NCBI GenBank assembly: GCA_963767925.1
Contig: CAVYGB010000010.1
Location: 544,001 to 608,000, forward strand
Length of the DNA: 64,000 nt
Reading direction: 5' to 3'
Source of the DNA: an uncultured delta proteobacterium
GTDB lineage: Bacteria > Myxococcota_A > Polyangia > Fen-1088
Below the pieces are notes generated by a model. It searched no databases. It was not told the DNA's origin and was given only the letters and a program-made list of their open reading frames with translations. The translations under genes were made by a program, and so were the position numbers. The stretch's first letter is position 1; each line of letters begins with the position of its first letter. Below, piece by piece: positions 1 through 64,000 of this stretch.

Positions 1-660
1 AACCGCTCGGTTGCGCCACGGCTTCCTAAGGTGAAGACGCCGGATCCGAAGTGGGACTTCCTATCGCCCGCCGAGAGCGCCCAGCTCCTGGCGGCCGAGC
101 GCGATCCGGCTAGGCGCACGCTCCTCCTGTTCGCGCTGCGGACCGGGGCACGGGCGGGGGAGCAACTGGCGCTGGAGTGGGGTGACGTCGACTTCGCCAA
201 CAAGCAGGTGGTGCTGCGGCGGTCGATGGCACTCGGTCAGGTGGTGCCGACGAAATCGGGGCGGGAGCGGCGGGTGCCTCTGACCGATGAGCTGGTGGCA
301 GCCCTTAAGGCGCACCGGCACCTTCGGTCGAAGCTGGTGTTCTGCAGGGACGACGGGTCGCCGCTGACCCTGCGGCAGCTGCTCACCACCCTCAGGTCAG
401 CGTGCAGGCGGGCGGGGCTACGCCAGCTCCGGTGGCATGACATTCGGCATTCGTTCGGGTCCCAGCTCGCCATGGCCGGCGTCCCCCTACGCCAGGTCCA
501 GGTCTGGCTCGGCCACTCCAGCATCGTGACCACCCAGCGGTACGTCCACCTGGCACCGGGAGGCGGCCGAGAGCTCATCTCGGCGCTCGACACCACCGCC
601 GGCCGTGCAAACCAGGTGCAAACGGATCCGGCGCCTAAACACCAAGTAGCGACAACCTAA
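1..660 (+). CDS. Tyrosine recombinase / phage integrase, 5'-partial (frame open from window edge)
   Basis: Frame 1 is open from base 1. Catalytic set present: R (LRTGARAGE), K (TKSG), HxxR (HDIRH), H (LGH), Y (QRYVH). Stop lies 12 bp from a tRNA 3' end. Confidence 0.92.
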   Translation, partial: NRSVAPRLPKVKTPDPKWDFLSPAESAQLLAAERDPARRTLLLFALRTGARAGEQLALEWGDVDFANKQVVLRRSMALGQVVPTKSGRERRVPLTDELVAALKAHRHLRSKLVFCRDDGSPLTLRQLLTTLRSACRRAGLRQLRWHDIRHSFGSQLAMAGVPLRQVQVWLGHSSIVTTQRYVHLAPGGGRELISALDTTAGRANQVQTDPAPKHQVATT

Positions 661-700
661 ACAAAAAACGGGTCGGGGCGACAGGATTCGAACCTGCGAC
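1..700. mobile_element. Right border of a tRNA-integrated element (prophage or genomic island); att site overlaps the tRNA 3' end
   Basis: Integrase directly abutting the 3' end of an intact tRNA. The second att copy is not in the window. Confidence 0.7.
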
Positions 701-745
701 ATCCGGCTCCCAAAACCGGCGCGCTACCAGCTGCGCTACGCCCCG
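673..745 (-). tRNA. tRNA-Pro (anticodon TGG)
   Basis: Reverse complement folds as a cloverleaf: acceptor CGGGGCG/CGCCCCG+A, D arm GCGC-AGCTGGTA-GCGC, anticodon arm CCGGT-TTTGGGA-GCCGG, T arm GCAGG-TTCGAAT-CCTGT. Followed by CCC, so CCA is not encoded. Confidence 0.97.
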
Positions 746-948
746 AGTCTTCCCTGGCCGAGGCCGGGGAAGGGGCGGAACTTACCGCAAAAAGTCCGGG
801 TTGGCGCGGGCAATCGGTGGGAGGGGCCCCCGGGGGGCTTCAGGCCCGTTGGGCGCCCGCCCGGCACGACGTCATGACCGCCCCCGTTCACCGGTTCGCG
901 ATCGCGCACGGGCACGACCCCACCCCCGTCCGGGCCCCCGCCCGCCCC

Positions 949-1857
949 TCACGACGCGAGGCGGTTGCGGCCGGTGTTCTTGGCCTCGTACAGCTTCTGG
1001 TCGGCTCGGGCCAGGGTGCTCTCCACCGCCTCGCCCGAGTGGTGGATCGAGATGCCGATCGAGATCGTTACCGGTTTGCCGGCGCAGGAGACGCGGCTGG
1101 CCACGCTCGAGCGGATGCGCTCGCAGCAGACGACGGCGCCCTCGAGGTCGGTGTTGGGCATGAGGACCAGGAACTCCTCGCCGCCCCAGCGGGCGGCAAA
1201 GTCGCTCTCGCGGATGCAGGCCATGATGGCGCGGCCTACGCCCGTGAGGACCTCGTCGCCGAAGCCGTGGCCCTGGCTGTCGTTGATGCCCTTGAAGTAG
1301 TCGATGTCGAGGAGGGCGAGGCAGAGCTTGGTGCTGTAGCGCTGGGCGCGGGCCAGCTCGCGGCGCATGGTCTGTTCGCCGTGGCGGCGGTTGGCCAGGC
1401 CGGTGAGGGCGTCGGTCATGGCCAGGCGCTGGTAGGCGGCGGTCAGATCCACCTGGGCGGTGATGTCGGTGGCGATCACGATCTGGGCGGGGACGGGTTG
1501 CGAGACCCAGCGGGCGACCCAGCGGATCACGCTGCGGCTCGGGCGGGTGACCTCGAACTCCTCGCACACCAGGGGGTTCTCGCGGGTGGGGAGCAGGCGG
1601 CCCTCGCGGATCAGCTCGGGCTGAACCTCGACGGCGGCGGAGATGGCGGCGACGAGGTCGTCGGGGGCCAGGGCATACAGAGTCTCGGGGCTCTGGCCGA
1701 GCATGGCGGCCATCGGCTCGCTCACCAGGGCGATCCGGTCCTGCTCGTCGATCACGAGGACGCCCTCCTCCAGGCCATCCGCCAGGACGCGGAGGAAGGG
1801 CAGCTCACGACGCCAGTCCACGTCGAGATTGTCACATGCCCGTGTGGTCGGGCGCAA
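949..1857 (-). CDS. PAS-like + GGDEF diguanylate cyclase
   Basis: TDALTGLANRR, LLDIDYFKGINDSQGH, GGEEF active site with RESD (RxxD) I-site five residues upstream. N-terminal PAS-like segment (EGVLVIDEQDRI). Start uncertain. Confidence 0.92.
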   Translation of the reverse strand: MRPTTRACDNLDVDWRRELPFLRVLADGLEEGVLVIDEQDRIALVSEPMAAMLGQSPETLYALAPDDLVAAISAAVEVQPELIREGRLLPTRENPLVCEEFEVTRPSRSVIRWVARWVSQPVPAQIVIATDITAQVDLTAAYQRLAMTDALTGLANRRHGEQTMRRELARAQRYSTKLCLALLDIDYFKGINDSQGHGFGDEVLTGVGRAIMACIRESDFAARWGGEEFLVLMPNTDLEGAVVCCERIRSSVASRVSCAGKPVTISIGISIHHSGEAVESTLARADQKLYEAKNTGRNRLAS

Positions 1858-1936
1858 AAGGAGGAATGCGATCCGGGGTGCGGAGGGCGCTATTTCACGC
1901 GCGGGTCACCGACGGTGAGCGGCGGCCTTCACCGGG

Positions 1937-2566
1937 TCACGGTGTAGGTGGAGCGGCTCTCAGCAGCGCGGGAAGCGCCTCGGCCAGCCGGCGGAAGGCG
2001 GCTGCTCGATGCGACAGGCGGTTCTTCTCGGAAAGCTCGATCTCGGCCATGGTGCGCGCGAGGTCCGGAACCAGAAACAGCGGGTCGTATCCGAAGCCGC
2101 CCTCGCCGCGAGGGGCCTGCAGGATGCGCCCTTCGCAGGCCCCGGCGGCCGTGGTGGTGCGGCCGGCGACCGGGTCGAAGAAGGCAGCCACGCAGCGGTA
2201 GCGGGCGGTGCGCTGCCCGTCGGGGACGCCGGCCAGGGCGGTCAGCAGCTTGGCGTTGTTGCGGGCGTCGTCGCAGGGCTCGCCGGCGTAACGCGCGGAG
2301 TGCACGCCGGGGGCGCCGCCCAGGGCGTCGACCTCCAGCCCTGAGTCGTCGGCCAGGGTGGGCAGGCCAGTGGCGGATCCGGCCTGGCGGGCCTTCGAAA
2401 GGGCGTTGCCCTCGAAGTCGGGTTCGTCCTCCGACAGCGGCAGGTTGGCGGCCACCTCGTCGATGCCCACCAGGTGCAGGCCGACCGGGGCCAGCAGCTC
2501 GGCGATCTCGCGCACCTTGTGCCGGTTGCGCGTGGCCAGCACCACCCGCGGGCGCGGCGGGCTCAT
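1937..2566 (-). CDS. rdgB: dITP/XTP pyrophosphatase (Ham1 family)
   Basis: [56 protein letters not shown] at 2566 overlaps the rph stop (ATGA). Confidence 0.95.
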
Positions 2567-3354
2567 TTGCTGCGGGCCCGGGCGAGGGCGTCGCGCTGGG
2601 CGCTGAACAGCTCGCTGGCGCCCCGCTGCGCCAGCTCGACCAGGCGCAGGTAGTCCTCGTGGGAGAACGGCGCGGCCTCGGCCGTCCCCTGGATCTCGAT
2701 GAACTTGCCGCCCTCGGTGATGACGAAGTTGAAGTCGGTCTCGGCGGTCGAGTCCTCCTCGTAGGCCATGTCCAGTCGGGGCTGGCCGGCGACGATCCCG
2801 GCCGACACGGCGGCCACCGCGGAGCGCAGAGCCTCGGCGGCGACGCCCGGATTGCCGCCGATCCGGCGCACGGCGAGGGCCAGGGCCACCCAGCCGCCGG
2901 TGACGGCGGCGGTGCGGGTGCCGCCGTCGGCCTGGATGACGTCGCAGTCCACGGTGATCTGCCGCGGCCCCAGCTTCTTCAGATCGACGCCGGCCCGCAG
3001 GGCGCGCCCGATCAGGCGCTGGATCTCTTGCCCCCGCCCGCCGGGGTTGCGCCCGGACCTGGTGTGGGTCGACCGGGGCAACATGGCGTATTCGCCGGTG
3101 ACCCAGCCTTGCCCCTTGCCGTCGAGGAAGGCGGGCACCTTGTTCTCCAGGGTGGCGGTGCAGATCACCTTCGTCTCGCCGAACTCCACCAGGACCGAGC
3201 CCTCGGCGTAGCGGGTGTAGTCCGGTGTGATCCGAACCGGTCGGAGCTGGTCGGGCCGGCGACCGTCCGGCCGCGCGGCAGGCGACCCGGGCCCAGGAGG
3301 CCCAGGAGGTCCGGAAGGTCCAGGAGGTGTGGAAGGCGGCGAAGGTGTGGACAT
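2563..3354 (-). CDS. rph: Ribonuclease PH
   Basis: [75 protein letters not shown]. Classic rph-rdgB pair. Confidence 0.96.
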
Positions 3355-3431
3355 CAGACGCGACAAGGATCGTTACCCGCCAGGGTCCTGTCAATGACCA
3401 CGCATCTGTGCGACGATCATCGCGGGTAGCC

Positions 3432-4598
3432 ATGGACGAAGCGGATGCGCGGGTCGGTACACGGATCGGCAACTATCGTCTCACGGGGGTCATCGGACGG
3501 GGCGGGATGGGCGTGGTCTACCTCGCCGAACACGTCTACCTGCGCCGGCCGATGGCGATGAAGGTCCTGTACCGATCGTATTTCGATCAGCCGGAGATCA
3601 TCGAGCGGTTCCTGCGCGAGGCCCAGACGGCCGGGGTGATCGACCACCCCAACATCGTCGGGGTGACCGACTTCGGCGAGGCGCCCGACGGGACCATCTA
3701 CCTGGTGATGGCCCACGTCGAGGGGCTGTCGCTCGACCGGGTGCTGCGCAGCGAGGGGCGGCTGCCGCTGTTCCGCGCGCTGGTCATCGCCAGCCAGGTG
3801 GCGCGGGCGCTCGGCGCGGCCCACGACCAGTCGGTCATCCACCACGACCTCAAGCCGGACAACATCCTGCTGCAGCAGCGCACCGGCCGGCGCGAGATCG
3901 TGCGCGAGATGGGCGGCGACTCGCTCTACGAGCCCGAGGGGATCTACGACTTCGCCACCATCCTCGACTTCGGGGCGGCCAAGTACCTCGACCAGGCCAG
4001 CGCTGGCGCAGGGGTGGTGATCGGGACGCCGGCCTACATGGCGCCGGAGACCGCCCAGGACGGGATCGCCGACGGGCGCTCGGACATCTACGCGCTGGGG
4101 GTGGTGCTCTACGAGATGCTCACCGGCACCGTCCCCTTCGAGGGGGACGACCCCACCGAGATCATGATCAAACACGTTCGCCAGCCGATCCCCCGCGCGC
4201 GCGAGCGCTGCCCGGAGGCGGAGATCACCTCGGAGGCCGAACGCACCATCGAACGCGCTCTGGCCAAGCGCCCCGAGGACCGCTACCAGAACATGGCCGA
4301 GCTGCACCGCGATCTCGAGCGCTGCTACGGCTCGGTGAAGTTCCGGCGCACGCTGGAGGCCTTGCCCCCCGGGGTGACCAGCTTCGAATCGCTGCGCAAG
4401 CCGATCCCGCTCACCCAGGTCAAGCAGCCCGAGCCGACGCCCCCGGTGGTGGCCGCGCCGGCGGCGGTGATCGCCCAGGCCCCCATCCCCCTCACCCGCC
4501 GCAAGTCGGGCCGGCACAAGACCCTCCCCTTCGGGGTGCCGCTTCCGGGAGCCCCGGAGATCGACGGCGCAGCCAAGCCCCCGTCGGAAGGCCGCTGA
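3432..4598 (+). CDS. Hanks-type Ser/Thr protein kinase (cytoplasmic, no TM seen)
   Basis: IGRGGMGVVY, AMKVL, HHDLKPDN, DFG, GTPAYMAPE, SDIYALG motifs. Confidence 0.93.
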   Translation: MDEADARVGTRIGNYRLTGVIGRGGMGVVYLAEHVYLRRPMAMKVLYRSYFDQPEIIERFLREAQTAGVIDHPNIVGVTDFGEAPDGTIYLVMAHVEGLSLDRVLRSEGRLPLFRALVIASQVARALGAAHDQSVIHHDLKPDNILLQQRTGRREIVREMGGDSLYEPEGIYDFATILDFGAAKYLDQASAGAGVVIGTPAYMAPETAQDGIADGRSDIYALGVVLYEMLTGTVPFEGDDPTEIMIKHVRQPIPRARERCPEAEITSEAERTIERALAKRPEDRYQNMAELHRDLERCYGSVKFRRTLEALPPGVTSFESLRKPIPLTQVKQPEPTPPVVAAPAAVIAQAPIPLTRRKSGRHKTLPFGVPLPGAPEIDGAAKPPSEGR

Positions 4599-4641
4599 CC
4601 GGCGGGCGTGCCCCCGCCCCCGCGCGCCCCGCACGCCCGCC

Positions 4642-4983
4642 TCAGCGGGGCATGCACTGCTTGTAGGGCTCGCGCCCGGGCGGCGCGGGGATCTCCCGGC
4701 AGAACTCCCCCTCGGGGCAGTCGGGGTCGGCGTGGCACCCGGCCGAGGCCGCCAGCCAGCCGCCCGCCGCCGCCGCCAGCCCGGCGCCCACCACCGCCCC
4801 CACCAGGCCGGCCCGCGCGGGCAGCCTCCGATCGAGGCGATCCCCCACCGCCCACAAGGTGGCGCTGCCCACCAGCACCGAGGCGCCGATGCCGGCCAGG
4901 GTCTTGGGGCCCCGGTAGGGGCGCGCGCAGCCGCCCGCCGACAGGCAGGTGACGAGCAGCGCGGCGGCGGCCAGGGCACGCAT
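4642..4983 (-). CDS. Small hypothetical membrane lipoprotein with Cys-rich C-terminus
   Basis: Signal peptide ending in AGGC, two hydrophobic segments, C-terminal CHADPDCPEGEFC...KQC. Confidence 0.55.
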   Translation of the reverse strand: MRALAAAALLVTCLSAGGCARPYRGPKTLAGIGASVLVGSATLWAVGDRLDRRLPARAGLVGAVVGAGLAAAAGGWLAASAGCHADPDCPEGEFCREIPAPPGREPYKQCMPR

Positions 4984-5026
4984 CGGTCCATTGTGCATGT
5001 AGTTCGCCTGGGAAAAAAAGGCCGCT

Positions 5027-5650
5027 ATGCTGGCGCCCGTGCGCGTCTCATCGGTTCGTCTCGCGGCGCTGGCCGGGCTGCTCCTGGCCGGAGCGGCGAC
5101 CCTCGGCCTGTCGCCGCCCGCCCTGGCCGCCGAGGGTGAGCCGTTCCTGCGGGGCCCCCACCCCTTCCGGAAGGAGAACGCCCTCTCGCTCGGGGCCGGC
5201 TACGGCGTGGCCAGCGGGTTTCACGGGGTGCAGGCCGGGCTGGACTACGGCTACGAGCTCTCGGGCAGCCTCTGGTTCGACCTGCGCTTGGACCTGCTCG
5301 ACGCCGCCGACGAGCGCTCGGTCACGCCCCCCTGCCCCACCTGCGGCGAGGTCGTCACCTACGCCGACGTGATGGCCGGCTTCCGCTACAAGCTGCAGAC
5401 CGACATCCCCCTCATCCCCTACGGCAGCGCGGTGGTGGGCCCGGTGTTCCTGTTTAACCGGGGGGCCTCCGGGGCCTTCGGCCTGGCCCTGCGCACGGCG
5501 GTGGGGGCCAAATATTTCCTCTACGAGTGGTTCGGGCTGGGGCTGGAGCTCGGGCTGCTCCTGGGCGGCGCGGTGGTTGACGAGGCGGCCGGCCTCGACT
5601 CCGCCCTGCGCATGGTCGACCTGCGGCTCGGCGCCGAAGTGCAGTTCTAG
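5027..5650 (+). CDS. Putative outer-membrane beta-barrel protein
   Basis: Signal peptide, alternating hydrophobic strands, C-terminal beta-signal LRLGAEVQF. Confidence 0.65.
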   Translation: MLAPVRVSSVRLAALAGLLLAGAATLGLSPPALAAEGEPFLRGPHPFRKENALSLGAGYGVASGFHGVQAGLDYGYELSGSLWFDLRLDLLDAADERSVTPPCPTCGEVVTYADVMAGFRYKLQTDIPLIPYGSAVVGPVFLFNRGASGAFGLALRTAVGAKYFLYEWFGLGLELGLLLGGAVVDEAAGLDSALRMVDLRLGAEVQF

Positions 5651-6850
5651 ATGACCGCCGAGGCGGTGGTCGGGCCGCGCGGGCGGGCGCGCATCGCCAG
5701 CCGCCACCCGTGGATCTTTCGCCAGGACATCCTGCGCGGCCCCACCGACGACGCAACCTCGGGCGGGCCCGATCTCGTGACGGTCGTCGACGGGCGGGGC
5801 CAGCGCCTGGGGCTCGCCACCTGGGCGGCCCGCTCGCCGATCGCCCTGCGCATGCTGGGCTGGGGCCAGGAGCTGGCCAGCGGCCCGCCGCCGGCGCTCG
5901 CCGACCTCGTCGCCACCCGGGTGGGCTCGGCCCTGGCCCGGCGGGGTGGCCTGGCCCGCGAGCGCGACGCCTTCCGGGTCGTCCACGGCGAGGCCGATGG
6001 CCTGCCCGGGCTGTTCGTCGATCGCTACGCCGACGCCCTGGTGGTGCAGACCACCGCGGTGGCGATGGACGCCGCCCTGCCCGCCCTGGCGCCCCTGCTC
6101 GCCCGCCAGCTCGGCGCCCGGGTGATCGTCGAGCGCAACGACGGGTCGGCGCGCGACTTCGAGCAGCTCCCCCGGCGGCGCGGAATCATCGCCGGCGCCG
6201 GCCCCACCCGCCTGGTCTACCAGCTCGGCTCCAACCAGCTCGAGGCCGACCTGCTGGAGGACAGCAAGACCGGGGGCTTCCTCGACCAGGCCGACAACCA
6301 CGCCCGGGTGGCCGAGCTGGCCCCTTTCGGCGCCCGGGCCCTGGACGCCTTCACCTACCACGGCGGCTTCGCCCTGGCCCTCGCCCGCCGGGGCGGCGCC
6401 GTGCTGGCGACCGACGAGGACGAGCAGGCGGTCGGGCGGGCCCGGGCCAACGCGGAGCGAAACGGCCTGGCCAACCTCGAGGTCCGCCGGGCCAACGCCT
6501 TCGACCTGCTGCGCACCCTCGAGGGGGCCGGCGAGCGCTTCGAGGTGGTCGTGATCGACCCGCCCGCCCTCGCCAAGCGCAAGAGCGAGGCCGGCGCCGC
6601 CCAGCGCGCCTACAAGGAGCTGGTCCTGCGCGGCCTCCGCCTCACCGCCCCCGGCGGCCTCACCGCCGCCTGCTCCTGCTCCGGCCGCATCGGCCGCGCC
6701 GAGTGGGACGCCATCGTGGCCGACGCCGCCGCCGACGCCGGCCGCCAGGTCCAGGTCCTCGCCCGCCTCGGCGCCGGCCGCGACCACCCCGAGCTGCTCG
6801 GCGTCCCCGAGACCGCCCACCTCAAGTGCTGGCTGCTGCGCGCCCTGTGA
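5651..6850 (+). CDS. rlmI: RlmI-family 23S rRNA m5C1962 methyltransferase
   Basis: PUA-like HPWIF, VHGEADGLPGLFVDRY, KTGGFLDQ, LDAFTYHGGF, VIDPPAL, CSCS. Confidence 0.85.
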   Translation: MTAEAVVGPRGRARIASRHPWIFRQDILRGPTDDATSGGPDLVTVVDGRGQRLGLATWAARSPIALRMLGWGQELASGPPPALADLVATRVGSALARRGGLARERDAFRVVHGEADGLPGLFVDRYADALVVQTTAVAMDAALPALAPLLARQLGARVIVERNDGSARDFEQLPRRRGIIAGAGPTRLVYQLGSNQLEADLLEDSKTGGFLDQADNHARVAELAPFGARALDAFTYHGGFALALARRGGAVLATDEDEQAVGRARANAERNGLANLEVRRANAFDLLRTLEGAGERFEVVVIDPPALAKRKSEAGAAQRAYKELVLRGLRLTAPGGLTAACSCSGRIGRAEWDAIVADAAADAGRQVQVLARLGAGRDHPELLGVPETAHLKCWLLRAL

Positions 6851-6887
6851 CGGACGCGCTGCCTTCAGCCCGGCACGAGACCGGTCG

Positions 6888-8048
6888 CTAGACCCACAAC
6901 ACGGGCTGGCGGATCGGGAAGTTGCGGATGACCTCGTCGACCTTGGGGTCGCCGTCGAGCTTCTTCCACAGGGTCAGGTACTCCTGCTTGCCGAGGGCCA
7001 GCCCCCCGAACACCAGGCTGGGGTGGCGGATGGGCCACTCCTTCCAGTACATGACGTCGGGCTTGAGCGGCCACTTCTTCTTGTCGGCGATGAACGGGTA
7101 GATGTACGCCATCGCCTTGCCCATGCCCCGCCCGTCGGGCAGCTCGAAGGTCCACAGGTTGTCCTGGGGGGTGGTCAGGATCTGGCAAACCCCGGCGAAG
7201 ATGTCGATGTTGAACAGGGAGTAGCCGTAGGGCTTGGTCCGTCGCAGCTCGAGCGGGAAGCTCCCGTCGGGGGCGAGCTGCCCCGGCAGCAGGATCTTCT
7301 TGTAGCGGTCGACGCAGTCGGCGGTGACCGCCGCGTTGCCCACCAGGCGGGCGAACTCCGCCGCCTGCAGCACCCAGCAGGTCCCGTGGTTGTTCTTGGC
7401 GTCGCGCTCGGTGGTCCCGTATTCGTGGGTGGTCAGCCAGGTCAGGTACTCGGAGAACCACTTCTTGACCCCCTCGAGGTCGCCCGCCGACAGGCCCCCG
7501 CTCGCGCCGAGCACGCTGGCCGCCCGGGCCACCTCCACGAAGTGGATGGTGTCGATCACCCCGATGCTCCGCCCGGTCACCTTGTTCCGGATGGCCTGCG
7601 AATAGAGCAGGTGCGGGTTCATCTTCGTCTCGGCGTCGACGAACCAGGCGCGCAGGTGCTTGCCGGCGTGGTCGGCGAAGCGGCGCTCTCTGCTGACCAC
7701 CCAGGCCGCGGCCAGGGCCGGCATCTGCACGCTGAGGCGGCGCATGGCCTTGCGGTGGTCGTCGAAGTTCTCGGGGTTGGTCTGGCCGTCGCGCTGGATG
7801 TAAGGCCCGCTGGGGTTGGCCGGGTCGGGCCACCAGTAGTCGGCCTCGGAGAAGAAGTCGTGTTTACCCCCGGCGCTGCGCGGGCTGGAGCTGGCGGTGA
7901 CGGTGATCGGCTGCTCGCGCAGGTAGGCGCGCGCGGCCTTGAGGATGCGCCCCCGCTCGAGGGCGCGCAGGTCGAGCTTGCCGGCGGCGCGCGGCGCACC
8001 GAGCGGCGTGGCGAGCAGGAACGCTCCGATGAATCCCCGGCGTTTCAT
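6888..8048 (-). CDS. Alginate lyase family protein (alpha/alpha-barrel), probable Tat substrate
   Basis: DYWWPDP, RDGQTNP, MNPHLLYSQAI, NNHGTCW catalytic motif, ELRRTKPYGYSLFN. N-terminal KRRGFI twin-arginine motif. Confidence 0.85.
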   Translation of the reverse strand: MKRRGFIGAFLLATPLGAPRAAGKLDLRALERGRILKAARAYLREQPITVTASSSPRSAGGKHDFFSEADYWWPDPANPSGPYIQRDGQTNPENFDDHRKAMRRLSVQMPALAAAWVVSRERRFADHAGKHLRAWFVDAETKMNPHLLYSQAIRNKVTGRSIGVIDTIHFVEVARAASVLGASGGLSAGDLEGVKKWFSEYLTWLTTHEYGTTERDAKNNHGTCWVLQAAEFARLVGNAAVTADCVDRYKKILLPGQLAPDGSFPLELRRTKPYGYSLFNIDIFAGVCQILTTPQDNLWTFELPDGRGMGKAMAYIYPFIADKKKWPLKPDVMYWKEWPIRHPSLVFGGLALGKQEYLTLWKKLDGDPKVDEVIRNFPIRQPVLWV

Positions 8049-8086
8049 GACCGGTTCTTAACACCAAAGGCGCCCGCCGCGGGCGC

Positions 8087-9476
8087 CTAACGGATCCGGC
8101 GGAGCACGGCGGCGAAGAAGCCGTCGGTGTCGTGGCGATGCGGGTAGAGGCGCAGGTTCATGCCGTCGCCGAGCTGGGCGGCCCGCTCCTTGCCGAAGAT
8201 CTCCTTCAAGGCCATCGGCTCGAACTCGGGGCGCTCGGCCAGGAACCGCTCGATCACCCGCTCGTTCTCCGAGGCCAGCGTGGTGCAGGTGGCGTAGATG
8301 AGGCGCCCGCCCACCGCCACCAGCGGGGCGTAGTCGACAAGCAGGCCGAGCTGGCGGGCCGGGAAGCTATCCACCGCGCGCTCGCTGAGGCGCCAGCGGG
8401 CCTCGGGGTTGCGGCGCAAGGTCCCCAGCCCCGAGCAGGGGGCGTCCACCAGCACCCGGTCCCAGCCACCCGGCCGGGCGTCGGCCGGCAGCCCCTGGTT
8501 GGGCTCGACAGCGCGGGCCATCACGCTCGACAGCCCCGCCCGCCGGGCCCGCCGCCGCAGCTCCTCGAGCTTCTTGCCCGCCACGTCGAGGGCCAGCACC
8601 CGCCCCTGCCCGCCCAGCAGGGCCGCCAGGGCCAGCGTCTTGCCGCCCGCGCCCGCGCAGGCGTCGACGCATCCGCCCGCGCGGCGGCGGCGCCACCACC
8701 TCGGCCACGAGCTGGCTGCCCTCGTCCATCACCTCGAACATCCCCTCGCGGAAGACGTCCAGCCCGAAGGCGTTGACCCGGGTCTCGAGCACCAGCCCCG
8801 CCGCCGACAGGGCGGTGGGCCGGGCGGTGATCCCCTCCTTGGCCAGGCGGGCCATGAGCTGCTCGCGCTCGATGCGCACGCTGTTGACCCGGATGGCGAG
8901 CGGCGCCCGCCGGTTGAAGGCGTCGGCCAGGGCGAAGGCCTCCGCCTCGCCGAGGTCGGCGACCAGCCGCTCGAGCAGCCAGGTGGGGAAAGACCGGCGC
9001 AGGGCCTCGCGATCCAGCCCCTTTGTCGTCCCCAGCCCGGCCTCCTCGCCAGCCAGCCGCGCCGCCAGCCCCTCGGCCTTGCCCGCCACGCGCAGCAGCC
9101 GCTGCAGCTCGGTCGCGGTCGCCGCCGGATCGTTGTTGCCCTGGCGGGCCTCGTAGGCCACCAGCAGCAGCTCGTCCCGGACCTCGGGCGAGGGATCGGG
9201 CAGGCCGCGCACGACCTCGTCGACGATGGCCTCCAGCCGGCGGTGCCAGCGCACGAGCCCGTACACGGTCTCCGCGATCAGGCGCCGCTCGCCGCTGCCG
9301 AGCTCGCGGTGGGTCCGGAAGGACCGGGCGATGACGTCACTCGTGTAGGCCCATTCCGCACGCGCTTCGGCGGCGATCTGCAGGGTGAAGGCGCGGGCGC
9401 GGCCTCGCAGGACGCGCAGCTCGGGCCTTCCGCCCGGTGGTGGTGGTGTCGACGGTATCCCGGCCTCGTTGGTCAT
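8087..9476 (-). pseudogene. RsmB/NOP family RNA m5C methyltransferase, split by one frameshift near 8670 (possibly a sequencing error)
   Basis: N-part ends ...FEVMDEGSQLVAEVVAPPPRGR. The frame continues as VDACAGAGGKTLAL...DRVLVDAPCSGLGTLRRNPE...YATCT only after removing one base (CGG ATG C GTC GAC). Confidence 0.85.
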
Positions 9477-9564
9477 GGGGGCGACATGCTAACCTTTTTG
9501 CGGGTCCCCTGACCCGCCCCGCACACGGATCCGGCTCCACCGCGGCGCCTTCGGAAGGTCGACC

Positions 9565-10854
<1,290 letters not shown>

Positions 10855-11189
10855 TCCGGGGGGGCGCCCCGCTCGGGGTGGCGCCTGCAGGGCGAGGTCG
10901 TCCACACGGGGCCAGAAGATCGAGAGCGCCCCTGGAAGGGGGAGCCCGCCGAGGGCGCACGGGTCCGGCCCGCCGTGGCGCGGCGGGAGGGCCGGAGGGC
11001 GGCCAAGACATGGAGGTGGAGGGCCACGGTTCTGCGACGGGCAGCAAGAAAGACGAAAGTCCGGAAGTAGTCCCGCCGAAGGGTTTGCGGTACGCTCGCA
11101 ATGCGTCCCGAAAAAAGTAGCTCGCTCACAAAGGCCCACATTTCTGGCGACGGGCGCGTCCCTCGCGCCTGCGCCGGTTAGAGAACCGG

Positions 11190-12275
11190 ATGGCCTTCCC
11201 GCACAAGAGCCAAAAGATCGCCGAAACCATCGCCCGCTGGTTCGAGGAACAGCGCTACCGACCCGGCGACCGCTTCCCCTCGGACCAGGAGCTGGCCCGC
11301 GAGTTCGGCGTCAACCACGTCACGGTGCGCACCGCCCTGCGCCGCTTCGTCGACCAGGGCTTGCTCGAGCGCAAGGTCGGCGCCGGCACCGTGGTCCGCG
11401 ATCCCAAGGCCCGCTCCGAGGCGGAGGCGCGGGGGGCCAACCCCGCGGTGGCCATCGCCATCCCCGACGCCACCCACTCCTTCTTCAGCGAGCTCCTGCG
11501 CACGGTGGAGGGCGCCCTGCACGGCACCGGCCGCCCGCTGATGCTGGGGCACACCTGGGAGCTGGCCCAGCGCGAGGAGCAGGTGGTCAACGCCTGGATC
11601 TCGCAGGGGGTCCGGCGCATGGTCCTCACCCCGCCCGTGTCAGAGGGACACTTTTACAACCGGCTCGTCAGCCAGGGCGTGCGCCTGGTGTTCGTCGACC
11701 GGCGGGTCGAGTCGGTCGACGTGCCCAGCATCGTCAGCCGCGACGAGGTGGGGATGGCCCAGGTCGTGAAATACGTGGTCGGGCTCGGCCACCGCCGCCT
11801 GGTCCACCTGGCCGGCCCGGTCGGCATCTGGACCGCCCGCCAGCGCCGCGACAGCTTCGCCCGCTCGGCGCGCGAGGCCGGGCTGTCCGAGCAGTCGGTG
11901 GAGATCTTGCCAGCCGGCTATTACATCGAGGACGGCTACACGGCGATGGTCCGCCGGCTGCAGTCGGGCACCCCGCCCGACGCCGTGGTGGGGGCCAACG
12001 ATCCGGTGGCGGTGGGCGCGGTCCGCGCCCTGGAAGAGCGGGGCCTGCGCGTGCCCGAGGACGTCACGGTGACCGGCTTCGGCGACACCGACATCGGGCG
12101 CAACTTCGGCCTCACGACGGTGCGCCAGTTCCCCGATCGCATGGGCTCCGAGGCCATCCGCCTCATGCTCGGCATCGAGCCGCTCAGCGCCCGCGACTCG
12201 ATCGAGCTGGTGCCCGAGCTGGTGGTTCGCACGCCCAGCCCCAGCGTCAGCCGCACCATCCGCGCGGCGACCTAG
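11190..12275 (+). CDS. GntR-HTH / LacI-type sugar-binding domain transcriptional regulator (AraR-like architecture)
   Basis: N-terminal PGDRFPSDQELAREFGVNHVTVRTAL...GAGT wHTH. C-terminal periplasmic-binding-like domain (NDPVAVGA, RVPEDVTVTGFGD, LTTVRQ). Confidence 0.9.
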   Translation: MAFPHKSQKIAETIARWFEEQRYRPGDRFPSDQELAREFGVNHVTVRTALRRFVDQGLLERKVGAGTVVRDPKARSEAEARGANPAVAIAIPDATHSFFSELLRTVEGALHGTGRPLMLGHTWELAQREEQVVNAWISQGVRRMVLTPPVSEGHFYNRLVSQGVRLVFVDRRVESVDVPSIVSRDEVGMAQVVKYVVGLGHRRLVHLAGPVGIWTARQRRDSFARSAREAGLSEQSVEILPAGYYIEDGYTAMVRRLQSGTPPDAVVGANDPVAVGAVRALEERGLRVPEDVTVTGFGDTDIGRNFGLTTVRQFPDRMGSEAIRLMLGIEPLSARDSIELVPELVVRTPSPSVSRTIRAAT

Positions 12276-12435
12276 TGCACCGCTCGCGAAATATCGTCAA
12301 GGCTGCGCCGACAATCCTGCGCCCCGCTTCGTTGCTCCTCCTCGGAATATGCCGGATATTCGTCGTCGTCGCGCCTCGCGGGGCCGCAGGCTTGTCGGCG
12401 GAATCCTTGACGCTATTTCGAGAGCGGTGCACTAG
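12272..12435. mobile_element. MITE-like element, 156 bp between two CTAG copies, ~55-bp imperfect terminal inverted repeats
   Basis: Left tgcaccgctcgcgaaatatcgtcaaggctgcgccgacaatcctgcgccccgc matches the reverse complement of the right end tgcaccgctctcgaaatagcgtcaaggattccgccgacaagcctgcggccccgc. CTAG at 12272-12275 and 12432-12435. Confidence 0.75.
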
Positions 12436-12438
12436 CGC

Positions 12439-12598
12439 CGCCGGAGCCCCTCACCCCTCCCTCTCCCCGCTCCGCGGGGCGAGGGAGAACAATCAGCCAG
12501 GTGCCCGCTTCGTCCTTCGCACTGGCTCCCCGTTGCCCGTTCGCCCTCGCCCCGCGGCAGCGGGGAGAGGGAGGGGTGAGGGGTGAGGGGCTCCGGCG
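12439..12598. repeat. REP-like paired palindromic intergenic element, copy 1
   Basis: Two inverted ~50-bp arms (ccggagcccctcacccctccctctccccgctccgcggggcgagggagaac and gttcgccctcgccccgcggcagcggggagagggaggggtgagggg...ctccgg), each itself a hairpin. Lies between convergent genes. Confidence 0.85.
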
Positions 12599-12607
12599 TC
12601 CGGTGGG

Positions 12608-13318
12608 CTAGGACATTCCTTTGTTGGAGTGCCAGACCGACTTCTTCTTCCCGGGCTTGGGCGGGGCGAGCAGGTCGGGGTTCTCGAGCAGCTTCTTCAG
12701 CAGGGCGGGCGGGTCGCCGTCGGCGGCCTTGCGCAGATCGCCCCCCTCGTCGCGCGCGATCTCGATCAGCAGCCGGTTCGACACGACCGAGCGCGGGGCC
12801 AGCTCGGTGATGTCCTCGCTGGTGGCCCAGGCGTCGCGGTGCTTGATCATCAGCCAGGCTGGCTTGGAGTCGCCGCCTCGCCCCCGGGTGCGCACGAGCA
12901 CCCAGGAGCCGCGCAGCTTCTTGCCCTCGAAACTCACCTTGAGGTCGCCCTTCTTCAAGGCCCCGTCCACGTCGGGATCCTCCGGGACCCAGACCCCCTG
13001 GTCCCAGATCATCACCGTGCCCCCCCCGTATTCGCCGGCCGGGATGACGCCCTCGAACTTGTTGTATTCGATGGGGTGATCCTCGACCTGCATCGCCAGC
13101 CGCTTGATGGCCGGATCGTAGGAGGGCCCCTTGGGGACGGCCCAGGACAGCATCACGCCCTTCCACTCCAGACGCACGTCGTAGTGCAGGGCGCTGGCTC
13201 GATGTTTTTGCACGACGAAGGCCAGCTTCTTGCGCCGGGGGGTGGTGGCGCGCTCCTTGCCCTTGGGCTCGGCCGTGACGTCGAAGCGGCGTTTCTTGTG
13301 GTACTCGCGCAGCGACAT
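12608..13318 (-). CDS. Stand-alone DNA ligase D 3'-phosphoesterase domain protein
   Basis: LREYHKKRRFDVTAEP, FVVQKHRASALHYDVRLE, SWAVPKGPSYDP..KRLAMQVEDHPIEY..FEGVIP.GEYGGG.VMIWD.G. No ligase or polymerase domain. Confidence 0.92.
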   Translation of the reverse strand: MSLREYHKKRRFDVTAEPKGKERATTPRRKKLAFVVQKHRASALHYDVRLEWKGVMLSWAVPKGPSYDPAIKRLAMQVEDHPIEYNKFEGVIPAGEYGGGTVMIWDQGVWVPEDPDVDGALKKGDLKVSFEGKKLRGSWVLVRTRGRGGDSKPAWLMIKHRDAWATSEDITELAPRSVVSNRLLIEIARDEGGDLRKAADGDPPALLKKLLENPDLLAPPKPGKKKSVWHSNKGMS

Positions 13319-13367
13319 GGCTCTCCCCTGTCTCTATGCGTTCCGGGCGGCGCTCTGGCCGCCCCCC

Positions 13368-14438
13368 TCAGCGGATCCGCCGGGCATGGTCGATCATCAG
13401 CGACACCCCCGGCGACATGTTGATCGGCTCCAGGGTGACATGGGGGTGACTGCTGGGCCAGATGCGAAAGACCTCGTCGGCGAAGCCCTGCCCGATCGCC
13501 TTGACCCCCCGGAAGTCGAGGACGACCGTGTGGTAGCGCTCGAGCGGGCGCAGCAGGCGCTGCGCCTCCGTGCGAGAGATGAAGCTCGTCCCCAGAGTCA
13601 CCACCACCCGGCTCCGGTCGATCATGGTGCGCTCGGCGTGGATGGCGAACAGCTCGGCGAGGGTGTGGCGGGGGCGCAGGTCGCCCTGGAAGCGCACGCG
13701 GGTGCCGGAGCGGGCGGAGGCCGCCGCGGTCGCCGTCTGCGCGGTCTGGTTGTCGAGCGTCCAGCGCAGGCCGTTGCTCTCCACCTCGAACCGGCGGGCC
13801 GCCCGCGAGCTGAAGAACAGGCCCACCCCGATCTGCCCCTCCGCCCAGAGCGGCTTGCTGGCCTGGGACAGCCGCTTGACCGCCTCCTCGACCGAGCCGA
13901 CGCTCAGCTTCCGGCGCAGGCTCGCGAGCAGCCCGACGCCGTCGTCGTGCACCTCGAAGGAGAGCGTGTCGTCGCTGGCCTGGGCGAAGCGCACCTCCAC
14001 CTCGTTGCCCCGCGAGTGCTCGATGGCGTTGTTGAGCACCTCGGTGAAGGCGTAACGGAACAGCTCCTGGACCGGGGCCGACATGCGGGCCAGGGCCGGG
14101 TGGAGCTGCAGCAGCTCCTGCCAGACGCGGTCCTCCGAGAGCACCGCCCGCGGGTAGCGGCGGACGAAGGCGACCGGGCTGGCCGGCGCCGCCACCGGGG
14201 CCGGGGTGGCGGCGGGGGCAGTGGGGGCAGGGAGCGGCGGGGGTGCCGTCCAGAGGTGGTAGCGAACCCGGCGCCCCGTCCCCTCGCGAACGACCCGGCC
14301 CTCCTTGATCAGGGCGGACAGGTGGCGGGTCACCACCGGACGGGTGACCTTCAGCCGCCGGGCCAGCTCCGCTGCCGACAGGCCGCCCCCCCGCTCCAGC
14401 AGGGTGGCGATGCGAGCTCGGGAGGAGGGGGGTGGCAT
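13368..14438 (-). CDS. wHTH + histidine-kinase-like ATPase + STAS-like (DUF4325) protein
   Basis: LSAAELARRLKVTRPVVTRHL HTH; FTEVLNNAIEHS (N box), DDGVG (G1), GVGLFFS (G2); C-terminal FISRTEAQRLL...VVLDFRGVKAIGQGFADEVF. Confidence 0.8.
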   Translation of the reverse strand: MPPPSSRARIATLLERGGGLSAAELARRLKVTRPVVTRHLSALIKEGRVVREGTGRRVRYHLWTAPPPLPAPTAPAATPAPVAAPASPVAFVRRYPRAVLSEDRVWQELLQLHPALARMSAPVQELFRYAFTEVLNNAIEHSRGNEVEVRFAQASDDTLSFEVHDDGVGLLASLRRKLSVGSVEEAVKRLSQASKPLWAEGQIGVGLFFSSRAARRFEVESNGLRWTLDNQTAQTATAAASARSGTRVRFQGDLRPRHTLAELFAIHAERTMIDRSRVVVTLGTSFISRTEAQRLLRPLERYHTVVLDFRGVKAIGQGFADEVFRIWPSSHPHVTLEPINMSPGVSLMIDHARRIR

Positions 14439-14465
14439 GTCAGGACCGGTGCGTCGGAAACTTTG

Positions 14466-14494
14466 ATCGTAAGTCGCCCACCCGATTTCGTAAA
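14466..14494 (-). promoter_or_regulatory. Putative sigma70-type promoter for the DUF4325 gene
   Basis: Minus strand TTTACG-17 nt-TACGAT, ending 27 nt upstream of the ATG at 14438. Confidence 0.5.
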
Positions 14495-14595
14495 CCCGCC
14501 CGACGTCCCACGCTGACATCCTGCGCCGCGCAGCCCGTCGGGGCCCGCCAAGGTGCCCACCGACGCGATGGCCGACGTGTTCCCCGCCCTGCCCG

Positions 14596-15726
14596 CTACC
14601 AGGCGCCGCCCAGCAACGGCGCGGTGGCGCCGGTGAGGCGCAGGCGTCCCGCCTCGGGGGTGAGGACCGGCAGCAGCGCCACCCGGCCGAAGCCCCAGCG
14701 GCCGTCGGCCGCGCGGGTCACCAGCGCGGGAGCCTCCAGGGCGACGCGGTCGTCGCGATCGGGCTGCATGTCCCGGGTGAAATAGGCGGCCACGGCCATG
14801 CCGGCGTACAGGCCCGCCAGCGCCGATCCGGCCAGGATGCGGGCGTCGCTGTCGCCGTCGGGTGAGCCGATGGCGAGGAAGGCGGCGGCGAAGCCGAGCA
14901 GGCCCCCGCCGAGGGCGCCGGTGTCGATGAACAGCATGCGGTTGCGGGGCAGGTCGTAGACCTGCGCGAGGGCGAGGCCGGCGGCGAGCCCGCCGTTCAT
15001 GCCCAGGCCCATCAGGGTGAAGGTGGCCCTGCTGTCCTCGGGCTGCACCAGGGCGGCCACCAGGCCGCCGGTCGCGAAGCCCCACAGCCCGCCCGAGCGC
15101 ACCATCTCGACGTCCCCCTGCTTCGGGTGGCGCCCCCGCGTGAGCAGGATGGCCGCCACGCCGCCGGCCAGGCCGGCGCCGAGCGCGCTGCCCACGACGA
15201 CCTCCTCGTCCCCGTCGGCGGCGGCCCCCCAGATGAGGCCGCTGTAGGTGCCGTAGTCAAAGCCGGTGATGGTCGACCAGGCCTGGGCGTTGGTGATCTC
15301 CCCGTCGCGGGTGCCGAGCAGCGAGAGGGTCAAGCCGACCGCCCCGCCGAGCAGCGGCGGCACCACCAGGGCCCGGCTGTCCTCGATGTCGGCGATGATG
15401 TCGAAGGCGACGCCGGCCCAGATCCCGTAGAGCGTGCCGCCGAAGACCAGCTTGCCGCGGCCCGAGCGATCGAGGCCGCCCCCCGCGGCCGGCACGATCG
15501 GCACCACCCCCTGGCACAGGGCAACGATCCGCCGGGCGACCGCCCGGTCCTCGTCGCCGAGGCCCGGGCCCTCCGCCAGGGCGGCGAGCGCGGGCAGCCC
15601 CTCGGCGCAGCCGGAGCGCAGGACCACGCCGAGCGCCTCGTCGATCGGCGAGGCCGGTGCCGCCGGCTGCGCGCGGGCCGCCGACGAGAACAGGGTGAGC
15701 GCGAGGAGGCCGAAGACGGATCTCAT
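14596..15726 (-). CDS. Hypothetical Gly-rich multi-pass membrane protein with signal peptide
   Basis: MRSVFGLLALTLFSSAARA signal, then many Gly/Ala-rich hydrophobic helices. GC-rich third codon positions in this frame. Confidence 0.7.
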   Translation of the reverse strand: MRSVFGLLALTLFSSAARAQPAAPASPIDEALGVVLRSGCAEGLPALAALAEGPGLGDEDRAVARRIVALCQGVVPIVPAAGGGLDRSGRGKLVFGGTLYGIWAGVAFDIIADIEDSRALVVPPLLGGAVGLTLSLLGTRDGEITNAQAWSTITGFDYGTYSGLIWGAAADGDEEVVVGSALGAGLAGGVAAILLTRGRHPKQGDVEMVRSGGLWGFATGGLVAALVQPEDSRATFTLMGLGMNGGLAAGLALAQVYDLPRNRMLFIDTGALGGGLLGFAAAFLAIGSPDGDSDARILAGSALAGLYAGMAVAAYFTRDMQPDRDDRVALEAPALVTRAADGRWGFGRVALLPVLTPEAGRLRLTGATAPLLGGAW

Positions 15727-15827
15727 GCCCGTCGACAAGTGCATTCTCGGTGCCAGGCCCGACCGGCCGCGGCCCGCGGCGCGTCCGCCGCCGGCCGTTG
15801 AATTTCTGACAGCCGGTGCACGCGTCA

Positions 15828-16151
15828 TCAAAGCCCGAAGGCCTGCTGCAGCTTCTGGAGCAGGTCCACGTCGTTGGTCTTGATCTTTCCTGTGAAAAAA
15901 TCGCCCATGCCCGGCTTCCAGGTGCCAGCCACCAGCTTCTCGAACAGATCCGCGGAGGTCTTCAACACGCAGTCGGCGCCCTCGGTCTTTCCGGGTGTGA
16001 CTGCGCAGGCCTCCGGCGTCAACGTCACCGTCCACTTCTGCCCCTCGCCGTCGCCGAGCGACAGGTAATAGGTGGTCTTCTTTTCCACCACCCCCGGGCG
16101 ATACCGCGCCTGGAGCGCGGCCAGCGTCTTCTGCAGATCGGGCGTCGCCAT
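15828..16151 (-). CDS. SCP2 sterol/lipid-binding domain protein
   Basis: 107 aa: KWTVTLT..CAV.PG...ADCVLKTSADLFEKLVAG..KP..DFFTGKIKT.DVDLL. RBS GAGGAAG; 17 bp downstream of the GT4 stop. Confidence 0.78.
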   Translation of the reverse strand: MATPDLQKTLAALQARYRPGVVEKKTTYYLSLGDGEGQKWTVTLTPEACAVTPGKTEGADCVLKTSADLFEKLVAGTWKPGMGDFFTGKIKTNDVDLLQKLQQAFGL

Positions 16152-16168
16152 GTCTTCCTCCCCGTTGT

Positions 16169-17230
16169 CTATGAAGCCAGAACCGTCTCGCACAACCCCT
16201 GCACCACCCGGGACGTCTGCAGCCAGGTGCCGTGGCCGCGGTAGCGGGCGAGCGCCCCCCGGGAGGCGGCGAGCAGCCGGTCGCGATCGGTCAGCGCCGC
16301 CAGGGCCGCCCGCCAGGCGCCGATGTCGTCGGGGGGGATGAGCGTCCCGGCGCCGGTGTCGCCGAGCAGCTCGGCGGTGCCCCCCTCGGTGGTGATGAGC
16401 AGGGGCAAGCCGGCCCCCAGCGCCTCGATGCCCGAGATGGGGTACGACTCGCGATCGGAGGGCAAGGCGAAGACGTGGCTGCGCGCCAGCAGCGCGGTCA
16501 GGGCCGGCTCGTCGAGCTGGCCGTGGAAGGTCACCCGATCGCAAAGGCCGCTGTCGGCGACGAACGCGCGCAGCCGGGCCACGTAGGCCGGGTCGCTCTG
16601 CAGGCTGCCGGCCAGATCGACGACCACCTCCGGACCGGAGCGGCTGAGGGCGGCGAGCAGGCGGTGGGCCCCCTTGTGGGGGGCCACGGTGCCGACACAC
16701 ACCACCCGCAGGGGCCCCGGCGCCGCGGCCCGCGCCGCCAGGGCGGCCTCGTCCACCGCCGAGGGGAGGTGGTCCCGCCCCGCGTAGGCCACCACCGAGG
16801 GGCCCACCTCCGGGCAGGCCGCGCGCACGTCCCCGAGGGTGTCCTCGCTGACCGTGACCACACCGTCCACGGATCCAAGATACGCCCGCTCGCACCGCTC
16901 GACCAGCCAGCGCCGCGGGGTGCTGGGTTGCCGCCCGGCCAGGTTGTGCACCAGGCTCACGATGCGAACCCCGGCCGCGCGCAGCCGGCGGCGGCGCAGG
17001 AACACCGAGGGGTGGATGAGCTCGTCCTCGATGATCAGGTCGAAGCGGTCGAGCCCCCCGGGCAGGGGCTGCAGGTTGTCCAGCAGGGCGCGGCGGTAGG
17101 TCCGCCAGGGCAGGGCCACCACCTCGACGCTGTGACCGAGCGCGCGCAGCCCGGCCACCACCTGGCGGTCATAGAGGAACCCGCCCGAGACGAGGTCGAG
17201 GCTGCCGTAGACCAGGAAGCCCAGGCGCAT
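16169..17230 (-). CDS. Glycosyltransferase family 4 (GT-B)
   Basis: SGGFLYDR, VGTVAPHKG, FALPSDRESYPISGIEALGAGLP (E-x7-E motif). Confidence 0.9.
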   Translation of the reverse strand: MRLGFLVYGSLDLVSGGFLYDRQVVAGLRALGHSVEVVALPWRTYRRALLDNLQPLPGGLDRFDLIIEDELIHPSVFLRRRRLRAAGVRIVSLVHNLAGRQPSTPRRWLVERCERAYLGSVDGVVTVSEDTLGDVRAACPEVGPSVVAYAGRDHLPSAVDEAALAARAAAPGPLRVVCVGTVAPHKGAHRLLAALSRSGPEVVVDLAGSLQSDPAYVARLRAFVADSGLCDRVTFHGQLDEPALTALLARSHVFALPSDRESYPISGIEALGAGLPLLITTEGGTAELLGDTGAGTLIPPDDIGAWRAALAALTDRDRLLAASRGALARYRGHGTWLQTSRVVQGLCETVLAS

Positions 17231-17245
17231 CGGCAGCGGCGCCCG

Positions 17246-17632
17246 CTAGCGGAAGGTGATCGTGTAGGTCGTGAAGGCGTCGTCGTTTTCCCAGAGCTTG
17301 ACCTCGAGCGCCCGCAGGCGATCGGTGGGCACCGCCGCGGTCATCCGCTCGGCCAGGATGCGGGCGAAGTGCTCGAGGCTGGGGTTGAGCCCCGCGAACT
17401 CGGGCAAGCTGTTGAGCGACTTGTCGCTGTAGCGCTCGACGAGGGCCTGCAGGTGCTGGCTGACGACCGCGATGTCGAGCAGGTAGCCGTGCTGGTCGAG
17501 CTCGTCGCCGGCGAAGATGACCTCCAGCCGGTAGGGGTGCGAGTGGTGCTCGTTCTCCTTGCCCCAGTCGCCCCCGATCAGATGGTGCTGGGCGATGAAG
17601 CTGCGGATGACACCGACCGTGTATCGAGCCAT
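17246..17632 (-). CDS. 6-pyruvoyl/6-carboxy-tetrahydropterin synthase-like T-fold protein (COG0720), Cys-less variant
   Basis: FIAQHH, HSHPYRLEV, LNSLPEF...NPSLEHFAR, VKLWEND. The protein contains no cysteine. Confidence 0.85.
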   Translation of the reverse strand: MARYTVGVIRSFIAQHHLIGGDWGKENEHHSHPYRLEVIFAGDELDQHGYLLDIAVVSQHLQALVERYSDKSLNSLPEFAGLNPSLEHFARILAERMTAAVPTDRLRALEVKLWENDDAFTTYTITFR

Positions 17633-17653
17633 GGCTGTTCTCTCCTTTTTTCG

Positions 17654-18655
17654 TCAGGCGTAGCTGAACACGACCTGCAGCGCCTGGGCAGCCCCCGAAT
17701 CGAGGAGCTGGTAGGCCTCCGCCGCGCGCGCGAAGGGGAAACGATGGGTGACCAGCGCCTTCGCGTCGAGCTGGCCGAGGGCCCGCCAGGCCGTCGCCAT
17801 CCGCCGCTGGCGGTCCCAGCGCCCCGAGATCCCCGGGGCCAGGTGGCTGACCTGGCTGCTCCGCAGGGTCAGCCGCCCGCGGTGAAAGTGCCCACCCAGG
17901 CTGACCGGCGCCCGCTTCTCCCCGTAAAACGATCCCACCACCACCCGCCCCTCGCGTCCGGTGACGGCGATGGCCGCGTCGAGGGCGGCCGGGTTGCCGG
18001 TCAGCTCGAAGGTCAGGTCGGCCCCGTCGCCCCCCAGGGCGGCGCGGGCCTCGGCCGCGGTCGCCACGACGGTGGCCCCCAGCCGGCGGGCCAGCGCGGC
18101 GCGCGCCGGCACCGGCTCGATCGCGACCAGGCGCTCCAGCGGGAAGCGGGCCAGCAGGCCGGTCGTGCACAGCCCGACCACCCCCTGGCCCAGCACCGCC
18201 ACCCGCTCACCCAGGCCCGGCTCGCCGTCGAGCAGCAGGTTGACCGCGGTCTCCTGCGAGGGGAGCAGCGCCGCGGTCTCGGGGTCCATCCCCGCCGGCA
18301 GCGCGAAGGCCTCACCCACCGCGGTGACGAAGTGGCTGGCGTGGGGCTGGAAGGAGAAGACAGCCCGCTCGAGCCAGGCCCGATCGACCCCCGCGCCCAC
18401 CGCCACAACCGTGCCGACCGCGGCGTAGCCGTAGCGGAAGGGGTAAGCGAAGACGTTGCCCTGCAGGGCCGGCAGCGTGTCGTCGAGCGGCAGGTCGGCC
18501 GGGAGCTGGCCCCGATAGGCCAGCAGCTCGGTCCCCGCGCTCACCCCGGAGAAGGCGCTTTGGACCAGCAGCTCGGCCGGCCCCGGCGGAGGACAGGGCT
18601 CCTCCGTCACCTCCACCCGGCCCGGGCCGGTGAAGACCAGGGCGCTGCGGTTCAC
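17654..18655 (-). CDS. MDR-family (zinc-binding ADH-like) dehydrogenase lacking canonical Zn ligands
   Basis: SGVSAGTE and YPFRYGYAAVG replace the GxCxxD and GHE motifs; Rossmann VLGQGVVG. Start overlaps the upstream stop. Confidence 0.88.
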   Translation of the reverse strand: MNRSALVFTGPGRVEVTEEPCPPPGPAELLVQSAFSGVSAGTELLAYRGQLPADLPLDDTLPALQGNVFAYPFRYGYAAVGTVVAVGAGVDRAWLERAVFSFQPHASHFVTAVGEAFALPAGMDPETAALLPSQETAVNLLLDGEPGLGERVAVLGQGVVGLCTTGLLARFPLERLVAIEPVPARAALARRLGATVVATAAEARAALGGDGADLTFELTGNPAALDAAIAVTGREGRVVVGSFYGEKRAPVSLGGHFHRGRLTLRSSQVSHLAPGISGRWDRQRRMATAWRALGQLDAKALVTHRFPFARAAEAYQLLDSGAAQALQVVFSYA

Positions 18656-19431
18656 GCCCCGCCCCAGCGGAGCGGGCCGGCAGCGATCCAGTCGTCGGCC
18701 AGTCGATGCATGGACGTGCTGTCGAGGCGGGGCAGCTTCTCCCGCTCGAGCGAGCCGAGGGCCGACATGCCCCCCAGGAGCTGCGGTGCCACCGTCACGA
18801 CCGCGTAGTCGACGAGCGAGGCGCGCAGGAAGCTGGTGAGCACCTTGCCGCCGCCCTCGACCATCACCCGGCGGATGCCGCTCTCGGCGAGCGAGGACAG
18901 CAGGCGCGACAGGTCGACCCAGCCATTGGCCCAGGCGGGCAGGCGCATGATCTCGGCCCCCCGGGCCTCGAGCTGGGTCCGCAGCTCCTCGCGCGCGTTT
19001 TCGGTGCAGGCGATCCGCACCGGACGGCCGCCACCGGCGGCCAGCACCTTGGCGCAGACAGGCGTGCGCAGGCAGCTATCGAGCACCACCGGGCTGGGGC
19101 TGGGCCCCTGCCACAGGCGCACCGTGAGCGACGGGTCGTCGGCCAGCAGCGTGCCGATGCCGACCACGATGACGTCGTGGGCGGCGCGCAGCGCGTGGGT
19201 GAGGGCCAGCGATTCGCTGCCGCTCAACCGGTACGGCTTGCCATTGTCGAGCGCGATGCTCCCGTCGAGGCTTTGCGCCCAGGCCAGGGTGACGAATGGC
19301 CTTCCGTTGCGAGTGTCGGCACGCTCGGCTTTACGGAGGTCATCGAGCACACGCCCGATCACTTCTGCGGTGGAATGCGGCTTGGTCAGGCTAACTCCCT
19401 GCCCGTTGGTAGTGATCTTTTGACGGTCCAA
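18652..19431 (-). CDS. RibD C-terminal-type pyrimidine reductase (no deaminase domain)
   Basis: RPFVTLAWAQSLDGSIA, THALRAAHDVIVVGIGTLLADDPSLTVR, VMVEGGG, VAPQLLGG. Start (TTG) uncertain. Confidence 0.88.
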   Translation of the reverse strand: MDRQKITTNGQGVSLTKPHSTAEVIGRVLDDLRKAERADTRNGRPFVTLAWAQSLDGSIALDNGKPYRLSGSESLALTHALRAAHDVIVVGIGTLLADDPSLTVRLWQGPSPSPVVLDSCLRTPVCAKVLAAGGGRPVRIACTENAREELRTQLEARGAEIMRLPAWANGWVDLSRLLSSLAESGIRRVMVEGGGKVLTSFLRASLVDYAVVTVAPQLLGGMSALGSLEREKLPRLDSTSMHRLADDWIAAGPLRWGGA

Positions 19432-19789
19432 GGGGAGCCAGTCTAGGAGAGGCCCCGATCGCCTTCAACCTCGGCGGCAGGCCCCGCACCGCGCTAACGG
19501 CTCGTGTTCTACGTTGAGTGGTCACGGGAGCGCCGCAGCGGGGAGCGGGTTTGCGAGGTCCGTTATACACACCGAGGTAAACATGGCCGGGTCCGGCGAG
19601 CGGTTGAAGACCGCTACGTTTACCTGGAATCGGGAAAAAAAGCGCCACCGTTCGCGCCACCGTCAGATCGACCGGCTGGGGGCTCGTGATCGGTCGGGAC
19701 ACCACATCGAGTATAAGCGCCAATCCGCGCGCTCCCACTTTTGCTGCTTCATCCGGTCGCGTGGTGTCAACCCCCGCGTCGTCCCGGCG

Positions 19790-22573
19790 TCACTCCCAGG
19801 CCAGGGTGAGCAGGAGCTGCGGGTCGAGGCGGGCCGGCACGCCGGCGAGCGGCAGGGCCGACCCCACGACCGACCCCGACAGCCGCAGGCCGAGCGCGCC
19901 GGGCGATCTCGACAGGGCCCGCGGCAGCGGCAGGCGCACGCCCTCGCGCACCGGCAGCCGCAGCTCGGCCCCCGCGCCCCAGACGCGAGAGAGCCCGCGG
20001 GTGGTCCAGGCCGAGAGGATCTGCGCGCGCGCGGCGAACCAGCTCGCCCGGTTCTCCGGGTCGAGCGCGAGGCGCCCCTCGAGGCCGGCGTAGGCGCCCA
20101 GGCCGAGCAGGGTCTGTCCCCCAGCGCGATCGAAGGTGCCGGCCAGCCCGCTGGCGACGATCAGGTGGTGGGCGAGATCTTCGGAGGCCAGCAGCGGCAG
20201 CAGGTGGCCGCCGCCCAGCCGGGCCTCGCCGGTCCGCCCCACCCGCGCGCGGCTGCCGAGGTCGGCGAACAGCTCGCCCCCCGCGCGCCCGGGGCGCAGG
20301 GAGCGGTAGCCGAGCAGCCGGGCGTTCCAGGCGGCCAGCCCGGGCCAGCGGCCGCCGCCGTCGAAGGCGAGCGCGGTCTCGGTGCGGGCGACGGTGAGCG
20401 CGGTGTGGGCGGGGAAGCCGAAGCGGCGCTGGTCGCCCAGCCGCTCGTCGTGCATGGCTCCCGCCAGCACGAGCACGCCGCGCGCGCCCGCGTCCGACCG
20501 GTCGAGCCCGGCCCCCACCTCCACCTCGTCGATCCCGGTGCGCGGGACGGCGATCCGGTGGGCCGCCGCCTCCTCGCGGGCCCGCTCGGCGTCGTCGCTC
20601 CGGAAGATCCGCAGGGGGCTGACCGCGGAAACATCGGCCAGCTCGGCCCGCGCCCGCTGCAGGCCGAGCAGCGCGGGTGACACCGCCGTGACGTAGGGGT
20701 GGTCGATGAGGGTGTCGAGGCCGGCGGCGAAGCGCTGCTCGCCCAGGGTCCGCTCGCGCGCGGGGAACAGGACCGCCTCGCGCAGGCCCGGGACCTCGCC
20801 CGGATCGTCGTGGCGGGCCTCCGCCTGCAGCAGCACCAGGCGCCGCAGATCGTCGGCCAGGGACGGGTGGCTCAGGCAGCCGCCGTCGAGCAGCACCCGC
20901 ACCCGCTGGTAGCCGCGCAGGCGGGTGGCCACCTCGTCGCCGCCGGTCTCGGCGAGGACGGCGCCCAGGGAGAAGCGGCAGGGACCCAGCGCCGGGTCGC
21001 CGGCCCGGGGGTGCCGCGCGAGCCGGGCCCGGAGCTCGACCAGCGCCGCCTGCAAGCGGGCTCGCTGCGCGCGCACGGCCGCCTGCTCGGCCTGCAGGTT
21101 GGCCAGCGCCTGCAGGTGGGCCTCGAGCAGCGCGCTCTGCCGGAGCAGCTCCTGCAGGTCGGCGGGCGCGCCGCCCGCGCGGTGCTGCAGCAGCAAGCCC
21201 CGATAGGCCTCCGCCCGGGCCTCGGGCGCGCCGGCGCGCACCACCTCCCAGAGGGCGTCGTGCCGGGCCCGCTGCGCGGCGGGCGCGGCCGCGCGCAGGC
21301 GGAGGGCGGCGCGCTGGCGGCGGGCCGCTGCGCGCCGGGCCTCGTGCTCGAAGCTGAGCAGCGTCCCCGGAATGAAGGTCAGCAGCGGCCCGCCGCCGGC
21401 CGAGCGGGTGCGGGCGTACCCCTCGAGCGTCCCGGCCGGCGTGGTGGCCAGGGCCTCGGGGAAGCGGACCTGCCGGTCGTCCGGCAACACGCTGTTTACC
21501 AGGTCGACCATCAGCGTCGCGCAGTTGCTCCCGAAGAAGAAGTAGCGGTAGCGGCCCGCCTGGCGCAGCGACCAGAGCCGCTGCAGCAGGGCCTCGGTCT
21601 CGGCGGGCGACAGGTGCAGGTGGTAGCGGCGCAGGTCCCGCCCCTCGGTGACGACGTACGTGCGGTAGGTCTCGAAGAAGCTGCGCTCGAGGAGGCTGGC
21701 CTGGTAGGCGCCGGCGATGCCCTTGAGCGCGTAGAGCGGCTCGTCGGCCAGGGGGGCGGCGCTCTCGACGAGGAAGGCCAGGGTGCGATCTTCGATGAGA
21801 TCGGGCGCCTCCGGCGGCTCGCCAGCCGGGGCCCGGGCGACCAGCCGCAGGAACACGTGGCCAAACATCGAGGCCATGGTGACGGTCGAGGGGGTGGCGA
21901 GGTGAAGCTCGATCCGTGCGAGCCGCTCGCGGGCGGCCCAGCGCTGATAGGCCAGGCAGGTGGGCGGGTCGCGCAGCGCCGCCGGCAGCGGGGCCAACGC
22001 CCGCAGCCGCGCGTGCAGGAAGGTGGCCTGGGGCAGCAGCCGGCACTGCAGGGGCAGATCGCCGCGGTCGCCGGCCGGGCGCAGGGTGCGCGCCTCGATC
22101 CAGGCGGCGGCGAAGGTGGCCAGATCCCAGGCCGGCGATCGCTGGCCGGCGGGCGCGGCGTAGGCCCCTTCCGCCAGGTTGCGCGCGCTCCAGCGCCAGG
22201 GCGCCGCCCGCGCCCGCGACCAGCCGTTGAGCCGCCGCCAGGCCGGCTCGCGTGACCAGCCCGCGCGCGCGTCGGCGACGGCGAGCGCCCCCAGCAACAC
22301 CTGCTGCCGGACCGAGCCGGCCCCCCCGCCGGCGCAGATCCGGATCCGCCCGGCGGCGGCGTCCACCGCCACCGCGGTCGAGGGCTCGCCGGTCGGGCAG
22401 CGCCCCGGCGCGACGCCGAGATCGAGCCCCGCCCGCAGCTCGGCCGGCAGGGCCGCCAGCGCCCAGGCGGCGGCCGCGGCCTCGACCCCGGCGAGGCCCC
22501 CCTCGGCCCGCGCTCCGGAGGTGGGCCCGAGCAGCAGCGCCCCGCCGACCGCCGCGAGCGCGGCCCGCCTCAC
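19790..22573 (-). CDS. Large secreted DUF4105 (Lnb-like) domain protein with probable C-terminal beta-barrel
   Basis: ASMFGHVFLRL, YALKGIAGAY, YVVTEGRDL, YRYFFFGSNCAT, TTP motifs; C-terminal amphipathic strands. GTG at 22573 overlaps the upstream TGA. Confidence 0.75.
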   Translation of the reverse strand: MRRAALAAVGGALLLGPTSGARAEGGLAGVEAAAAAWALAALPAELRAGLDLGVAPGRCPTGEPSTAVAVDAAAGRIRICAGGGAGSVRQQVLLGALAVADARAGWSREPAWRRLNGWSRARAAPWRWSARNLAEGAYAAPAGQRSPAWDLATFAAAWIEARTLRPAGDRGDLPLQCRLLPQATFLHARLRALAPLPAALRDPPTCLAYQRWAARERLARIELHLATPSTVTMASMFGHVFLRLVARAPAGEPPEAPDLIEDRTLAFLVESAAPLADEPLYALKGIAGAYQASLLERSFFETYRTYVVTEGRDLRRYHLHLSPAETEALLQRLWSLRQAGRYRYFFFGSNCATLMVDLVNSVLPDDRQVRFPEALATTPAGTLEGYARTRSAGGGPLLTFIPGTLLSFEHEARRAAARRQRAALRLRAAAPAAQRARHDALWEVVRAGAPEARAEAYRGLLLQHRAGGAPADLQELLRQSALLEAHLQALANLQAEQAAVRAQRARLQAALVELRARLARHPRAGDPALGPCRFSLGAVLAETGGDEVATRLRGYQRVRVLLDGGCLSHPSLADDLRRLVLLQAEARHDDPGEVPGLREAVLFPARERTLGEQRFAAGLDTLIDHPYVTAVSPALLGLQRARAELADVSAVSPLRIFRSDDAERAREEAAAHRIAVPRTGIDEVEVGAGLDRSDAGARGVLVLAGAMHDERLGDQRRFGFPAHTALTVARTETALAFDGGGRWPGLAAWNARLLGYRSLRPGRAGGELFADLGSRARVGRTGEARLGGGHLLPLLASEDLAHHLIVASGLAGTFDRAGGQTLLGLGAYAGLEGRLALDPENRASWFAARAQILSAWTTRGLSRVWGAGAELRLPVREGVRLPLPRALSRSPGALGLRLSGSVVGSALPLAGVPARLDPQLLLTLAWE

Positions 22574-23238
22574 CGGACGGCCGCGAGCGCGACGGCCCGC
22601 AGGCGGTCGTCGCCGAGCGCGCGCCGGCCCACCCGGGTGAAGGCCACGGCGAAGCGCCGCGCCCGGCCCTCGTCGATGCGCCCGTCGAGCGCGGCCAGCA
22701 GCTCCCCCTGCTCGCGCGAGCCGTCGAGCGTCCGGGACAGCCGATCCCGCTCGGCGGCGGTCAGCCCCAGCCCCCGGGTCCAGGCCGCCAGCAAGGGCCC
22801 CTCCCCCACCGCCATGTCCCGGGCGACCTGGGCGTGGTTGCGCTGAAGGAAGCGGGCCAGCAGGCGCATCTTCCTCGGTTCGTCGGCCCGGGCCAGCGCT
22901 CCGGTCGCCCGGACCAGCCCGATCGCGGTGGCGCCCACCGCCACCAGCAGCAGAGCCACCGAGATCAGCACCGTGCCCCGCTTCTGACTGGAGCCGTCGC
23001 TCGACTCCTCGGTGGTCCCGTTGGTGCTCCGCTCGGGCGAGGCCTCGGTCGAGTTCTCGCTCCGGTTGGACGAGTCGTTGGAGTTCCCCGAGCTGTCGTT
23101 CGAGGAGTTGGAGGAGTTGTCCGAGCCCTTCGACCCTTCGGACCCCTCGGAGGCCAGCCCGGGGCGCACCCCGCCGACCAGCAAGGCGCCGATCAGCACC
23201 CCCGAGAGAACGAACCGCGCGCAGCCACCGGCAACCAT
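22570..23238 (-). CDS. DUF3015-like protein with Ser/Asn-rich N-terminal region
   Basis: Signal/TM, low-complexity SDNSSNSSNDSSGNSNDSS, second TM, then FLQRNHAQVARDMAVGEGPLL resembling the DUF3015 C-terminal motif as I recall it. Confidence 0.6.
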   Translation of the reverse strand: MVAGGCARFVLSGVLIGALLVGGVRPGLASEGSEGSKGSDNSSNSSNDSSGNSNDSSNRSENSTEASPERSTNGTTEESSDGSSQKRGTVLISVALLLVAVGATAIGLVRATGALARADEPRKMRLLARFLQRNHAQVARDMAVGEGPLLAAWTRGLGLTAAERDRLSRTLDGSREQGELLAALDGRIDEGRARRFAVAFTRVGRRALGDDRLRAVALAAVR

Positions 23239-23319
23239 CCAGAGTCTCCGCTCCTGTCATCGGCAACGCGGGCCGGTTCCCTGAGCGAAAACGTCCGCCC
23301 CCGTGGCAAGTTACCCCCC

Positions 23320-23787
23320 ATGTCGGAACACAAAGCCACCGTCCGCTGGGCCCTGACCGGGGAAGACTTCAGCAAGGGGCGTTACTCCCGCGCGCATAGC
23401 TGGACCTTCGACGGCGGCGCCACCGTGGCCGCCTCGGCCTCCCCTTCGGTCGTGCCCCTGCCTTACTCCGACCCGGCGGCGGTCGATCCCGAGGAGGCCT
23501 ACGTCGCCGCCCTGTCGAGCTGCCACATGTTGACCTTCTTGCACGTGGCCTACCGCAAGGGCTTCGTCGTGACCACCTACGACGACGAGGCCGTCGGGGT
23601 CATGAGCAAGAACGAAAGCGGCTCGCTCTGGGTGAGCCAGGTGACCCTGCGGCCGCAGGTGACCTACCGGGAGGGCGCCGCCCCCAGCCCCGACCAGGAG
23701 GACCAGCTCCACGAGGCCGCCCACCACGGCTGCTTCATCGCCAGCTCGGTCAAGACCCCCATCGCGGTGAGCCCCCGCCGCGGCTGA
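23320..23787 (+). CDS. OsmC/Ohr family peroxiredoxin-like protein
   Basis: YSRAHSWTFDGG, DPEEAYVAALSSCHMLTFL, AHHGCFIASSVK (two conserved Cys). Confidence 0.92.
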   Translation: MSEHKATVRWALTGEDFSKGRYSRAHSWTFDGGATVAASASPSVVPLPYSDPAAVDPEEAYVAALSSCHMLTFLHVAYRKGFVVTTYDDEAVGVMSKNESGSLWVSQVTLRPQVTYREGAAPSPDQEDQLHEAAHHGCFIASSVKTPIAVSPRRG

Positions 23788-23883
23788 TCGACCCGCTGCC
23801 TCCTCCGCCCCCCTACCCGGCGCGGCCCGGGCGCCCTATCTTGTCGGGGCACTTTTCTCCCTTCCCATACGCAGGAGGCTTTC

Positions 23884-24102
23884 ATGTCTGAGTCCAGAGG
23901 ATCGGTGGCCAAGGTCTCCGAGATCAGCGCGCGTTCGCCCCGCAGCTTCGAGGACGCCATCCAGGTGGGCATCGCCCGCGCGGCCAAGACGCTCAGGAAT
24001 GTCAACAGCGCCTGGGTCAAAGAGCAGCGGATCGAGATCAAGGACGGCAAACCGGCCAGCTACCAGGTCAATCTGATGGTGACCTTCACCCTCGAGGACT
24101 GA
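23884..24102 (+). CDS. Dodecin (flavin-binding)
   Basis: 72 aa: VAKVSEISARSPRSFEDAIQVGIARAAKTLRNV..AWVKEQ...YQVNLMVTFTLED. RBS AGGAGG. Confidence 0.92.
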   Translation: MSESRGSVAKVSEISARSPRSFEDAIQVGIARAAKTLRNVNSAWVKEQRIEIKDGKPASYQVNLMVTFTLED

Positions 24103-24143
24103 AAGCAGCGCGCGCCGGAGCGCGAGGCGTGCGGATCGCGCAG

Positions 24144-24269
24144 CTAGGGCTGCCAGATCCGCACGACCTCCCTCCCCGCCGCCAGCAGCAAAGTGGCCGA
24201 AAACGTGGTGAGAACCGCGGTGAAAAACGAGAGCTCCAGCCGGTCGAGCAGGCTTCGTGTGGTTTCCAT
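24144..24269 (-). CDS. Putative 41-aa single-TM small protein
   Basis: METTRSLLDRLELSFFTAVLTTFSATLLLAAGREVVRIWQP, directly downstream of a sigma54 motif. Confidence 0.5.
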   Translation of the reverse strand: METTRSLLDRLELSFFTAVLTTFSATLLLAAGREVVRIWQP

Positions 24270-24281
24270 GTCCGGGGTAAC

Positions 24282-24297
24282 AGCACGGGTCGTGCCA
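24282..24297 (-). promoter_or_regulatory. Putative sigma54 (-24/-12) promoter
   Basis: Minus strand TGGCACGACCCGTGCT: exact TGGCACG plus GG-N10-GC spacing. Confidence 0.65.
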
Positions 24298-24611
24298 CGC
24301 CGGGACGGAACGTGGCTCGCGATCGCGCCGGCTTTGCCGGGGCTGATCGCCGGGTCTCTCCGCGCGCCGCCCGGAGCGCTGTCCGCTCCGTCCCACCGCC
24401 GGACGTGCCGACGGTCGCTGGGGGGGCAGAACCGTCGAGCAAACATCGCGGCACCGGTCGATCTGACAACGGACCTCTCGATCAGGCAGGATGGCGGCGA
24501 CGGGGCCATGTGGCCACGCGTCATCGCTTTACCCGGGGAGTAGAGGTTGCCCCCGGCTTTTAAGACCCTACGTTATTGCCCAGAGCCGCCCATGTGCTCG
24601 AGGAGGTCCGC

Positions 24612-24989
24612 GTGATCCTGGTGGTAGACGACGACCCCGAAGTGCTCACCGCACTCTCGGAAACCCTCGAGGCAGAGGGCTACGCGGTGCGCGGAGCGCG
24701 CGACGGCATCGAAGCGCTGGAGGTGATCCGGGAATGTCGACCGGACCTGATCATCACAGATCTTCTGATGCCGACCATGACCGGGTTCGAGCTGCTGGGT
24801 GCGTTGCACGACGACCCCGAGCTGGCGACGATCCCGACCCTCATCATCACGGCCGCCCGCGGCCCCGTGGCGCAGCAGACCCGGGGCGCCCAGGCCGTCT
24901 TCCCCAAGCCGCTCGACCTCGACCGGCTGCTGCGCGCGATCAACGTCTACACGCACAACGACAACAACAGCAACAACAGCAGCAACTGA
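24612..24989 (+). CDS. Single-domain response regulator (CheY-like)
   Basis: ILVVDDD, LIITDLLMP (phospho-Asp), FPKP. GAGGAGG RBS before GTG at 24612. Confidence 0.9.
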   Translation: MILVVDDDPEVLTALSETLEAEGYAVRGARDGIEALEVIRECRPDLIITDLLMPTMTGFELLGALHDDPELATIPTLIITAARGPVAQQTRGAQAVFPKPLDLDRLLRAINVYTHNDNNSNNSSN

Positions 24990-25115
24990 GCGCCGGCCGA
25001 CGGGTCGCACCCCGCCGCGCAAGTAGGCGCAAGCGACAGGAGTAGGCGTCGCCACCGGGACGGCCGCTGCCCGCAAAATGCAGCGGCCGAACGTCAAAAC
25101 GGGTAGCATCGTTGC

Positions 25116-25628
25116 GTGGTGGTGGTGGCGGTGGCGGACGGATCGAAGGCGCTGTTGCTGTTCGAGGTCGCCGGGGGGCTGTTCGCGATCGATCCGGCGG
25201 CCATCCGCCAGATCGTCCCGCTCCCCCTGCTCGCGCATCCGCCGGGCACCCCCTTGCTGCTCGAGGGCTTCCTCGATCTCGCCGGCGAGGCGATCCCCGT
25301 CCTCCACCTCGCCCGCCTGCTTCAGCTCGCGGCCGGGCCGCCCGACGTCTACGCCCACCTGCTCGTCCTCAAGCAGCCGGGCCTGCCTTTGGCCCTGCTC
25401 GTGGATCGGGCGGTCGGCCTCACCTCGGCCCCGGCCGAGGCCTTCACCCCGCTCGAGCGGGGCCAGACGTTCAACGACTGCGCCGAGCATCTGCTGCGCC
25501 TCGGTGAGCAGACCGTCCCCCTCCTCTCGGTCGAGCGCCTGCTGCTGCGGCAGGAGCGGGCCCGCATTGCCGCCCTCCAGGCCATGGAGCAGCTCCGCCT
25601 GCAGCGACTCCTGGAAGCGTCCCCTTGA
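25116..25628 (+). CDS. cheW: Chemotaxis coupling protein CheW
   Basis: LLFEVAGGLFAI, PGTPLLLEGFLDLAGEAIPVLHL, ALLVDRAVG. Start uncertain. Confidence 0.85.
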   Translation: MVVVAVADGSKALLLFEVAGGLFAIDPAAIRQIVPLPLLAHPPGTPLLLEGFLDLAGEAIPVLHLARLLQLAAGPPDVYAHLLVLKQPGLPLALLVDRAVGLTSAPAEAFTPLERGQTFNDCAEHLLRLGEQTVPLLSVERLLLRQERARIAALQAMEQLRLQRLLEASP

Positions 25629-27070
25629 GCTCCCCGGCCCTCCGCGCTCCGGCGCTGATGAGCGACCCCGGCTACCGCAGCCTCAAGCAGTACCTCGTCG
25701 AGTCGACCGGCCTGGCCTTTTACCAGGACAAAGACGTCGACCTGGCCGAGAAGATCGCCAAGCGGCTCTCGGCGATCCGCCAGGCGGGCTGCGTGGACTA
25801 CCTCAACCTGCTGCGCGCGGGGCCCAGCGGTGACATCGAGCTCGACGAGCTGATCAACGACCTCACGATCGGCGAGACCTACTTCTTCCGCTTCGAGGAG
25901 CACTTCCAGGTTCTGCGGGAGACAATCGTCCCCGGGATCCTCCGGCGCAACGCCGATCGGCGGCAGATCCGGGTCTGGAGCGCCGGCTGCTCCTTCGGAG
26001 CCGAGCCCTACTCCATCTCCCTGCTGCTACGCCGGGAGTTCGGCCACCTCCTGACGGACTGGCAGGTGTCGATCGTCGGGACCGACATCAACCGGCAATC
26101 GCTGGCCCGCGCCCGCGAGGGCCTCTTCGGCGAGTGGGCCCTGCGCAACATGGACCCCGCCCTCAAGGCCGCCTCCTTCGAGCGATCGGGACGCGGCTAC
26201 CGGCTGCGAGACCCCTACCGGGAAGGGGTGTCGTTCCACTACCACAACCTCGTCAAGCACCCCTACCCGTCGTTCTCCCAGGACCTCGAGTCGTTTGACA
26301 TCATCTTGTGTCGGAACGTCCTCATCTACTTCAGCCGGGACGTGATCGGCGAATGCGTGAGCAAATTCTGGGGCGCGCTGGTCGAGGGGGGCTGGCTGCT
26401 GGCGGGCCACGCCGAGATCGACCGGGAGATCTTCCGGGACTTCCGGGCGGTCAGCTTCCCGGGCGCGGTAATGTTCGAGCGCCCGGCCGAGCGGGGGGAG
26501 GCCGCGCCCCCCGGGCCTCCGGACTGGCAGCCGCAGGCGTTCGTGCCGGCGTTTTCGCCGGTGTTTTCGCCGCCCTCCTCGCCCCTGCTGCTCCCGGCCT
26601 CCCCGCCGCTCGCCGACCCCGCCCATCGGATCGAGCGCGCCCCGCCGCCGGCGCCCGCCGCGCCCAGCGCGCGCATCCGTGAGCTGGCCGATCGGGCGCA
26701 GTGGGCCGAGGCGGCGGAGATCTGCCGGACCCTCATCGACAAGGACCGGCTCGATCCCATCGGGCACTTTTACCAGGCGCTGATACTCGAGCAGACCGGC
26801 CGGGCCGAGGAGGCCGACCGGGCCCTCAACCGGGCCATTTACCTCGACCGTGGCTTCGTGCTCGCCCATTACCACCGGGGGCTGCTGCTGCTGAAGCGGG
26901 GCGATCCGGAGGGCGCCGTCCGCGCCTTCCGCAACGTGCTCGACCTGCTGCGGGCCCTGGCCCCCGAGACGGTCCTGGCCGAAAGCGACGGGCTCTCGGC
27001 CGCCGCCCTGGGCGAGCTTACCCGGCTGCAGCTCCAGATGCTGGGCCGCACCCGACCGGACGGGATCTGA
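25625..27070 (+). CDS. cheR: CheR methyltransferase with C-terminal TPR repeats
   Basis: LTIGETYFFR, VWSAGCSFGAEPYS, GTDIN, FDIILCRNVLIYF; TPR tail (RAIYLDRGFVLAHY). Alternative ATG at 25658. Confidence 0.93.
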   Translation: MSSPALRAPALMSDPGYRSLKQYLVESTGLAFYQDKDVDLAEKIAKRLSAIRQAGCVDYLNLLRAGPSGDIELDELINDLTIGETYFFRFEEHFQVLRETIVPGILRRNADRRQIRVWSAGCSFGAEPYSISLLLRREFGHLLTDWQVSIVGTDINRQSLARAREGLFGEWALRNMDPALKAASFERSGRGYRLRDPYREGVSFHYHNLVKHPYPSFSQDLESFDIILCRNVLIYFSRDVIGECVSKFWGALVEGGWLLAGHAEIDREIFRDFRAVSFPGAVMFERPAERGEAAPPGPPDWQPQAFVPAFSPVFSPPSSPLLLPASPPLADPAHRIERAPPPAPAAPSARIRELADRAQWAEAAEICRTLIDKDRLDPIGHFYQALILEQTGRAEEADRALNRAIYLDRGFVLAHYHRGLLLLKRGDPEGAVRAFRNVLDLLRALAPETVLAESDGLSAAALGELTRLQLQMLGRTRPDGI

Positions 27071-27074
27071 CGCC

Positions 27075-27683
27075 ATGAGAACCGGCAAGATCGACTGGAC
27101 GGCGCTGAAGCACACCCTGGCGGAGGGCGAGCGCAAGCTGGCGGCGGCCCTGGTCTTTGACGAAGCCCGCCGGCAGGCGCTCCTGCGCCAGCGCGCCACC
27201 TACCTGGCCGCGCACCAGGCCGTGCACCCGACGGTGAGCGCGTCCCATTCGTTCCTGGTCTTCCTCCTCGGCCAGGAGAGCTACGCCCTGGGGCTGGGCG
27301 CGCTCGGGCAGATCTTGCCCCTCGACCACCTGGTGCCGGTCCCGGGCGCGCCCGCCACCATCCTCGGCGTCATGAGCCTGCGGGGGGAGGTCGGGACGGT
27401 CTGGAGCCTGGCCCGGCTGCTCAATCTGCCGCCCGCCCCACCGGTCGCCGGGGGTCACGTGCTGGTCCTCAAGGGGAACGGCGAGCAAGGCCTGGCGGTG
27501 GACTACGTGGAGGGCACCCGGGAGATCGACGCCGGCGCGCTCGCCCCGGCCTCGGAGGGCGCCCTGTTACCCCTGCGTTTTCTCCGCGGCCTCACCCGGG
27601 AGGGCGTCCACGTCCTCGACGCCGAGACCCTCCGGGGGGCCATGTCGTCGAACGCCGATCAGGCAAGGGAGCCACGAACATGA
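27075..27683 (+). CDS. cheW: Second CheW (WspD-like N-terminal extension)
   Basis: [41 protein letters not shown]. Confidence 0.88.
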
Positions 27684-29293
27684 ATCGAGTCGGACTGTGG
27701 GGCCGGATGAGCGTCGGTCGCAAGATCAGCTTCATCGGGGTGCTGTTCCTGGCGACGGTGGCGGCCATCATCGGCCACAACGTGCTGGCCCAGAAGGACC
27801 GGGACACCGAGGCGGAGGTGATCGACTTCGCCGGCCGGCAACGGGAGCTCTCCCAGCTCTACGCCCGCGACGTCTTGCTGGCCGCGGGCGGGCGCGCCTC
27901 GGACCACGCCTACTGGGCCAGCATCTTCGAGGAGACGGTCACCGCCCTGCTCGAGGGCGGCCCGGTGACCCTCGCCATCAAGGAGCAAAACAAGGTGACC
28001 GTCCCGGGCGCGCCCAGCCCGGCGATCGCGGAGCTGCTGCGCGAGCAGCGCCAGCTCTTCGAGGAGCTGGTCCGCATCGGCCAGCAGACGCTGGAGAGCC
28101 GGGCCGGGGACGGTGCCCTGGCGACCCGCAGCGAGGCCCTGCTGGCCGCCGCTTTCAAGGTGCGGACCAAGGCCAACCAGGCCACCAAGGCGTTCGCCCG
28201 CCACTTCGAGGGCAACCTCCAGCAGGCGATCCGCAGCGAGATCATCATCGGGGCGGTGGCCGCCCTGATCGGGCTGCTGCTCTCCTGGATCATCACCCGC
28301 GGCATCGTCGGCCCCCTCGGCGCGGTGGCGGGCAACGCCCAGAGGATCGCCCGGGGCGACCTGCGCCAGGAGCGGCTCACGGTCCAGTCCGAGGACGAGA
28401 TCGGGCGCCTGGCGACGGCCTTCAACGACATGCAGGCCGCCCTCAAGGAGATCACGGTGCAGACCCACCAGGGGACGCTCAACCTCGACAGCGCCTGCCA
28501 GCAGATGCTCGCCTCGACCCAGCAGCAGGCGGCCAGCACCCGCGAGCAGGCGGCGGCCGTGCAGGAGACCACCACCACCGTCGAGGAGGTCCGGCAGGCG
28601 GGGGCCCAGATCTCCGAGCGGGCCAAGCAGGTGGCCCAGGCCGCCGAGGCCACCTCCTCGGCCGGGCGCACCGGCCTGCAGGCGGTGCAGGACACCAACC
28701 AGACCATGGACAAGATCCGCGAGCAGGTGGAGGCGGTGGCCGAGAACATCGTCTCGCTGAGCGAGAAGACCCAGGCCGTCGGGGAGATCGTGGCCTCGGT
28801 CAACGACATCGCCGAGCAGTCCCACCTGCTGGCCCTCAACGCCGCCATCGAGGCGGCCTCGGCGGGCGAGGCGGGCCGGGGCTTCGCGGTGGTGGCCGGT
28901 GAGGTGAAGAACCTGGCCGATCAGGCCAAGCAGTCGACCATCCAGGTGCGCAACCTGCTCGGCGAGATCCAGAAGGGGATCAGCGGATCGGTGATGTTGA
29001 CCGAGGAGGCGGTCAAGCGGGTCGAGACAGGCAAGCGCCAGGCCGAGGTGACCGAGCGGACCATCAAGGAGCTGGCCGACACAACCGTCGAGAGCGTGCA
29101 CGCCTTCCAGCAGACCATCGCCACCACCAATCAGCAGCAGATCGGCTACGACCAGGTGACCCAGGCCCTGCGCGACATCCGCCGGGCCTCCGAGCAGACG
29201 GCGGCGGGCACCTCCCAGCTCGAGCGGGCGACCTCCAACCTCACCGCCCTGAGCCAGCAGCTCCGCAAGGCGGTCGAGAGGTTCCAGGTTTGA
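27680..29293 (+). CDS. Methyl-accepting chemotaxis protein (2 TM, HAMP, PilJ/NarX-like sensor)
   Basis: HAMP (IARGDL...[13 protein letters not shown]); hairpin [37 protein letters not shown]; periplasmic [11 protein letters not shown]. Confidence 0.95.
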
Positions 29294-31467
29294 GCGACGA
29301 CATCCTTCCCCGGTTGCTGGCCGCCTTCAAGGCCGAGCAGCGCGATCACGTCGAGAAGATCCGGGCCCTCATCCAGAAGCTGGCCCGGAGCGAGCGGCTG
29401 TCGCTCGAGGAGCTGGAGGAGGCCTTCCGCCGGGCCCACAGCGTCAAGGGGGCCGCCCGGGCGGTCGACCTGCACCCGGTCGAGACCCTGGCCCACTGCC
29501 TGGAGACGCTGTTCTCCCGGGTGCGCGAGGGGCGGCTGGCCCTCGACGGCCGCGGCGCCCAGACCATCCACCTCGTGCTCGACGCCATCGAGGACTGGGT
29601 GGCCACCTACTTCCAGAACAAGACCCCGGCCGAGCCGGTGGAAGCCCTCAACGCGGTCGAGGCCCTGCTGGGGCAGGAGGAGCCCCCGGGCCCTCCGCCA
29701 CCGGTCGAGCCGGCGGCGGCGCCCGCCCCGCCCTTGCCCCCGGCGACCGACGAGGCGCTGCGGATCGACGCCCGCGCGCTCGAGCGCCTGACCCTGGCCT
29801 GCGATCGGGTGTCGGCGGAGATCTCCGGCCAGCAGGCCTTCGGGGCCAAGCTGCGCGCCATCGAGACGGCGGTGATCGACCTCGAGCTCGAGCGCGACAA
29901 GATCAAGCGCGGGCGGGGCGGCCTCGAACGGGTCCTGCGCGGGTCCCAGCTCCAGCCGGTGAGCCGCTACCTCGAGCGGGTCCACCGCGGCGTGCGGGCC
30001 CTGCGCAAGGACCTGCGCGACCTGCGGGTGGCCCAGGGGCGCCGGGCCTTCGGCCTCGACGCCGCCGGCGAGCAGCTCAAGCGCGAGGTGCTGCAGGCCC
30101 GCATGGTGACCGCCGAGAGCGCCCTGCCGGGGCTGCGCAAGATGGTGCGGGACCTGGCCCGCGACGAGCACCGGGCGGTCGAGCTGCAGGCCGAGGGGCT
30201 CGAGGTGCTGGCCGATCGGCTGGTCCTGCAGGCCCTCCGGGACCCGGTCATGCACATCCTGCGCAACTCGATCAGCCACGGCTTCCCGGCCGGCGCCGCC
30301 GCCGGGACCATCCGCCTCACCTTGCGCACGCAGGGCAACCACCTGCGGATCGCCGTCGCGGACGACGGCCGGGGGGTGGACTGGGCCGCCGTGACGGAGC
30401 ACGCCGTCAAGCGCGGCCACCTGGCCCCCCAGGACGTCGGGGTGGCCACCCCCGCGGAGCTGTCGCGCCTGCTGTTCCTGCCCGGGTTCTCCACCGCCCG
30501 CATGTTGACCGACCTGTCGGGCCGGGGCATGGGGCTGTCGGTGGTGGCCGAGACGGTCAAGCGGCTGCAGGGGCACATCTCGCTGCGATCGGAGCCGGGC
30601 GCCGGCACCACCATCGAGATCGTGGTGCCGATCTCCATCTCCAGCCACCAGCTCCTCATCCTCGAGTGCGGCGGGCAGCGCTTCGCCCTGCCGGTGTTGA
30701 CCCTCGATCGGCTGCTGCGGGTGCCGCTGGCCAGCGTCGTGACCGTGCAGGGGCGATCAGCGCTCCTGCTGGAGGGACGTCCGGTCCCGGTGGCGAACCT
30801 GGCCCGCCTGGTCGGCCTCGGCGACCTGCCCCTCTCGGTAGACGGCGAGGCCCTGCCGGTGGCGATCATGCGCTCGAGCGGGGGGGCGGTGGGGCTGGCG
30901 GCGAGCCGCTTCGTGGCGGTGGTGGACGCGGTCATCAAGACCATCCGGGGCGGGGCCGAGGCGGCGGCGGCCTTCGCCGGCGCGGTCCAGACCGAAGACG
31001 GAGCCATCGTGCTGGTGCTCGACCCCGCCGAGCTGCTGGCCCGCTACCGCACCCTCGAGTCGGGGGTCCTGCTGCGGGCGGAGAAGGCTCCCCCGCCGAA
31101 GCGCACCCCCACCATGCTGGTTGTCGACGACTCGGTCACCACCCGCACCCTCGAGAAGAGCATCCTCGAGGCCCACGGCTACCAGGTCATCCTGGCGGTC
31201 GACGGCGAGGAGGCCCTGCAACGCCTGCGGGCCGAGCGCACCGACCTGGCCATCGTCGATCTGCAGATGCCCCGCATGGACGGCTTCCAGCTCATCGAGC
31301 ATATGAAGCGGGACCGCACCCTGGCCAAGATCCCCGTCATCATCGTCAGCTCGCTCGACAGCCGGGAGGAGAAGGAGCGCGGCCTGGCCCTGGGGGCGGA
31401 GGCCTACATCGTGAAGGGGCGCTTCGACCACAAGGGCCTGCTCGATGCCATCCGCCAGATCTTGTGA
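29290..31467 (+). CDS. cheA: CheA-REC hybrid histidine kinase
   Basis: Hpt [41 protein letters not shown], CheW-like domain, C-terminal REC ([16 protein letters not shown]). Confidence 0.93.
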
Positions 31468-31470
31468 CCC

Positions 31471-32526
31471 ATGAGGAAGATCCGGGTCATGGTGGTCGAG
31501 GACTCGCACGTGGTCCGCCTGCTGCTGAGCGAGATCATCGGCGGCGATCCCCGGCTGGAGGTGGCGGCGGCCTTCGCCAGCGCCGAGGAGGCGCTCGAGG
31601 CCCTGCACCGGGTGGCTCCCGACGTCATCTCCCTCGACATCCGCCTGGCCGGGATGAACGGCTTCGAGGCCACCCGGCGGATCATGGCCGAGCGGCCCAC
31701 CCCCATCGTGGTGGTCTCGGCCAGCGTCGAGGACGAGGACCTGAAGGTGTCGATCAACGCCCTGAGGGCGGGGGCCCTCTCGATCGTCGAAAAGCCGGTG
31801 GGGCTGACCCGCTCGGACTACCAGCGCCTGGCCAGCCAGATCTGCACCCAGCTCGCCATCATGAGCGAGGTCAAGGTGGTGCGGCAGCGCCGGCCTCCCG
31901 GCCCCCCCGCGAGGCCGCGCCCGCGTATGCCGGCGGCGCGAGAGCGAGGGCCCTTTCGCCTGCTGGCCCTCGTCGCCTCGACCGGGGGACCGGCCGCGCT
32001 GGCCTCCTTGCTGGGGGCCCTGCCGCCCGACTTCTCCCTGCCGATCCTGGTGGTGCAGCACATCGGGTCGACCTTCCTCGACGGCTTCGCGGTCTGGTTG
32101 AACGATCAGAGCCCGCTCGCGGTGTCGGTGGCCCGCGACGGCGAGGTCCCCGACCGGGGCAAGGTCCACCTGGCCCCCGCCGAACAGCACCTCGAGCTGC
32201 GGGCGGGTCGGCTCTGCTGGACCTGGGACCCGCCGGTGTCGAGCCAGCGCCCCTCGGGCACGGTGCTGTTCCGCTCGCTGGCCCGGGAGCTGGGCCCCCG
32301 GGCGATCGGGGTGTTGCTCACCGGGATGGGCGACGACGGGGCGACCGGCCTGCTCGACATGCGCCAGGCGGGGGCCCACACCATCACCGAGCACGAATCC
32401 ACCGCGGTGGTCTACGGCATGCCGATGGCCGCCAACCGGCTGGGCGCCGCCTGCGAGTCCCTCCCCCTGCCCGAGATCGCGCCCCGCCTCCTCGACCTGG
32501 TCGCCGCCGGGAGGACGGATGCCTAA
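31471..32526 (+). CDS. cheB: CheB methylesterase (REC + esterase)
   Basis: ASTGGP, VVQH, RPS, LLTGMGDDGA catalytic motifs; N-terminal REC domain. Confidence 0.94.
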   Translation: MRKIRVMVVEDSHVVRLLLSEIIGGDPRLEVAAAFASAEEALEALHRVAPDVISLDIRLAGMNGFEATRRIMAERPTPIVVVSASVEDEDLKVSINALRAGALSIVEKPVGLTRSDYQRLASQICTQLAIMSEVKVVRQRRPPGPPARPRPRMPAARERGPFRLLALVASTGGPAALASLLGALPPDFSLPILVVQHIGSTFLDGFAVWLNDQSPLAVSVARDGEVPDRGKVHLAPAEQHLELRAGRLCWTWDPPVSSQRPSGTVLFRSLARELGPRAIGVLLTGMGDDGATGLLDMRQAGAHTITEHESTAVVYGMPMAANRLGAACESLPLPEIAPRLLDLVAAGRTDA

Positions 32527-34117
32527 GATCGTCCTCGTCGAGGACTCGCCCACCCAGGCGATGAAGCTCGAGGCCATGTTGATGGCCGAGGGGTTCGCCG
32601 TCACCTGCTGCCCCACCGGGGAGGACGGCCTGCGCGTGATCGGCGAGCAGGTCGCCGATCTGATCGTCGTCGACTATTACCTGCCCGGCATGCGGGGCGA
32701 CGAGCTGTGCCGGCGCATCCGCATGAACATCGAGGCCCGCCAGCTCCCCATCCTCATGTTCACCGTCGACGAGACCCAGGCCAGCGAGCTGCGCGGCCTC
32801 GACGCCGGGGCCGACGACTACATGGCCAAGTCGGTCGACGCCCGGGTGCTCATCGCCCGCATCCGGGCTTTGCTGCGCAAGGGGCAGGAGAGCCAGGCCA
32901 TCCTCGGCGTGGCCCAGCCCCACCTGCGCGAGGTCTGGATGTTGACCGTCGACGACAGCCCCACCTACCTCGAGAAGATCACCCTCGAGCTGGAGCGGGA
33001 CGGCTACCGCTGCGAGCGGGCCACCTCCGGGCCGGAGTGCCTCGCGCGGCTGGGCGAGCGGCGCTTCGACTGCGTGCTGCTCGACCTCATCATGCCCGGC
33101 ATGGACGGGATCGAGGTCTGCCAGCGCATCACCGAGATGCGCCGGCAGATGCGCCACCCCCTGGCGATCCTCATGTTGACCGCCCAGGAGGGCAAGGAGG
33201 ACCTGGCCAGGGCGCTCGAGGCGGGGGCCGACGACTTCGTCGGCAAGTCCAACGAGATGCCGGTGCTCAAGGGGCGGATCCGGGCGCTGCTGCGCCGGAA
33301 CCTGTACCTCGAGGAGAACCGCCGCATCCTCGAGGAGCTCAAGGCCCAGGAGATGCAGACGGTGCGGGCCCACATCGAGAAGGAGGCGGCCCAGGCCCGG
33401 GCCTCCCTGGCCCTCAAGCTCGAGGTGGCCAACCGGGAGCTGGAGGCCTTCTCCTATTCGGTCTCCCACGACCTGCGGGCGCCGCTGCGGGCGGTGGACG
33501 GCTTCAGCCAGGCTCTGTTCGAGGACTACGGCGCCGCCCTGGACGAGCGGGGCCAGGAGTACCTGCGCCTCATCCGCCAGGGCTGCCAGCAGATGGGGCA
33601 GCTCATCGACGACCTGCTCAACCTGTCCCGGGTCATCCAGCACGAGATCTCGGTGGAGCGCACCGACCTGGCGGCCATCGCCCGGGGGGTAGTCGGGCGC
33701 CTGCAGCTCGCCGATCCCGGGCGGAAGGTGGCCTTCCACGCGCCGGCCGAGCTGCTGGTGGAAGGCGACCCCGGGCTGCTGCGGGCGGCGCTCGAGAACC
33801 TGATCGGCAACGCCTGGAAGTTCACCGGCAAGCGCTCCGACGCCGCCATCGAGGTCGGCAGCGAGGCGGGCGAGAGCGGCGAGACCGTCCACTACGTGCG
33901 CGACAACGGGGCCGGCTTCGACATGGGCTACGCCGAGAAGCTGTTCGGGGCCTTCCAGCGCCTGCACGCCGCCGACGACTTTCCCGGCACCGGCATCGGC
34001 CTGGCCACCGTCAAGCGGATCGTCTTGCGCCACGAGGGCCGCATCTGGGCCGAGGGCGCCGTGGGCCGGGGCGCGACCTTCCGCTTCACCCTGGGCGTCC
34101 GGCGCGCCCCGGGTTGA
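32519..34117 (+). CDS. REC-REC-HisKA-HATPase hybrid kinase (output of the che operon)
   Basis: Two receiver domains (VVDYYLPG, LLDLIMPG); FSYSVSHDLRAPL H-box; NLIGNAWKF, DNGAGF, LFGAFQRLH, GTGIGLA. Confidence 0.93.
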   Translation: MPKIVLVEDSPTQAMKLEAMLMAEGFAVTCCPTGEDGLRVIGEQVADLIVVDYYLPGMRGDELCRRIRMNIEARQLPILMFTVDETQASELRGLDAGADDYMAKSVDARVLIARIRALLRKGQESQAILGVAQPHLREVWMLTVDDSPTYLEKITLELERDGYRCERATSGPECLARLGERRFDCVLLDLIMPGMDGIEVCQRITEMRRQMRHPLAILMLTAQEGKEDLARALEAGADDFVGKSNEMPVLKGRIRALLRRNLYLEENRRILEELKAQEMQTVRAHIEKEAAQARASLALKLEVANRELEAFSYSVSHDLRAPLRAVDGFSQALFEDYGAALDERGQEYLRLIRQGCQQMGQLIDDLLNLSRVIQHEISVERTDLAAIARGVVGRLQLADPGRKVAFHAPAELLVEGDPGLLRAALENLIGNAWKFTGKRSDAAIEVGSEAGESGETVHYVRDNGAGFDMGYAEKLFGAFQRLHAADDFPGTGIGLATVKRIVLRHEGRIWAEGAVGRGATFRFTLGVRRAPG

Positions 34118-34124
34118 GCGGGCC

Positions 34125-35942
34125 TCAGCGGCGGGGGACGCCGGCCAGGAACGATTCGGCCAGGACGCCGAGCTCGCGGGTGTCGATCGGCTTGCTGACG
34201 TAGGCGTCGAACCCCGCGCTCAGCAGGCGCTCGCGCACGCCCTTCATGACGTGGGCAGTGGTGGCCAGCACCGGCGTCGCGCGCAGGGTCTCGTCGCTGC
34301 GGATCTCGGCCAGCAGGCGCTCGCCGCCGCCGTCGGGGAACTGGATGTCGGTGAGCACGAGGTCGGGGTGGCGGGCGTGCATCGCCGCCAGGGCCCCGGC
34401 CACCGAGTCGGCCTCCAGGACCTCGTGGCCGCGCTGCTCGAAGATGGCCCGCGCCAGAAAGCGGCTCGGCACGTCGTCCTCCACGACGAGGATGCAGGCC
34501 CGGCGCGGCGGCCCCGCGCTGGCCGGCGGGCGGCTGGCGGCGGGAGCCGCGGCAGGCGCCCACGCAGCCCCGGGCGGCGTGGGGTGGGTGGGACCAGACG
34601 GGCTGGCCGCCGCGGGCCTGCCGGACGGCGCGGGGGAACCGGGCGGGGACGCCGCCGGGGGGAGCGCCGCCGCGAGGACGGGCGACACGGGCGCGCCGGG
34701 CGGGCGCGCGGACAGGGCCACCGGATCGGGCGCCACCGCCGGGGCCTCCCCGGTCGATCGCCGGGTGCCCGTCGCCCCGCCCACCTCGACCGGGGGGGGC
34801 GCCGCCTTCAGCGGCAGCCGGATGGTGAAGGTCGAGCCGCGGCCGGGCGCGCTCTCGACGTGGATCGACCCGCCGTGCAGCTCCACCAGCCGCTTGGTCA
34901 GGGCCAGGCCGAGCCCGGTCCCCTCGGGGCGATCGCCGCCGCGGGTGGGGACCTGCTCGAAGTCGGCGAACAGCCGCTTGAGGTCGGCGGGCTCGATGCC
35001 GATCCCGGTGTCGGTCACCGCCACCATCATCTCGTCCCCGATGCTGCGGGCGTCGAGGTGGACCGAGCCGCCCGGGGGCGTGAACTTGATGGCGTTGGCC
35101 ACCAGGTTGTAGAGGATCTGCTTGAAGCGGACCGGATCCACCGAGATGGTGGGCAGCTCGATCGGCATCAGGCTGCTGAGGGACAGCCGCTTCTTGTCGG
35201 CCAGCGGCCGCAGCGACGCGCACACCGAGCCACCGACCGCCGGCACCGAGGTCTCCTCCCGGCTCAGCTCCATCCGCCCGGCCTCGATCTTCGCGACGTC
35301 GAGGATCTGGTTGATGAGGGTCAACAGGTGCCGGCTGCTCTCGATGACGTTGCGGACATAGCCCGTCTGCTTGCCGCTGAGCGCGCCGGCCGCCCCCTCC
35401 TCGAGCAGCTCGGAGAACCCCAGGATGGCGTTGAGAGGGGTGCGCAGCTCGTGGCTCAAGGTCGCCAGGAACTTGCTCTTGGCCTCGTTGGCCGACTCGG
35501 CCCGCTCCTTCTCGCGCAGGGCCTCCTCGGCCGCCTTGCGGGCCGCCCGGCTCTCCCGGCGCTCGCTGGCCTCCGCCACCTCCCGCTGCACGCTGGGGCT
35601 CAGCCGGGCCAGCCGCCCCTTGCTGAGGTAGTCCTGGGCCCCCGCCCGCATCGCCGCCACCGCCACGTCCTCACCGATGGTGCCGGACACGATGATGAAG
35701 GGGACGTCGATCCCCAGCTCCTTGACCAGGGCCAGCGCCGCGGTCGAGCTGAAGGCCGGCATGGCGTGGTCCGAGATGACGACGTCCCACTCCTCTTGCT
35801 CGAGGGCCTGCTTCATGTCGGCGTGGGTGAACACGCGACGGTGTGTGGGGGCGTAGCCACCTGTGCGCAGCGCCCGCAGCGTGAGGGCCCCGTCGGACTC
35901 CGAGTCCTCGACCAGCAACACGCGCAGCGGCAGGTCGGCCAT
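34125..35942 (-). CDS. REC-HisKA-HATPase-REC hybrid kinase with Pro/Ala linker
   Basis: MADLPLRVLLVED REC; FLATLSHELRTPLN; NLVANAIKF, DTGIGI, GTGLGL; ~80-aa P/A-rich linker; C-terminal REC (VLTDIQFP, SKP). Confidence 0.9.
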   Translation of the reverse strand: MADLPLRVLLVEDSESDGALTLRALRTGGYAPTHRRVFTHADMKQALEQEEWDVVISDHAMPAFSSTAALALVKELGIDVPFIIVSGTIGEDVAVAAMRAGAQDYLSKGRLARLSPSVQREVAEASERRESRAARKAAEEALREKERAESANEAKSKFLATLSHELRTPLNAILGFSELLEEGAAGALSGKQTGYVRNVIESSRHLLTLINQILDVAKIEAGRMELSREETSVPAVGGSVCASLRPLADKKRLSLSSLMPIELPTISVDPVRFKQILYNLVANAIKFTPPGGSVHLDARSIGDEMMVAVTDTGIGIEPADLKRLFADFEQVPTRGGDRPEGTGLGLALTKRLVELHGGSIHVESAPGRGSTFTIRLPLKAAPPPVEVGGATGTRRSTGEAPAVAPDPVALSARPPGAPVSPVLAAALPPAASPPGSPAPSGRPAAASPSGPTHPTPPGAAWAPAAAPAASRPPASAGPPRRACILVVEDDVPSRFLARAIFEQRGHEVLEADSVAGALAAMHARHPDLVLTDIQFPDGGGERLLAEIRSDETLRATPVLATTAHVMKGVRERLLSAGFDAYVSKPIDTRELGVLAESFLAGVPRR

Positions 35943-35985
35943 GACGGTCAACGGACTCGTCGATTGTACACCAGCCCGGGCGCGC

Positions 35986-36345
35986 TCACCCTGTCCGGGA
36001 GCAGGCCGATTTCTTCTCGATGAACAGGGCGAGGCCATCGAGCACCCGCTCGAGCCCGAAGGCGAACGAACCCTCCGGGTCGTGGGCCCCGTAGGCCTCG
36101 CCGAAGGCGCTGCCAACCCGCGAGGCAACCGGATAGTCCGGGCGGACCCGCTCATCACCTCGTTGAGGAACGGCTCGACCTTGTTCCACCACTCGGTGTC
36201 GGTCATCCCGGTGCGCTCCTTGACCCAGCGCTCGCGGGCCGCGCCCCGCACCGCCCCTGAGACGTAGTCGAGGATCAGGGTCAGCGCCCGATCCATCTCC
36301 AGGTCGTCGAGCCCGATGCCGTCGACGGCCGACAGCTCGGCGTCG
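35986..36345 (-). pseudogene. Fragment of a TetR-family regulator C-terminal domain, no HTH, one frameshift (~36145)
   Basis: DAELSAVDGIGLDDLEMDRALTLILDYVSG...TGMTDTEWW in one frame continues as DYPVASRVG..AYGAHDPEGSFAFGLERVLDGLA in another. Confidence 0.65.
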
Positions 36346-36496
36346 TGCGGCCGCTGCCCTACCCGGCACCTGCCCTGTAAAAAGTCCGGGCATCCGCGGC
36401 GCGGCGGGTGCAACCGGGGTTGTTCGTGAAACCGTTCGCGTTGTAGGTTGCGCCGTCCCCCCGGTTTCCACCACACACAGCGCCAGGAGGCAGACG

Positions 36497-37775
36497 GTGC
36501 GCCACCCCCGACGAGCCGAGATTCTCTTTTCCCGCTCTTCTCACCGCAACCCTCCTGACCGCCCTGGCCGGCTGTGGCGCCCGCAACGGCGGCGGCACGG
36601 GCCCCGAGGGCCCCGCCGGCGAGCCCCCACGCCCGACCGCGCCGACCCCTCCCCCCGGCGCCGGCGCGCCTCCGTCCCCCACCACGCCCGTCGCCACCCC
36701 GCCCGCGCCGACCCCCGCGCCCGGCACCGCGACACCCCCGCCCGCGCCCGGCACCCCCGAGCCGACGCCGCCGGCGCCCACGCCGCCCGAGCCGACACCG
36801 CCCGGCACCGCCCCCCCGCCCGCGCCCGGCGAGCCGGCGCCCGCGCCCGGCGCTCCCGCCGGCAAGCCGATGCAGATCTACTGGATCGACGTCGAGGGCG
36901 GCGCCGCCACCCTCCTCGTCGCTCCCGGCGGCCAGACCCTGCTGATGGACGCCGGCTGGGGCGACAACCGCGGCGGCGCCGCCCGCGTCGGCCCGGTCCT
37001 CGAAGAGGTCGGCGCCAAGCAGCTCGACTACTTCCTCGCCAGCCACTACCACGTCGACCACCTCAGCGGCGTCGGCTCGCTCGCCCGCGCCATCCCGATC
37101 CTGAGCTTCATCGACCACGGCATGAACACCGAGGGCAGCGACTACGGCTACGGCGCCGCCGCTGCCGGCAAGCGCAAGAGCAGCAAGCCCGGGGACAAGC
37201 TGCAGCTCGGCGAGGTCGAGGTGACGATCGTCAGCGGCGCCCGCCAGGTCATCGCCCCGCTGCCCGGCGCCCGCCCCAACCCGCTGTGCGAGGGCGCCCA
37301 GACCAAGAACGACGGCAACGACGAGGACCCCCAGAGCCTCGGCTTTCTCGCCCGCTTCGGCAGCTTCGAGTTCGTCGACCTCGGCGACCTCACCTGGGGG
37401 GTCGAGCACCAGCTCGCCTGTCCCATGAACCGCCTCGGCGAGATCGAGATCTTCCAGTCCAGCCAGCACGGCTCGACCGAATCGAACCCCCCGCAGCTCG
37501 TGCACGCCCTCGCCCCCCAGGCCATCGTGGTCAACAACGGCGCCGGCAAGGGGGGCCAGGCCGGGGCCCTGCAGGTCTTCAAGCGCACGCCCGGCATGAA
37601 GGACCTCTGGCAGATCCACCGCAGCAACGCGGCCGGCGAGGCCAACACCGAGGACGCCCTCATCGCCAACACCGGCAACACGAACAACTACCTCCGCGCG
37701 ACCATCCAGCCCGACGGCAGCTTCACCATCTTCAACCCGCGCACGGAGATGTCGCGCAGCTACAAGTCTCGCTGA
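36497..37775 (+). CDS. ComEC/Rec2-like MBL-fold metallohydrolase lipoprotein with Pro/Thr stalk (needs a +1 shift at ~36530)
   Basis: Catalytic domain from 36870 (IDVEGG.ATL, DAG, SHYHVDH, DLGDL). The same frame upstream holds a Pro-rich linker and lipobox LAGC but no start codon. AGGAGG plus GTG at 36497 is one base out of frame. Confidence 0.8.
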
Positions 37776-37993
37776 GCGCCCGCGCGCCGCTCCACGATCG
37801 AGACGGCCCACCGCGCACGGCTCAGCGCGTGCGCCTACAGATCCCCACCAGTCCGCGACTTGACGCCGGCCGACCTGCGGCGACGTGCGCCGGAGACGCA
37901 CCCCGAGCTACCGCCCGGAAACGTCGCCGGCGTATAGTACTGCCTTAAGCGACCTTACAACCTGGCGGAAGCCGGGCACCTCTGGAGGTAGTC

Positions 37994-40717
37994 ATGACTC
38001 GAGTGTCTGCTTTCTCCTTCGTCCTGGTTCTTCTCGGTGGGCTGGTCGCGACGAAGGTCGCGCTCGGGCAAAGTGGTCAAAACGGTTCCATCGTGGGGAA
38101 CGTCTTCGACCAGGGCGGCGCCCCCATGGCCGGCGTGAAGATCACCGCGCGATCGGAGACGCAGATCGGCGGCGCCCGGTCGGTCTACAGCAACGGCGAG
38201 GGGACCTTCCGGTTCCACGCGCTGCAACCGGGGACCTTCGAGGTGCGGGCCGACGCGACAAAGCTCAAGCCCGTCATCATCAAGGACGTCACCGTCGGCA
38301 TCTCGGCGCCGGCCGAGGTCAACCTGGTGATGGAGGTGGAGACCGCGCTCGAGGAGGTGAAGGTCATCGAGCGCGCGCCGATGGTCAACACCAAGTCCTC
38401 GGCGATCAAGGAGACCATCGAAATGGACATGATCGAGTCCCTGCCGCTGGCCAACCGCCAGAGCGCCCACAACCAGCTCATCGGCGCGGTGGCGGGGGCG
38501 GTGGGCAACAACGTGCGGGGCGGCGTCGCCAGCCAGACCATCTTCACCCAGGACGGCTTCGACCTGCGCGAGCAGTACCCCACCATGAAGACCTCGGCGG
38601 CCTACGAGATCCTCACCGGCGGGCACGGGGCCGACGCCCCCACCGCCTCGGGCGGGCAGATCAACCTCGTCACCCGCTCCGGATCGAACCGCTTCGAGGG
38701 CGAGCTCAACGCCACCCTCGACTCGCCCTGGATGCAGTTCTTCCTCGAGCCGGGTGAGCAGCAGGGCTTGAACTCCATCTACCAGATCAACCCCATGCTG
38801 TCGGGGCCCATCATCCGCGACAAGCTGTGGTTCTTCGCCAACATGGAGACCTTCATCTTCCGCAACGGGCGGGGCTACGATCCCTCGGGCGTGTTCCCCC
38901 CCCGGCCCGACGGCATCAACTACAACAACAAGGGGATGGTCAAGCTCACCTGGCAGGCCACCAGCCGCCACCGCCTGTCGACCATGTTCAACTTCGACTC
39001 GCCCCACGAGCGCAACCGCAAGGGCGGCCTCGGCGTCGAGCCGGAGGCCCAGGAGCGGCGGATCGCCCGCCGCCTGTTCGGCGGCCTCGTCTGGGACGCC
39101 CTGCTGAGCGACAACCTCGTCCTGCGCAGCCAGGCGGGGGTCACCTACTACGGCAACCACGTCTACCCCGAGATGTGCGTCACCGATCCGGGCCGCTGCG
39201 ACTTCGTCGAGCCGATCATCCAGACCTTCCCCCTCGAGCAGGAGAGTCAGAACGCCAGCGTCCACAACCGGGAGGACGCCGTCGGCATCCAGTTCACGAA
39301 CCGCCTGGAGTGGTTCCTATCGAGCCAGAAGCTCGGCGAACACGCCGTCCAGCTCTCGAGCTCCTTCTTCGCCGAGAGCAACAGCGTCTACAGCTCCACG
39401 CCCGGCGACGCCATCACCACCTACAACGGGACCCTCCCCGCCACCCGGGCGATCTACTACTCGAACGACCCCCGGCTGGACGAGGCCCGCTTCGGCTGGT
39501 TCATCACCGACATCAACTGGCGCCGCCACACCGGCACCCTCCGCGACCAGTGGCGTCCCACCCGCCACCTCACGATCACCGGGGCCCTCTCCCACGTCTG
39601 GGCCCAGGGCACCAACAGCCTCGGCGACACGGCCATCGACAATGCCACCCTGGTGCCGAGCATCTCCGCCGCCTGGGACGCCACCCACGATGGCCGCACG
39701 GTGCTGCGGACCAGCTTCAGCAACTACGCCGACATGGAGATCGAGGACGCTGTCCGGCACTCCCTCGGCGGCCGGGTCCGCTACCAGTGCCGCTGGAACG
39801 AGGCGACCCAGCGCTTCGACAGCAACTGCGAATACAGCGGCGGCGCCAGCGGCAACACCATCGGCCGGCCCTGCGGCTCGACGGGGATCGACGCCAACGG
39901 CGTCTCCTGCGTCGAGGAGCTGCGCATCCCCCGCACGCAAGAGTACACCCTGGGGGCCGAGCGAGAGGTCACCCAGGGGGTGGCGCTGTCCCTGGATGCC
40001 ATGTACCGACGTTTCAACAACCAGTACGACACGCGGGAGACAAACCGGATCTGGAACAGCAACGGCACCGCCCTGTCCCCCACCCAGGCCTTCCGCAACG
40101 GGCGTAGCCAGACGGTCATCGACTACGGCACGCCGGACTACGCCCGGCGGCGCTACATGGGCCTCACCTTCGGCGCGCGAAAGCGCGAGGGGCGCTTCAA
40201 GATCCAGGGGTCGTACACCCTGAGCCAGCTCAAGGGGAACGAGGGCGGCTACGGCGACAACCCCGCCCAGGACGTCTACCTCTACGGCTACCTCGGCAAC
40301 GACCACCGCCACGAGATCAAGGCCCTGGCCCAGTTCTCGGCGACGAGCTGGTTGACCACCGGCATCCGCTACGACTACCACTCCGGCTATCCCTACAACC
40401 GCATCTACCGCAACCAGGTGACGAACAGCTTCGAGGACTTCCGGGCCCCGCTCGGCATCAACCCGGGCACCAACATCAACGACCCGACCGACGATCGCGA
40501 GCTGCGGCTGCCCGACGTCCAGAGCCTCAACGTGCAGGTGCGCTTCAACTTGCTGCCCCTCATCCAGCAACGGCTCGATCTCTACGTCGACGTGCTCAAC
40601 GTCCTGGCCCAGCGGACGGTCACCGGCGTGACCCAGAACGAGGGGCCCACCTTCGGCCTCACCACCGGCCGGGTCGGACCCATGCGCATCCGCCTCGGCC
40701 TGAACTACCGTTACTGA
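37994..40717 (+). CDS. TonB-dependent receptor, Oar-like (carboxypeptidase-regulatory-like N-domain)
   Basis: Signal peptide, GSIVGNVFDQGGAPMAGVKI, SGGQINLVTRSGSNRFEG plug motif, LSGPIIRDKLWFF, C-terminal IRLGLNYRY. Confidence 0.88.
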   Translation: MTRVSAFSFVLVLLGGLVATKVALGQSGQNGSIVGNVFDQGGAPMAGVKITARSETQIGGARSVYSNGEGTFRFHALQPGTFEVRADATKLKPVIIKDVTVGISAPAEVNLVMEVETALEEVKVIERAPMVNTKSSAIKETIEMDMIESLPLANRQSAHNQLIGAVAGAVGNNVRGGVASQTIFTQDGFDLREQYPTMKTSAAYEILTGGHGADAPTASGGQINLVTRSGSNRFEGELNATLDSPWMQFFLEPGEQQGLNSIYQINPMLSGPIIRDKLWFFANMETFIFRNGRGYDPSGVFPPRPDGINYNNKGMVKLTWQATSRHRLSTMFNFDSPHERNRKGGLGVEPEAQERRIARRLFGGLVWDALLSDNLVLRSQAGVTYYGNHVYPEMCVTDPGRCDFVEPIIQTFPLEQESQNASVHNREDAVGIQFTNRLEWFLSSQKLGEHAVQLSSSFFAESNSVYSSTPGDAITTYNGTLPATRAIYYSNDPRLDEARFGWFITDINWRRHTGTLRDQWRPTRHLTITGALSHVWAQGTNSLGDTAIDNATLVPSISAAWDATHDGRTVLRTSFSNYADMEIEDAVRHSLGGRVRYQCRWNEATQRFDSNCEYSGGASGNTIGRPCGSTGIDANGVSCVEELRIPRTQEYTLGAEREVTQGVALSLDAMYRRFNNQYDTRETNRIWNSNGTALSPTQAFRNGRSQTVIDYGTPDYARRRYMGLTFGARKREGRFKIQGSYTLSQLKGNEGGYGDNPAQDVYLYGYLGNDHRHEIKALAQFSATSWLTTGIRYDYHSGYPYNRIYRNQVTNSFEDFRAPLGINPGTNINDPTDDRELRLPDVQSLNVQVRFNLLPLIQQRLDLYVDVLNVLAQRTVTGVTQNEGPTFGLTTGRVGPMRIRLGLNYRY

Positions 40718-40733
40718 GCCCGGGCCGGCCCGA

Positions 40734-40905
40734 CCGGAGGCCCCTCTCCCCGCTTCGCGGGGCGAGGGCGAATGGACAACGGGGCCCGGAATCCGCGGGC
40801 GAAGCCGCCGCAGTTTCGCCGCTCGGAGGTTTGACCGGGGCACCTCGCTGCTTGTTCGCCCTCGCCCCGCGGCAGCGGGCAGAGGGCTGGGTGAGGGGCC
40901 TCCGG
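40734..40905. repeat. REP-like paired palindromic element, copy 2 (inverted relative to copy 1)
   Basis: Arms ccggaggcccctctccccgcttcgcggggcgagggcgaa and ttcgccctcgccccgcggcagcgggcagagggctgggtgaggggcctccgg. The inner flanks also match the reverse complement of copy 1. Confidence 0.8.
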
Positions 40906-41039
40906 CGTGTGCGGGTGGGGGGGGCTCGTGTCGGGGTCCGGATGGTGGTATGTGTAGCGGCAGTAACGGGGGTACGGGGTTGGTGGCGTGAGGCCCCTCG
41001 GCAACCGCGAGTTTCCGACGATTCCGACCAGGTTGGGGT

Positions 41040-41055
41040 TGGTCCCGGGGTTGCA
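41040..41055 (+). promoter_or_regulatory. Putative sigma54 promoter
   Basis: TGGTCCCGGGGTTGCA (GG-N10-GC, TTGCA), just upstream of the GGAGG RBS and ATG 41074. Confidence 0.5.
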
Positions 41056-41073
41056 CACCAGCTCGGAGGGATC

Positions 41074-42867
41074 ATGCGTGCTCGCCATGGATTTTGCGTT
41101 CTGCTCTCGCTCTCGGTGGGCGCCTGCCAGGCGTTCCGCCAGGCAGGGCCGGGTCTGACGCCCCCGCCCTGGTCGTCGACCCGGCTGACCGCCTTCGGCC
41201 CGGGCGCCCGGGCGCTCGTGATCGAGCGGAGCAGCAACGGGGGCGAAACCGAACGCTGGCTCGACGCCGGCGCCGCCCAGGACCAGGGCTACACGCTGAT
41301 CGACCTGTCGGACGACTTCACGCCCGTCATCTTCGCCCACCACAAGGACGCCGACGGACGGCTACAGGCCAACACCTACCGGACCACCTTCCTGGGCCTG
41401 GCCAACGACCGGCTGGACGGCGACGGCCAGCCGCTGGCCGCCGGCAGCGAGAACTACCTCGAGCTGTACGGCATCTTCCCCTCCCTCTCGGTGATCGGCC
41501 GCCGCTTCGCCGCCCAGGCGAACAAGACCTGCCTCGAGCCCGCGGCCCCCATCGCCGGCGGCAAGGCCCGCCCCGAGACCTACCAGGCGCTGGCCCGCCG
41601 CCTCACCTGCGAAGGTCTGCTGCCCGCCGACGCGGGCCACAAGGCCGGCAAGTTCGATCGGACCCTGCAGGTCGCGCTCAAGCGCTTCCAGCACAAGCAC
41701 ATGATCTACGAGGGCGCCCGCCTCAGCCGCGAGACGGTGGAGGCCCTCGGCCGCGATCTGCTGGCCAACAACCAGCGCGCCCTGCTGCGCGCGCTGCGCG
41801 AGCGCGTGGTGGCCGCGACCGGCATCCTGGAGGACGGCACCGGCTCGCGCTCGACCCTCGGCCCGGCGGCCAACCTGGTGGAGGACTACTCCGCGACGGT
41901 CGCCCGGTCCCTGGGGGTCGACACGCCGGAGGGGGCGGCGGCCTTCTTCCGCAAGCACCCGCCCGGCAGCTTCAACCGCTTCATCTTCGGCGTGAAGCTG
42001 CCGCCCTTGCCCGCCCACTACAACCCGGGCCTGCAGCTCAAGCTGGTCATCGACCGGGGCGACGTCTACTACGATCCGCCCTTCGACGAGGCGGGCAACC
42101 CCCAGCCCCAGGTGCGCAAGAAGCACCCCACCCTGGCGCTGGTCGGCGAGCTGGGGGGCAAGGAGCTCACCCTGGTCCGCTGGCGCACCACCATCGGGGG
42201 CTGGCGCCTCGAGCAGGCCAGCGACGGCCACGAATATTACCGCTACAAGGGCTCGGACGTCGGCGCGCGGGTGATGCGCCAGATCATCGCCGGCCCGGTC
42301 TGGCTGGCCCCCAACTCGACCCCCGTGCGCTCCCTGGTCAAGCGCAAATACGTCGGCGATCGCCTCCAGCACGTCGTCGACTACTCCGAGCTGGGCCCCG
42401 GGTACCTGTCGGCCTACGGCCTGGTGGCCGGCTACTTCGTCATCCCCGGCAAGAACGGCCGCCCCGACCGGGACAACGGCATCCGGGCCCACGGCTCGGC
42501 CGAATACCTGTCGATGTACAGCTCCGGGGGCTACTCACATGGTTGCCATCGGCTGCCCAACCACCTCGCCATCCGTCTCTACTCATTCCTGCTGCAGCGC
42601 CGGTCGGTGCGCGTGCGGGGCCAGCTCGACGGGGTGAGCCCCCGCCAGTTCCTGCACAGCGAGCGGGTCTTCGAGATCCGCACCCACTCCCGGGGCTACG
42701 GCTACGAGCTCGACCCCCCGCTGCCGATCGAGGTCCGCACCGGCACCGTGCGCGGCCTGCGCAAGCAACCAGTCGAGGAGTACGTCCCCCGCCCCGGCAT
42801 CCAGTACCCCGGCCCGCCCCCGCCCGTCCCCGGCGCCACCCCCGAACAGCTCGCCACCAACCCCTGA
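41074..42867 (+). CDS. L,D-transpeptidase-like lipoprotein with peptidoglycan-binding domain
   Basis: Lipobox VGAC; PG-binding GKFDRTLQVALKRFQ; catalytic IRAHGS...YSHGCHRL (YkuD-type His/Cys motif). Confidence 0.78.
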   Translation: MRARHGFCVLLSLSVGACQAFRQAGPGLTPPPWSSTRLTAFGPGARALVIERSSNGGETERWLDAGAAQDQGYTLIDLSDDFTPVIFAHHKDADGRLQANTYRTTFLGLANDRLDGDGQPLAAGSENYLELYGIFPSLSVIGRRFAAQANKTCLEPAAPIAGGKARPETYQALARRLTCEGLLPADAGHKAGKFDRTLQVALKRFQHKHMIYEGARLSRETVEALGRDLLANNQRALLRALRERVVAATGILEDGTGSRSTLGPAANLVEDYSATVARSLGVDTPEGAAAFFRKHPPGSFNRFIFGVKLPPLPAHYNPGLQLKLVIDRGDVYYDPPFDEAGNPQPQVRKKHPTLALVGELGGKELTLVRWRTTIGGWRLEQASDGHEYYRYKGSDVGARVMRQIIAGPVWLAPNSTPVRSLVKRKYVGDRLQHVVDYSELGPGYLSAYGLVAGYFVIPGKNGRPDRDNGIRAHGSAEYLSMYSSGGYSHGCHRLPNHLAIRLYSFLLQRRSVRVRGQLDGVSPRQFLHSERVFEIRTHSRGYGYELDPPLPIEVRTGTVRGLRKQPVEEYVPRPGIQYPGPPPPVPGATPEQLATNP

Positions 42868-42982
42868 CCGCCTTTCCGCACCCTCCCCACACTTGGGGTG
42901 AGCCCAGCGCGCCCCTCGATCTCACCGTCGCAGCACCGGCTCGCTCGCGCGCGCCTTGACCGCCGCCGCCCGCCCCCAACCC

Positions 42983-43036
42983 TGCCCGTTCGCCCTCGCC
43001 CCGCGCCAGCGGGGAGAGGGTCGGGGGTGCGGGGGG
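42983..43036. repeat. REP-like element, single arm (copy 3)
   Basis: tgcccgttcgccctcgccccgcgccagcggggagaggg matches the right arm of copy 1. Lies between convergent genes. Confidence 0.75.
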
Positions 43037-43046
43037 TCTGAGCTGC

Positions 43047-43796
43047 TTACTTGAACGCCGGGAAGGCCTTGGCGGGCACGCAGAGGCGCGTGCCGCTGGT
43101 GCCGTCGGCGCTGGCGTCGCAGGCGTAGGCGAGGTCGGGGCTGAGCCCGCTGCCGGTCACCGGCTCGCAGGCCGCAGGGTTCGGCTTGCCCGTCGTCGGA
43201 TCGGGCATCCCCATCTGGTCGACCCCGTCGCCGCAGTGGAGCGCCGGGTAGACCGCCGAGACCTTGTAATTGACCGTGCAGTCGCCCTCCTTGCGGACCA
43301 GGTCCCCCCCGAAGTGGATGGCGTTCGAGGTCGCCATCACCATCATCTCCATGTTGCTCCACTTGTAGCTGATGGCGGTGGTGCCCATGGTGATGCTCGT
43401 CTCGCTGAGCGTCGGCGCCTTGCAGAGGTTGGCGGCGTCGGGCTCCACGGCGGTGTAGCGCCCGATGGAATACTCCATCCCGGTGGCCATCCCCGCCTTG
43501 ACCGCCTGGAACACGCTCTCGGGCTCGATGGCGAGCGAGGCGGTGCCCGCCGCGTCGCCCGGGGGCGAGCGGTAATACTGCAGGTTGAGGATCTCCCCGG
43601 TCAGCACCTTGCCGTCGCAGGCCCCCTGGGGCGTCCCCTGCACGGTGTAGCGGGCCGCGTATTGCGCCGACTGGGCCCGGCACAGGGGCCGGGGCTGGGT
43701 GGCGTCACAGCCGCCCGCCGCCAGCGCGGCCAGCGACAGCAGGGCTGGCGCGAAGATCCCTCCGCCCGTCCGGCCCGTCGTCGTCGTCCTTGGCAT
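43047..43796 (-). CDS. Cys-rich lipoprotein, MlpA-like
   Basis: Lipobox AGGC-DATQPRPLC, multiple paired Cys, GAGGAG RBS. Directly downstream of an Oar-like receptor, as in the myxobacterial oar-mlpA arrangement. Confidence 0.7.
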   Translation of the reverse strand: MPRTTTTGRTGGGIFAPALLSLAALAAGGCDATQPRPLCRAQSAQYAARYTVQGTPQGACDGKVLTGEILNLQYYRSPPGDAAGTASLAIEPESVFQAVKAGMATGMEYSIGRYTAVEPDAANLCKAPTLSETSITMGTTAISYKWSNMEMMVMATSNAIHFGGDLVRKEGDCTVNYKVSAVYPALHCGDGVDQMGMPDPTTGKPNPAACEPVTGSGLSPDLAYACDASADGTSGTRLCVPAKAFPAFK

Positions 43797-43807
43797 GTGG
43801 CTCCTCA

Positions 43808-46800
43808 TCAAAACTCTCCTCGCAGGCCGAAGCGAAAGACCCGCGGCTCTTGCCAGGAGGTCGGTTTCTGGAAGTTGTCCCGGCGCTCGGCCGGCTGCTT
43901 GTCCGAGTTCTGGAGGCTGGGCAGGTCCGCCACCCGGTAGCCCTCCTTCGGATCGATATTGTCGTTGGTGTAGACCTCGTCGATCGAGGTCACCTTCTGC
44001 CAGTTGAGCAGGTTGAAGACATCCGCGGTGAGCGACAGCGAGGTCGAGCCCACGAGGGCCACCCGGTAGCTGAGCCGGAGGTCCAGCCCCGCCACCCAGG
44101 GCAGCCGCGGTCCGATCCCCCGCTGGACGATGTAGGCCTCCGAGGGGTAGGTGAAGCGATCGGTGCCTAGATAGCTGGTGGGCGCGCCCGAACGGACGCT
44201 CGCCGAGATGCCGGTGCCCAGCGCCTGGGTGCGGGTGAGCTGCCACTCCTTCGAGGCCAGGGCCTTCACGGTGTGGCGGATGTCGCCCTTGAGCGCCCCG
44301 TAGCGGTTGATCGGCACGTTGGGCGAGTCGAAGTCGGCCGTGCCGTTGGGTCCCAGGTAGCCGTCTTCGGGGGCGAACAGGCCGGCGTAGTTGCCCTTCA
44401 GGTAGCCGAGCGAATAGCTCGCCTGGGCCAGCCAGCCCTGGGAGAAGTTCTTCACCAGGTACGCGGTGAGGGCGTTGTAGTTCCGCTGGACCTTGGGGAA
44501 GGCCGCGCCCAGCCCGAAGCCGGGGTTGCCGGTGAACCCGGACAGCCCCGCCACCGGGGCCATGTCCTCGATCCAGTAGTTGATCCAGCGGCGGGTGTAG
44601 GTGACGCCCAGGCGGGCGTCGGGGAACACCTCGAACTCGGTGCCGGCCAGGAGCTCGTCGGAGGACGAGGCCCGGATGTCGGGGTCGAGGTTCCCGGGCA
44701 AGCCGCCGCCGGTGAAGATCTTGTTCGGGGCGCGGGGGTCCTCCTGGCTGTTGGGCCGCAGGTTCTCCCGGAGCTGGCACTCGTTGCGCTGCTGCGAGAG
44801 GATGCGGGGATCGCAGGCGTGGCCCCCGTGGAGCTGGGGCTCGCCGACCAGAATGACGTCGGCGAAGTCGAGCGGGGCGTTCTCGTAGTAGCGGGCGTAG
44901 CTGACGAACACCTTCGAGCGCCCGTCCTGGAGCGGGTCGTAGATGACCCCCAGGCGCGGCGACCACTGGTTCGGCAGGGACAGGCCGATGTTTCCCTCGG
45001 TGTTGTAGAAGTACTGGGCGTCGTAGCGCACGCCGAGGTTCACCGTGACCTTGTCGACGACGCTCCAGCTATCCTGGATGAAGCCGCCCACCGTGAGCGA
45101 CTGCGTCTTCTTGGTGAGGGGGTCGATGAAGTCGAAGTCGTCGGGCCCCTTGAGGATGCCGAAGCGCTCCTCGTCGTTGAACTGGCTGCCGTCCTCCGAC
45201 TCGGCGAAGACGCGGTTGCTCTTCTGGTTGCGGTAGCTGGTCAGCTCGCCGTCGAGGCCGAACTTGACCAGGTGGTGGCCCAGCAGGTTGGCCAGGTAGC
45301 TCACGATCACCGAGGTGTGGTAGCGGTTGTAGGTCGCCTCGGCGAGGTCGCGCGGCGAGCCGCTGACGTAGTCCTCGACGGTGCAGTCGGCCCCCGCTTC
45401 GCTGCACTTCTCCGACCCCGGGAACTTCTCGAACTCGGTGAGGTTGTGGTGGCCGCCCATGTCGGCCCGCCGCCGCCAGTTGACGTTGTAGTAGTAGCCG
45501 AGGTCGCCGGTCGAGGCGGAGGTCGCCCTCGACCCGTCGGCCGCCCGCCGCGAGTCGTTCTGGTAGTGGGTCCCCAGCATCACGTCGAGCAGCAGGCGCT
45601 TGCCCAGGAACTGCGAGTTCCATTTGAGCGAGGCGTCGATCGGCGTCGAGACGTACTGGTGGGCGCTGGCGCTGTAGGTCGTCGAGCCGCCTCCCTCGGG
45701 CGAGCCCGAGAGCGGATCGATCCCGTATTTGCCGGGGGTCACGCTGGTGCCATCGAAGGTGGCGCCGCCGCCCGAGCGGGTGGGAGTCCCGTAGGCCGCC
45801 AGGGTGAGGCGGTTGTCGGCGTTGATCGAATAGGTCAGCTTGGCGATGCCCTGGTAGGTGCGGGCGTCGGCCGTGTAGTCCTGCGAGTAGATCGGCGTCG
45901 GATCGATGGCGCCGTTCATGTCGCGGTAAAAGCGGCGGGCCACCTTGTAGCTCGTGTTCGACACGTCGAAGCCGGCGTAGAACCAGAGCTTGTCCTGGAG
46001 GATGGGGCCCCCGAGGTCGAGGCCGAAGTCACCGATGTACGAGAGCGTCGGCTGGGAGAAGACGCGGGTGAGGTCCTCGGGCGACCGCTCCCGCTTGCCC
46101 TCGAGCGCGCCCGGCGAGACGTAGCTCCAGACGCCGCCGTGGAACTCGTTCGAGCCCGACTTGGTGACGACGTTGAGGATGCCGCCGGTCGAGCGCCCGA
46201 ACTCGGGCAGATAGCCGGCGGTGACGACGTTGACCTCCTCGACGAACTCGCTCGAGAGCTGGGTGCCGAGCACACCCTTGCCGGGGTTGCCCACCGACAG
46301 GCCGTCGACCGAGTAGTGGTTCTCCGGCGAGGTGGCGCCGTTGATCCCGACGCCGTAGCTGTCGGCCGAGGCGGTGGGGGCCAGGGTGGCGACCGACTCG
46401 ATGGTGCGCGAGGCGGAGCCCTTGCCCCCCGGCGCCGCCACCGGCACCCGCTTGAGCAGCGCCGAGCTGAGGGTGGTGCTGGTGGTGCTCGAGCCGACGT
46501 CGACCGTGGGCCGCACCGTCAGCACGATGTCCTCCTGCTTCTGGGTCGACGCCACCAGGGCGGCGTTGACCCGCAAGGTGACGTCGGAGCGAACGGCGAT
46601 GCCCCCCTGCTGGCCGGGGAAATACCCGTCCTTGTCGAAGTTGATCGTGTAGACGCCGGGCGGAAGGTTCGGGATGCGGTACAGCCCGGCGTCGTCGCTG
46701 GCGGCGATCTGCTCCTCTTGCAGGGCGGGCGATTGCACCATCACGATCACGCCCGACAGCGGCTGCCGGGTGTTGTTGTCCATCACCACCCCCGTCAGGA

Positions 46801-46939
46801 CCCCCGCCCCTTGCTGCGCGGCTGCCGTCCCCGCCTGCAGGAGCAGAGCGGACAGGACGAGCACCGTCAGCGGAAACCGAGAACGTTTGCACTCACGGAC
46901 GAACGAAGGTCCGGAAAGTGCCAGGTCGCGACTTGGCAT
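43808..46939 (-). CDS. TonB-dependent receptor, Oar family
   Basis: VQSPALQEEQ, YRIPNLPPGVY, GATSPENHYSVDGL, GYLPEFGRSTGGILNVVTKSGSNEFHG, QDSWS, NQWSPRLGVIYDP, C-terminal FRFGLRGEF. Confidence 0.9.
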   Translation of the reverse strand: MPSRDLALSGPSFVRECKRSRFPLTVLVLSALLLQAGTAAAQQGAGVLTGVVMDNNTRQPLSGVIVMVQSPALQEEQIAASDDAGLYRIPNLPPGVYTINFDKDGYFPGQQGGIAVRSDVTLRVNAALVASTQKQEDIVLTVRPTVDVGSSTTSTTLSSALLKRVPVAAPGGKGSASRTIESVATLAPTASADSYGVGINGATSPENHYSVDGLSVGNPGKGVLGTQLSSEFVEEVNVVTAGYLPEFGRSTGGILNVVTKSGSNEFHGGVWSYVSPGALEGKRERSPEDLTRVFSQPTLSYIGDFGLDLGGPILQDKLWFYAGFDVSNTSYKVARRFYRDMNGAIDPTPIYSQDYTADARTYQGIAKLTYSINADNRLTLAAYGTPTRSGGGATFDGTSVTPGKYGIDPLSGSPEGGGSTTYSASAHQYVSTPIDASLKWNSQFLGKRLLLDVMLGTHYQNDSRRAADGSRATSASTGDLGYYYNVNWRRRADMGGHHNLTEFEKFPGSEKCSEAGADCTVEDYVSGSPRDLAEATYNRYHTSVIVSYLANLLGHHLVKFGLDGELTSYRNQKSNRVFAESEDGSQFNDEERFGILKGPDDFDFIDPLTKKTQSLTVGGFIQDSWSVVDKVTVNLGVRYDAQYFYNTEGNIGLSLPNQWSPRLGVIYDPLQDGRSKVFVSYARYYENAPLDFADVILVGEPQLHGGHACDPRILSQQRNECQLRENLRPNSQEDPRAPNKIFTGGGLPGNLDPDIRASSSDELLAGTEFEVFPDARLGVTYTRRWINYWIEDMAPVAGLSGFTGNPGFGLGAAFPKVQRNYNALTAYLVKNFSQGWLAQASYSLGYLKGNYAGLFAPEDGYLGPNGTADFDSPNVPINRYGALKGDIRHTVKALASKEWQLTRTQALGTGISASVRSGAPTSYLGTDRFTYPSEAYIVQRGIGPRLPWVAGLDLRLSYRVALVGSTSLSLTADVFNLLNWQKVTSIDEVYTNDNIDPKEGYRVADLPSLQNSDKQPAERRDNFQKPTSWQEPRVFRFGLRGEF

Positions 46940-47126
46940 GTGGCCTCCAGGAGTCGAGTTCGGAAAGAACGGCTCAGGCGTCGGCTCGATCGGGCAGCAC
47001 GTTAGGGCAGCCTCGATGGAGGGTCAAGTGCGGCAAGTGAGGCGCCGACGCTCCCCGTTAGTGCCCAAATGGCCGATTTAACTGTGTCGAATCGTTCCCG
47101 CTCAGGTTCTGTCTATAGTAGGTGCG

Positions 47127-47825
47127 ATGGCTTTCGATGCCTTCCTGGGGACACAGACCGCCAAGCCGCGCAAGTGGCGGCGGATCACCTTCATGCTCTC
47201 GTTCGGCCTGCACGCCGCGCTCCTGGTGGTCGGCGCAGTCTACTCTTTCTGGCACGTCGACGAGCTGTCGCCCCCCTCGGTGACGGTGACCTTCCTCGCC
47301 GCCGCCCCGCCGCCGCCGCCCCCCCCTCCCCCGCCGAAGAGAAAGAAGACCCAGGTCAAGCCGCGGCCAACCGAGGTCGTGCAGCCCAAGCCGGATCAGA
47401 TCATCCAGCCCAAGGAGCAGCCGCCTCCCGAGGAGGAAGAGGAGGAAGAGGGCGTCGAAGGGGGCGTCGAGGGCGGCGTGCCCGGCGGCGTTGTCGGCAG
47501 CACCGGCGAGGCCACCGGCCCGGTGATGGTGGCGCCCAACGTGGGCACCGGCCAGCGGCTCAGCGACCTCAGCGATCCCCGCTTCAAGCCCGGCCTGCCG
47601 CCCGCGCTCAACCGCGCCGGCATGATGTTCTGGGGCATGTTCAAGATCTGCGTCTCGGCCCAGGGCCGGGTCAGCGAGGTCAAGGTCATCAAGCCCGCCG
47701 ACCCGCTGGTCGACAACGAGTGGATCGCCAAGATCAAGCTCTGGGAGTACCGCCCCTACACGCTCAACGGCCGCCCGGTCCCCTTCTGCCACCCCGCCCG
47801 CATCGAAGTGCGATCGCAGGGCTGA
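47127..47825 (+). CDS. Energy transducer TonB
   Basis: N-terminal TM with SFGLH, poly-Pro stretch, EGVEGGVEGGVPGGVVG linker, C-terminal W.YRPYTLNGRPV domain. Confidence 0.85.
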   Translation: MAFDAFLGTQTAKPRKWRRITFMLSFGLHAALLVVGAVYSFWHVDELSPPSVTVTFLAAAPPPPPPPPPPKRKKTQVKPRPTEVVQPKPDQIIQPKEQPPPEEEEEEEGVEGGVEGGVPGGVVGSTGEATGPVMVAPNVGTGQRLSDLSDPRFKPGLPPALNRAGMMFWGMFKICVSAQGRVSEVKVIKPADPLVDNEWIAKIKLWEYRPYTLNGRPVPFCHPARIEVRSQG

Positions 47826-47936
47826 GCGTCCCCCGGGGCCGAGGGGCGCCCCTGGGTTTTTTCCCCCGGCCACGGTAAGACCAGCGGCCGTGTCTGCCGC
47901 GAACCTCTCTCCCCGGCGCCGCCGGGGCCTGTGCCC

Positions 47937-49040
47937 ATGATCGTCGACGCGGTGGCGGTGCGGGCCTGCCTGCTGGGTGCGCTGGCCCTGGCCGCGGTGT
48001 CGGCCGGCGTGCGGGCGAGCTTCTCCGGGCGCGACGGCGCCGCTTACCTGGGCATCGCCCTGCTGATGTGGCTGGTCGTGATCGGCGTGCTGGGTTGGCT
48101 GCGCGGGGAGGAGAGGCACCGGGGGCCGCTCGGCGCCGCCACGACGCTGACCCTGCTGCGGGGCTGGCTGACCGCCGGCCTGGCCGGGTTCATCGTCGTG
48201 CCGCCGCAGGAGGGGTTCTGGGCCTGGGTGCCCGCCACGTTCTACACGATCGCGGCGCTCTGCGATCTTGTCGACGGCTACGTGGCCCGCAAGCTGGGGC
48301 AGGAGTCGGCGCTGGGCGGGCGGCTCGACGTCATCCTCGACGCCCTCGGGCTTGTGGTGGGGCCGCTGGCCGCCATCGCCCTCGGGCGGCTGCCCCCCTG
48401 GTACCTGCTGGTAGGCGCGGCCTATTACCTGTTCCACCTCGGCCTGTGGTGGCGGCGCCGGCGCGGCCTGCCGAGCTACCTCGAGCGGCTCAAGCCCAGC
48501 CTGCACACCCGCATGTACGCCGGCTACCAGATGGGCCTGGTGGCCACCGCCCTGTTCCCGGTGCTGGGCCCACCCGGCACCTTCATCACCGCCACCTTCT
48601 TCATGGTGCCCAACCTGGCCCTCTTCCTGCGCGACTACCTGGTGACCACCGACCGCCTCGACCCCGACAGCCCCGCCCACCTCGGCCTGCAGGCCGCCAT
48701 CGCCGGCGCCGCCTGGCGGATCTTGCCCCTGGCGCGGGTGGCGGCCGCCGCCGGCCTGGCCCTGCTGATCCTTCGCGGCGCCCTGCCGGCCTGGCTGCTC
48801 CTCCTCGCCCTGCTGCTCGTGCTGGGGGTCGGCACCCGCGTCGTCGCCTTCGGGGCGGCCATCGCGGTGGCCTGGCTGCTGGCCCGGGAGCCTTCGACTC
48901 TCGTGCTCGGCACTTACCTGGCGATGATGTTGCCGCTGCTGGGGGGCGCGGGGGCGCTGGCCCTCTGGACCCCGGAGGAGCGCTGGATGCTCAGCCGCGC
49001 CGGCGAGCGCCCGCGCAGCCAGGCACCCGTGGAGAAGTGA
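47937..49040 (+). CDS. CDP-alcohol phosphatidyltransferase family protein with extra C-terminal TM region
   Basis: ATTLTLLRG and signature DLVDGYVARKLGQESALGGRLDVILD; many TM helices. Confidence 0.9.
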   Translation: MIVDAVAVRACLLGALALAAVSAGVRASFSGRDGAAYLGIALLMWLVVIGVLGWLRGEERHRGPLGAATTLTLLRGWLTAGLAGFIVVPPQEGFWAWVPATFYTIAALCDLVDGYVARKLGQESALGGRLDVILDALGLVVGPLAAIALGRLPPWYLLVGAAYYLFHLGLWWRRRRGLPSYLERLKPSLHTRMYAGYQMGLVATALFPVLGPPGTFITATFFMVPNLALFLRDYLVTTDRLDPDSPAHLGLQAAIAGAAWRILPLARVAAAAGLALLILRGALPAWLLLLALLLVLGVGTRVVAFGAAIAVAWLLAREPSTLVLGTYLAMMLPLLGGAGALALWTPEERWMLSRAGERPRSQAPVEK

Positions 49041-49141
49041 CCTTCGGGTTCGACACGTCTGAAAACGTCCCTTTGCCCACAGGCTGCTGGCGCCGCAGGC
49101 GGCGCTTCCGTTCGGGGCGGACTTGGGCTCAAATGCGGCCC

Positions 49142-50092
49142 ATGAAGCGCGCGGCGTTGTTGCTCTTGTTGTTCACGGCGTCCTCGTGCCGGTCGTCGCA
49201 GGCGGCGGCCCCGGCCGCCACCGAGACCAAGGGGCGCCTGCTGGGCATCGCCCACATGGCCCTGTTCGTGAGCGACCTGGCCAAGTCGCGGGTATTTTAC
49301 CGGGACTTCCTCGGCTTCGGCGAGCCCTTCGCCCTGCCCAAGGAAGACGGCAGCGACCGGATCGCCTTCATCAAGGTCAACGACGAGCAATACATCGAGC
49401 TGTTCGCCGAGCCGCCCCGCACCGACGGGCGGGTCTACCACATCTCGTTTTACACCGACGACGCCGAGGCCCTGCGCAAGCGGCTGGGCGCCAAGGGGAT
49501 CACGGTGCCGCCGAAGCTCGGGGTCGGCAAGATCCGCAACACCCAGTTCGGCATCAAGGACCCCGACGGCCACGACCTGGAGCTGGTGCAATACCTACCC
49601 GAGGGCTGGTCGGTGCGAGAGAAGGGCAAGTTCATGCCCGACACGCGCATCTCCGCCCGCATCGCCCACCTCGGCGTCCTGGTCGGCAAGCTCTCGCCCT
49701 CGATGAAGTTCTACGGTGACCTGCTCGGCTTTCAGGAGACCTGGCGCGGCGGCCCCTCCCCGAAGGTGCTGAGCTGGGTCAACATGAAGCTGCCCCACGG
49801 CGACGACTACCTCGAGCTGATGCTCTACGACAAGCTGCCGCCCCCCGAGGAGCGCGGCGGCAAGAACCACATCTGCCTGGTGGTGCCCGACATCCAGAAG
49901 GCGGTGGCCCTGCTCGAGGCGCGCCCCGCTCGCAAGAGCTACCCGCGGCCCATCGAGATCAAGGTCGGCGTCAACCGGAAGCGCCAGGCGAACCTGTTCG
50001 ACCCCGACGGCACCCGCGTCGAGCTGATGGAGCCCAACACCATCGACGGCAAGCCGACGCCCCCCTCCAAGGCCCCCCCGCCCTTGCACTAG
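49142..50092 (+). CDS. Secreted tandem VOC/glyoxalase-domain protein
   Basis: Signal peptide; two repeats of H-x-A/G...FY...LGF...YIEL/YLEL...HI...DPDG..EL. Confidence 0.85.
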   Translation: MKRAALLLLLFTASSCRSSQAAAPAATETKGRLLGIAHMALFVSDLAKSRVFYRDFLGFGEPFALPKEDGSDRIAFIKVNDEQYIELFAEPPRTDGRVYHISFYTDDAEALRKRLGAKGITVPPKLGVGKIRNTQFGIKDPDGHDLELVQYLPEGWSVREKGKFMPDTRISARIAHLGVLVGKLSPSMKFYGDLLGFQETWRGGPSPKVLSWVNMKLPHGDDYLELMLYDKLPPPEERGGKNHICLVVPDIQKAVALLEARPARKSYPRPIEIKVGVNRKRQANLFDPDGTRVELMEPNTIDGKPTPPSKAPPPLH

Positions 50093-50150
50093 CGGCCTCG
50101 CCGGGCGCGCCGCGGCCAGCCCACTTCGTGCTACCGTCCCGGCCGCATCC

Positions 50151-51059
50151 ATGGCCGCGAACCTCCACCGATACCTCACCGCGAAGAAGACGGTCGACGA
50201 CCGCGCCCTGAACCAGCATGTCGTCGACCGGCTGCGCGCGGAGATCGCCAGCCGCGACGTCGTGAAGCTGCGCGTGCTTGAGGTCGGGGCCGGCCTCGGC
50301 ACGATGGTGGCCCGCCTCATCGAGTGGGGCGTGCTCAAGCGGGCCGAATACACCCTGCTCGACGTCGATCCCGAGCTGCTCGAGGACGCCCGCGCCTGGC
50401 TGCTCGACTGGGCCGGCCGCCGGAGCCTGCGGGCCATGGGCCACGCCGACGGAGTCGAGATCCAGGGCGACGGTGGGCTCGACCTCCGGGTCCACCTCGT
50501 GCAGGCCGAGCTCAACGCCTTCGTCGACCAGGCCCCCCGGCTGGCCCGGGCCGACCTGCTGATCGCCAACGCCGTGCTCGACCTCGTCGAGGTGCCCAAG
50601 CTGCTGCCCCGCCTGTTCGAGCTGGCGGTCCCCCATGGCCTGTACTGGTTCTCGGTCAACTACGACGGCGAGACCATCTTCCAGCCCGAACACGCCGACG
50701 ACGAGGCCTTCATGCGCCTGTTTCACCGGAGCATGGACGAGCGGGTGCGCTACGGGCGCCCGGCCGGGGAGAGCCGCACCGGCCGCCACCTGTTCGGCCA
50801 CCTGCGCGCGGTGGGGGCCAGCGTGCTGGCGGCGGGCGCCTCCGACTGGGTGGTCCACCCCGGCGAGCGGGGCTACGAGGCCGACGAGGCCCACTTCCTC
50901 CACCTCATCCTCGACACGATCGGCGAGGCGCTCGCCCAGTACCCCGAGGCCGACCCGCAGCGGGTGTCGACCTGGCTGGGCCTGCGCCGCCTGCAGGTCG
51001 ACCACGCCGAGCTCACCTACCTGGCCCACCAGCTCGACTTCCTCGGCCGCTGCCCCTGA
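50151..51059 (+). CDS. Class I SAM-dependent methyltransferase
   Basis: RYLTAKKTVDDRALN, VLEVGAGLGTM, LLDVD, DLLIANAVLDL, NYDGET, ASDW. Confidence 0.85.
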   Translation: MAANLHRYLTAKKTVDDRALNQHVVDRLRAEIASRDVVKLRVLEVGAGLGTMVARLIEWGVLKRAEYTLLDVDPELLEDARAWLLDWAGRRSLRAMGHADGVEIQGDGGLDLRVHLVQAELNAFVDQAPRLARADLLIANAVLDLVEVPKLLPRLFELAVPHGLYWFSVNYDGETIFQPEHADDEAFMRLFHRSMDERVRYGRPAGESRTGRHLFGHLRAVGASVLAAGASDWVVHPGERGYEADEAHFLHLILDTIGEALAQYPEADPQRVSTWLGLRRLQVDHAELTYLAHQLDFLGRCP

Positions 51060-51072
51060 AGCCGCGGGCGCC

Positions 51073-52323
51073 GTGCCGAGGTCGTTGCCCACCTTCTGCA
51101 CCCCGGCGCGCGCCGCCCTCCTCTTGCTCGCGCTGACCGGGCTGGCCTGCGACGACTCCGGCCTCGACGGGCCGCCGCCGCCCGCCCCCCCCTGCCCGCC
51201 CCTGCCCGCCATCGAGGGCTTCATCGCCCGCGCCGGCGGCCAGCTCGTCGACGGCCGCGGCCAGCCTTACCGGGCCCTCGGCGCCAACCTCTACTACCTG
51301 CAGCAGCTCTTCTCCTACGCCCTCCAGAGCGGCGACGAGCGCCTGGCCGCCCCCGCGCTGGCCGCCCTCGACGAGGCGGTCTGCCTCGGCATGCCGGTGG
51401 TTCGGATCAACGCCTTCAACGACTCCAGCGACACCGCCTCGATCCGGCGCCAGCCCGGCGTCTACCGGGAAGAGGGCCTGCGCGGCCTCGATCGCGCGGT
51501 CAGCGAGGCCCGCCGCCGGGGGCTGCGCCTCATCCTCGTGCTGGCCAACAACCACCCGGCCTACGGCGGGCTGCCGGCCTACGCCTCCTGGGCCGGCGGC
51601 GGCAAGGGGCCCGAGGACTTCTTCGCCGACCCGGTCATGCAGGGCTACTGGAAGGACTACGCCAGCCACTTGCTCGAGCGCCTCAACCCCGACACGGGCC
51701 TGCGCTACCGGGACGAGCCGGCGGTGCTGGCCTGGGAGATCGCCAACGAGCTGCGCTGCCCGAGCTGCCGGGGCACCACCCGCGGCGTCGACACGATCGC
51801 CGCCCTCGCCCGCCACCTGCGCGCAGCCGGGGCCCGCCAGCTCATCGCCGACGGCGGCGAGGGGTTCGACGACGCCTACGAGCAATACCTCGGCATCAGC
51901 AACCGCTACGCCGTGCGGGGCGACGAGGGGATGAGCTTCTCGAGCCTGGCCCACCTGCCCGAGCTGGACATGCTGAGCTACCACCTCTACCCCGCCCCCT
52001 GGGGGCTGAACGCCGCCCTCGACTCGGCGATCTGGATCGCCCGCCACCAGGCCATCGCCCGCGACGGCGGCAAGGTGGCCTACCTCGGCGAGTTCGGCCA
52101 CCGCCGCCCCGCCGATCGCGACCGGGGGCGGGCCGCCATCTACGACCGCTGGCTGGGGCAGCTCTTCCGCGACCTCGACGGCAGCCTGGGGCTGCTCTGG
52201 CAGATCATCCCAGCCGCGCGCCGCCCCGCCCACGACGACGGGTACGGCGTGGTCCCCGAGACCGACCGGGACACCGCCGCCACCCTGTACCACTGGTCGC
52301 GCGCGGTGGCCCCCCTGCCCTGA
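51073..52323 (+). CDS. GH5 glycoside hydrolase lipoprotein (beta-mannanase-like)
   Basis: Lipobox GLAC; GANLYY, AWEIANE (acid/base Glu), SYHLYP, YLGEFG (nucleophile Glu). Confidence 0.85.
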   Translation: MPRSLPTFCTPARAALLLLALTGLACDDSGLDGPPPPAPPCPPLPAIEGFIARAGGQLVDGRGQPYRALGANLYYLQQLFSYALQSGDERLAAPALAALDEAVCLGMPVVRINAFNDSSDTASIRRQPGVYREEGLRGLDRAVSEARRRGLRLILVLANNHPAYGGLPAYASWAGGGKGPEDFFADPVMQGYWKDYASHLLERLNPDTGLRYRDEPAVLAWEIANELRCPSCRGTTRGVDTIAALARHLRAAGARQLIADGGEGFDDAYEQYLGISNRYAVRGDEGMSFSSLAHLPELDMLSYHLYPAPWGLNAALDSAIWIARHQAIARDGGKVAYLGEFGHRRPADRDRGRAAIYDRWLGQLFRDLDGSLGLLWQIIPAARRPAHDDGYGVVPETDRDTAATLYHWSRAVAPLP

Positions 52324-52330
52324 GCGCTTG

Positions 52331-53179
52331 CTACAGGTTCGCTTCCTTGAAAGTGTCGCAGGCCTCGACCGAGCCGCGATCGAAGCCGCGCTGGAACCAC
52401 TCCACCCGCTGGGCCGAGGTGCCGTGGGTGAAGCTCTCGGGCACCACCCGCCCCTGGGCTCGCTTCTGCAGGGTATCGTCGCCGATCGCCTCGGCGGCCT
52501 TCAGCCCCTCCTCGATGTCGCCGGGGTCGAGGCGGTTGCCGGCCGCGAGCCCGTGTTTGGCCCAGATGCCGGCGTAGCAGTCGGCCTGCAGCTCCTGCAT
52601 CACCGAGAGGCGGTTGCCCTGCGCCTGCGACACCCGCTGCCGCTGCTCGTGGACCTTCTCGGACACGCCGGTCAAGGTCTGCACGTGGTGCCCCACCTCG
52701 TGCGCCAGCACGTAGGCCTGGGCGAAGTCGCCCGGGGCGCCGAAGCGCCGGTCCAGCTCCTGGAAGAAGGTCAGATCGAGGTAGACCTTGCGATCGAGCG
52801 GGCAGTAGAAGGGCCCCACCGCGCTGCCCGCCATGCCGCAGGCCGAATCGACCGCGTCGGTGAACAGGTACAGGGTCGGCTCCTGGTACTGCCGGCCGTT
52901 CTTCTGGAAGATCGCCGACCAGGTCTGCTCGGTCGAGGTCAGCGCCTTCTTGATGTTGCGGGCCAGGGGCTCCTGCGCCGGATCGATCGCCACCTGCTCC
53001 TCTTGCACCCCCTGGCCGCCCCCCTGCAGCACCTGCTGCACGACCTCCTGGGGCGCCCCCAGCAGCGCCAGCACCAGGGCGACGACCGCGGCGCCGCCAC
53101 CGATCGCGCCGCCCCGGCGCAGCCGGACCCCCCGGCGATCCTCAACATTCGTGCTCTCCCGGATATCGTCGAGTCTCAT
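52331..53179 (-). CDS. YpfJ-like neutral zinc metallopeptidase
   Basis: STNVEDRRG, GPFYCPLDRKVYLD, AYVLAHEVGHHVQ, ELQADCYAG, PESFTHGTSAQR. Confidence 0.93.
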   Translation of the reverse strand: MRLDDIRESTNVEDRRGVRLRRGGAIGGGAAVVALVLALLGAPQEVVQQVLQGGGQGVQEEQVAIDPAQEPLARNIKKALTSTEQTWSAIFQKNGRQYQEPTLYLFTDAVDSACGMAGSAVGPFYCPLDRKVYLDLTFFQELDRRFGAPGDFAQAYVLAHEVGHHVQTLTGVSEKVHEQRQRVSQAQGNRLSVMQELQADCYAGIWAKHGLAAGNRLDPGDIEEGLKAAEAIGDDTLQKRAQGRVVPESFTHGTSAQRVEWFQRGFDRGSVEACDTFKEANL

Positions 53180-53273
53180 ACGGTGGTGGCCTCCACCGAG
53201 ACCATAAGTCCGCGCGCCGCTGCGTTCCAGGGCTAACCCCAGCCGCACCCCGGCACCGGGGGCCGGGCCCGTC

Positions 53274-54113
53274 TCAGCGTTTCGACAGCCGGGCGTCGCC
53301 GGAGAAGGTGCGGCAGTCGATCGACCCCTCACCCTTGCCGTAGCGGGCCTCGACGTCGGAGCCCCGCCGGCGGTCGGCCGCGCGGATGGTCTGGAGACCC
53401 AGCCCGTCCTGCAGCTCGCCCGAGTGGGACTGCTGGGTGAGGCGGAACGAGCTGCGCGCATCCAGCGCCAGGACCACGTCGCCCGACACGCTTGCCGCCG
53501 TGAGCCGGCAGCCGGCGCCGCAGGTCCCCGACCAGTGCAGGTCGCCCGAGGTGCTCTCGAGGTCGACCGTGATGGCGCTGCCCGCGCGCAGCTCGCGCAC
53601 GTCGACGTCGCCGGAGACCGTCTTGGCCCGCGTGACGCCCGCCCCCTCGACCCGCAGGTCGCCCGACACCGTGTGCAGGGCGGCCCCCACCGCGCCGGTG
53701 ACCGAGATGTCGCCCGACAGCGTCCGCACGCGGGCCTCGCCGCCCAGGTCCCGCATCCGCACGTCGCCCGACTGGGTGCGGACGTCGAGGATGCTGCCCG
53801 CCGGCACCCGCAGCCGGACCCCCCCGCTGGCGAAGCTGCCCCTCCCCTCGAAGGTCACCTCGAGGGTGTTCTTGTCCCGGGGGACCAGCTTCACGCTGCC
53901 TTCTTCGGCCTCCTCCGCCTCGACCACCACCTTCTGCTCGCGGTGGCCGACCACCTCCACGTCGCCCGAGCTGGTCTCGACCCGGATGGTCACCCCCTTC
54001 GGGGCCGGGGCGCTGGTCCCGCTCTGGGCAGCGGCCCGCCCGGGCAGCCCGCCCACCAGGGCCAGCGCCAGGACCGGCCCCAGGAACCAACGGGCTGCGC
54101 GCTGGCCGCTCAT
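53274..54113 (-). CDS. DUF4097 beta-strand-repeat secreted protein
   Basis: Signal peptide; repeated T-x-SGD motifs (TSSGD, TQSGD, TLSGD, TVSGD, TFSGD). ATG overlaps the anti-sigma stop. Confidence 0.85.
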   Translation of the reverse strand: MSGQRAARWFLGPVLALALVGGLPGRAAAQSGTSAPAPKGVTIRVETSSGDVEVVGHREQKVVVEAEEAEEGSVKLVPRDKNTLEVTFEGRGSFASGGVRLRVPAGSILDVRTQSGDVRMRDLGGEARVRTLSGDISVTGAVGAALHTVSGDLRVEGAGVTRAKTVSGDVDVRELRAGSAITVDLESTSGDLHWSGTCGAGCRLTAASVSGDVVLALDARSSFRLTQQSHSGELQDGLGLQTIRAADRRRGSDVEARYGKGEGSIDCRTFSGDARLSKR

Positions 54114-54814
54114 GGTCGCCCGTCCTCGAGCGCCAGCACCGCCGCCTGCAACGACTTGAAGTAGTCGGCGTAGCCGTCGAGCGCGCGCAGGCGGGCGTCG
54201 GGATCGTCCGCGTCCCGGGTGACATCCGCCCGGGCCAGCATCAACTCCCGGCGGGCCGAGCCGAACCGCTGGTCGAGCGTCCGCGACTCGGCCTCCGGCA
54301 GGCGGCCCTGCGATCGCTGAAGGTCCCCCTCCAGCTCGGCGACCGCCTGCTCGTATTCGGCCAGGGCGGCGTCGAGCACGGTGAGGACGCCACCGACCTC
54401 TCCCTCGCGCGCGGGCGGGGACTGCATCGGACGGGTGATCGGCGGCGGCGCCGACACGAACCCCGGCTCGGGACCGGCCGGGCCGTGGAAATACAGCAGC
54501 AACGCCGCCGCCAGGGCGGCCGCGCCGGTGAGCACCGGGAAGGCCAGGCGGGCCAGGAAGGGCCCCCGCCCCGGCCGGCGGGCCGGCGCCGCCCGGGTGA
54601 TGCGCCCCTCGATCGCCCGCCACAGGTCCGGCGGCAAGCTGGGCTCGGCGCTCCGTCGCTCGGCCATCAGCCGCCGCTCGGTGCGCAGCCAGTCGAGCTC
54701 CCCCAGGCAAGCCGCGCAGGTCCGCAGGTGGGCCTGCACCGCCAGCGCGCGCTCGGGCGGCAGCGCATCGGCCAGCAGCGCTTCCAGCGCGTCGACATCA
54801 CAGGGAGCGGTCAT
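54110..54814 (-). CDS. Zinc-finger (zf-HC2) transmembrane anti-sigma factor
   Basis: HLRTCAAC (HxxxCxxC), single TM, coupled to the ECF sigma gene. Confidence 0.88.
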   Translation of the reverse strand: MTAPCDVDALEALLADALPPERALAVQAHLRTCAACLGELDWLRTERRLMAERRSAEPSLPPDLWRAIEGRITRAAPARRPGRGPFLARLAFPVLTGAAALAAALLLYFHGPAGPEPGFVSAPPPITRPMQSPPAREGEVGGVLTVLDAALAEYEQAVAELEGDLQRSQGRLPEAESRTLDQRFGSARRELMLARADVTRDADDPDARLRALDGYADYFKSLQAAVLALEDGRP

Positions 54815-55431
54815 GAAGTCCCTTCCAGGTAAGCAGCCAGCAGGCTGCGCAGCTCCAGCCGCGCACGGTGTACTTCGTTCTTCACCTTCACCAGCGACCA
54901 GCCCAGCGCGCCGCCGATCTCCTCGTACCCGAGATCGTGATCGATGCGCAAAAGCAGGGCCGCCCGCCGGTCCTCGCCGAGCGCCGACAGGGCCTGGTTG
55001 AGCGCCTCTGCGCTCTCCGCGCCGATCAGCCGCGCCTCGGGCGAGGGCGCCGGATCGCGCGGCTCGCTGGCCTCGGCCAGGGGCGCGCCCGGCCGGCGGC
55101 GCTGCCGGAGCTGCTCCATGGCCACGTTGCGCGCGATGCCAAACAGCCAGCCGCCCAGCCGCTCGTCCTCGCGCAGGCGCCCGATCAACCGGTGGGCGCG
55201 CACGAAGGTCTCCTGCGTCGCCTCGTCGGCGGCCGACGGCTCGCGCAGCAGGTCGCGCAGGAATCGGCGGACCCCCCGGGCGTACCGGTCGAAGACCAGC
55301 CGGAAGGCCAGCGGATCGCCGGCCCGGACCCGAGCCACCAGGGCCGGTTCGAGCGCCCGCGGGCCCGGGGCCGCCTCGCCGGCGGGGCCGAGGGTGGAGC
55401 TACGCAGCGCGCCCGCGGCAGTCATGAACAC
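54811..55431 (-). CDS. ECF RNA polymerase sigma factor
   Basis: AFRLVFDRY, DEATQETFVRA, WLFGIARN, LGYEEIG...VKNEVHRAR. Confidence 0.92.
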   Translation of the reverse strand: MFMTAAGALRSSTLGPAGEAAPGPRALEPALVARVRAGDPLAFRLVFDRYARGVRRFLRDLLREPSAADEATQETFVRAHRLIGRLREDERLGGWLFGIARNVAMEQLRQRRRPGAPLAEASEPRDPAPSPEARLIGAESAEALNQALSALGEDRRAALLLRIDHDLGYEEIGGALGWSLVKVKNEVHRARLELRSLLAAYLEGTS

Positions 55432-55627
55432 CAGCTCCCCATGTCTACCAGCGGTGACCGCCGGGCCGCGCCGGTTTCAGGCCCGGCGGCGGTTTTCGTC
55501 CCGGCCGGCGTCTTTCTGCCCCGACGGGGCTTCGCGGCGACAAAACCGGGGACCTCCTTATGCCGACCCCCTCGGTCAGAAGCCCACACTACAGACATCG
55601 CGAGGGTTGGCTCGGCAGGAGGTCGAT

Positions 55628-56056
55628 ATGCGGTGTGATGAGCTGATGACGGCAGAGATCGGGGTGGTCAAGCCGGGGGACAGCGTCCAGTCGGTCGCGC
55701 AGATCATGCGTGAGCTGAACGTCGGCTTCGTTCCGGTCTGCCAGGGGGACCGGACGGTGGTGGGCGTGATCACCGATCGGGACATCGCGATCCGCGTGAT
55801 CGCCGAGGGGCGGCCCGGGGACACACGCGTGGAGGACGTGATGACCGACGAGGTCGTCTCCTGCCACCCCAGCGCCGACATCAAGGAGGTCGAGCGCCTG
55901 ATGCGCGCCCACCAGGTCAACCGGGTCGTGGTGATCGACGACGACGCCAGCCTGGCCGGGGTGGTCAGCCTCTCCGACCTCGCCCAGATCGAAGACGCGC
56001 GGAAGGTGGGTCAGATGTTCGGCGACATCAGCGGCCGCGAGGTCATCAGCCACTGA
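55628..56056 (+). CDS. CBS-domain pair protein
   Basis: VGFVPV, GVITDRDIAIR, VEDVMT, GVVSLSDL. AGGAGG RBS. Confidence 0.92.
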   Translation: MRCDELMTAEIGVVKPGDSVQSVAQIMRELNVGFVPVCQGDRTVVGVITDRDIAIRVIAEGRPGDTRVEDVMTDEVVSCHPSADIKEVERLMRAHQVNRVVVIDDDASLAGVVSLSDLAQIEDARKVGQMFGDISGREVISH

Positions 56057-56128
56057 CACGCCGCCCTCGAGCGCCGGGCCGCGCACGGCGCTTCTCCTGG
56101 AACCGGCCGTGACTCTATAGTTACGGCA

Positions 56129-59113
56129 GTGTCACCGAACCGTGGCTCCTCAGGGTGTGACGTTCGGAAACCTGGCCGCGGCGCGATCGCCGCGCTCCTG
56201 CTGGCCCTCGGCTGCGGGGGCGCGGGCGCGCGGCCCCCGGTCGATCCGGGCAGCCCACCGGGCGAGCCCGACGCGGCGGTCGTCCCGGAGGCCGACGCCC
56301 CCGCCGTCGACGCGGCCGCCGCCGACATCCCGCCGCCGGACGCCGAGGCCGACCGGCCGCCCGACCAGGGTCCCGACAGCCTGCTGCCCGCCCAGGCCAT
56401 CTACCTGTCCGAGGTGATGTACCACCCCGTCCTCGAGGACGACGCCGTCGATCGGCACGAGTTCATCGAGCTCGGCAACCGGGGCGAGGCCGCGGTCGAC
56501 CTGGCGGGCTGGAAGCTCACCGGCGACATCGACTTCACCTTCCCTGCCGGCGCCACGATCCCCGGCCGCGGCTTCGCGGTGGTGGCCCGCGACCGCAGCG
56601 CGCTCGCCGCCGTGACCGCCTACGGCCTCACCGCCGCGAGCCTGCTCGGCGACTACGCGCGCGAGCTCGACAACGGTGGGGGGGAGGTCATCCTGCTCGA
56701 TCCGCGCGGGGCCGCGGTCGACCGCGTGCGGTGGGACGACGGGTTCCCCTGGCCGCTGGCCGCCGACGGGATGGGCGCCGGCGCCGCCTGGCTGCCCGCG
56801 GCCTGGCTGCCCCTCGAGCAGCATCGCCACCGCGGCGTGTCCCTCGAGCGGATCGCCCCCGAGCTGCCCGGCCTGGAGGTGGCGAGCTGGGCCCCCTCGC
56901 CGCTGCCGCCCGCCGGCCCGGGCCCCAGCCCCGGCCGGGCCAACCGGGCCAGCGGTCCGCCCCCCGCCATCGTCGAGGCGCTCACCGCCGCCCCCCTGTC
57001 CGGGGAGCGGCTTGTGCGCGCCGGCGACGAGGTGGCCATCCGTGTCCGGCTGTCGCCCGGCGCCGCCGCCGACCCCCAGGTCGAATATTTCGTCGACGAC
57101 CTGGAGCGCAGCGACGAGGCGCGCACGGTGGTGGCGGCCACCGGCAGCGGCCGCGATTTGGAGGCCCGCCTGCCCCGCCTGCCGGACAACAGCATCGTCC
57201 GCTACCGCGTGCTGGCCGATCGGGGCGCCGGCCGGGCCGAGGTGCTCTCGCCCCGAGCCGAAGATCCCCTCACCTGGCACGCCTACTTCGTCAGCCCGGT
57301 CATCTCCTCTGTCGATCCGCCCTACCAGCTCTTCATCAAATCGACCGACTGGGGACAGCTCTGGACCAACATCGACCACCCCGGGCCCAACGAGCGGCGG
57401 GTGGTGGCCGAGACGGTGGGCGGCCAGACCGTCCGCTGCCGCATCCGCCCGAGCTGGGACAGCCGGGTGCCGGCCGTCTTCGTCAGCGACGGGCAGGTCC
57501 ACGACGTGCGCGTGCGCTACCAGGGCAGCCGCTGGAAGCGCACCGACGGCCGCCCCATCGACCTGACCCGCACCTCGATCGCGCCGTTGCCGGCGCCGAT
57601 GATGGGCCGGCCCCAGCCCGACGGCAGCCTGGCCCCCTCCCTGTCGGCGCTGAGCTGGAACATCGACTTCCCCCGCTACCAGCGCTTCGAGGGCGAGCGC
57701 GACACGATCATCATCAACAAGCTCGCCGACGCCTGCCCCGGGCTCTCGGCCACCGTTGGCGAGCTGCTCTACCGGGCCGCCGGCCTGATCGCCGGCCCCA
57801 CCCGCTACCGCCGCCTCTACCTCAACGGCGGCTACTACGCGTATACCCTCGACATCGAGTCGCCCTCCGAGGGGTTGCTCGAGCGGCAGCTCCCGGAGGG
57901 GGAGTCGCCCGGTGATCTGTTCAAGGTGTCCGGCAACCAGGGGGTCGAGGAAGGCCCCTGGGGCCGCGGCTCGCTCGAGCCCTTGCCTCCGAGCTGCGGG
58001 TCGACTCCGCCCGGCTACGACGCGCTCGCTCGCTACGCGCACACCTACGAGCGCAAGACCCGGCAGTGGAAAGACGCCCGCGACATCAAGGCGCTGATTG
58101 ACGGCCTCGACGCCGCCCGCCGGGCCGGGCGCTTCGAGGACAGCGACCCCGGCAACGACAATCCGGGGCCCGTGCGCGCATTCCTTGCGCAGACCTTCGA
58201 CGTGCCCGCGGTGCTGACCTACCTGGCCGTGCGCAACTGGGCCCTGCCCTGGGACGACTTCTTCCACAACTACTACCTCTACCGGGACGCCCGGGGGGCC
58301 TGGTCGATCCTGCCGTGGGACCTCGACTTCGAGTTCGGGGAGTTCTACGGAGGCAACGTGCAGCGCTCGTTCTACGTCGGCGAGCAAGGGGACCCTGACG
58401 GCCTCGACGGCCGCGAGTGGAACCCGCTCAAGGACACCTTCCTGCGCGCGTACCGCTCGGAGCTGATCGCCCGCCTTCGCGCGCTCGACGCGGAGGGCCC
58501 CCTGGCACCCGCGCGCTGGCGGCCGATGGTGGAGACCGCGGCCACACGCTTCGATCCGGGAGAGGCGACAGCGTCCCCGGTCGCAGGTCAATGCGATTTC
58601 GGTGCCGAAAAGTTGCGGCTGCTGGCCTTCGCCGAGAAGCGGCGTGAAGCGCTGTCCGAGCTGGTCCTTTGCTCGACCCGGCCATGTGGGTTGAAGGGGG
58701 AGTACTTCCGCTCGCCGACCCTGGCCCCCGCCTCGCTCGCCTTCACCCGGACCGACCAGGTCGTCGACTTCGACTGGCACCGGGCCGGTCCGGCGTCCGA
58801 CGTCCCCGGCGACGGCTTCTCCGTGCGCTGGACCGGCACGATCACCCCGCCCGCGACCGGCATCTACACCTTCACCACGCGATCGGACGACGGCGTGCGT
58901 TTATGGCTTGGAACCGCTTTGTTAATCGACAACTGGACCGTCCACCCGACGGTCGACGACAGCGCGACCGTGCCGCTTCTGCAAGGCATCCCCTATCAGA
59001 TCCGGCTCGAGTACTACGAGGAAGCCTTCGACGCCGCCATCAAGCTGTCCTGGTTCGGACCAGGCGTTTCCTTGCAGCGCGTGCGCGCGGCCCACCTGCA
59101 ACCCGCCCCCTGA
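56129..59113 (+). CDS. Lipoprotein: lamin-tail domain + CotH kinase-like domain + PA14 domain
   Basis: Lipobox ALGC; LSEVMYHP..EFIEL.N (LTD); WDDFFHNYYLY...ILPWDLDFEFG (CotH); GLKGEYF...FSVRWTG...SDDGVRLW (PA14). Confidence 0.85.
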   Translation: MSPNRGSSGCDVRKPGRGAIAALLLALGCGGAGARPPVDPGSPPGEPDAAVVPEADAPAVDAAAADIPPPDAEADRPPDQGPDSLLPAQAIYLSEVMYHPVLEDDAVDRHEFIELGNRGEAAVDLAGWKLTGDIDFTFPAGATIPGRGFAVVARDRSALAAVTAYGLTAASLLGDYARELDNGGGEVILLDPRGAAVDRVRWDDGFPWPLAADGMGAGAAWLPAAWLPLEQHRHRGVSLERIAPELPGLEVASWAPSPLPPAGPGPSPGRANRASGPPPAIVEALTAAPLSGERLVRAGDEVAIRVRLSPGAAADPQVEYFVDDLERSDEARTVVAATGSGRDLEARLPRLPDNSIVRYRVLADRGAGRAEVLSPRAEDPLTWHAYFVSPVISSVDPPYQLFIKSTDWGQLWTNIDHPGPNERRVVAETVGGQTVRCRIRPSWDSRVPAVFVSDGQVHDVRVRYQGSRWKRTDGRPIDLTRTSIAPLPAPMMGRPQPDGSLAPSLSALSWNIDFPRYQRFEGERDTIIINKLADACPGLSATVGELLYRAAGLIAGPTRYRRLYLNGGYYAYTLDIESPSEGLLERQLPEGESPGDLFKVSGNQGVEEGPWGRGSLEPLPPSCGSTPPGYDALARYAHTYERKTRQWKDARDIKALIDGLDAARRAGRFEDSDPGNDNPGPVRAFLAQTFDVPAVLTYLAVRNWALPWDDFFHNYYLYRDARGAWSILPWDLDFEFGEFYGGNVQRSFYVGEQGDPDGLDGREWNPLKDTFLRAYRSELIARLRALDAEGPLAPARWRPMVETAATRFDPGEATASPVAGQCDFGAEKLRLLAFAEKRREALSELVLCSTRPCGLKGEYFRSPTLAPASLAFTRTDQVVDFDWHRAGPASDVPGDGFSVRWTGTITPPATGIYTFTTRSDDGVRLWLGTALLIDNWTVHPTVDDSATVPLLQGIPYQIRLEYYEEAFDAAIKLSWFGPGVSLQRVRAAHLQPAP

Positions 59114-59147
59114 GCCAACACGATTTGAACTTCACAATCCCGAACAT

Positions 59148-59163
59148 GGGCACGCGGGTTGCA
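59148..59163 (+). promoter_or_regulatory. Putative sigma54 promoter
   Basis: GGGCACGCGGGTTGCA (GGCACG-N4-TTGCA) in an AT-richer intergenic region upstream of 59308. Confidence 0.65.
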
Positions 59164-59307
59164 AAAGCCGAATCGCTGCTTCGGCTTACGTGCTCGGAGC
59201 GCTCATCCTTCATCTTCGTTTTCAGAAACCAAAAGCAGACGACATCCACCCACCCCCCTTACGCTTTCTATTGCCATGCGCCGTGAAAATTGTAAGGCTC
59301 TCCCTCC

Positions 59308-59982
59308 ATGGCAAGTCACAACACGAGAAGTTCCGTGCGCGGTGGGTTGGTCGTGTGCGCCCTCGCGGTGGCAGTAGCCGCAGGATGTCCCGGCCAGCTC
59401 GACTCCTCTCTCGCTCCCGGAGCGGGCGGGCCTCCTGCCTATGTTCCTCCAGCCAGTGTCGCTCCACTTCCTCCCAGCCCTGCCCCCACGCCAGCTCCGC
59501 CTCCGGCGGCCGCACCTCCGGCCGTTGCTCCGCCCGCGGCCGCTCCGCCCGCCGCGGCTCCTCCGGCTGCCCTGCCGCCCGCGGCCGCTGCCCCTCCCGC
59601 CGCGGCTCCTCCGGCCGCCATGCCGCCCGCCGCTGCAGCGCCTCCCGCTGCCGCCGCTTGCCCGAATCCCCAAGAGGCCTTCGAGAAGATCCTCAAGCCC
59701 CAGTGCGGGATGCTCTGCCACAACCCGAACAACCCCGCACTTTATGCGGCGAACCTCGACCTCTTCAACCCCGGCGCGAAGGGCCGGCTCGTGAACGCGG
59801 GCTCCAAGATCTGCGTCGGCCGCATCCTGGTCCAGGATGGACCCCAGGGTGTCGGGGGATACCTGTTCGACAAGATGGCCGGTCCCACCCCGGGCTGCGG
59901 CGACCGGATGCCCCCGTTCGGCACCGGCATGTCGGCCGCCGATATCAAGTGCCTCAAGGATTGGATCCGTCCCACGCCCTGA
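59308..59982 (+). CDS. Lipoprotein with AAAPP repeats and a C-terminal cytochrome c-like domain (CX3CH)
   Basis: Lipobox AAGC; Pro/Ala stalk; CGMLCH followed by DRMPP and a terminal helix (CLKDWI). Confidence 0.65.
   Translation: MASHNTRSSVRGGLVVCALAVAVAAGCPGQLDSSLAPGAGGPPAYVPPASVAPLPPSPAPTPAPPPAAAPPAVAPPAAAPPAAAPPAALPPAAAAPPAAAPPAAMPPAAAAPPAAAACPNPQEAFEKILKPQCGMLCHNPNNPALYAANLDLFNPGAKGRLVNAGSKICVGRILVQDGPQGVGGYLFDKMAGPTPGCGDRMPPFGTGMSAADIKCLKDWIRPTP
59499..59655 (+). repeat. Degenerate 15-bp coding tandem repeat (gccgcggctcctccg-like; AAAPP)
   Basis: About 9 imperfect units encoding PPAAA/PPAVA/PPAAL/PPAAM. Confidence 0.75.
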
Positions 59983-60018
59983 CAGCAACGGACGAGAGCG
60001 CGCTTCTTTCGTCCCGGG

Positions 60019-60050
60019 CCGCGAATCAGGAGGACTCTCCTGGTTCGCGG
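60019..60050 (+). terminator. 14-bp stem-loop downstream of the lipoprotein gene, possible terminator
   Basis: ccgcgaatcaggag-gact-ctcctggttcgcgg. No adjacent U-tract. Confidence 0.4.
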
Positions 60051-60206
60051 GATTCGGGAAGGGAGCAGCCGAGCGGCGAAGGCCGGCGAGTGAGTGTACG
60101 CAAGCTACTTTTTTTCCGATCCTCCGCCGTTCGGCTGCTCTCTATCAGCCCGAATCTTCGCTGACCGCGCTCCGGTCCGCCAGAATCCGGGCCTGTTCGT
60201 CGCCCC

Positions 60207-60962
60207 TCACGCTTGCCAGAAGCGGTAGCGCTTCGCCTTCAGCCAGTCCTGGTGCAGGTGTGTGATGGCCCGCAGGTCGATGCCCTTGGGGCACGCGGCC
60301 TGGCACTCGCCGTGAAGCGTGCAGGCGCCGAGCGGCTCGCGATCCATGGCGGCGACCATCGCGCTGGCGCGGCGGGCGCGCTCGGGCTGGCCCTGCGGGA
60401 GCTGGGCGAGGTGGGCGAGCTTGGCCCCGGTGAAGAGCGCGGCCGAGCTGTTGGGGCAAGCCGCCACGCAGGCCCCGCAGCCGATGCAGGCCGCGCTGTC
60501 GAGGGCGCGCTCGGCCGCCTCCTTGGCGATCGGTAGGGCATTGGCCTCGGGGGCGCTGCCGGCGCGCACCGAGATGTAGCCGCCGGCCTGGACGATCCGA
60601 TCGAGGGCGCGGCGATCGACGACGAGGTCGCGCACCAGCGGAAAGGCGGGGCTGCGGAACGGCTCGAGTGTGATGGTGGCCCCATCGGGAAAGTCACGCA
60701 GGGCCACCTGACAGGTGGTTGTCAGGCGGCGCCCGCCGTGGGCGAAGCCGTCGACAAGCAGGCCGCAGGCACCACAGATCCCTTCGCGGCAGTCGCTCTC
60801 GCAGGCGATCGGCGCCTCGCCGGCGGCGACGAGCCGCTCGTTGAGCACGTCGAGCGCCTCGAGCAGGGTCAGGGTCGGGGCCAGCCCCGCCAGGTGATGA
60901 TCGACGAAGCGGCCCGGGGCCTGGGGGCCGTGCTGGTGCCAGACGCGCAGGGTGAGTTTCAT
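60207..60962 (-). CDS. sdhB: Succinate dehydrogenase/fumarate reductase iron-sulfur subunit
   Basis: [36 protein letters not shown] overlaps the sdhA stop. Confidence 0.95.
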
Positions 60963-62935
60963 CGGTAGCTCCTCCGGGTGGCGGGGTATTCGGCGAAGGT
61001 GAGCGGCTCGGTGGCGAGCGCCGGCGGCGCCGCCTCGCCCCGCCAGGACCAGGCCGCCACGTGGGCGAAGCGCGCGTCGTCGCGCAGGGGCTCGCCCTCG
61101 GCGGTGGCGTGCTCTTCCCGGAAGTGGCATCCGCAGGACTCCTCGCGATACAGGGCATCCCGGCACATCAGCTCGGCCAGCTCGAGGTAGTCGGCCACCC
61201 GGCCGGCTCGCTCCAGCTCCTGGTTCAGCTCGGCGCCGCTCCCCGGGATGAGAACCTCTCTCCAGAAGGCCGCGCGCAGGGCGGGGATCTCGGCCAGCGC
61301 CCGCTCGATCCCGGCCCGCGAGCGGGACAGGCCACAGCTCCGGCGCAGCAGCGCGCCCAGCTCGCGGTGAAAGTCGCCGGCGGTGCGCCGCCCCCGCACC
61401 GCCAGCAGGCGCCCGATCCGGGCCGCAACCGCGGCCCGGGCCTCGCCCACCTCGGCGCAGGCGCCGTCGACCGCAGGCAGGTGGGCGCCGGCCAGGTAAC
61501 CCCCGATCGTGAGCGGCAGGACGAAGGTGCCATCGGCCAGGCCCTGCATGAGGGCGCTGGCCCCCAGCCGGTTGGCCCCGTGGTCGGAGAAGTTGGCCTC
61601 GCCCGCGACGAACAGGCCGGGCACCGTGCTCTGGAGGTCGTAGTCGACCCAGAGGCCACCCATCGTGTAGTGGGCGGCCGGGTAGATCCGCATCGGCGCC
61701 TGCAGGGGGTCCTCGCCGGTCAGGCGGGTGTACATCTCGAACAGGTTGCCGTAGCGATCGCGCAGGGTGGCCGCCCCCAGGCGGGCCCGGGCTTCGGCCA
61801 GGTCCAGGTAGACGGCGCGGCCCGTGGGACCGACCCCTCGCCCGCCGTCGCACACCGCCACCGTGGCCCGGGAGGCCAGGTCGCGCGGGCTGAGGTTGCC
61901 GAAGCGGGGGTAGAGCCGCTCGAGGAAGTAGTCGCGCTCGCCCTCGGGGATCGCCTCGGGTGAGCGCCCGTCGCCGGGGCGGGCCGGCACCCAGACCCGG
62001 CCGTCGTTGCGCAGCGACTCCGACATCAAAGTGAGCTTGCTCTGGTGGGCGTCGCCCGCGGGCAGGCAGGTGGGGTGGAACTGCACGAACCCGGGGTTGG
62101 CGAAGGCCGCCCCCCGCCGGTGGGCCCGCCAGATCGCGGTGGCGTTCGAGCCGCGGGCGTTGGTGCTGAGGTAGTAGGCGTTGGCGTAGCCACCGGTGGC
62201 CAGCACGACCGCGTCGCCGAGGTGGGCCTCGAGGGCGCCGCTCACGAGATCGCGCGCCACCACCCCCCGGGCCCGGCCGTCGACCACGACGAGGTCGAGC
62301 ATCTCGCGCCGGGGCAGCAGGGTCACCCCGCCGCGCTCCACCTCCCGGGCCAGCGCCGAGGTGGCGGCCAGCAGGAGCTGCTGGCCGGTCTGGCCGCGGG
62401 CGTAGAAGGTGCGCGAGACCAGCGCCCCCCCGAACGAGCGGTTGGCCAGCAGGCCCCCGTATTCGCGGGCGAAGGGCACCCCCTGCGCCACGCAATTGTC
62501 GACGATGAGGGCCGACAGCTCGGCCAGCCGGTAGACGTTGGCCTCGCGGGCCCGGAAGTCGCCTCCCTTCAGGGTGTCGCGGAACAGCCGCTCCACGCTG
62601 TCGCCGTCGTTCTGGTAGTCCTTGGCGGCGTTGATGCCCCCCTGGGCGGCCACGCTGTGGGCCCGGCGGGGCGAGTCGTGGAAGCAGAGGCAGGTCACCT
62701 GGTAGCCGAGCTCCGAGAGGCCCGCTGCCGCCGAGGCGCCCGCCAGGCCGGCGCCCACCACCACCACCCGGTGTCGGCGGCGCCGCACCGGCCCCACCAG
62801 GCCGAGCTCGAGGCGGCGCTTGCGCCAGGCCCCCGCCAGCGGCCCGCCGGGCACCCGGGCGTCGAGCACGGGCGCGCCCTGCGCGGGCGCGCCGATCGGC
62901 GTGTTCATCGTCGCCTCGTTCATCTTCGCGCTCAT
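60959..62935 (-). CDS. sdhA: Succinate dehydrogenase/fumarate reductase flavoprotein subunit
   Basis: [22 protein letters not shown] (FAD-His), [31 protein letters not shown]. Confidence 0.96.
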
Positions 62936-63585
62936 GGCAGCCCTCCCAGCACGACCGCCAGCGGGATGCTGGCGAAGCCGACCGCCACCGCGACGCCGGC
63001 CAGCGCCGCCAGGCGGCGGCTCCGCAACGGATCGGCCTCCGGACGCAGGCCCAGGCTGGTTCGCAGGGCCCACAGGCCGTGCGACAGGTGCAGGCCGAGC
63101 AGCCCCGCCGCCAGCAGATAGACCGCGGCCACCAGCGGCCGGGCCAGGCCGACGACGATGTTGTGGTGCACGCGCCCGGCGAGAAAGTCGGGGTGCAGGG
63201 TGCCGGTCGTGAGGTGCAGCAGGTGGAAGACAACGAACAGCAGCAGCAAGGCGCCCCCCAGGCGCATGCTGCGCGAGGCGAGCGTCGCCGCCCGGCCCGG
63301 GCCCAGGTGGAGCAGCCGGGCGCGCGGCGGGGCCCGGCGCGCCAGGCTCACCACCGCCCACACATGCACCACCGCCGCCAGCAACAGGCCTCCCCGCACC
63401 AGCCAGAGCAGGGGCCCGGTCCGGCGCAAGGCGGCGGCGTAGCCGTCGGCCGCCGCCGCCCCCCCGAACACGGTGAGGTTGCCGGCGAGGTGGGCGAGGA
63501 TCCACGCAAACAGGAGGGCGCCCGACAGGGCGGCCGCCGCCTTGAGTCCAACCGTGGCGCTCCGGGGCAGGTGTCTCGCGGTCAC
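62932..63585 (-). CDS. sdhC: Succinate dehydrogenase cytochrome b558 subunit
   Basis: Five TM helices with His ligands (LAHLAGN, VVHVW, VFHLLH, GLHLSHG); ASRSMR motif. Confidence 0.9.
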
Positions 63586-63641
63586 CCTTCAGTGGTAGGG
63601 GACCCCCATTCATTAGTCATATTCAATGGATTCCTCCAAAA

Positions 63642-63658
63642 CATTAGACAGTCTAATG
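63642..63658. promoter_or_regulatory. LysR-type operator (T-N11-A dyad)
   Basis: cattaga-cag-tctaatg perfect dyad containing T-N11-A. Weaker related site cattagtcatattcaatg at 63611-63628. Confidence 0.72.
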
Positions 63659-63669
63659 ACTGGCCGACC

Positions 63670-64000
63670 GTGCACCTCGAGACCTTGAAGACCTTCTGCG
63701 ATCTCTGCGAGAGCGGCAGCCTGTCCCGGGCCGCCCGCCTGAACCGGGTGACCCAGTCGGCGGTCAGCCAGCAGCTCCGGGCCCTCGAGCAGCGCTTCGG
63801 GCGGCGCCTTGTCGAGCGGGCCCCCCGGGTGGCGGCCCGGCCCACCGAGGCCGGGCGCCTCCTCTATCAGGAGAGCAAGCAGCTCCTCGACCGCTGGCAG
63901 GCCCTGGAGGCGCGCCTGCGCGCCCGCCCGGGGATCGTGAGCGGCTCGGTGCGGGTGGCGACCGTGTACAGCGTCGGGCTGCACACCCTGCCGGCGGCGA
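63670..64000 (+). CDS. LysR-family transcriptional regulator, 3'-partial
   Basis: Not in the ORF track (no stop in window). GTG start gives [50 protein letters not shown]...PTEAG. Confidence 0.93.

Follow-up and report, generated by a model that had tools for sequence, protein, structure and literature searches.

On balance, the five-gene minus-strand locus at positions 15828–19431 of the 64,000-nucleotide stretch analysed here (the window) appears to encode the core cytoplasmic enzymes of a conserved pathway that diverges from riboflavin synthesis at its early steps and has no assigned product. The branch point is most likely 2,5-diamino-6-ribitylaminopyrimidinone 5'-phosphate. The initial annotation knew of no established product, and we likewise found none named for this gene set in the literature or in NCBIfam.

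The genes follow one another at spacings of −4, 21, 15 and 17 bases (Table 1), in agreement with the overlaps and 15–21 bp gaps first described, and Pfam matches uphold the original domain calls (RibD reductase, MDR, PTPS-like, GT4 and SCP2). Third-position G+C is 0.86–0.97 in each chosen frame, consistent with real coding in a genome of 72% G+C. A pattern scan found five terminator-like sites, against 1.3 expected in shuffled sequences. One of them, a hairpin between the upstream Lnb_N gene and the RibD_C gene, marks the upstream boundary of the RibD_C transcription unit; Rfam gave no match in 19350–19850. As the initial annotation stated, the window holds no ribE/ribH, queC/queE or fol genes: among 40 window proteins, a Pfam scan detected neither a GTP cyclohydrolase domain nor any domain of the rib, que or fol type. 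GTP cyclohydrolase had also been placed outside the window, and 19 cluster-linked GTP cyclohydrolase II (GCH II) queries matched nothing within it.

Table 1. Features of the window discussed in the text.
Feature	Position	Strand	Size and start	Basis
Multi-TM protein, no known family	14596–15744	−	382 aa	Hydrophobicity scan
SCP2-fold protein	15828–16151	−	107 aa	Pfam SCP2
GT4 glycosyltransferase	16169–17230	−	353 aa	Pfam Glycos_transf_1
PTPS-like T-fold protein	17246–17632	−	128 aa	Pfam PTPS
MDR-superfamily dehydrogenase	17654–18655	−	333 aa	Pfam ADH_zinc_N
Reductase-only RibD_C protein	18652–19431	−	259 aa, TTG start	Pfam RibD_C
Terminator-like hairpin with T run	19641–19658	−		Pattern scan
CDP-alcohol phosphotransferase	47931–49040	+	369 aa	Pfam CDP-OH_P_transf
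VOC/glyoxalase gene, between phosphotransferase and methyltransferase	49133–50092
Class I SAM methyltransferase	50151–51059	+	302 aa	Weak Methyltransf_12 match

We examined the neighbourhood of the PTPS-like protein in 80 fetched loci picked by its subfamily motif, so the sample is not unbiased; 42 of these have at least 8 kb on both sides (well-flanked), and four haloarchaeal loci bring the set to 84. The RibD_C-MDR-PTPS-GT4 core occurs in Myxococcota, Chloroflexota, Actinomycetota, Desulfobacterota, Gammaproteobacteria and Cohnella, at least six bacterial phyla, with a gene order that matches the window, and also on haloarchaeal megaplasmids (MDR 4/4, PTPS 4/4, GT4 3/4). Because this order recurs across phyla, the four-gene arrangement is not due to chance. 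Of the well-flanked loci, 36 carry MDR, 35 carry GT4 (mostly immediately after PTPS) and 34 carry RibD_C, which lies upstream of MDR. The initial annotation had a similar gene set recurring in actinobacteria and haloarchaea together with a methyltransferase and a CDP-alcohol phosphatidyltransferase; that recurrence is real, and wider than claimed. A CDP-alcohol phosphotransferase lies near the core in 26/80 loci (adjacent in only 14/42 well-flanked ones), a flippase-like LPG_synthase_TM protein in 14/80, a small four-TM DUF7475 membrane protein in 10 plus three haloarchaeal loci, a YdjC deacetylase in 12 and a sulfotransferase in five. Rare fusions join MDR to PTPS and a methyltransferase to PTPS (one protein each), and at one locus the phosphotransferase is fused to a sulfatase-family domain. 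In Cohnella silvisoli the set is limited to RibD_C-MDR-PTPS-GCH II, with neither GT4 nor phosphotransferase nearby, and in five of the 80 loci, with flanks long enough on both sides, the PTPS-like gene stands without MDR, RibD_C or GT4.

The RibD_C protein (Pfam RibD_C, 3.1e-41, residues 45–249) has no deaminase domain. It just passes the domain model TIGR00227 (153.3; cut-off 150.15) and falls under the cut-offs of the archaeal reductase model TIGR01508 (125.3) and the eubacterial RibD model (96.9). Its closest solved relatives are 7lrh, 6p8c and 2azn, and from these matches it is probably a 2,5-diamino-6-ribosylamino-4(3H)-pyrimidinone 5'-phosphate reductase. GCH II adjoins RibD_C in 19/80 loci and is fused to it in up to five more (confirmed by Pfam in L044 and L057); all 24 cluster-linked copies have Tyr at the position of Escherichia coli RibA Y105. 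Of the haloarchaeal loci, one carries GTP cyclohydrolase IIa and a different one a gene of the creatininase family. These neighbours and fusions support the GTP origin proposed in the initial annotation. A stand-alone GCH II lies within 8 kb in only 12/42 well-flanked loci and is missing from most. No deaminase domain was found in RibD_C or in 30 scanned representatives of recurrent neighbour families. In the riboflavin route archaea reduce before deamination and bacteria deaminate first, which accounts for the presence of RibD_C in bacterial loci and in none of the four haloarchaeal ones. The ribityl compound formed by reduction without deamination is a normal archaeal riboflavin intermediate; to our knowledge, bacteria do not otherwise make it.

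The MDR protein matches Pfam ADH_zinc_N (6.3e-12) and not ADH_N. Among solved structures it is closest to polyol, threonine and butanediol dehydrogenases, and polyol-phosphate dehydrogenases are also among its relatives. Across the 48 family members aligned, out of 68, [AG][IV]SxGTE and YGY replace the Cys, His and Glu ligands of the first three enzymes, and the family lacks the classical catalytic zinc ligands. The haloarchaeal copies share 44–50% identity (4/4 loci).

The PTPS-like protein (Pfam PTPS, 3.9e-25) scores 42.6 bits against the QueD model (cut-off 89.25). A profile of 24 relatives finds PDB 3d7j (SCO6650) at 8.9e-15 and QueD at about 1e-3, and 3d7j is also the top fold match (TM 0.89) of the AlphaFold model (pLDDT 91.5); by profile and predicted fold, the protein is nearest to the PTPS-IV type SCO6650 (COG0720), which is also without the catalytic Cys. 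The QueD CxxxHGH motif and the PTPS motif are both absent. E26 occupies the position of QueD catalytic Cys27, and the Cys-Asp-His triad of QueD/PTPS becomes Glu26, Arg69 and Asp70. H16, H32, D70 and E115 are invariant, Glu115 being the residue that anchors the pterin or pyrimidine; the zinc-ligand position H30 is Asn in two of 10 aligned homologues. PTPS subfamily motifs were reportedly defined by Phillips in 2012. The family differs from PTPS-IV in having WG[KR]EN (PGPEG in haloarchaea) with an invariant Glu instead of the published signature FGPAQ, and from SCO6650 in keeping His32 where SCO6650 has Ala; it may alternatively be PTPS-V. PTPS-IV acts in F420 synthesis, according to unpublished work cited in a paper that calls PTPS-V function unclear (PMC5041015). 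The accessible text of a 2017 neighbourhood network has GTP cyclohydrolase II (PF00925, mislabelled FolE2) and RibD_C (PF01872) adjoining PTPS-IV-type proteins, and the text layer of its Figure S4 gives PF00107, PF00534, PF01066, PF03706, PF05165, PF13649 and PF02636 directly beside the PF00925/PF01872 nodes, an order of text and not of edges (PMC5445326). In the prior literature this network alone hints at the gene association.

GT4 matches Glycos_transf_1 (2.2e-23) and no NCBIfam model at its cut-off; a profile of 31 orthologues ranks a sucrose-phosphate-synthase-like protein, MshA, BshA and PimB' best. The SCP2 protein (Pfam, 1.5e-06; 28.9 bits, cut-off 21.3) starts 17 bases past GT4 behind a GGAGG-like site and is probably co-transcribed with the core. 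The multi-TM protein starts 83 bases after SCP2, has at least five hydrophobic segments in a crude Kyte-Doolittle scan, matches nothing in Pfam, NCBIfam or PADLOC, and has unnamed Myxococcota and Gemmatimonadota proteins as its nearest Atlas clusters. The initial annotation had taken SCP2 as support for a lipid end product. That argument is not supported: SCP2 has no homologue in the 80 loci by tblastn or in the 84 by phmmer (top E 0.11), and the multi-TM protein has none in the 84. DUF7475, which occupies the SCP2 position in other loci, shows no similarity to SCP2. The two genes are lineage-specific local additions, not conserved with the core.

Partner genes at 47.9–51.1 kb had been overlooked in the initial annotation. 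The phosphotransferase there (CDP-OH_P_transf, 3.2e-15) has an intact signature DLVDGYVARKLGQESALGGRLDVILD and about six hydrophobic segments, and matches no NCBIfam model at cut-off. All 26 cluster-linked phosphotransferases match it, the Polyangia-locus copies at 47–52% identity, and the reverse search finds homologues in 30/84 loci, including three of the four haloarchaeal ones. All 23 cluster-linked methyltransferases of this type match the window methyltransferase over their own full length (about 44–45% identity for the best four), with 29/84 loci, including all four haloarchaeal ones, recovered in reverse. The VOC/glyoxalase gene has counterparts in 0/84 loci. Judged by these reciprocal matches, the phosphotransferase and methyltransferase of the window, which lie 30 kb from the core, are orthologous to those linked to the cluster elsewhere.

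Several known systems share parts of this set. The archaeal and fungal early riboflavin route resembles it in GCH II beside or fused to RibD_C, in the archaeal reductases (6p8c, 2azn) among the RibD_C relatives, and in the GTP cyclohydrolase IIa and creatininase-family genes of haloarchaeal loci; unlike that route, the loci have no deaminase, lumazine synthase, riboflavin synthase or DHBP synthase nearby, and MDR, T-fold and GT4 genes follow instead. The GT4 profile (MshA 1.6e-34, BshA 8.4e-29) and the YdjC-family deacetylase after GT4 in 12 loci resemble the way in which mycothiol and bacillithiol synthesis begins, but the NCBIfam equivalog cut-offs are far off (MshA 38.4 vs 462.5), and neither a cysteine ligase nor an inositol-phosphate synthase lies nearby. 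The phosphotransferase shares its signature motif and multi-TM architecture with CDP-alcohol phosphotransferases that use polyol phosphates, namely the phosphatidylinositol-phosphate (PIP), archaetidylinositol-phosphate (AIP) and di-inositol-phosphate (DIPP) synthases, yet matches the pgsA, PIP, AIP and DIPP synthase models only weakly and far below cut-off (AIP synthase 22.9 vs 180); by these scores, the cluster-linked enzymes are a separate subfamily, with DUF7475 and the flippase-like protein as partners. Hopanoid HpnK (YdjC) and HpnL (flippase-like) likewise stand alongside a glycosyltransferase, but both models score under cut-off (61.6 and 48.5 bits) and hopanoid genes are absent, so that we read the parallel as a likeness of logic only.

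A fairly unlikely alternative is a soluble pterin glycoside, comparable to cyanobacterial biopterin glucoside. MDR would oxidise the ribityl 2'-hydroxyl, and the ketone would close on the 5-amino group to give 7,8-dihydroneopterin 3'-phosphate, with no need for GTP cyclohydrolase I; the PTPS-like protein would act on the pterin side chain, GT4 would add the sugar, and any phosphotransferase would make a charged phosphodiester, not a lipid. The polyol and polyol-phosphate dehydrogenases among the MDR relatives fit this scheme, as do a PTPS-family protein that keeps the ring-anchoring Glu and the GT4 of about 353 aa beside it, for which a relationship to the solved biopterin glucosyltransferases 5ze7 and 9v0l can be detected. 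A search with the single GT4 sequence finds the UDP-glucose:tetrahydrobiopterin glucosyltransferase at E 1.5e-07; with the profile this enzyme ranks 11th, at 1.9e-24, behind MshA and sucrose-phosphate synthase. Amino-sugar and sulfated pterins, which the YdjC deacetylases and sulfotransferases would suit, occur in Sulfolobus and halobacteria; our limited literature search found no description of them. Against the scheme, the PTPS/QueD catalytic Cys and His are missing, the cyclohydrolase is of type II and not I, and the flippase-like and DUF7475 membrane proteins have no role. Reduction at C1' followed by oxidation at C2' would moreover give the product of GTP cyclohydrolase I and a phosphatase, which would make a dedicated GCH II and reductase superfluous.

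We regard an amino-polyol head group as less probable again. Here metal-bound water and Glu26 of the T-fold protein would cleave C6-N to release ribitylamine 5-phosphate (an aminopentanetetrol), which would be N-methylated by the methyltransferases and lipid-linked by the phosphotransferase. The three-His and Glu set may resemble hydrolytic zinc sites, and the clusters hold one to three different methyltransferases as well as the phosphotransferase. Archaeal lipids with such head groups exist, carrying one to three N-methyls and including an O-methyl variant, and the accessible texts name no biosynthetic genes for them (PMC11346949, PMC6423904, PMC2686161). The MDR step goes unexplained, however, and GT4, the commonest partner after MDR, is left without a role. 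Aminopentanetetrol lipids also occur in Aquificales, which are absent from the 84 loci. Methanogens, in which the accessible texts place these lipids, are absent too, and halobacteria carry the cluster, yet the 2019 survey, in its accessible part, ties the head group only to methanogens. Housekeeping riboflavin RibD and queuosine QueD that merely happen to neighbour a polysaccharide glycosyltransferase and an unrelated dehydrogenase are most improbable of all: RibD_C does barely clear TIGR00227, and public annotations name the T-fold protein 6-carboxytetrahydropterin synthase, but the missing deaminase domain, the failed QueD model and motif, the lack of queC/E, ribB/E/H and fol genes in the window, and the order conserved across phyla and archaea argue against it, as does the absence of any match to anti-phage defence families (PADLOC). 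The missed NCBIfam equivalog cut-offs and absent QueD and PTPS motifs agree with the initial view that the operon is of no standard riboflavin, queuosine or folate type.

For the favoured branch from early riboflavin synthesis, our data show which genes are present, their synteny and fusions, and the families to which they belong, whereas each chemical step and the product itself are inferred. GCH II, encoded outside the window, would make 2,5-diamino-6-ribosylaminopyrimidinone 5'-phosphate, which the RibD_C protein would reduce, undeaminated, to the ribityl compound. MDR and the PTPS-IV-like T-fold protein, which occur together as a pair, would then tailor this 2-amino-4-oxopyrimidine polyol phosphate, the former by side-chain redox chemistry and the latter by chemistry dependent on a metal and Glu26. 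The MshA/SPS-like GT4 would attach a sugar, the methyltransferase would provide a methylation step, and the phosphotransferase would join the compound through a phosphodiester in the membrane, with a phospholipid head group as the most likely form. The phosphotransferase, flippase-like protein and DUF7475 point to this membrane-lipid attachment. CDP-alcohol phosphotransferases also make soluble phosphodiesters, as in di-inositol phosphate synthase, so the product need not be a lipid; with GT4 and phosphotransferase both missing nearby in Cohnella silvisoli, what the core makes may be soluble, with decorations that vary by lineage. Bacteria and haloarchaea carrying this gene set seemingly convert an early GTP-derived intermediate of vitamin B2 synthesis into a sugar-bearing, probably membrane-anchored molecule.

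The four core genes (RibD_C, MDR dehydrogenase, PTPS-like T-fold protein and GT4 glycosyltransferase) belong to a real, strongly conserved biosynthetic module that occurs in both bacteria and archaea. The search for T-fold relatives gave 2,137 of 2,156 candidates at E ≤0.001, the best 120 all being at least 59% identical. A genome scan (one genome per species, based on a 24-sequence alignment) yielded 221 matching stretches. Confirmation succeeded for 150, and the 80 best were retained; since the scan relied on motifs from this T-fold subfamily, the 80-locus sample is biased towards it. Record titles assign the 80 loci to Myxococcota/Polyangia, Chloroflexota, Actinomycetota, Desulfobacterota, Gammaproteobacteria (including Methylococcales), Calditrichia and the cultured Cohnella silvisoli. 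The nearest are from Myxococcota/Polyangia, with identity up to 77%.

All ORFs within 8 kb were clustered and the families counted, both in the full set and in the 42 loci with at least 8 kb on both sides (see table). The gene-neighborhood check proposed in the initial annotation, seeded with the PTPS-like protein, came out in its favor: RibD_C, MDR and GT4 co-occur with the T-fold gene across phyla. The order RibD_C-MDR-PTPS-GT4, on one strand, is kept in nearly all loci, and the T-fold gene stands without RibD_C, MDR and GT4 in 5 loci among those with sufficient flank.

Cluster genes of the window and occurrence of recurrent families in related bacterial loci
Family	Window position	Strand	Length	Loci	Well-flanked loci	Remarks
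RibD_C	18652-19431	minus	259 aa	52/80	34/42	
MDR	17654-18655	minus	333 aa	66/80	36/42	
PTPS-like	17246-17632	minus	128 aa			
GT4	16169-17230	minus	353 aa	67/80	35/42	
SCP2	15828-16151	minus	107 aa			
Multi-TM protein	14596-15744		382 aa			At least 5 hydrophobic segments; 83 bases beyond SCP2
CDP-alcohol phosphotransferase	47931-49040			26/80		
Class I methyltransferase, 300 aa	50151-51059			23/80		
GCH II (GTP cyclohydrolase II)				19/80		Just upstream of RibD_C
CMAS-like methyltransferase				14/80		
LPG_synthase_TM flippase-like protein				14/80		TIGR00374 above cut-off
209-aa protein			209 aa	13/80		No family
YdjC deacetylase				12/80		
Small DUF7475-like protein				10/80		4 TM
FkbM methyltransferase				7/80		

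In the window, the five co-oriented genes described at 15828-19431 were confirmed, and Pfam found each of the domains named there. The genes are separated by -4, 21, 15 and 17 bases in the order RibD_C, MDR, PTPS-like, GT4, SCP2, and their third-position G+C is 0.86-0.95 (window G+C ~72%). A terminator-like hairpin (19658-19641) sets the five-gene unit apart from the upstream Lnb_N gene. Rfam detected no RNA element or riboswitch upstream of RibD_C at E up to 1 (19350-19850, with a 358-base leader) and, over the whole window, only a tRNA; a scan for sigma-70 promoters gave 0 sites, a result of little weight for this kind of organism. Domains of the rib, que and fol pathways and of GTP cyclohydrolases are all absent from the 40 window proteins scanned, in keeping with the view that this is not a standard riboflavin, queuosine or folate operon. 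The multi-TM protein matched no family in Pfam or NCBIfam; in Protein Atlas it falls into unnamed clusters, and the T-fold protein into PTPS-family clusters only. A partial Pfam match to GT4-conflict raised the reading of an anti-phage defense system, which was rejected as none of six proteins matched in PADLOC.

Several neighboring genes were recorded separately. The upstream gene (19790-23266, minus strand) encodes an Ala/Arg-rich protein of 1158 aa, with an Lnb_N periplasmic domain (residues 440-596) as its sole match. Directly downstream of the multi-TM protein, 13368-14519 (minus) combines a winged-helix HTH, a histidine-kinase-like ATPase and a STAS-like DUF4325; it has weak Csa3-like PADLOC matches and is missing from all 80 related loci. 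At 12608-13318 (minus) lies a 236-aa protein with a stand-alone LigD 3'-phosphoesterase domain, to which neither a ligase nor a polymerase domain is joined. Farther away, a phage-integrase-family fragment (1-660, plus) runs off the window start beside the tRNA gene (673-745, minus); an integrated element may have its edge here, at 1-745. A complete chemosensory cluster (24576-34117, plus) comprises a response regulator, two CheW, CheR with TPR repeats, an MCP, a CheA-CheW-receiver hybrid, CheB and a hybrid kinase; after it, on the opposite strand, comes a 1258-aa hybrid histidine kinase. A 994-aa protein (56129-59113, plus) carries lamin-tail, CotH kinase and PA14 domains.

Two recurrent partners of the core are present at a second place in the window. 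All 26 cluster-linked phosphotransferases match the 47931-49040 protein, and all 23 cluster-linked methyltransferases match the 50151-51059 protein over their full length; in the reverse search, the two window proteins found counterparts in 30/84 and 29/84 loci, respectively (the 80 bacterial loci and four haloarchaeal regions). The phosphotransferase (Pfam 3.2e-15, ~6 hydrophobic segments) retains an intact signature, DLVDGYVARKLGQESALGGRLDVILD, in agreement with the CDP-alcohol phosphotransferase motif D(x)2DG(x)2AR(x)8G(x)3D(x)3D. The VOC/glyoxalase and TonB-like genes beside it have counterparts in 0/84 loci each and are therefore not counted as cluster members. The closest Polyangia relatives have the phosphotransferase directly after GT4, in convergent orientation, at the place that SCP2 and the multi-TM protein occupy in the window. 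Neither of these two has a homologue in the 80 loci (tblastn) or in the 84 (phmmer; best E 0.11). Six conserved members thus lie at two places in the window, accompanied by two local additions, SCP2 and the multi-TM protein, for which operon position is the only link to the pathway. An SCP2-DUF7475 relationship, suggested by the same position elsewhere, was ruled out, since the two do not align. The earlier reading of a GTP-derived, glycosylated product linked to a membrane lipid was largely right, apart from its use of SCP2 as support for the lipid end: SCP2 recurs with the core in 0/80 and 0/84 loci.

Fusions join members of the cluster. Pfam confirmed GCH II-RibD_C fusions in two loci (L044 and L057), and length and alignment indicate apparent further ones in L023, L060 and L068; MDR-PTPS and methyltransferase-PTPS fusions are rare, with a single member each. 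Tyr is retained in 24/24 cluster GCH II sequences at the site matching Tyr105 of E. coli RibA, which by the Tyr/Met rule for GCH II would indicate the deformylated product. On the same rule, a SCO6655-type GCH II with a retained formyl group was rejected. No deaminase domain was found among 30 scanned representatives of the recurrent neighbor families.

Some loci carry local extras: sulfotransferases, a Wzy_C protein, an Exo_endo_phos protein or a sulfatase-family transferase and, in actinobacteria, a kinase, cytidylyltransferase and GT9 set. In Pseudonocardiaceae (L044, 11157-12687 and 13429-14553; L056; L071) the additions are a PfkB kinase, a cytidylyltransferase-like and a GT9 heptosyltransferase-like protein, which resemble split HldE plus a heptosyltransferase and suggest further glycosylation there. 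One locus (L078, 5621-7993, minus) encodes an apparent 790-aa fusion of a CDP-alcohol phosphotransferase with a sulfatase-family (LtaS/EptA-like) domain, which suggests that in some lineages the phospho-alcohol may pass from the lipid to another acceptor. The Cohnella silvisoli locus (L067, 6835-11149) is a minimal RibD_C-MDR-PTPS-GCH II cluster without GT4 or phosphotransferase, and adjoins an opposite-strand gene for a stand-alone NRPS condensation domain. Two loci from Gammaproteobacteria and that of Natronorubrum bangense have a gene of the ornithine cyclodeaminase/mu-crystallin family close to the cluster (L054, 17402-18475; L084, 14249-15256), which may be coincidence.

The T-fold protein belongs to PF01242 (Pfam 3.9e-25). 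Its predicted AlphaFold model (pLDDT 91.5) has SCO6650 (3d7j) as best fold match (TM 0.89), and SCO6650 is also the best solved relative by sequence (8.9e-15; QueD, ~1e-3). It scores 42.6 against the QueD cut-off (TIGR03367) of 89.25. His16, His30, His32, Glu26, Asn27 and Glu115 are invariant in the 24-sequence alignment, and in the HMMER alignment Glu26 falls on the catalytic Cys27 of QueD and Arg69-Asp70 on Asp70-His71. After haloarchaeal and other distant members were added, His16, Glu26, His32, Asp70 and Glu115 remained invariant, and His30 was Asn in 2/10 sequences.

These residues set the protein against the described PTPS subfamilies. Glu26 takes the place of the Cys of the PTPS-I/QueD motif CxxxHGH, and the window has no queC, queE or other que genes. 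Gly24 stands where the PTPS-II motif CxxxxxHGH (as quoted in PMC5041015) has its Cys. The PTPS-III motif ExxHGH is also absent: the invariant Glu lies four, not three, residues before the first His of HSH, and Asn27 occupies the PTPS-III Glu position. The neighborhood is of the PTPS-IV type, with RibD_C in the window operon and GCH II in related loci. At the place of the PTPS-IV signature FGPAQ, found in SCO6650, the window protein has DWGKEN, its aligned relatives WG[KRAG]EN (24/24) and the haloarchaeal proteins PGPEG or PGQEG; the window protein is therefore not filed as PTPS-IV proper. From its sequence, the family appears to stand apart from PTPS-IV proper and may be PTPS-V, whose role PMC5041015 calls unclear, ascribing to PTPS-IV, from unpublished work, a function in F420 synthesis. 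GCH II and RibD_C adjoin PTPS-IV-type proteins with the FGPAQ signature in PMC5445326, whose Figure S4 lists beside those cluster nodes ADH_zinc_N, GT4, CDP-OH_P_transf and LPG_synthase_TM, as well as GTP cyclohydrolase III and methyltransferase nodes, as node text rather than edges. To the extent of that figure text, the neighborhood has been glimpsed in print but never interpreted.

RibD_C, the only Pfam domain in the window reductase, comes without a deaminase domain. The protein just passes the TIGR00227 domain model (153.3; cut-off 150.15) and misses both riboflavin equivalogs, TIGR00326 (96.9 vs 156.35) and TIGR01508 (125.3 vs 186.45). Its best solved relatives include 6p8c and 2azn, archaeal 2,5-diamino-6-ribosylaminopyrimidinone 5'-phosphate reductases. 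MDR matches Pfam in its cofactor domain only, with no ADH_N match; Ala, Tyr and Ala align with the N-terminal catalytic zinc ligands (Cys, His, Glu) of polyol dehydrogenases, in a low-scoring stretch of the alignment. The motifs [AG][IV]SxGTE and YGY are kept in the 48 of 68 MDR family members that were aligned, those of 320-370 aa. GT4 has both C- and N-terminal domains (PF00534, 2.2e-23; PF13439, 4.4e-07) and reaches no NCBIfam cut-off.

A protein search of plasmid records gave 10 records, all haloarchaeal megaplasmids, at 39-49% identity. In the four annotated haloarchaeal regions MDR-PTPS and the methyltransferase are present in 4/4, and GT4, the phosphotransferase and DUF7475 in 3/4 each; MDR is 44-50% identical to that of the window. 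RibD_C is absent from all four within the stretch inspected. The recurrence in actinobacteria and haloarchaea with a CDP-alcohol phosphatidyltransferase and a methyltransferase, which the initial annotation had mentioned, was found in the loci of both groups. In Haloarcula sinaiiensis and Natronorubrum bangense, DUF7475 adjoins the phosphotransferase and exceeds the Pfam cut-off; the Haloarcula halophila protein scores below it. The Haloarcula halophila cluster includes a GTP cyclohydrolase IIa above the NCBIfam cut-off, and a creatininase-family gene lies nearby in Haloarcula sinaiiensis. Halopterins were considered as a possible cluster product; a literature search gave a passing mention and no structures. 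Haloarchaeal head groups containing S and N were also considered: the passages on them in PMC6423904 speak of hexose, of a C6H10NO5 sugar and of sulfate (one or two groups), with no sign there of a GTP-derived group.

The product of GCH II is 2,5-diamino-6-ribosylaminopyrimidinone 5'-phosphate, from which a RibD-type reductase without a deaminase would yield a 2-amino ribityl compound. On the riboflavin route bacteria deaminate before reduction and therefore need a dedicated reductase to reach this compound, whereas archaea reduce first and already have it, which would account for RibD_C in the bacterial clusters and its absence from the four haloarchaeal ones. The distribution of RibD_C and this reaction order point to 2,5-diamino-6-ribitylaminopyrimidinone 5'-phosphate as the branch point.

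On balance we favor the following outline. Gene content, conservation, fusions and family assignments are observed, and from them we infer the roles of MDR, the T-fold protein, GT4, the methyltransferases and the phosphotransferase. GCH II would supply the ribosyl substrate and the deaminase-free RibD_C would reduce it to the ribityl compound. MDR would perform redox chemistry on the polyol chain, and in the T-fold protein Glu115 would anchor the 2-amino-4-oxopyrimidine ring while the metal site and Glu26 act. GT4 would then glycosylate a hydroxyl, with YdjC deacetylating the sugar in some lineages, and the methyltransferases would methylate the compound. The phosphotransferase, DUF7475 and the flippase-like protein would couple it via a phosphodiester in the membrane. 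That the product is a true lipid head group is a tentative proposal, which we consider doubtful. With similar hesitation, we suggest that bacteria of at least six phyla and haloarchaea could make an unrecognised class of membrane phospholipid with a GTP-derived head group. This might possibly be a glycosylated, methylated ribityl-diaminopyrimidinone or a derived pteridine, made via the first riboflavin steps; a dedicated CDP-alcohol phosphotransferase could conceivably attach it, and the flippase-like protein bring it to the outer leaflet.

Other products were weighed against this outline. In a ranking by a 31-orthologue GT4 profile, a sucrose-phosphate-synthase-like protein, MshA, Alr3699, BshA, PimB' and GlgM come ahead of tetrahydrobiopterin glucosyltransferase, so that GT4 is similar to glycosyltransferases acting on small alcohols, many of them phosphorylated. 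The solved biopterin glucosyltransferases (BGluT) are detectable relatives that rank after these, tetrahydrobiopterin glucosyltransferase being 11th (1.9e-24). A pterin glycoside formed without GTP cyclohydrolase I is, in our estimate, improbable. Aminopentanetetrol lipids occur in Aquificales, and a head group of that type, with the ring lost, seems quite improbable here. Housekeeping functions are hardly credible. The cluster proteins pass no NCBIfam model (June 2026), generic domains aside, and the literature searched names no product, as the initial annotation had held.

Because the same gene order extends from Myxococcota to Halobacteria, and because the pathway builds on a vitamin intermediate and leads to membrane enzymes, the product should be of general importance. 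Some carriers can be cultured, namely Cohnella silvisoli and several strains of Haloarcula and Haladaptatus, so the question is open to direct testing. Once identified, the product would give the PTPS-IV-like T-fold proteins, labelled QueD in public records, a function and would explain what reductase-only RibD_C genes do in bacteria. It might also prove to be a nucleotide-derived head group new to membrane lipids, or else a pteridine-type cofactor not described before.
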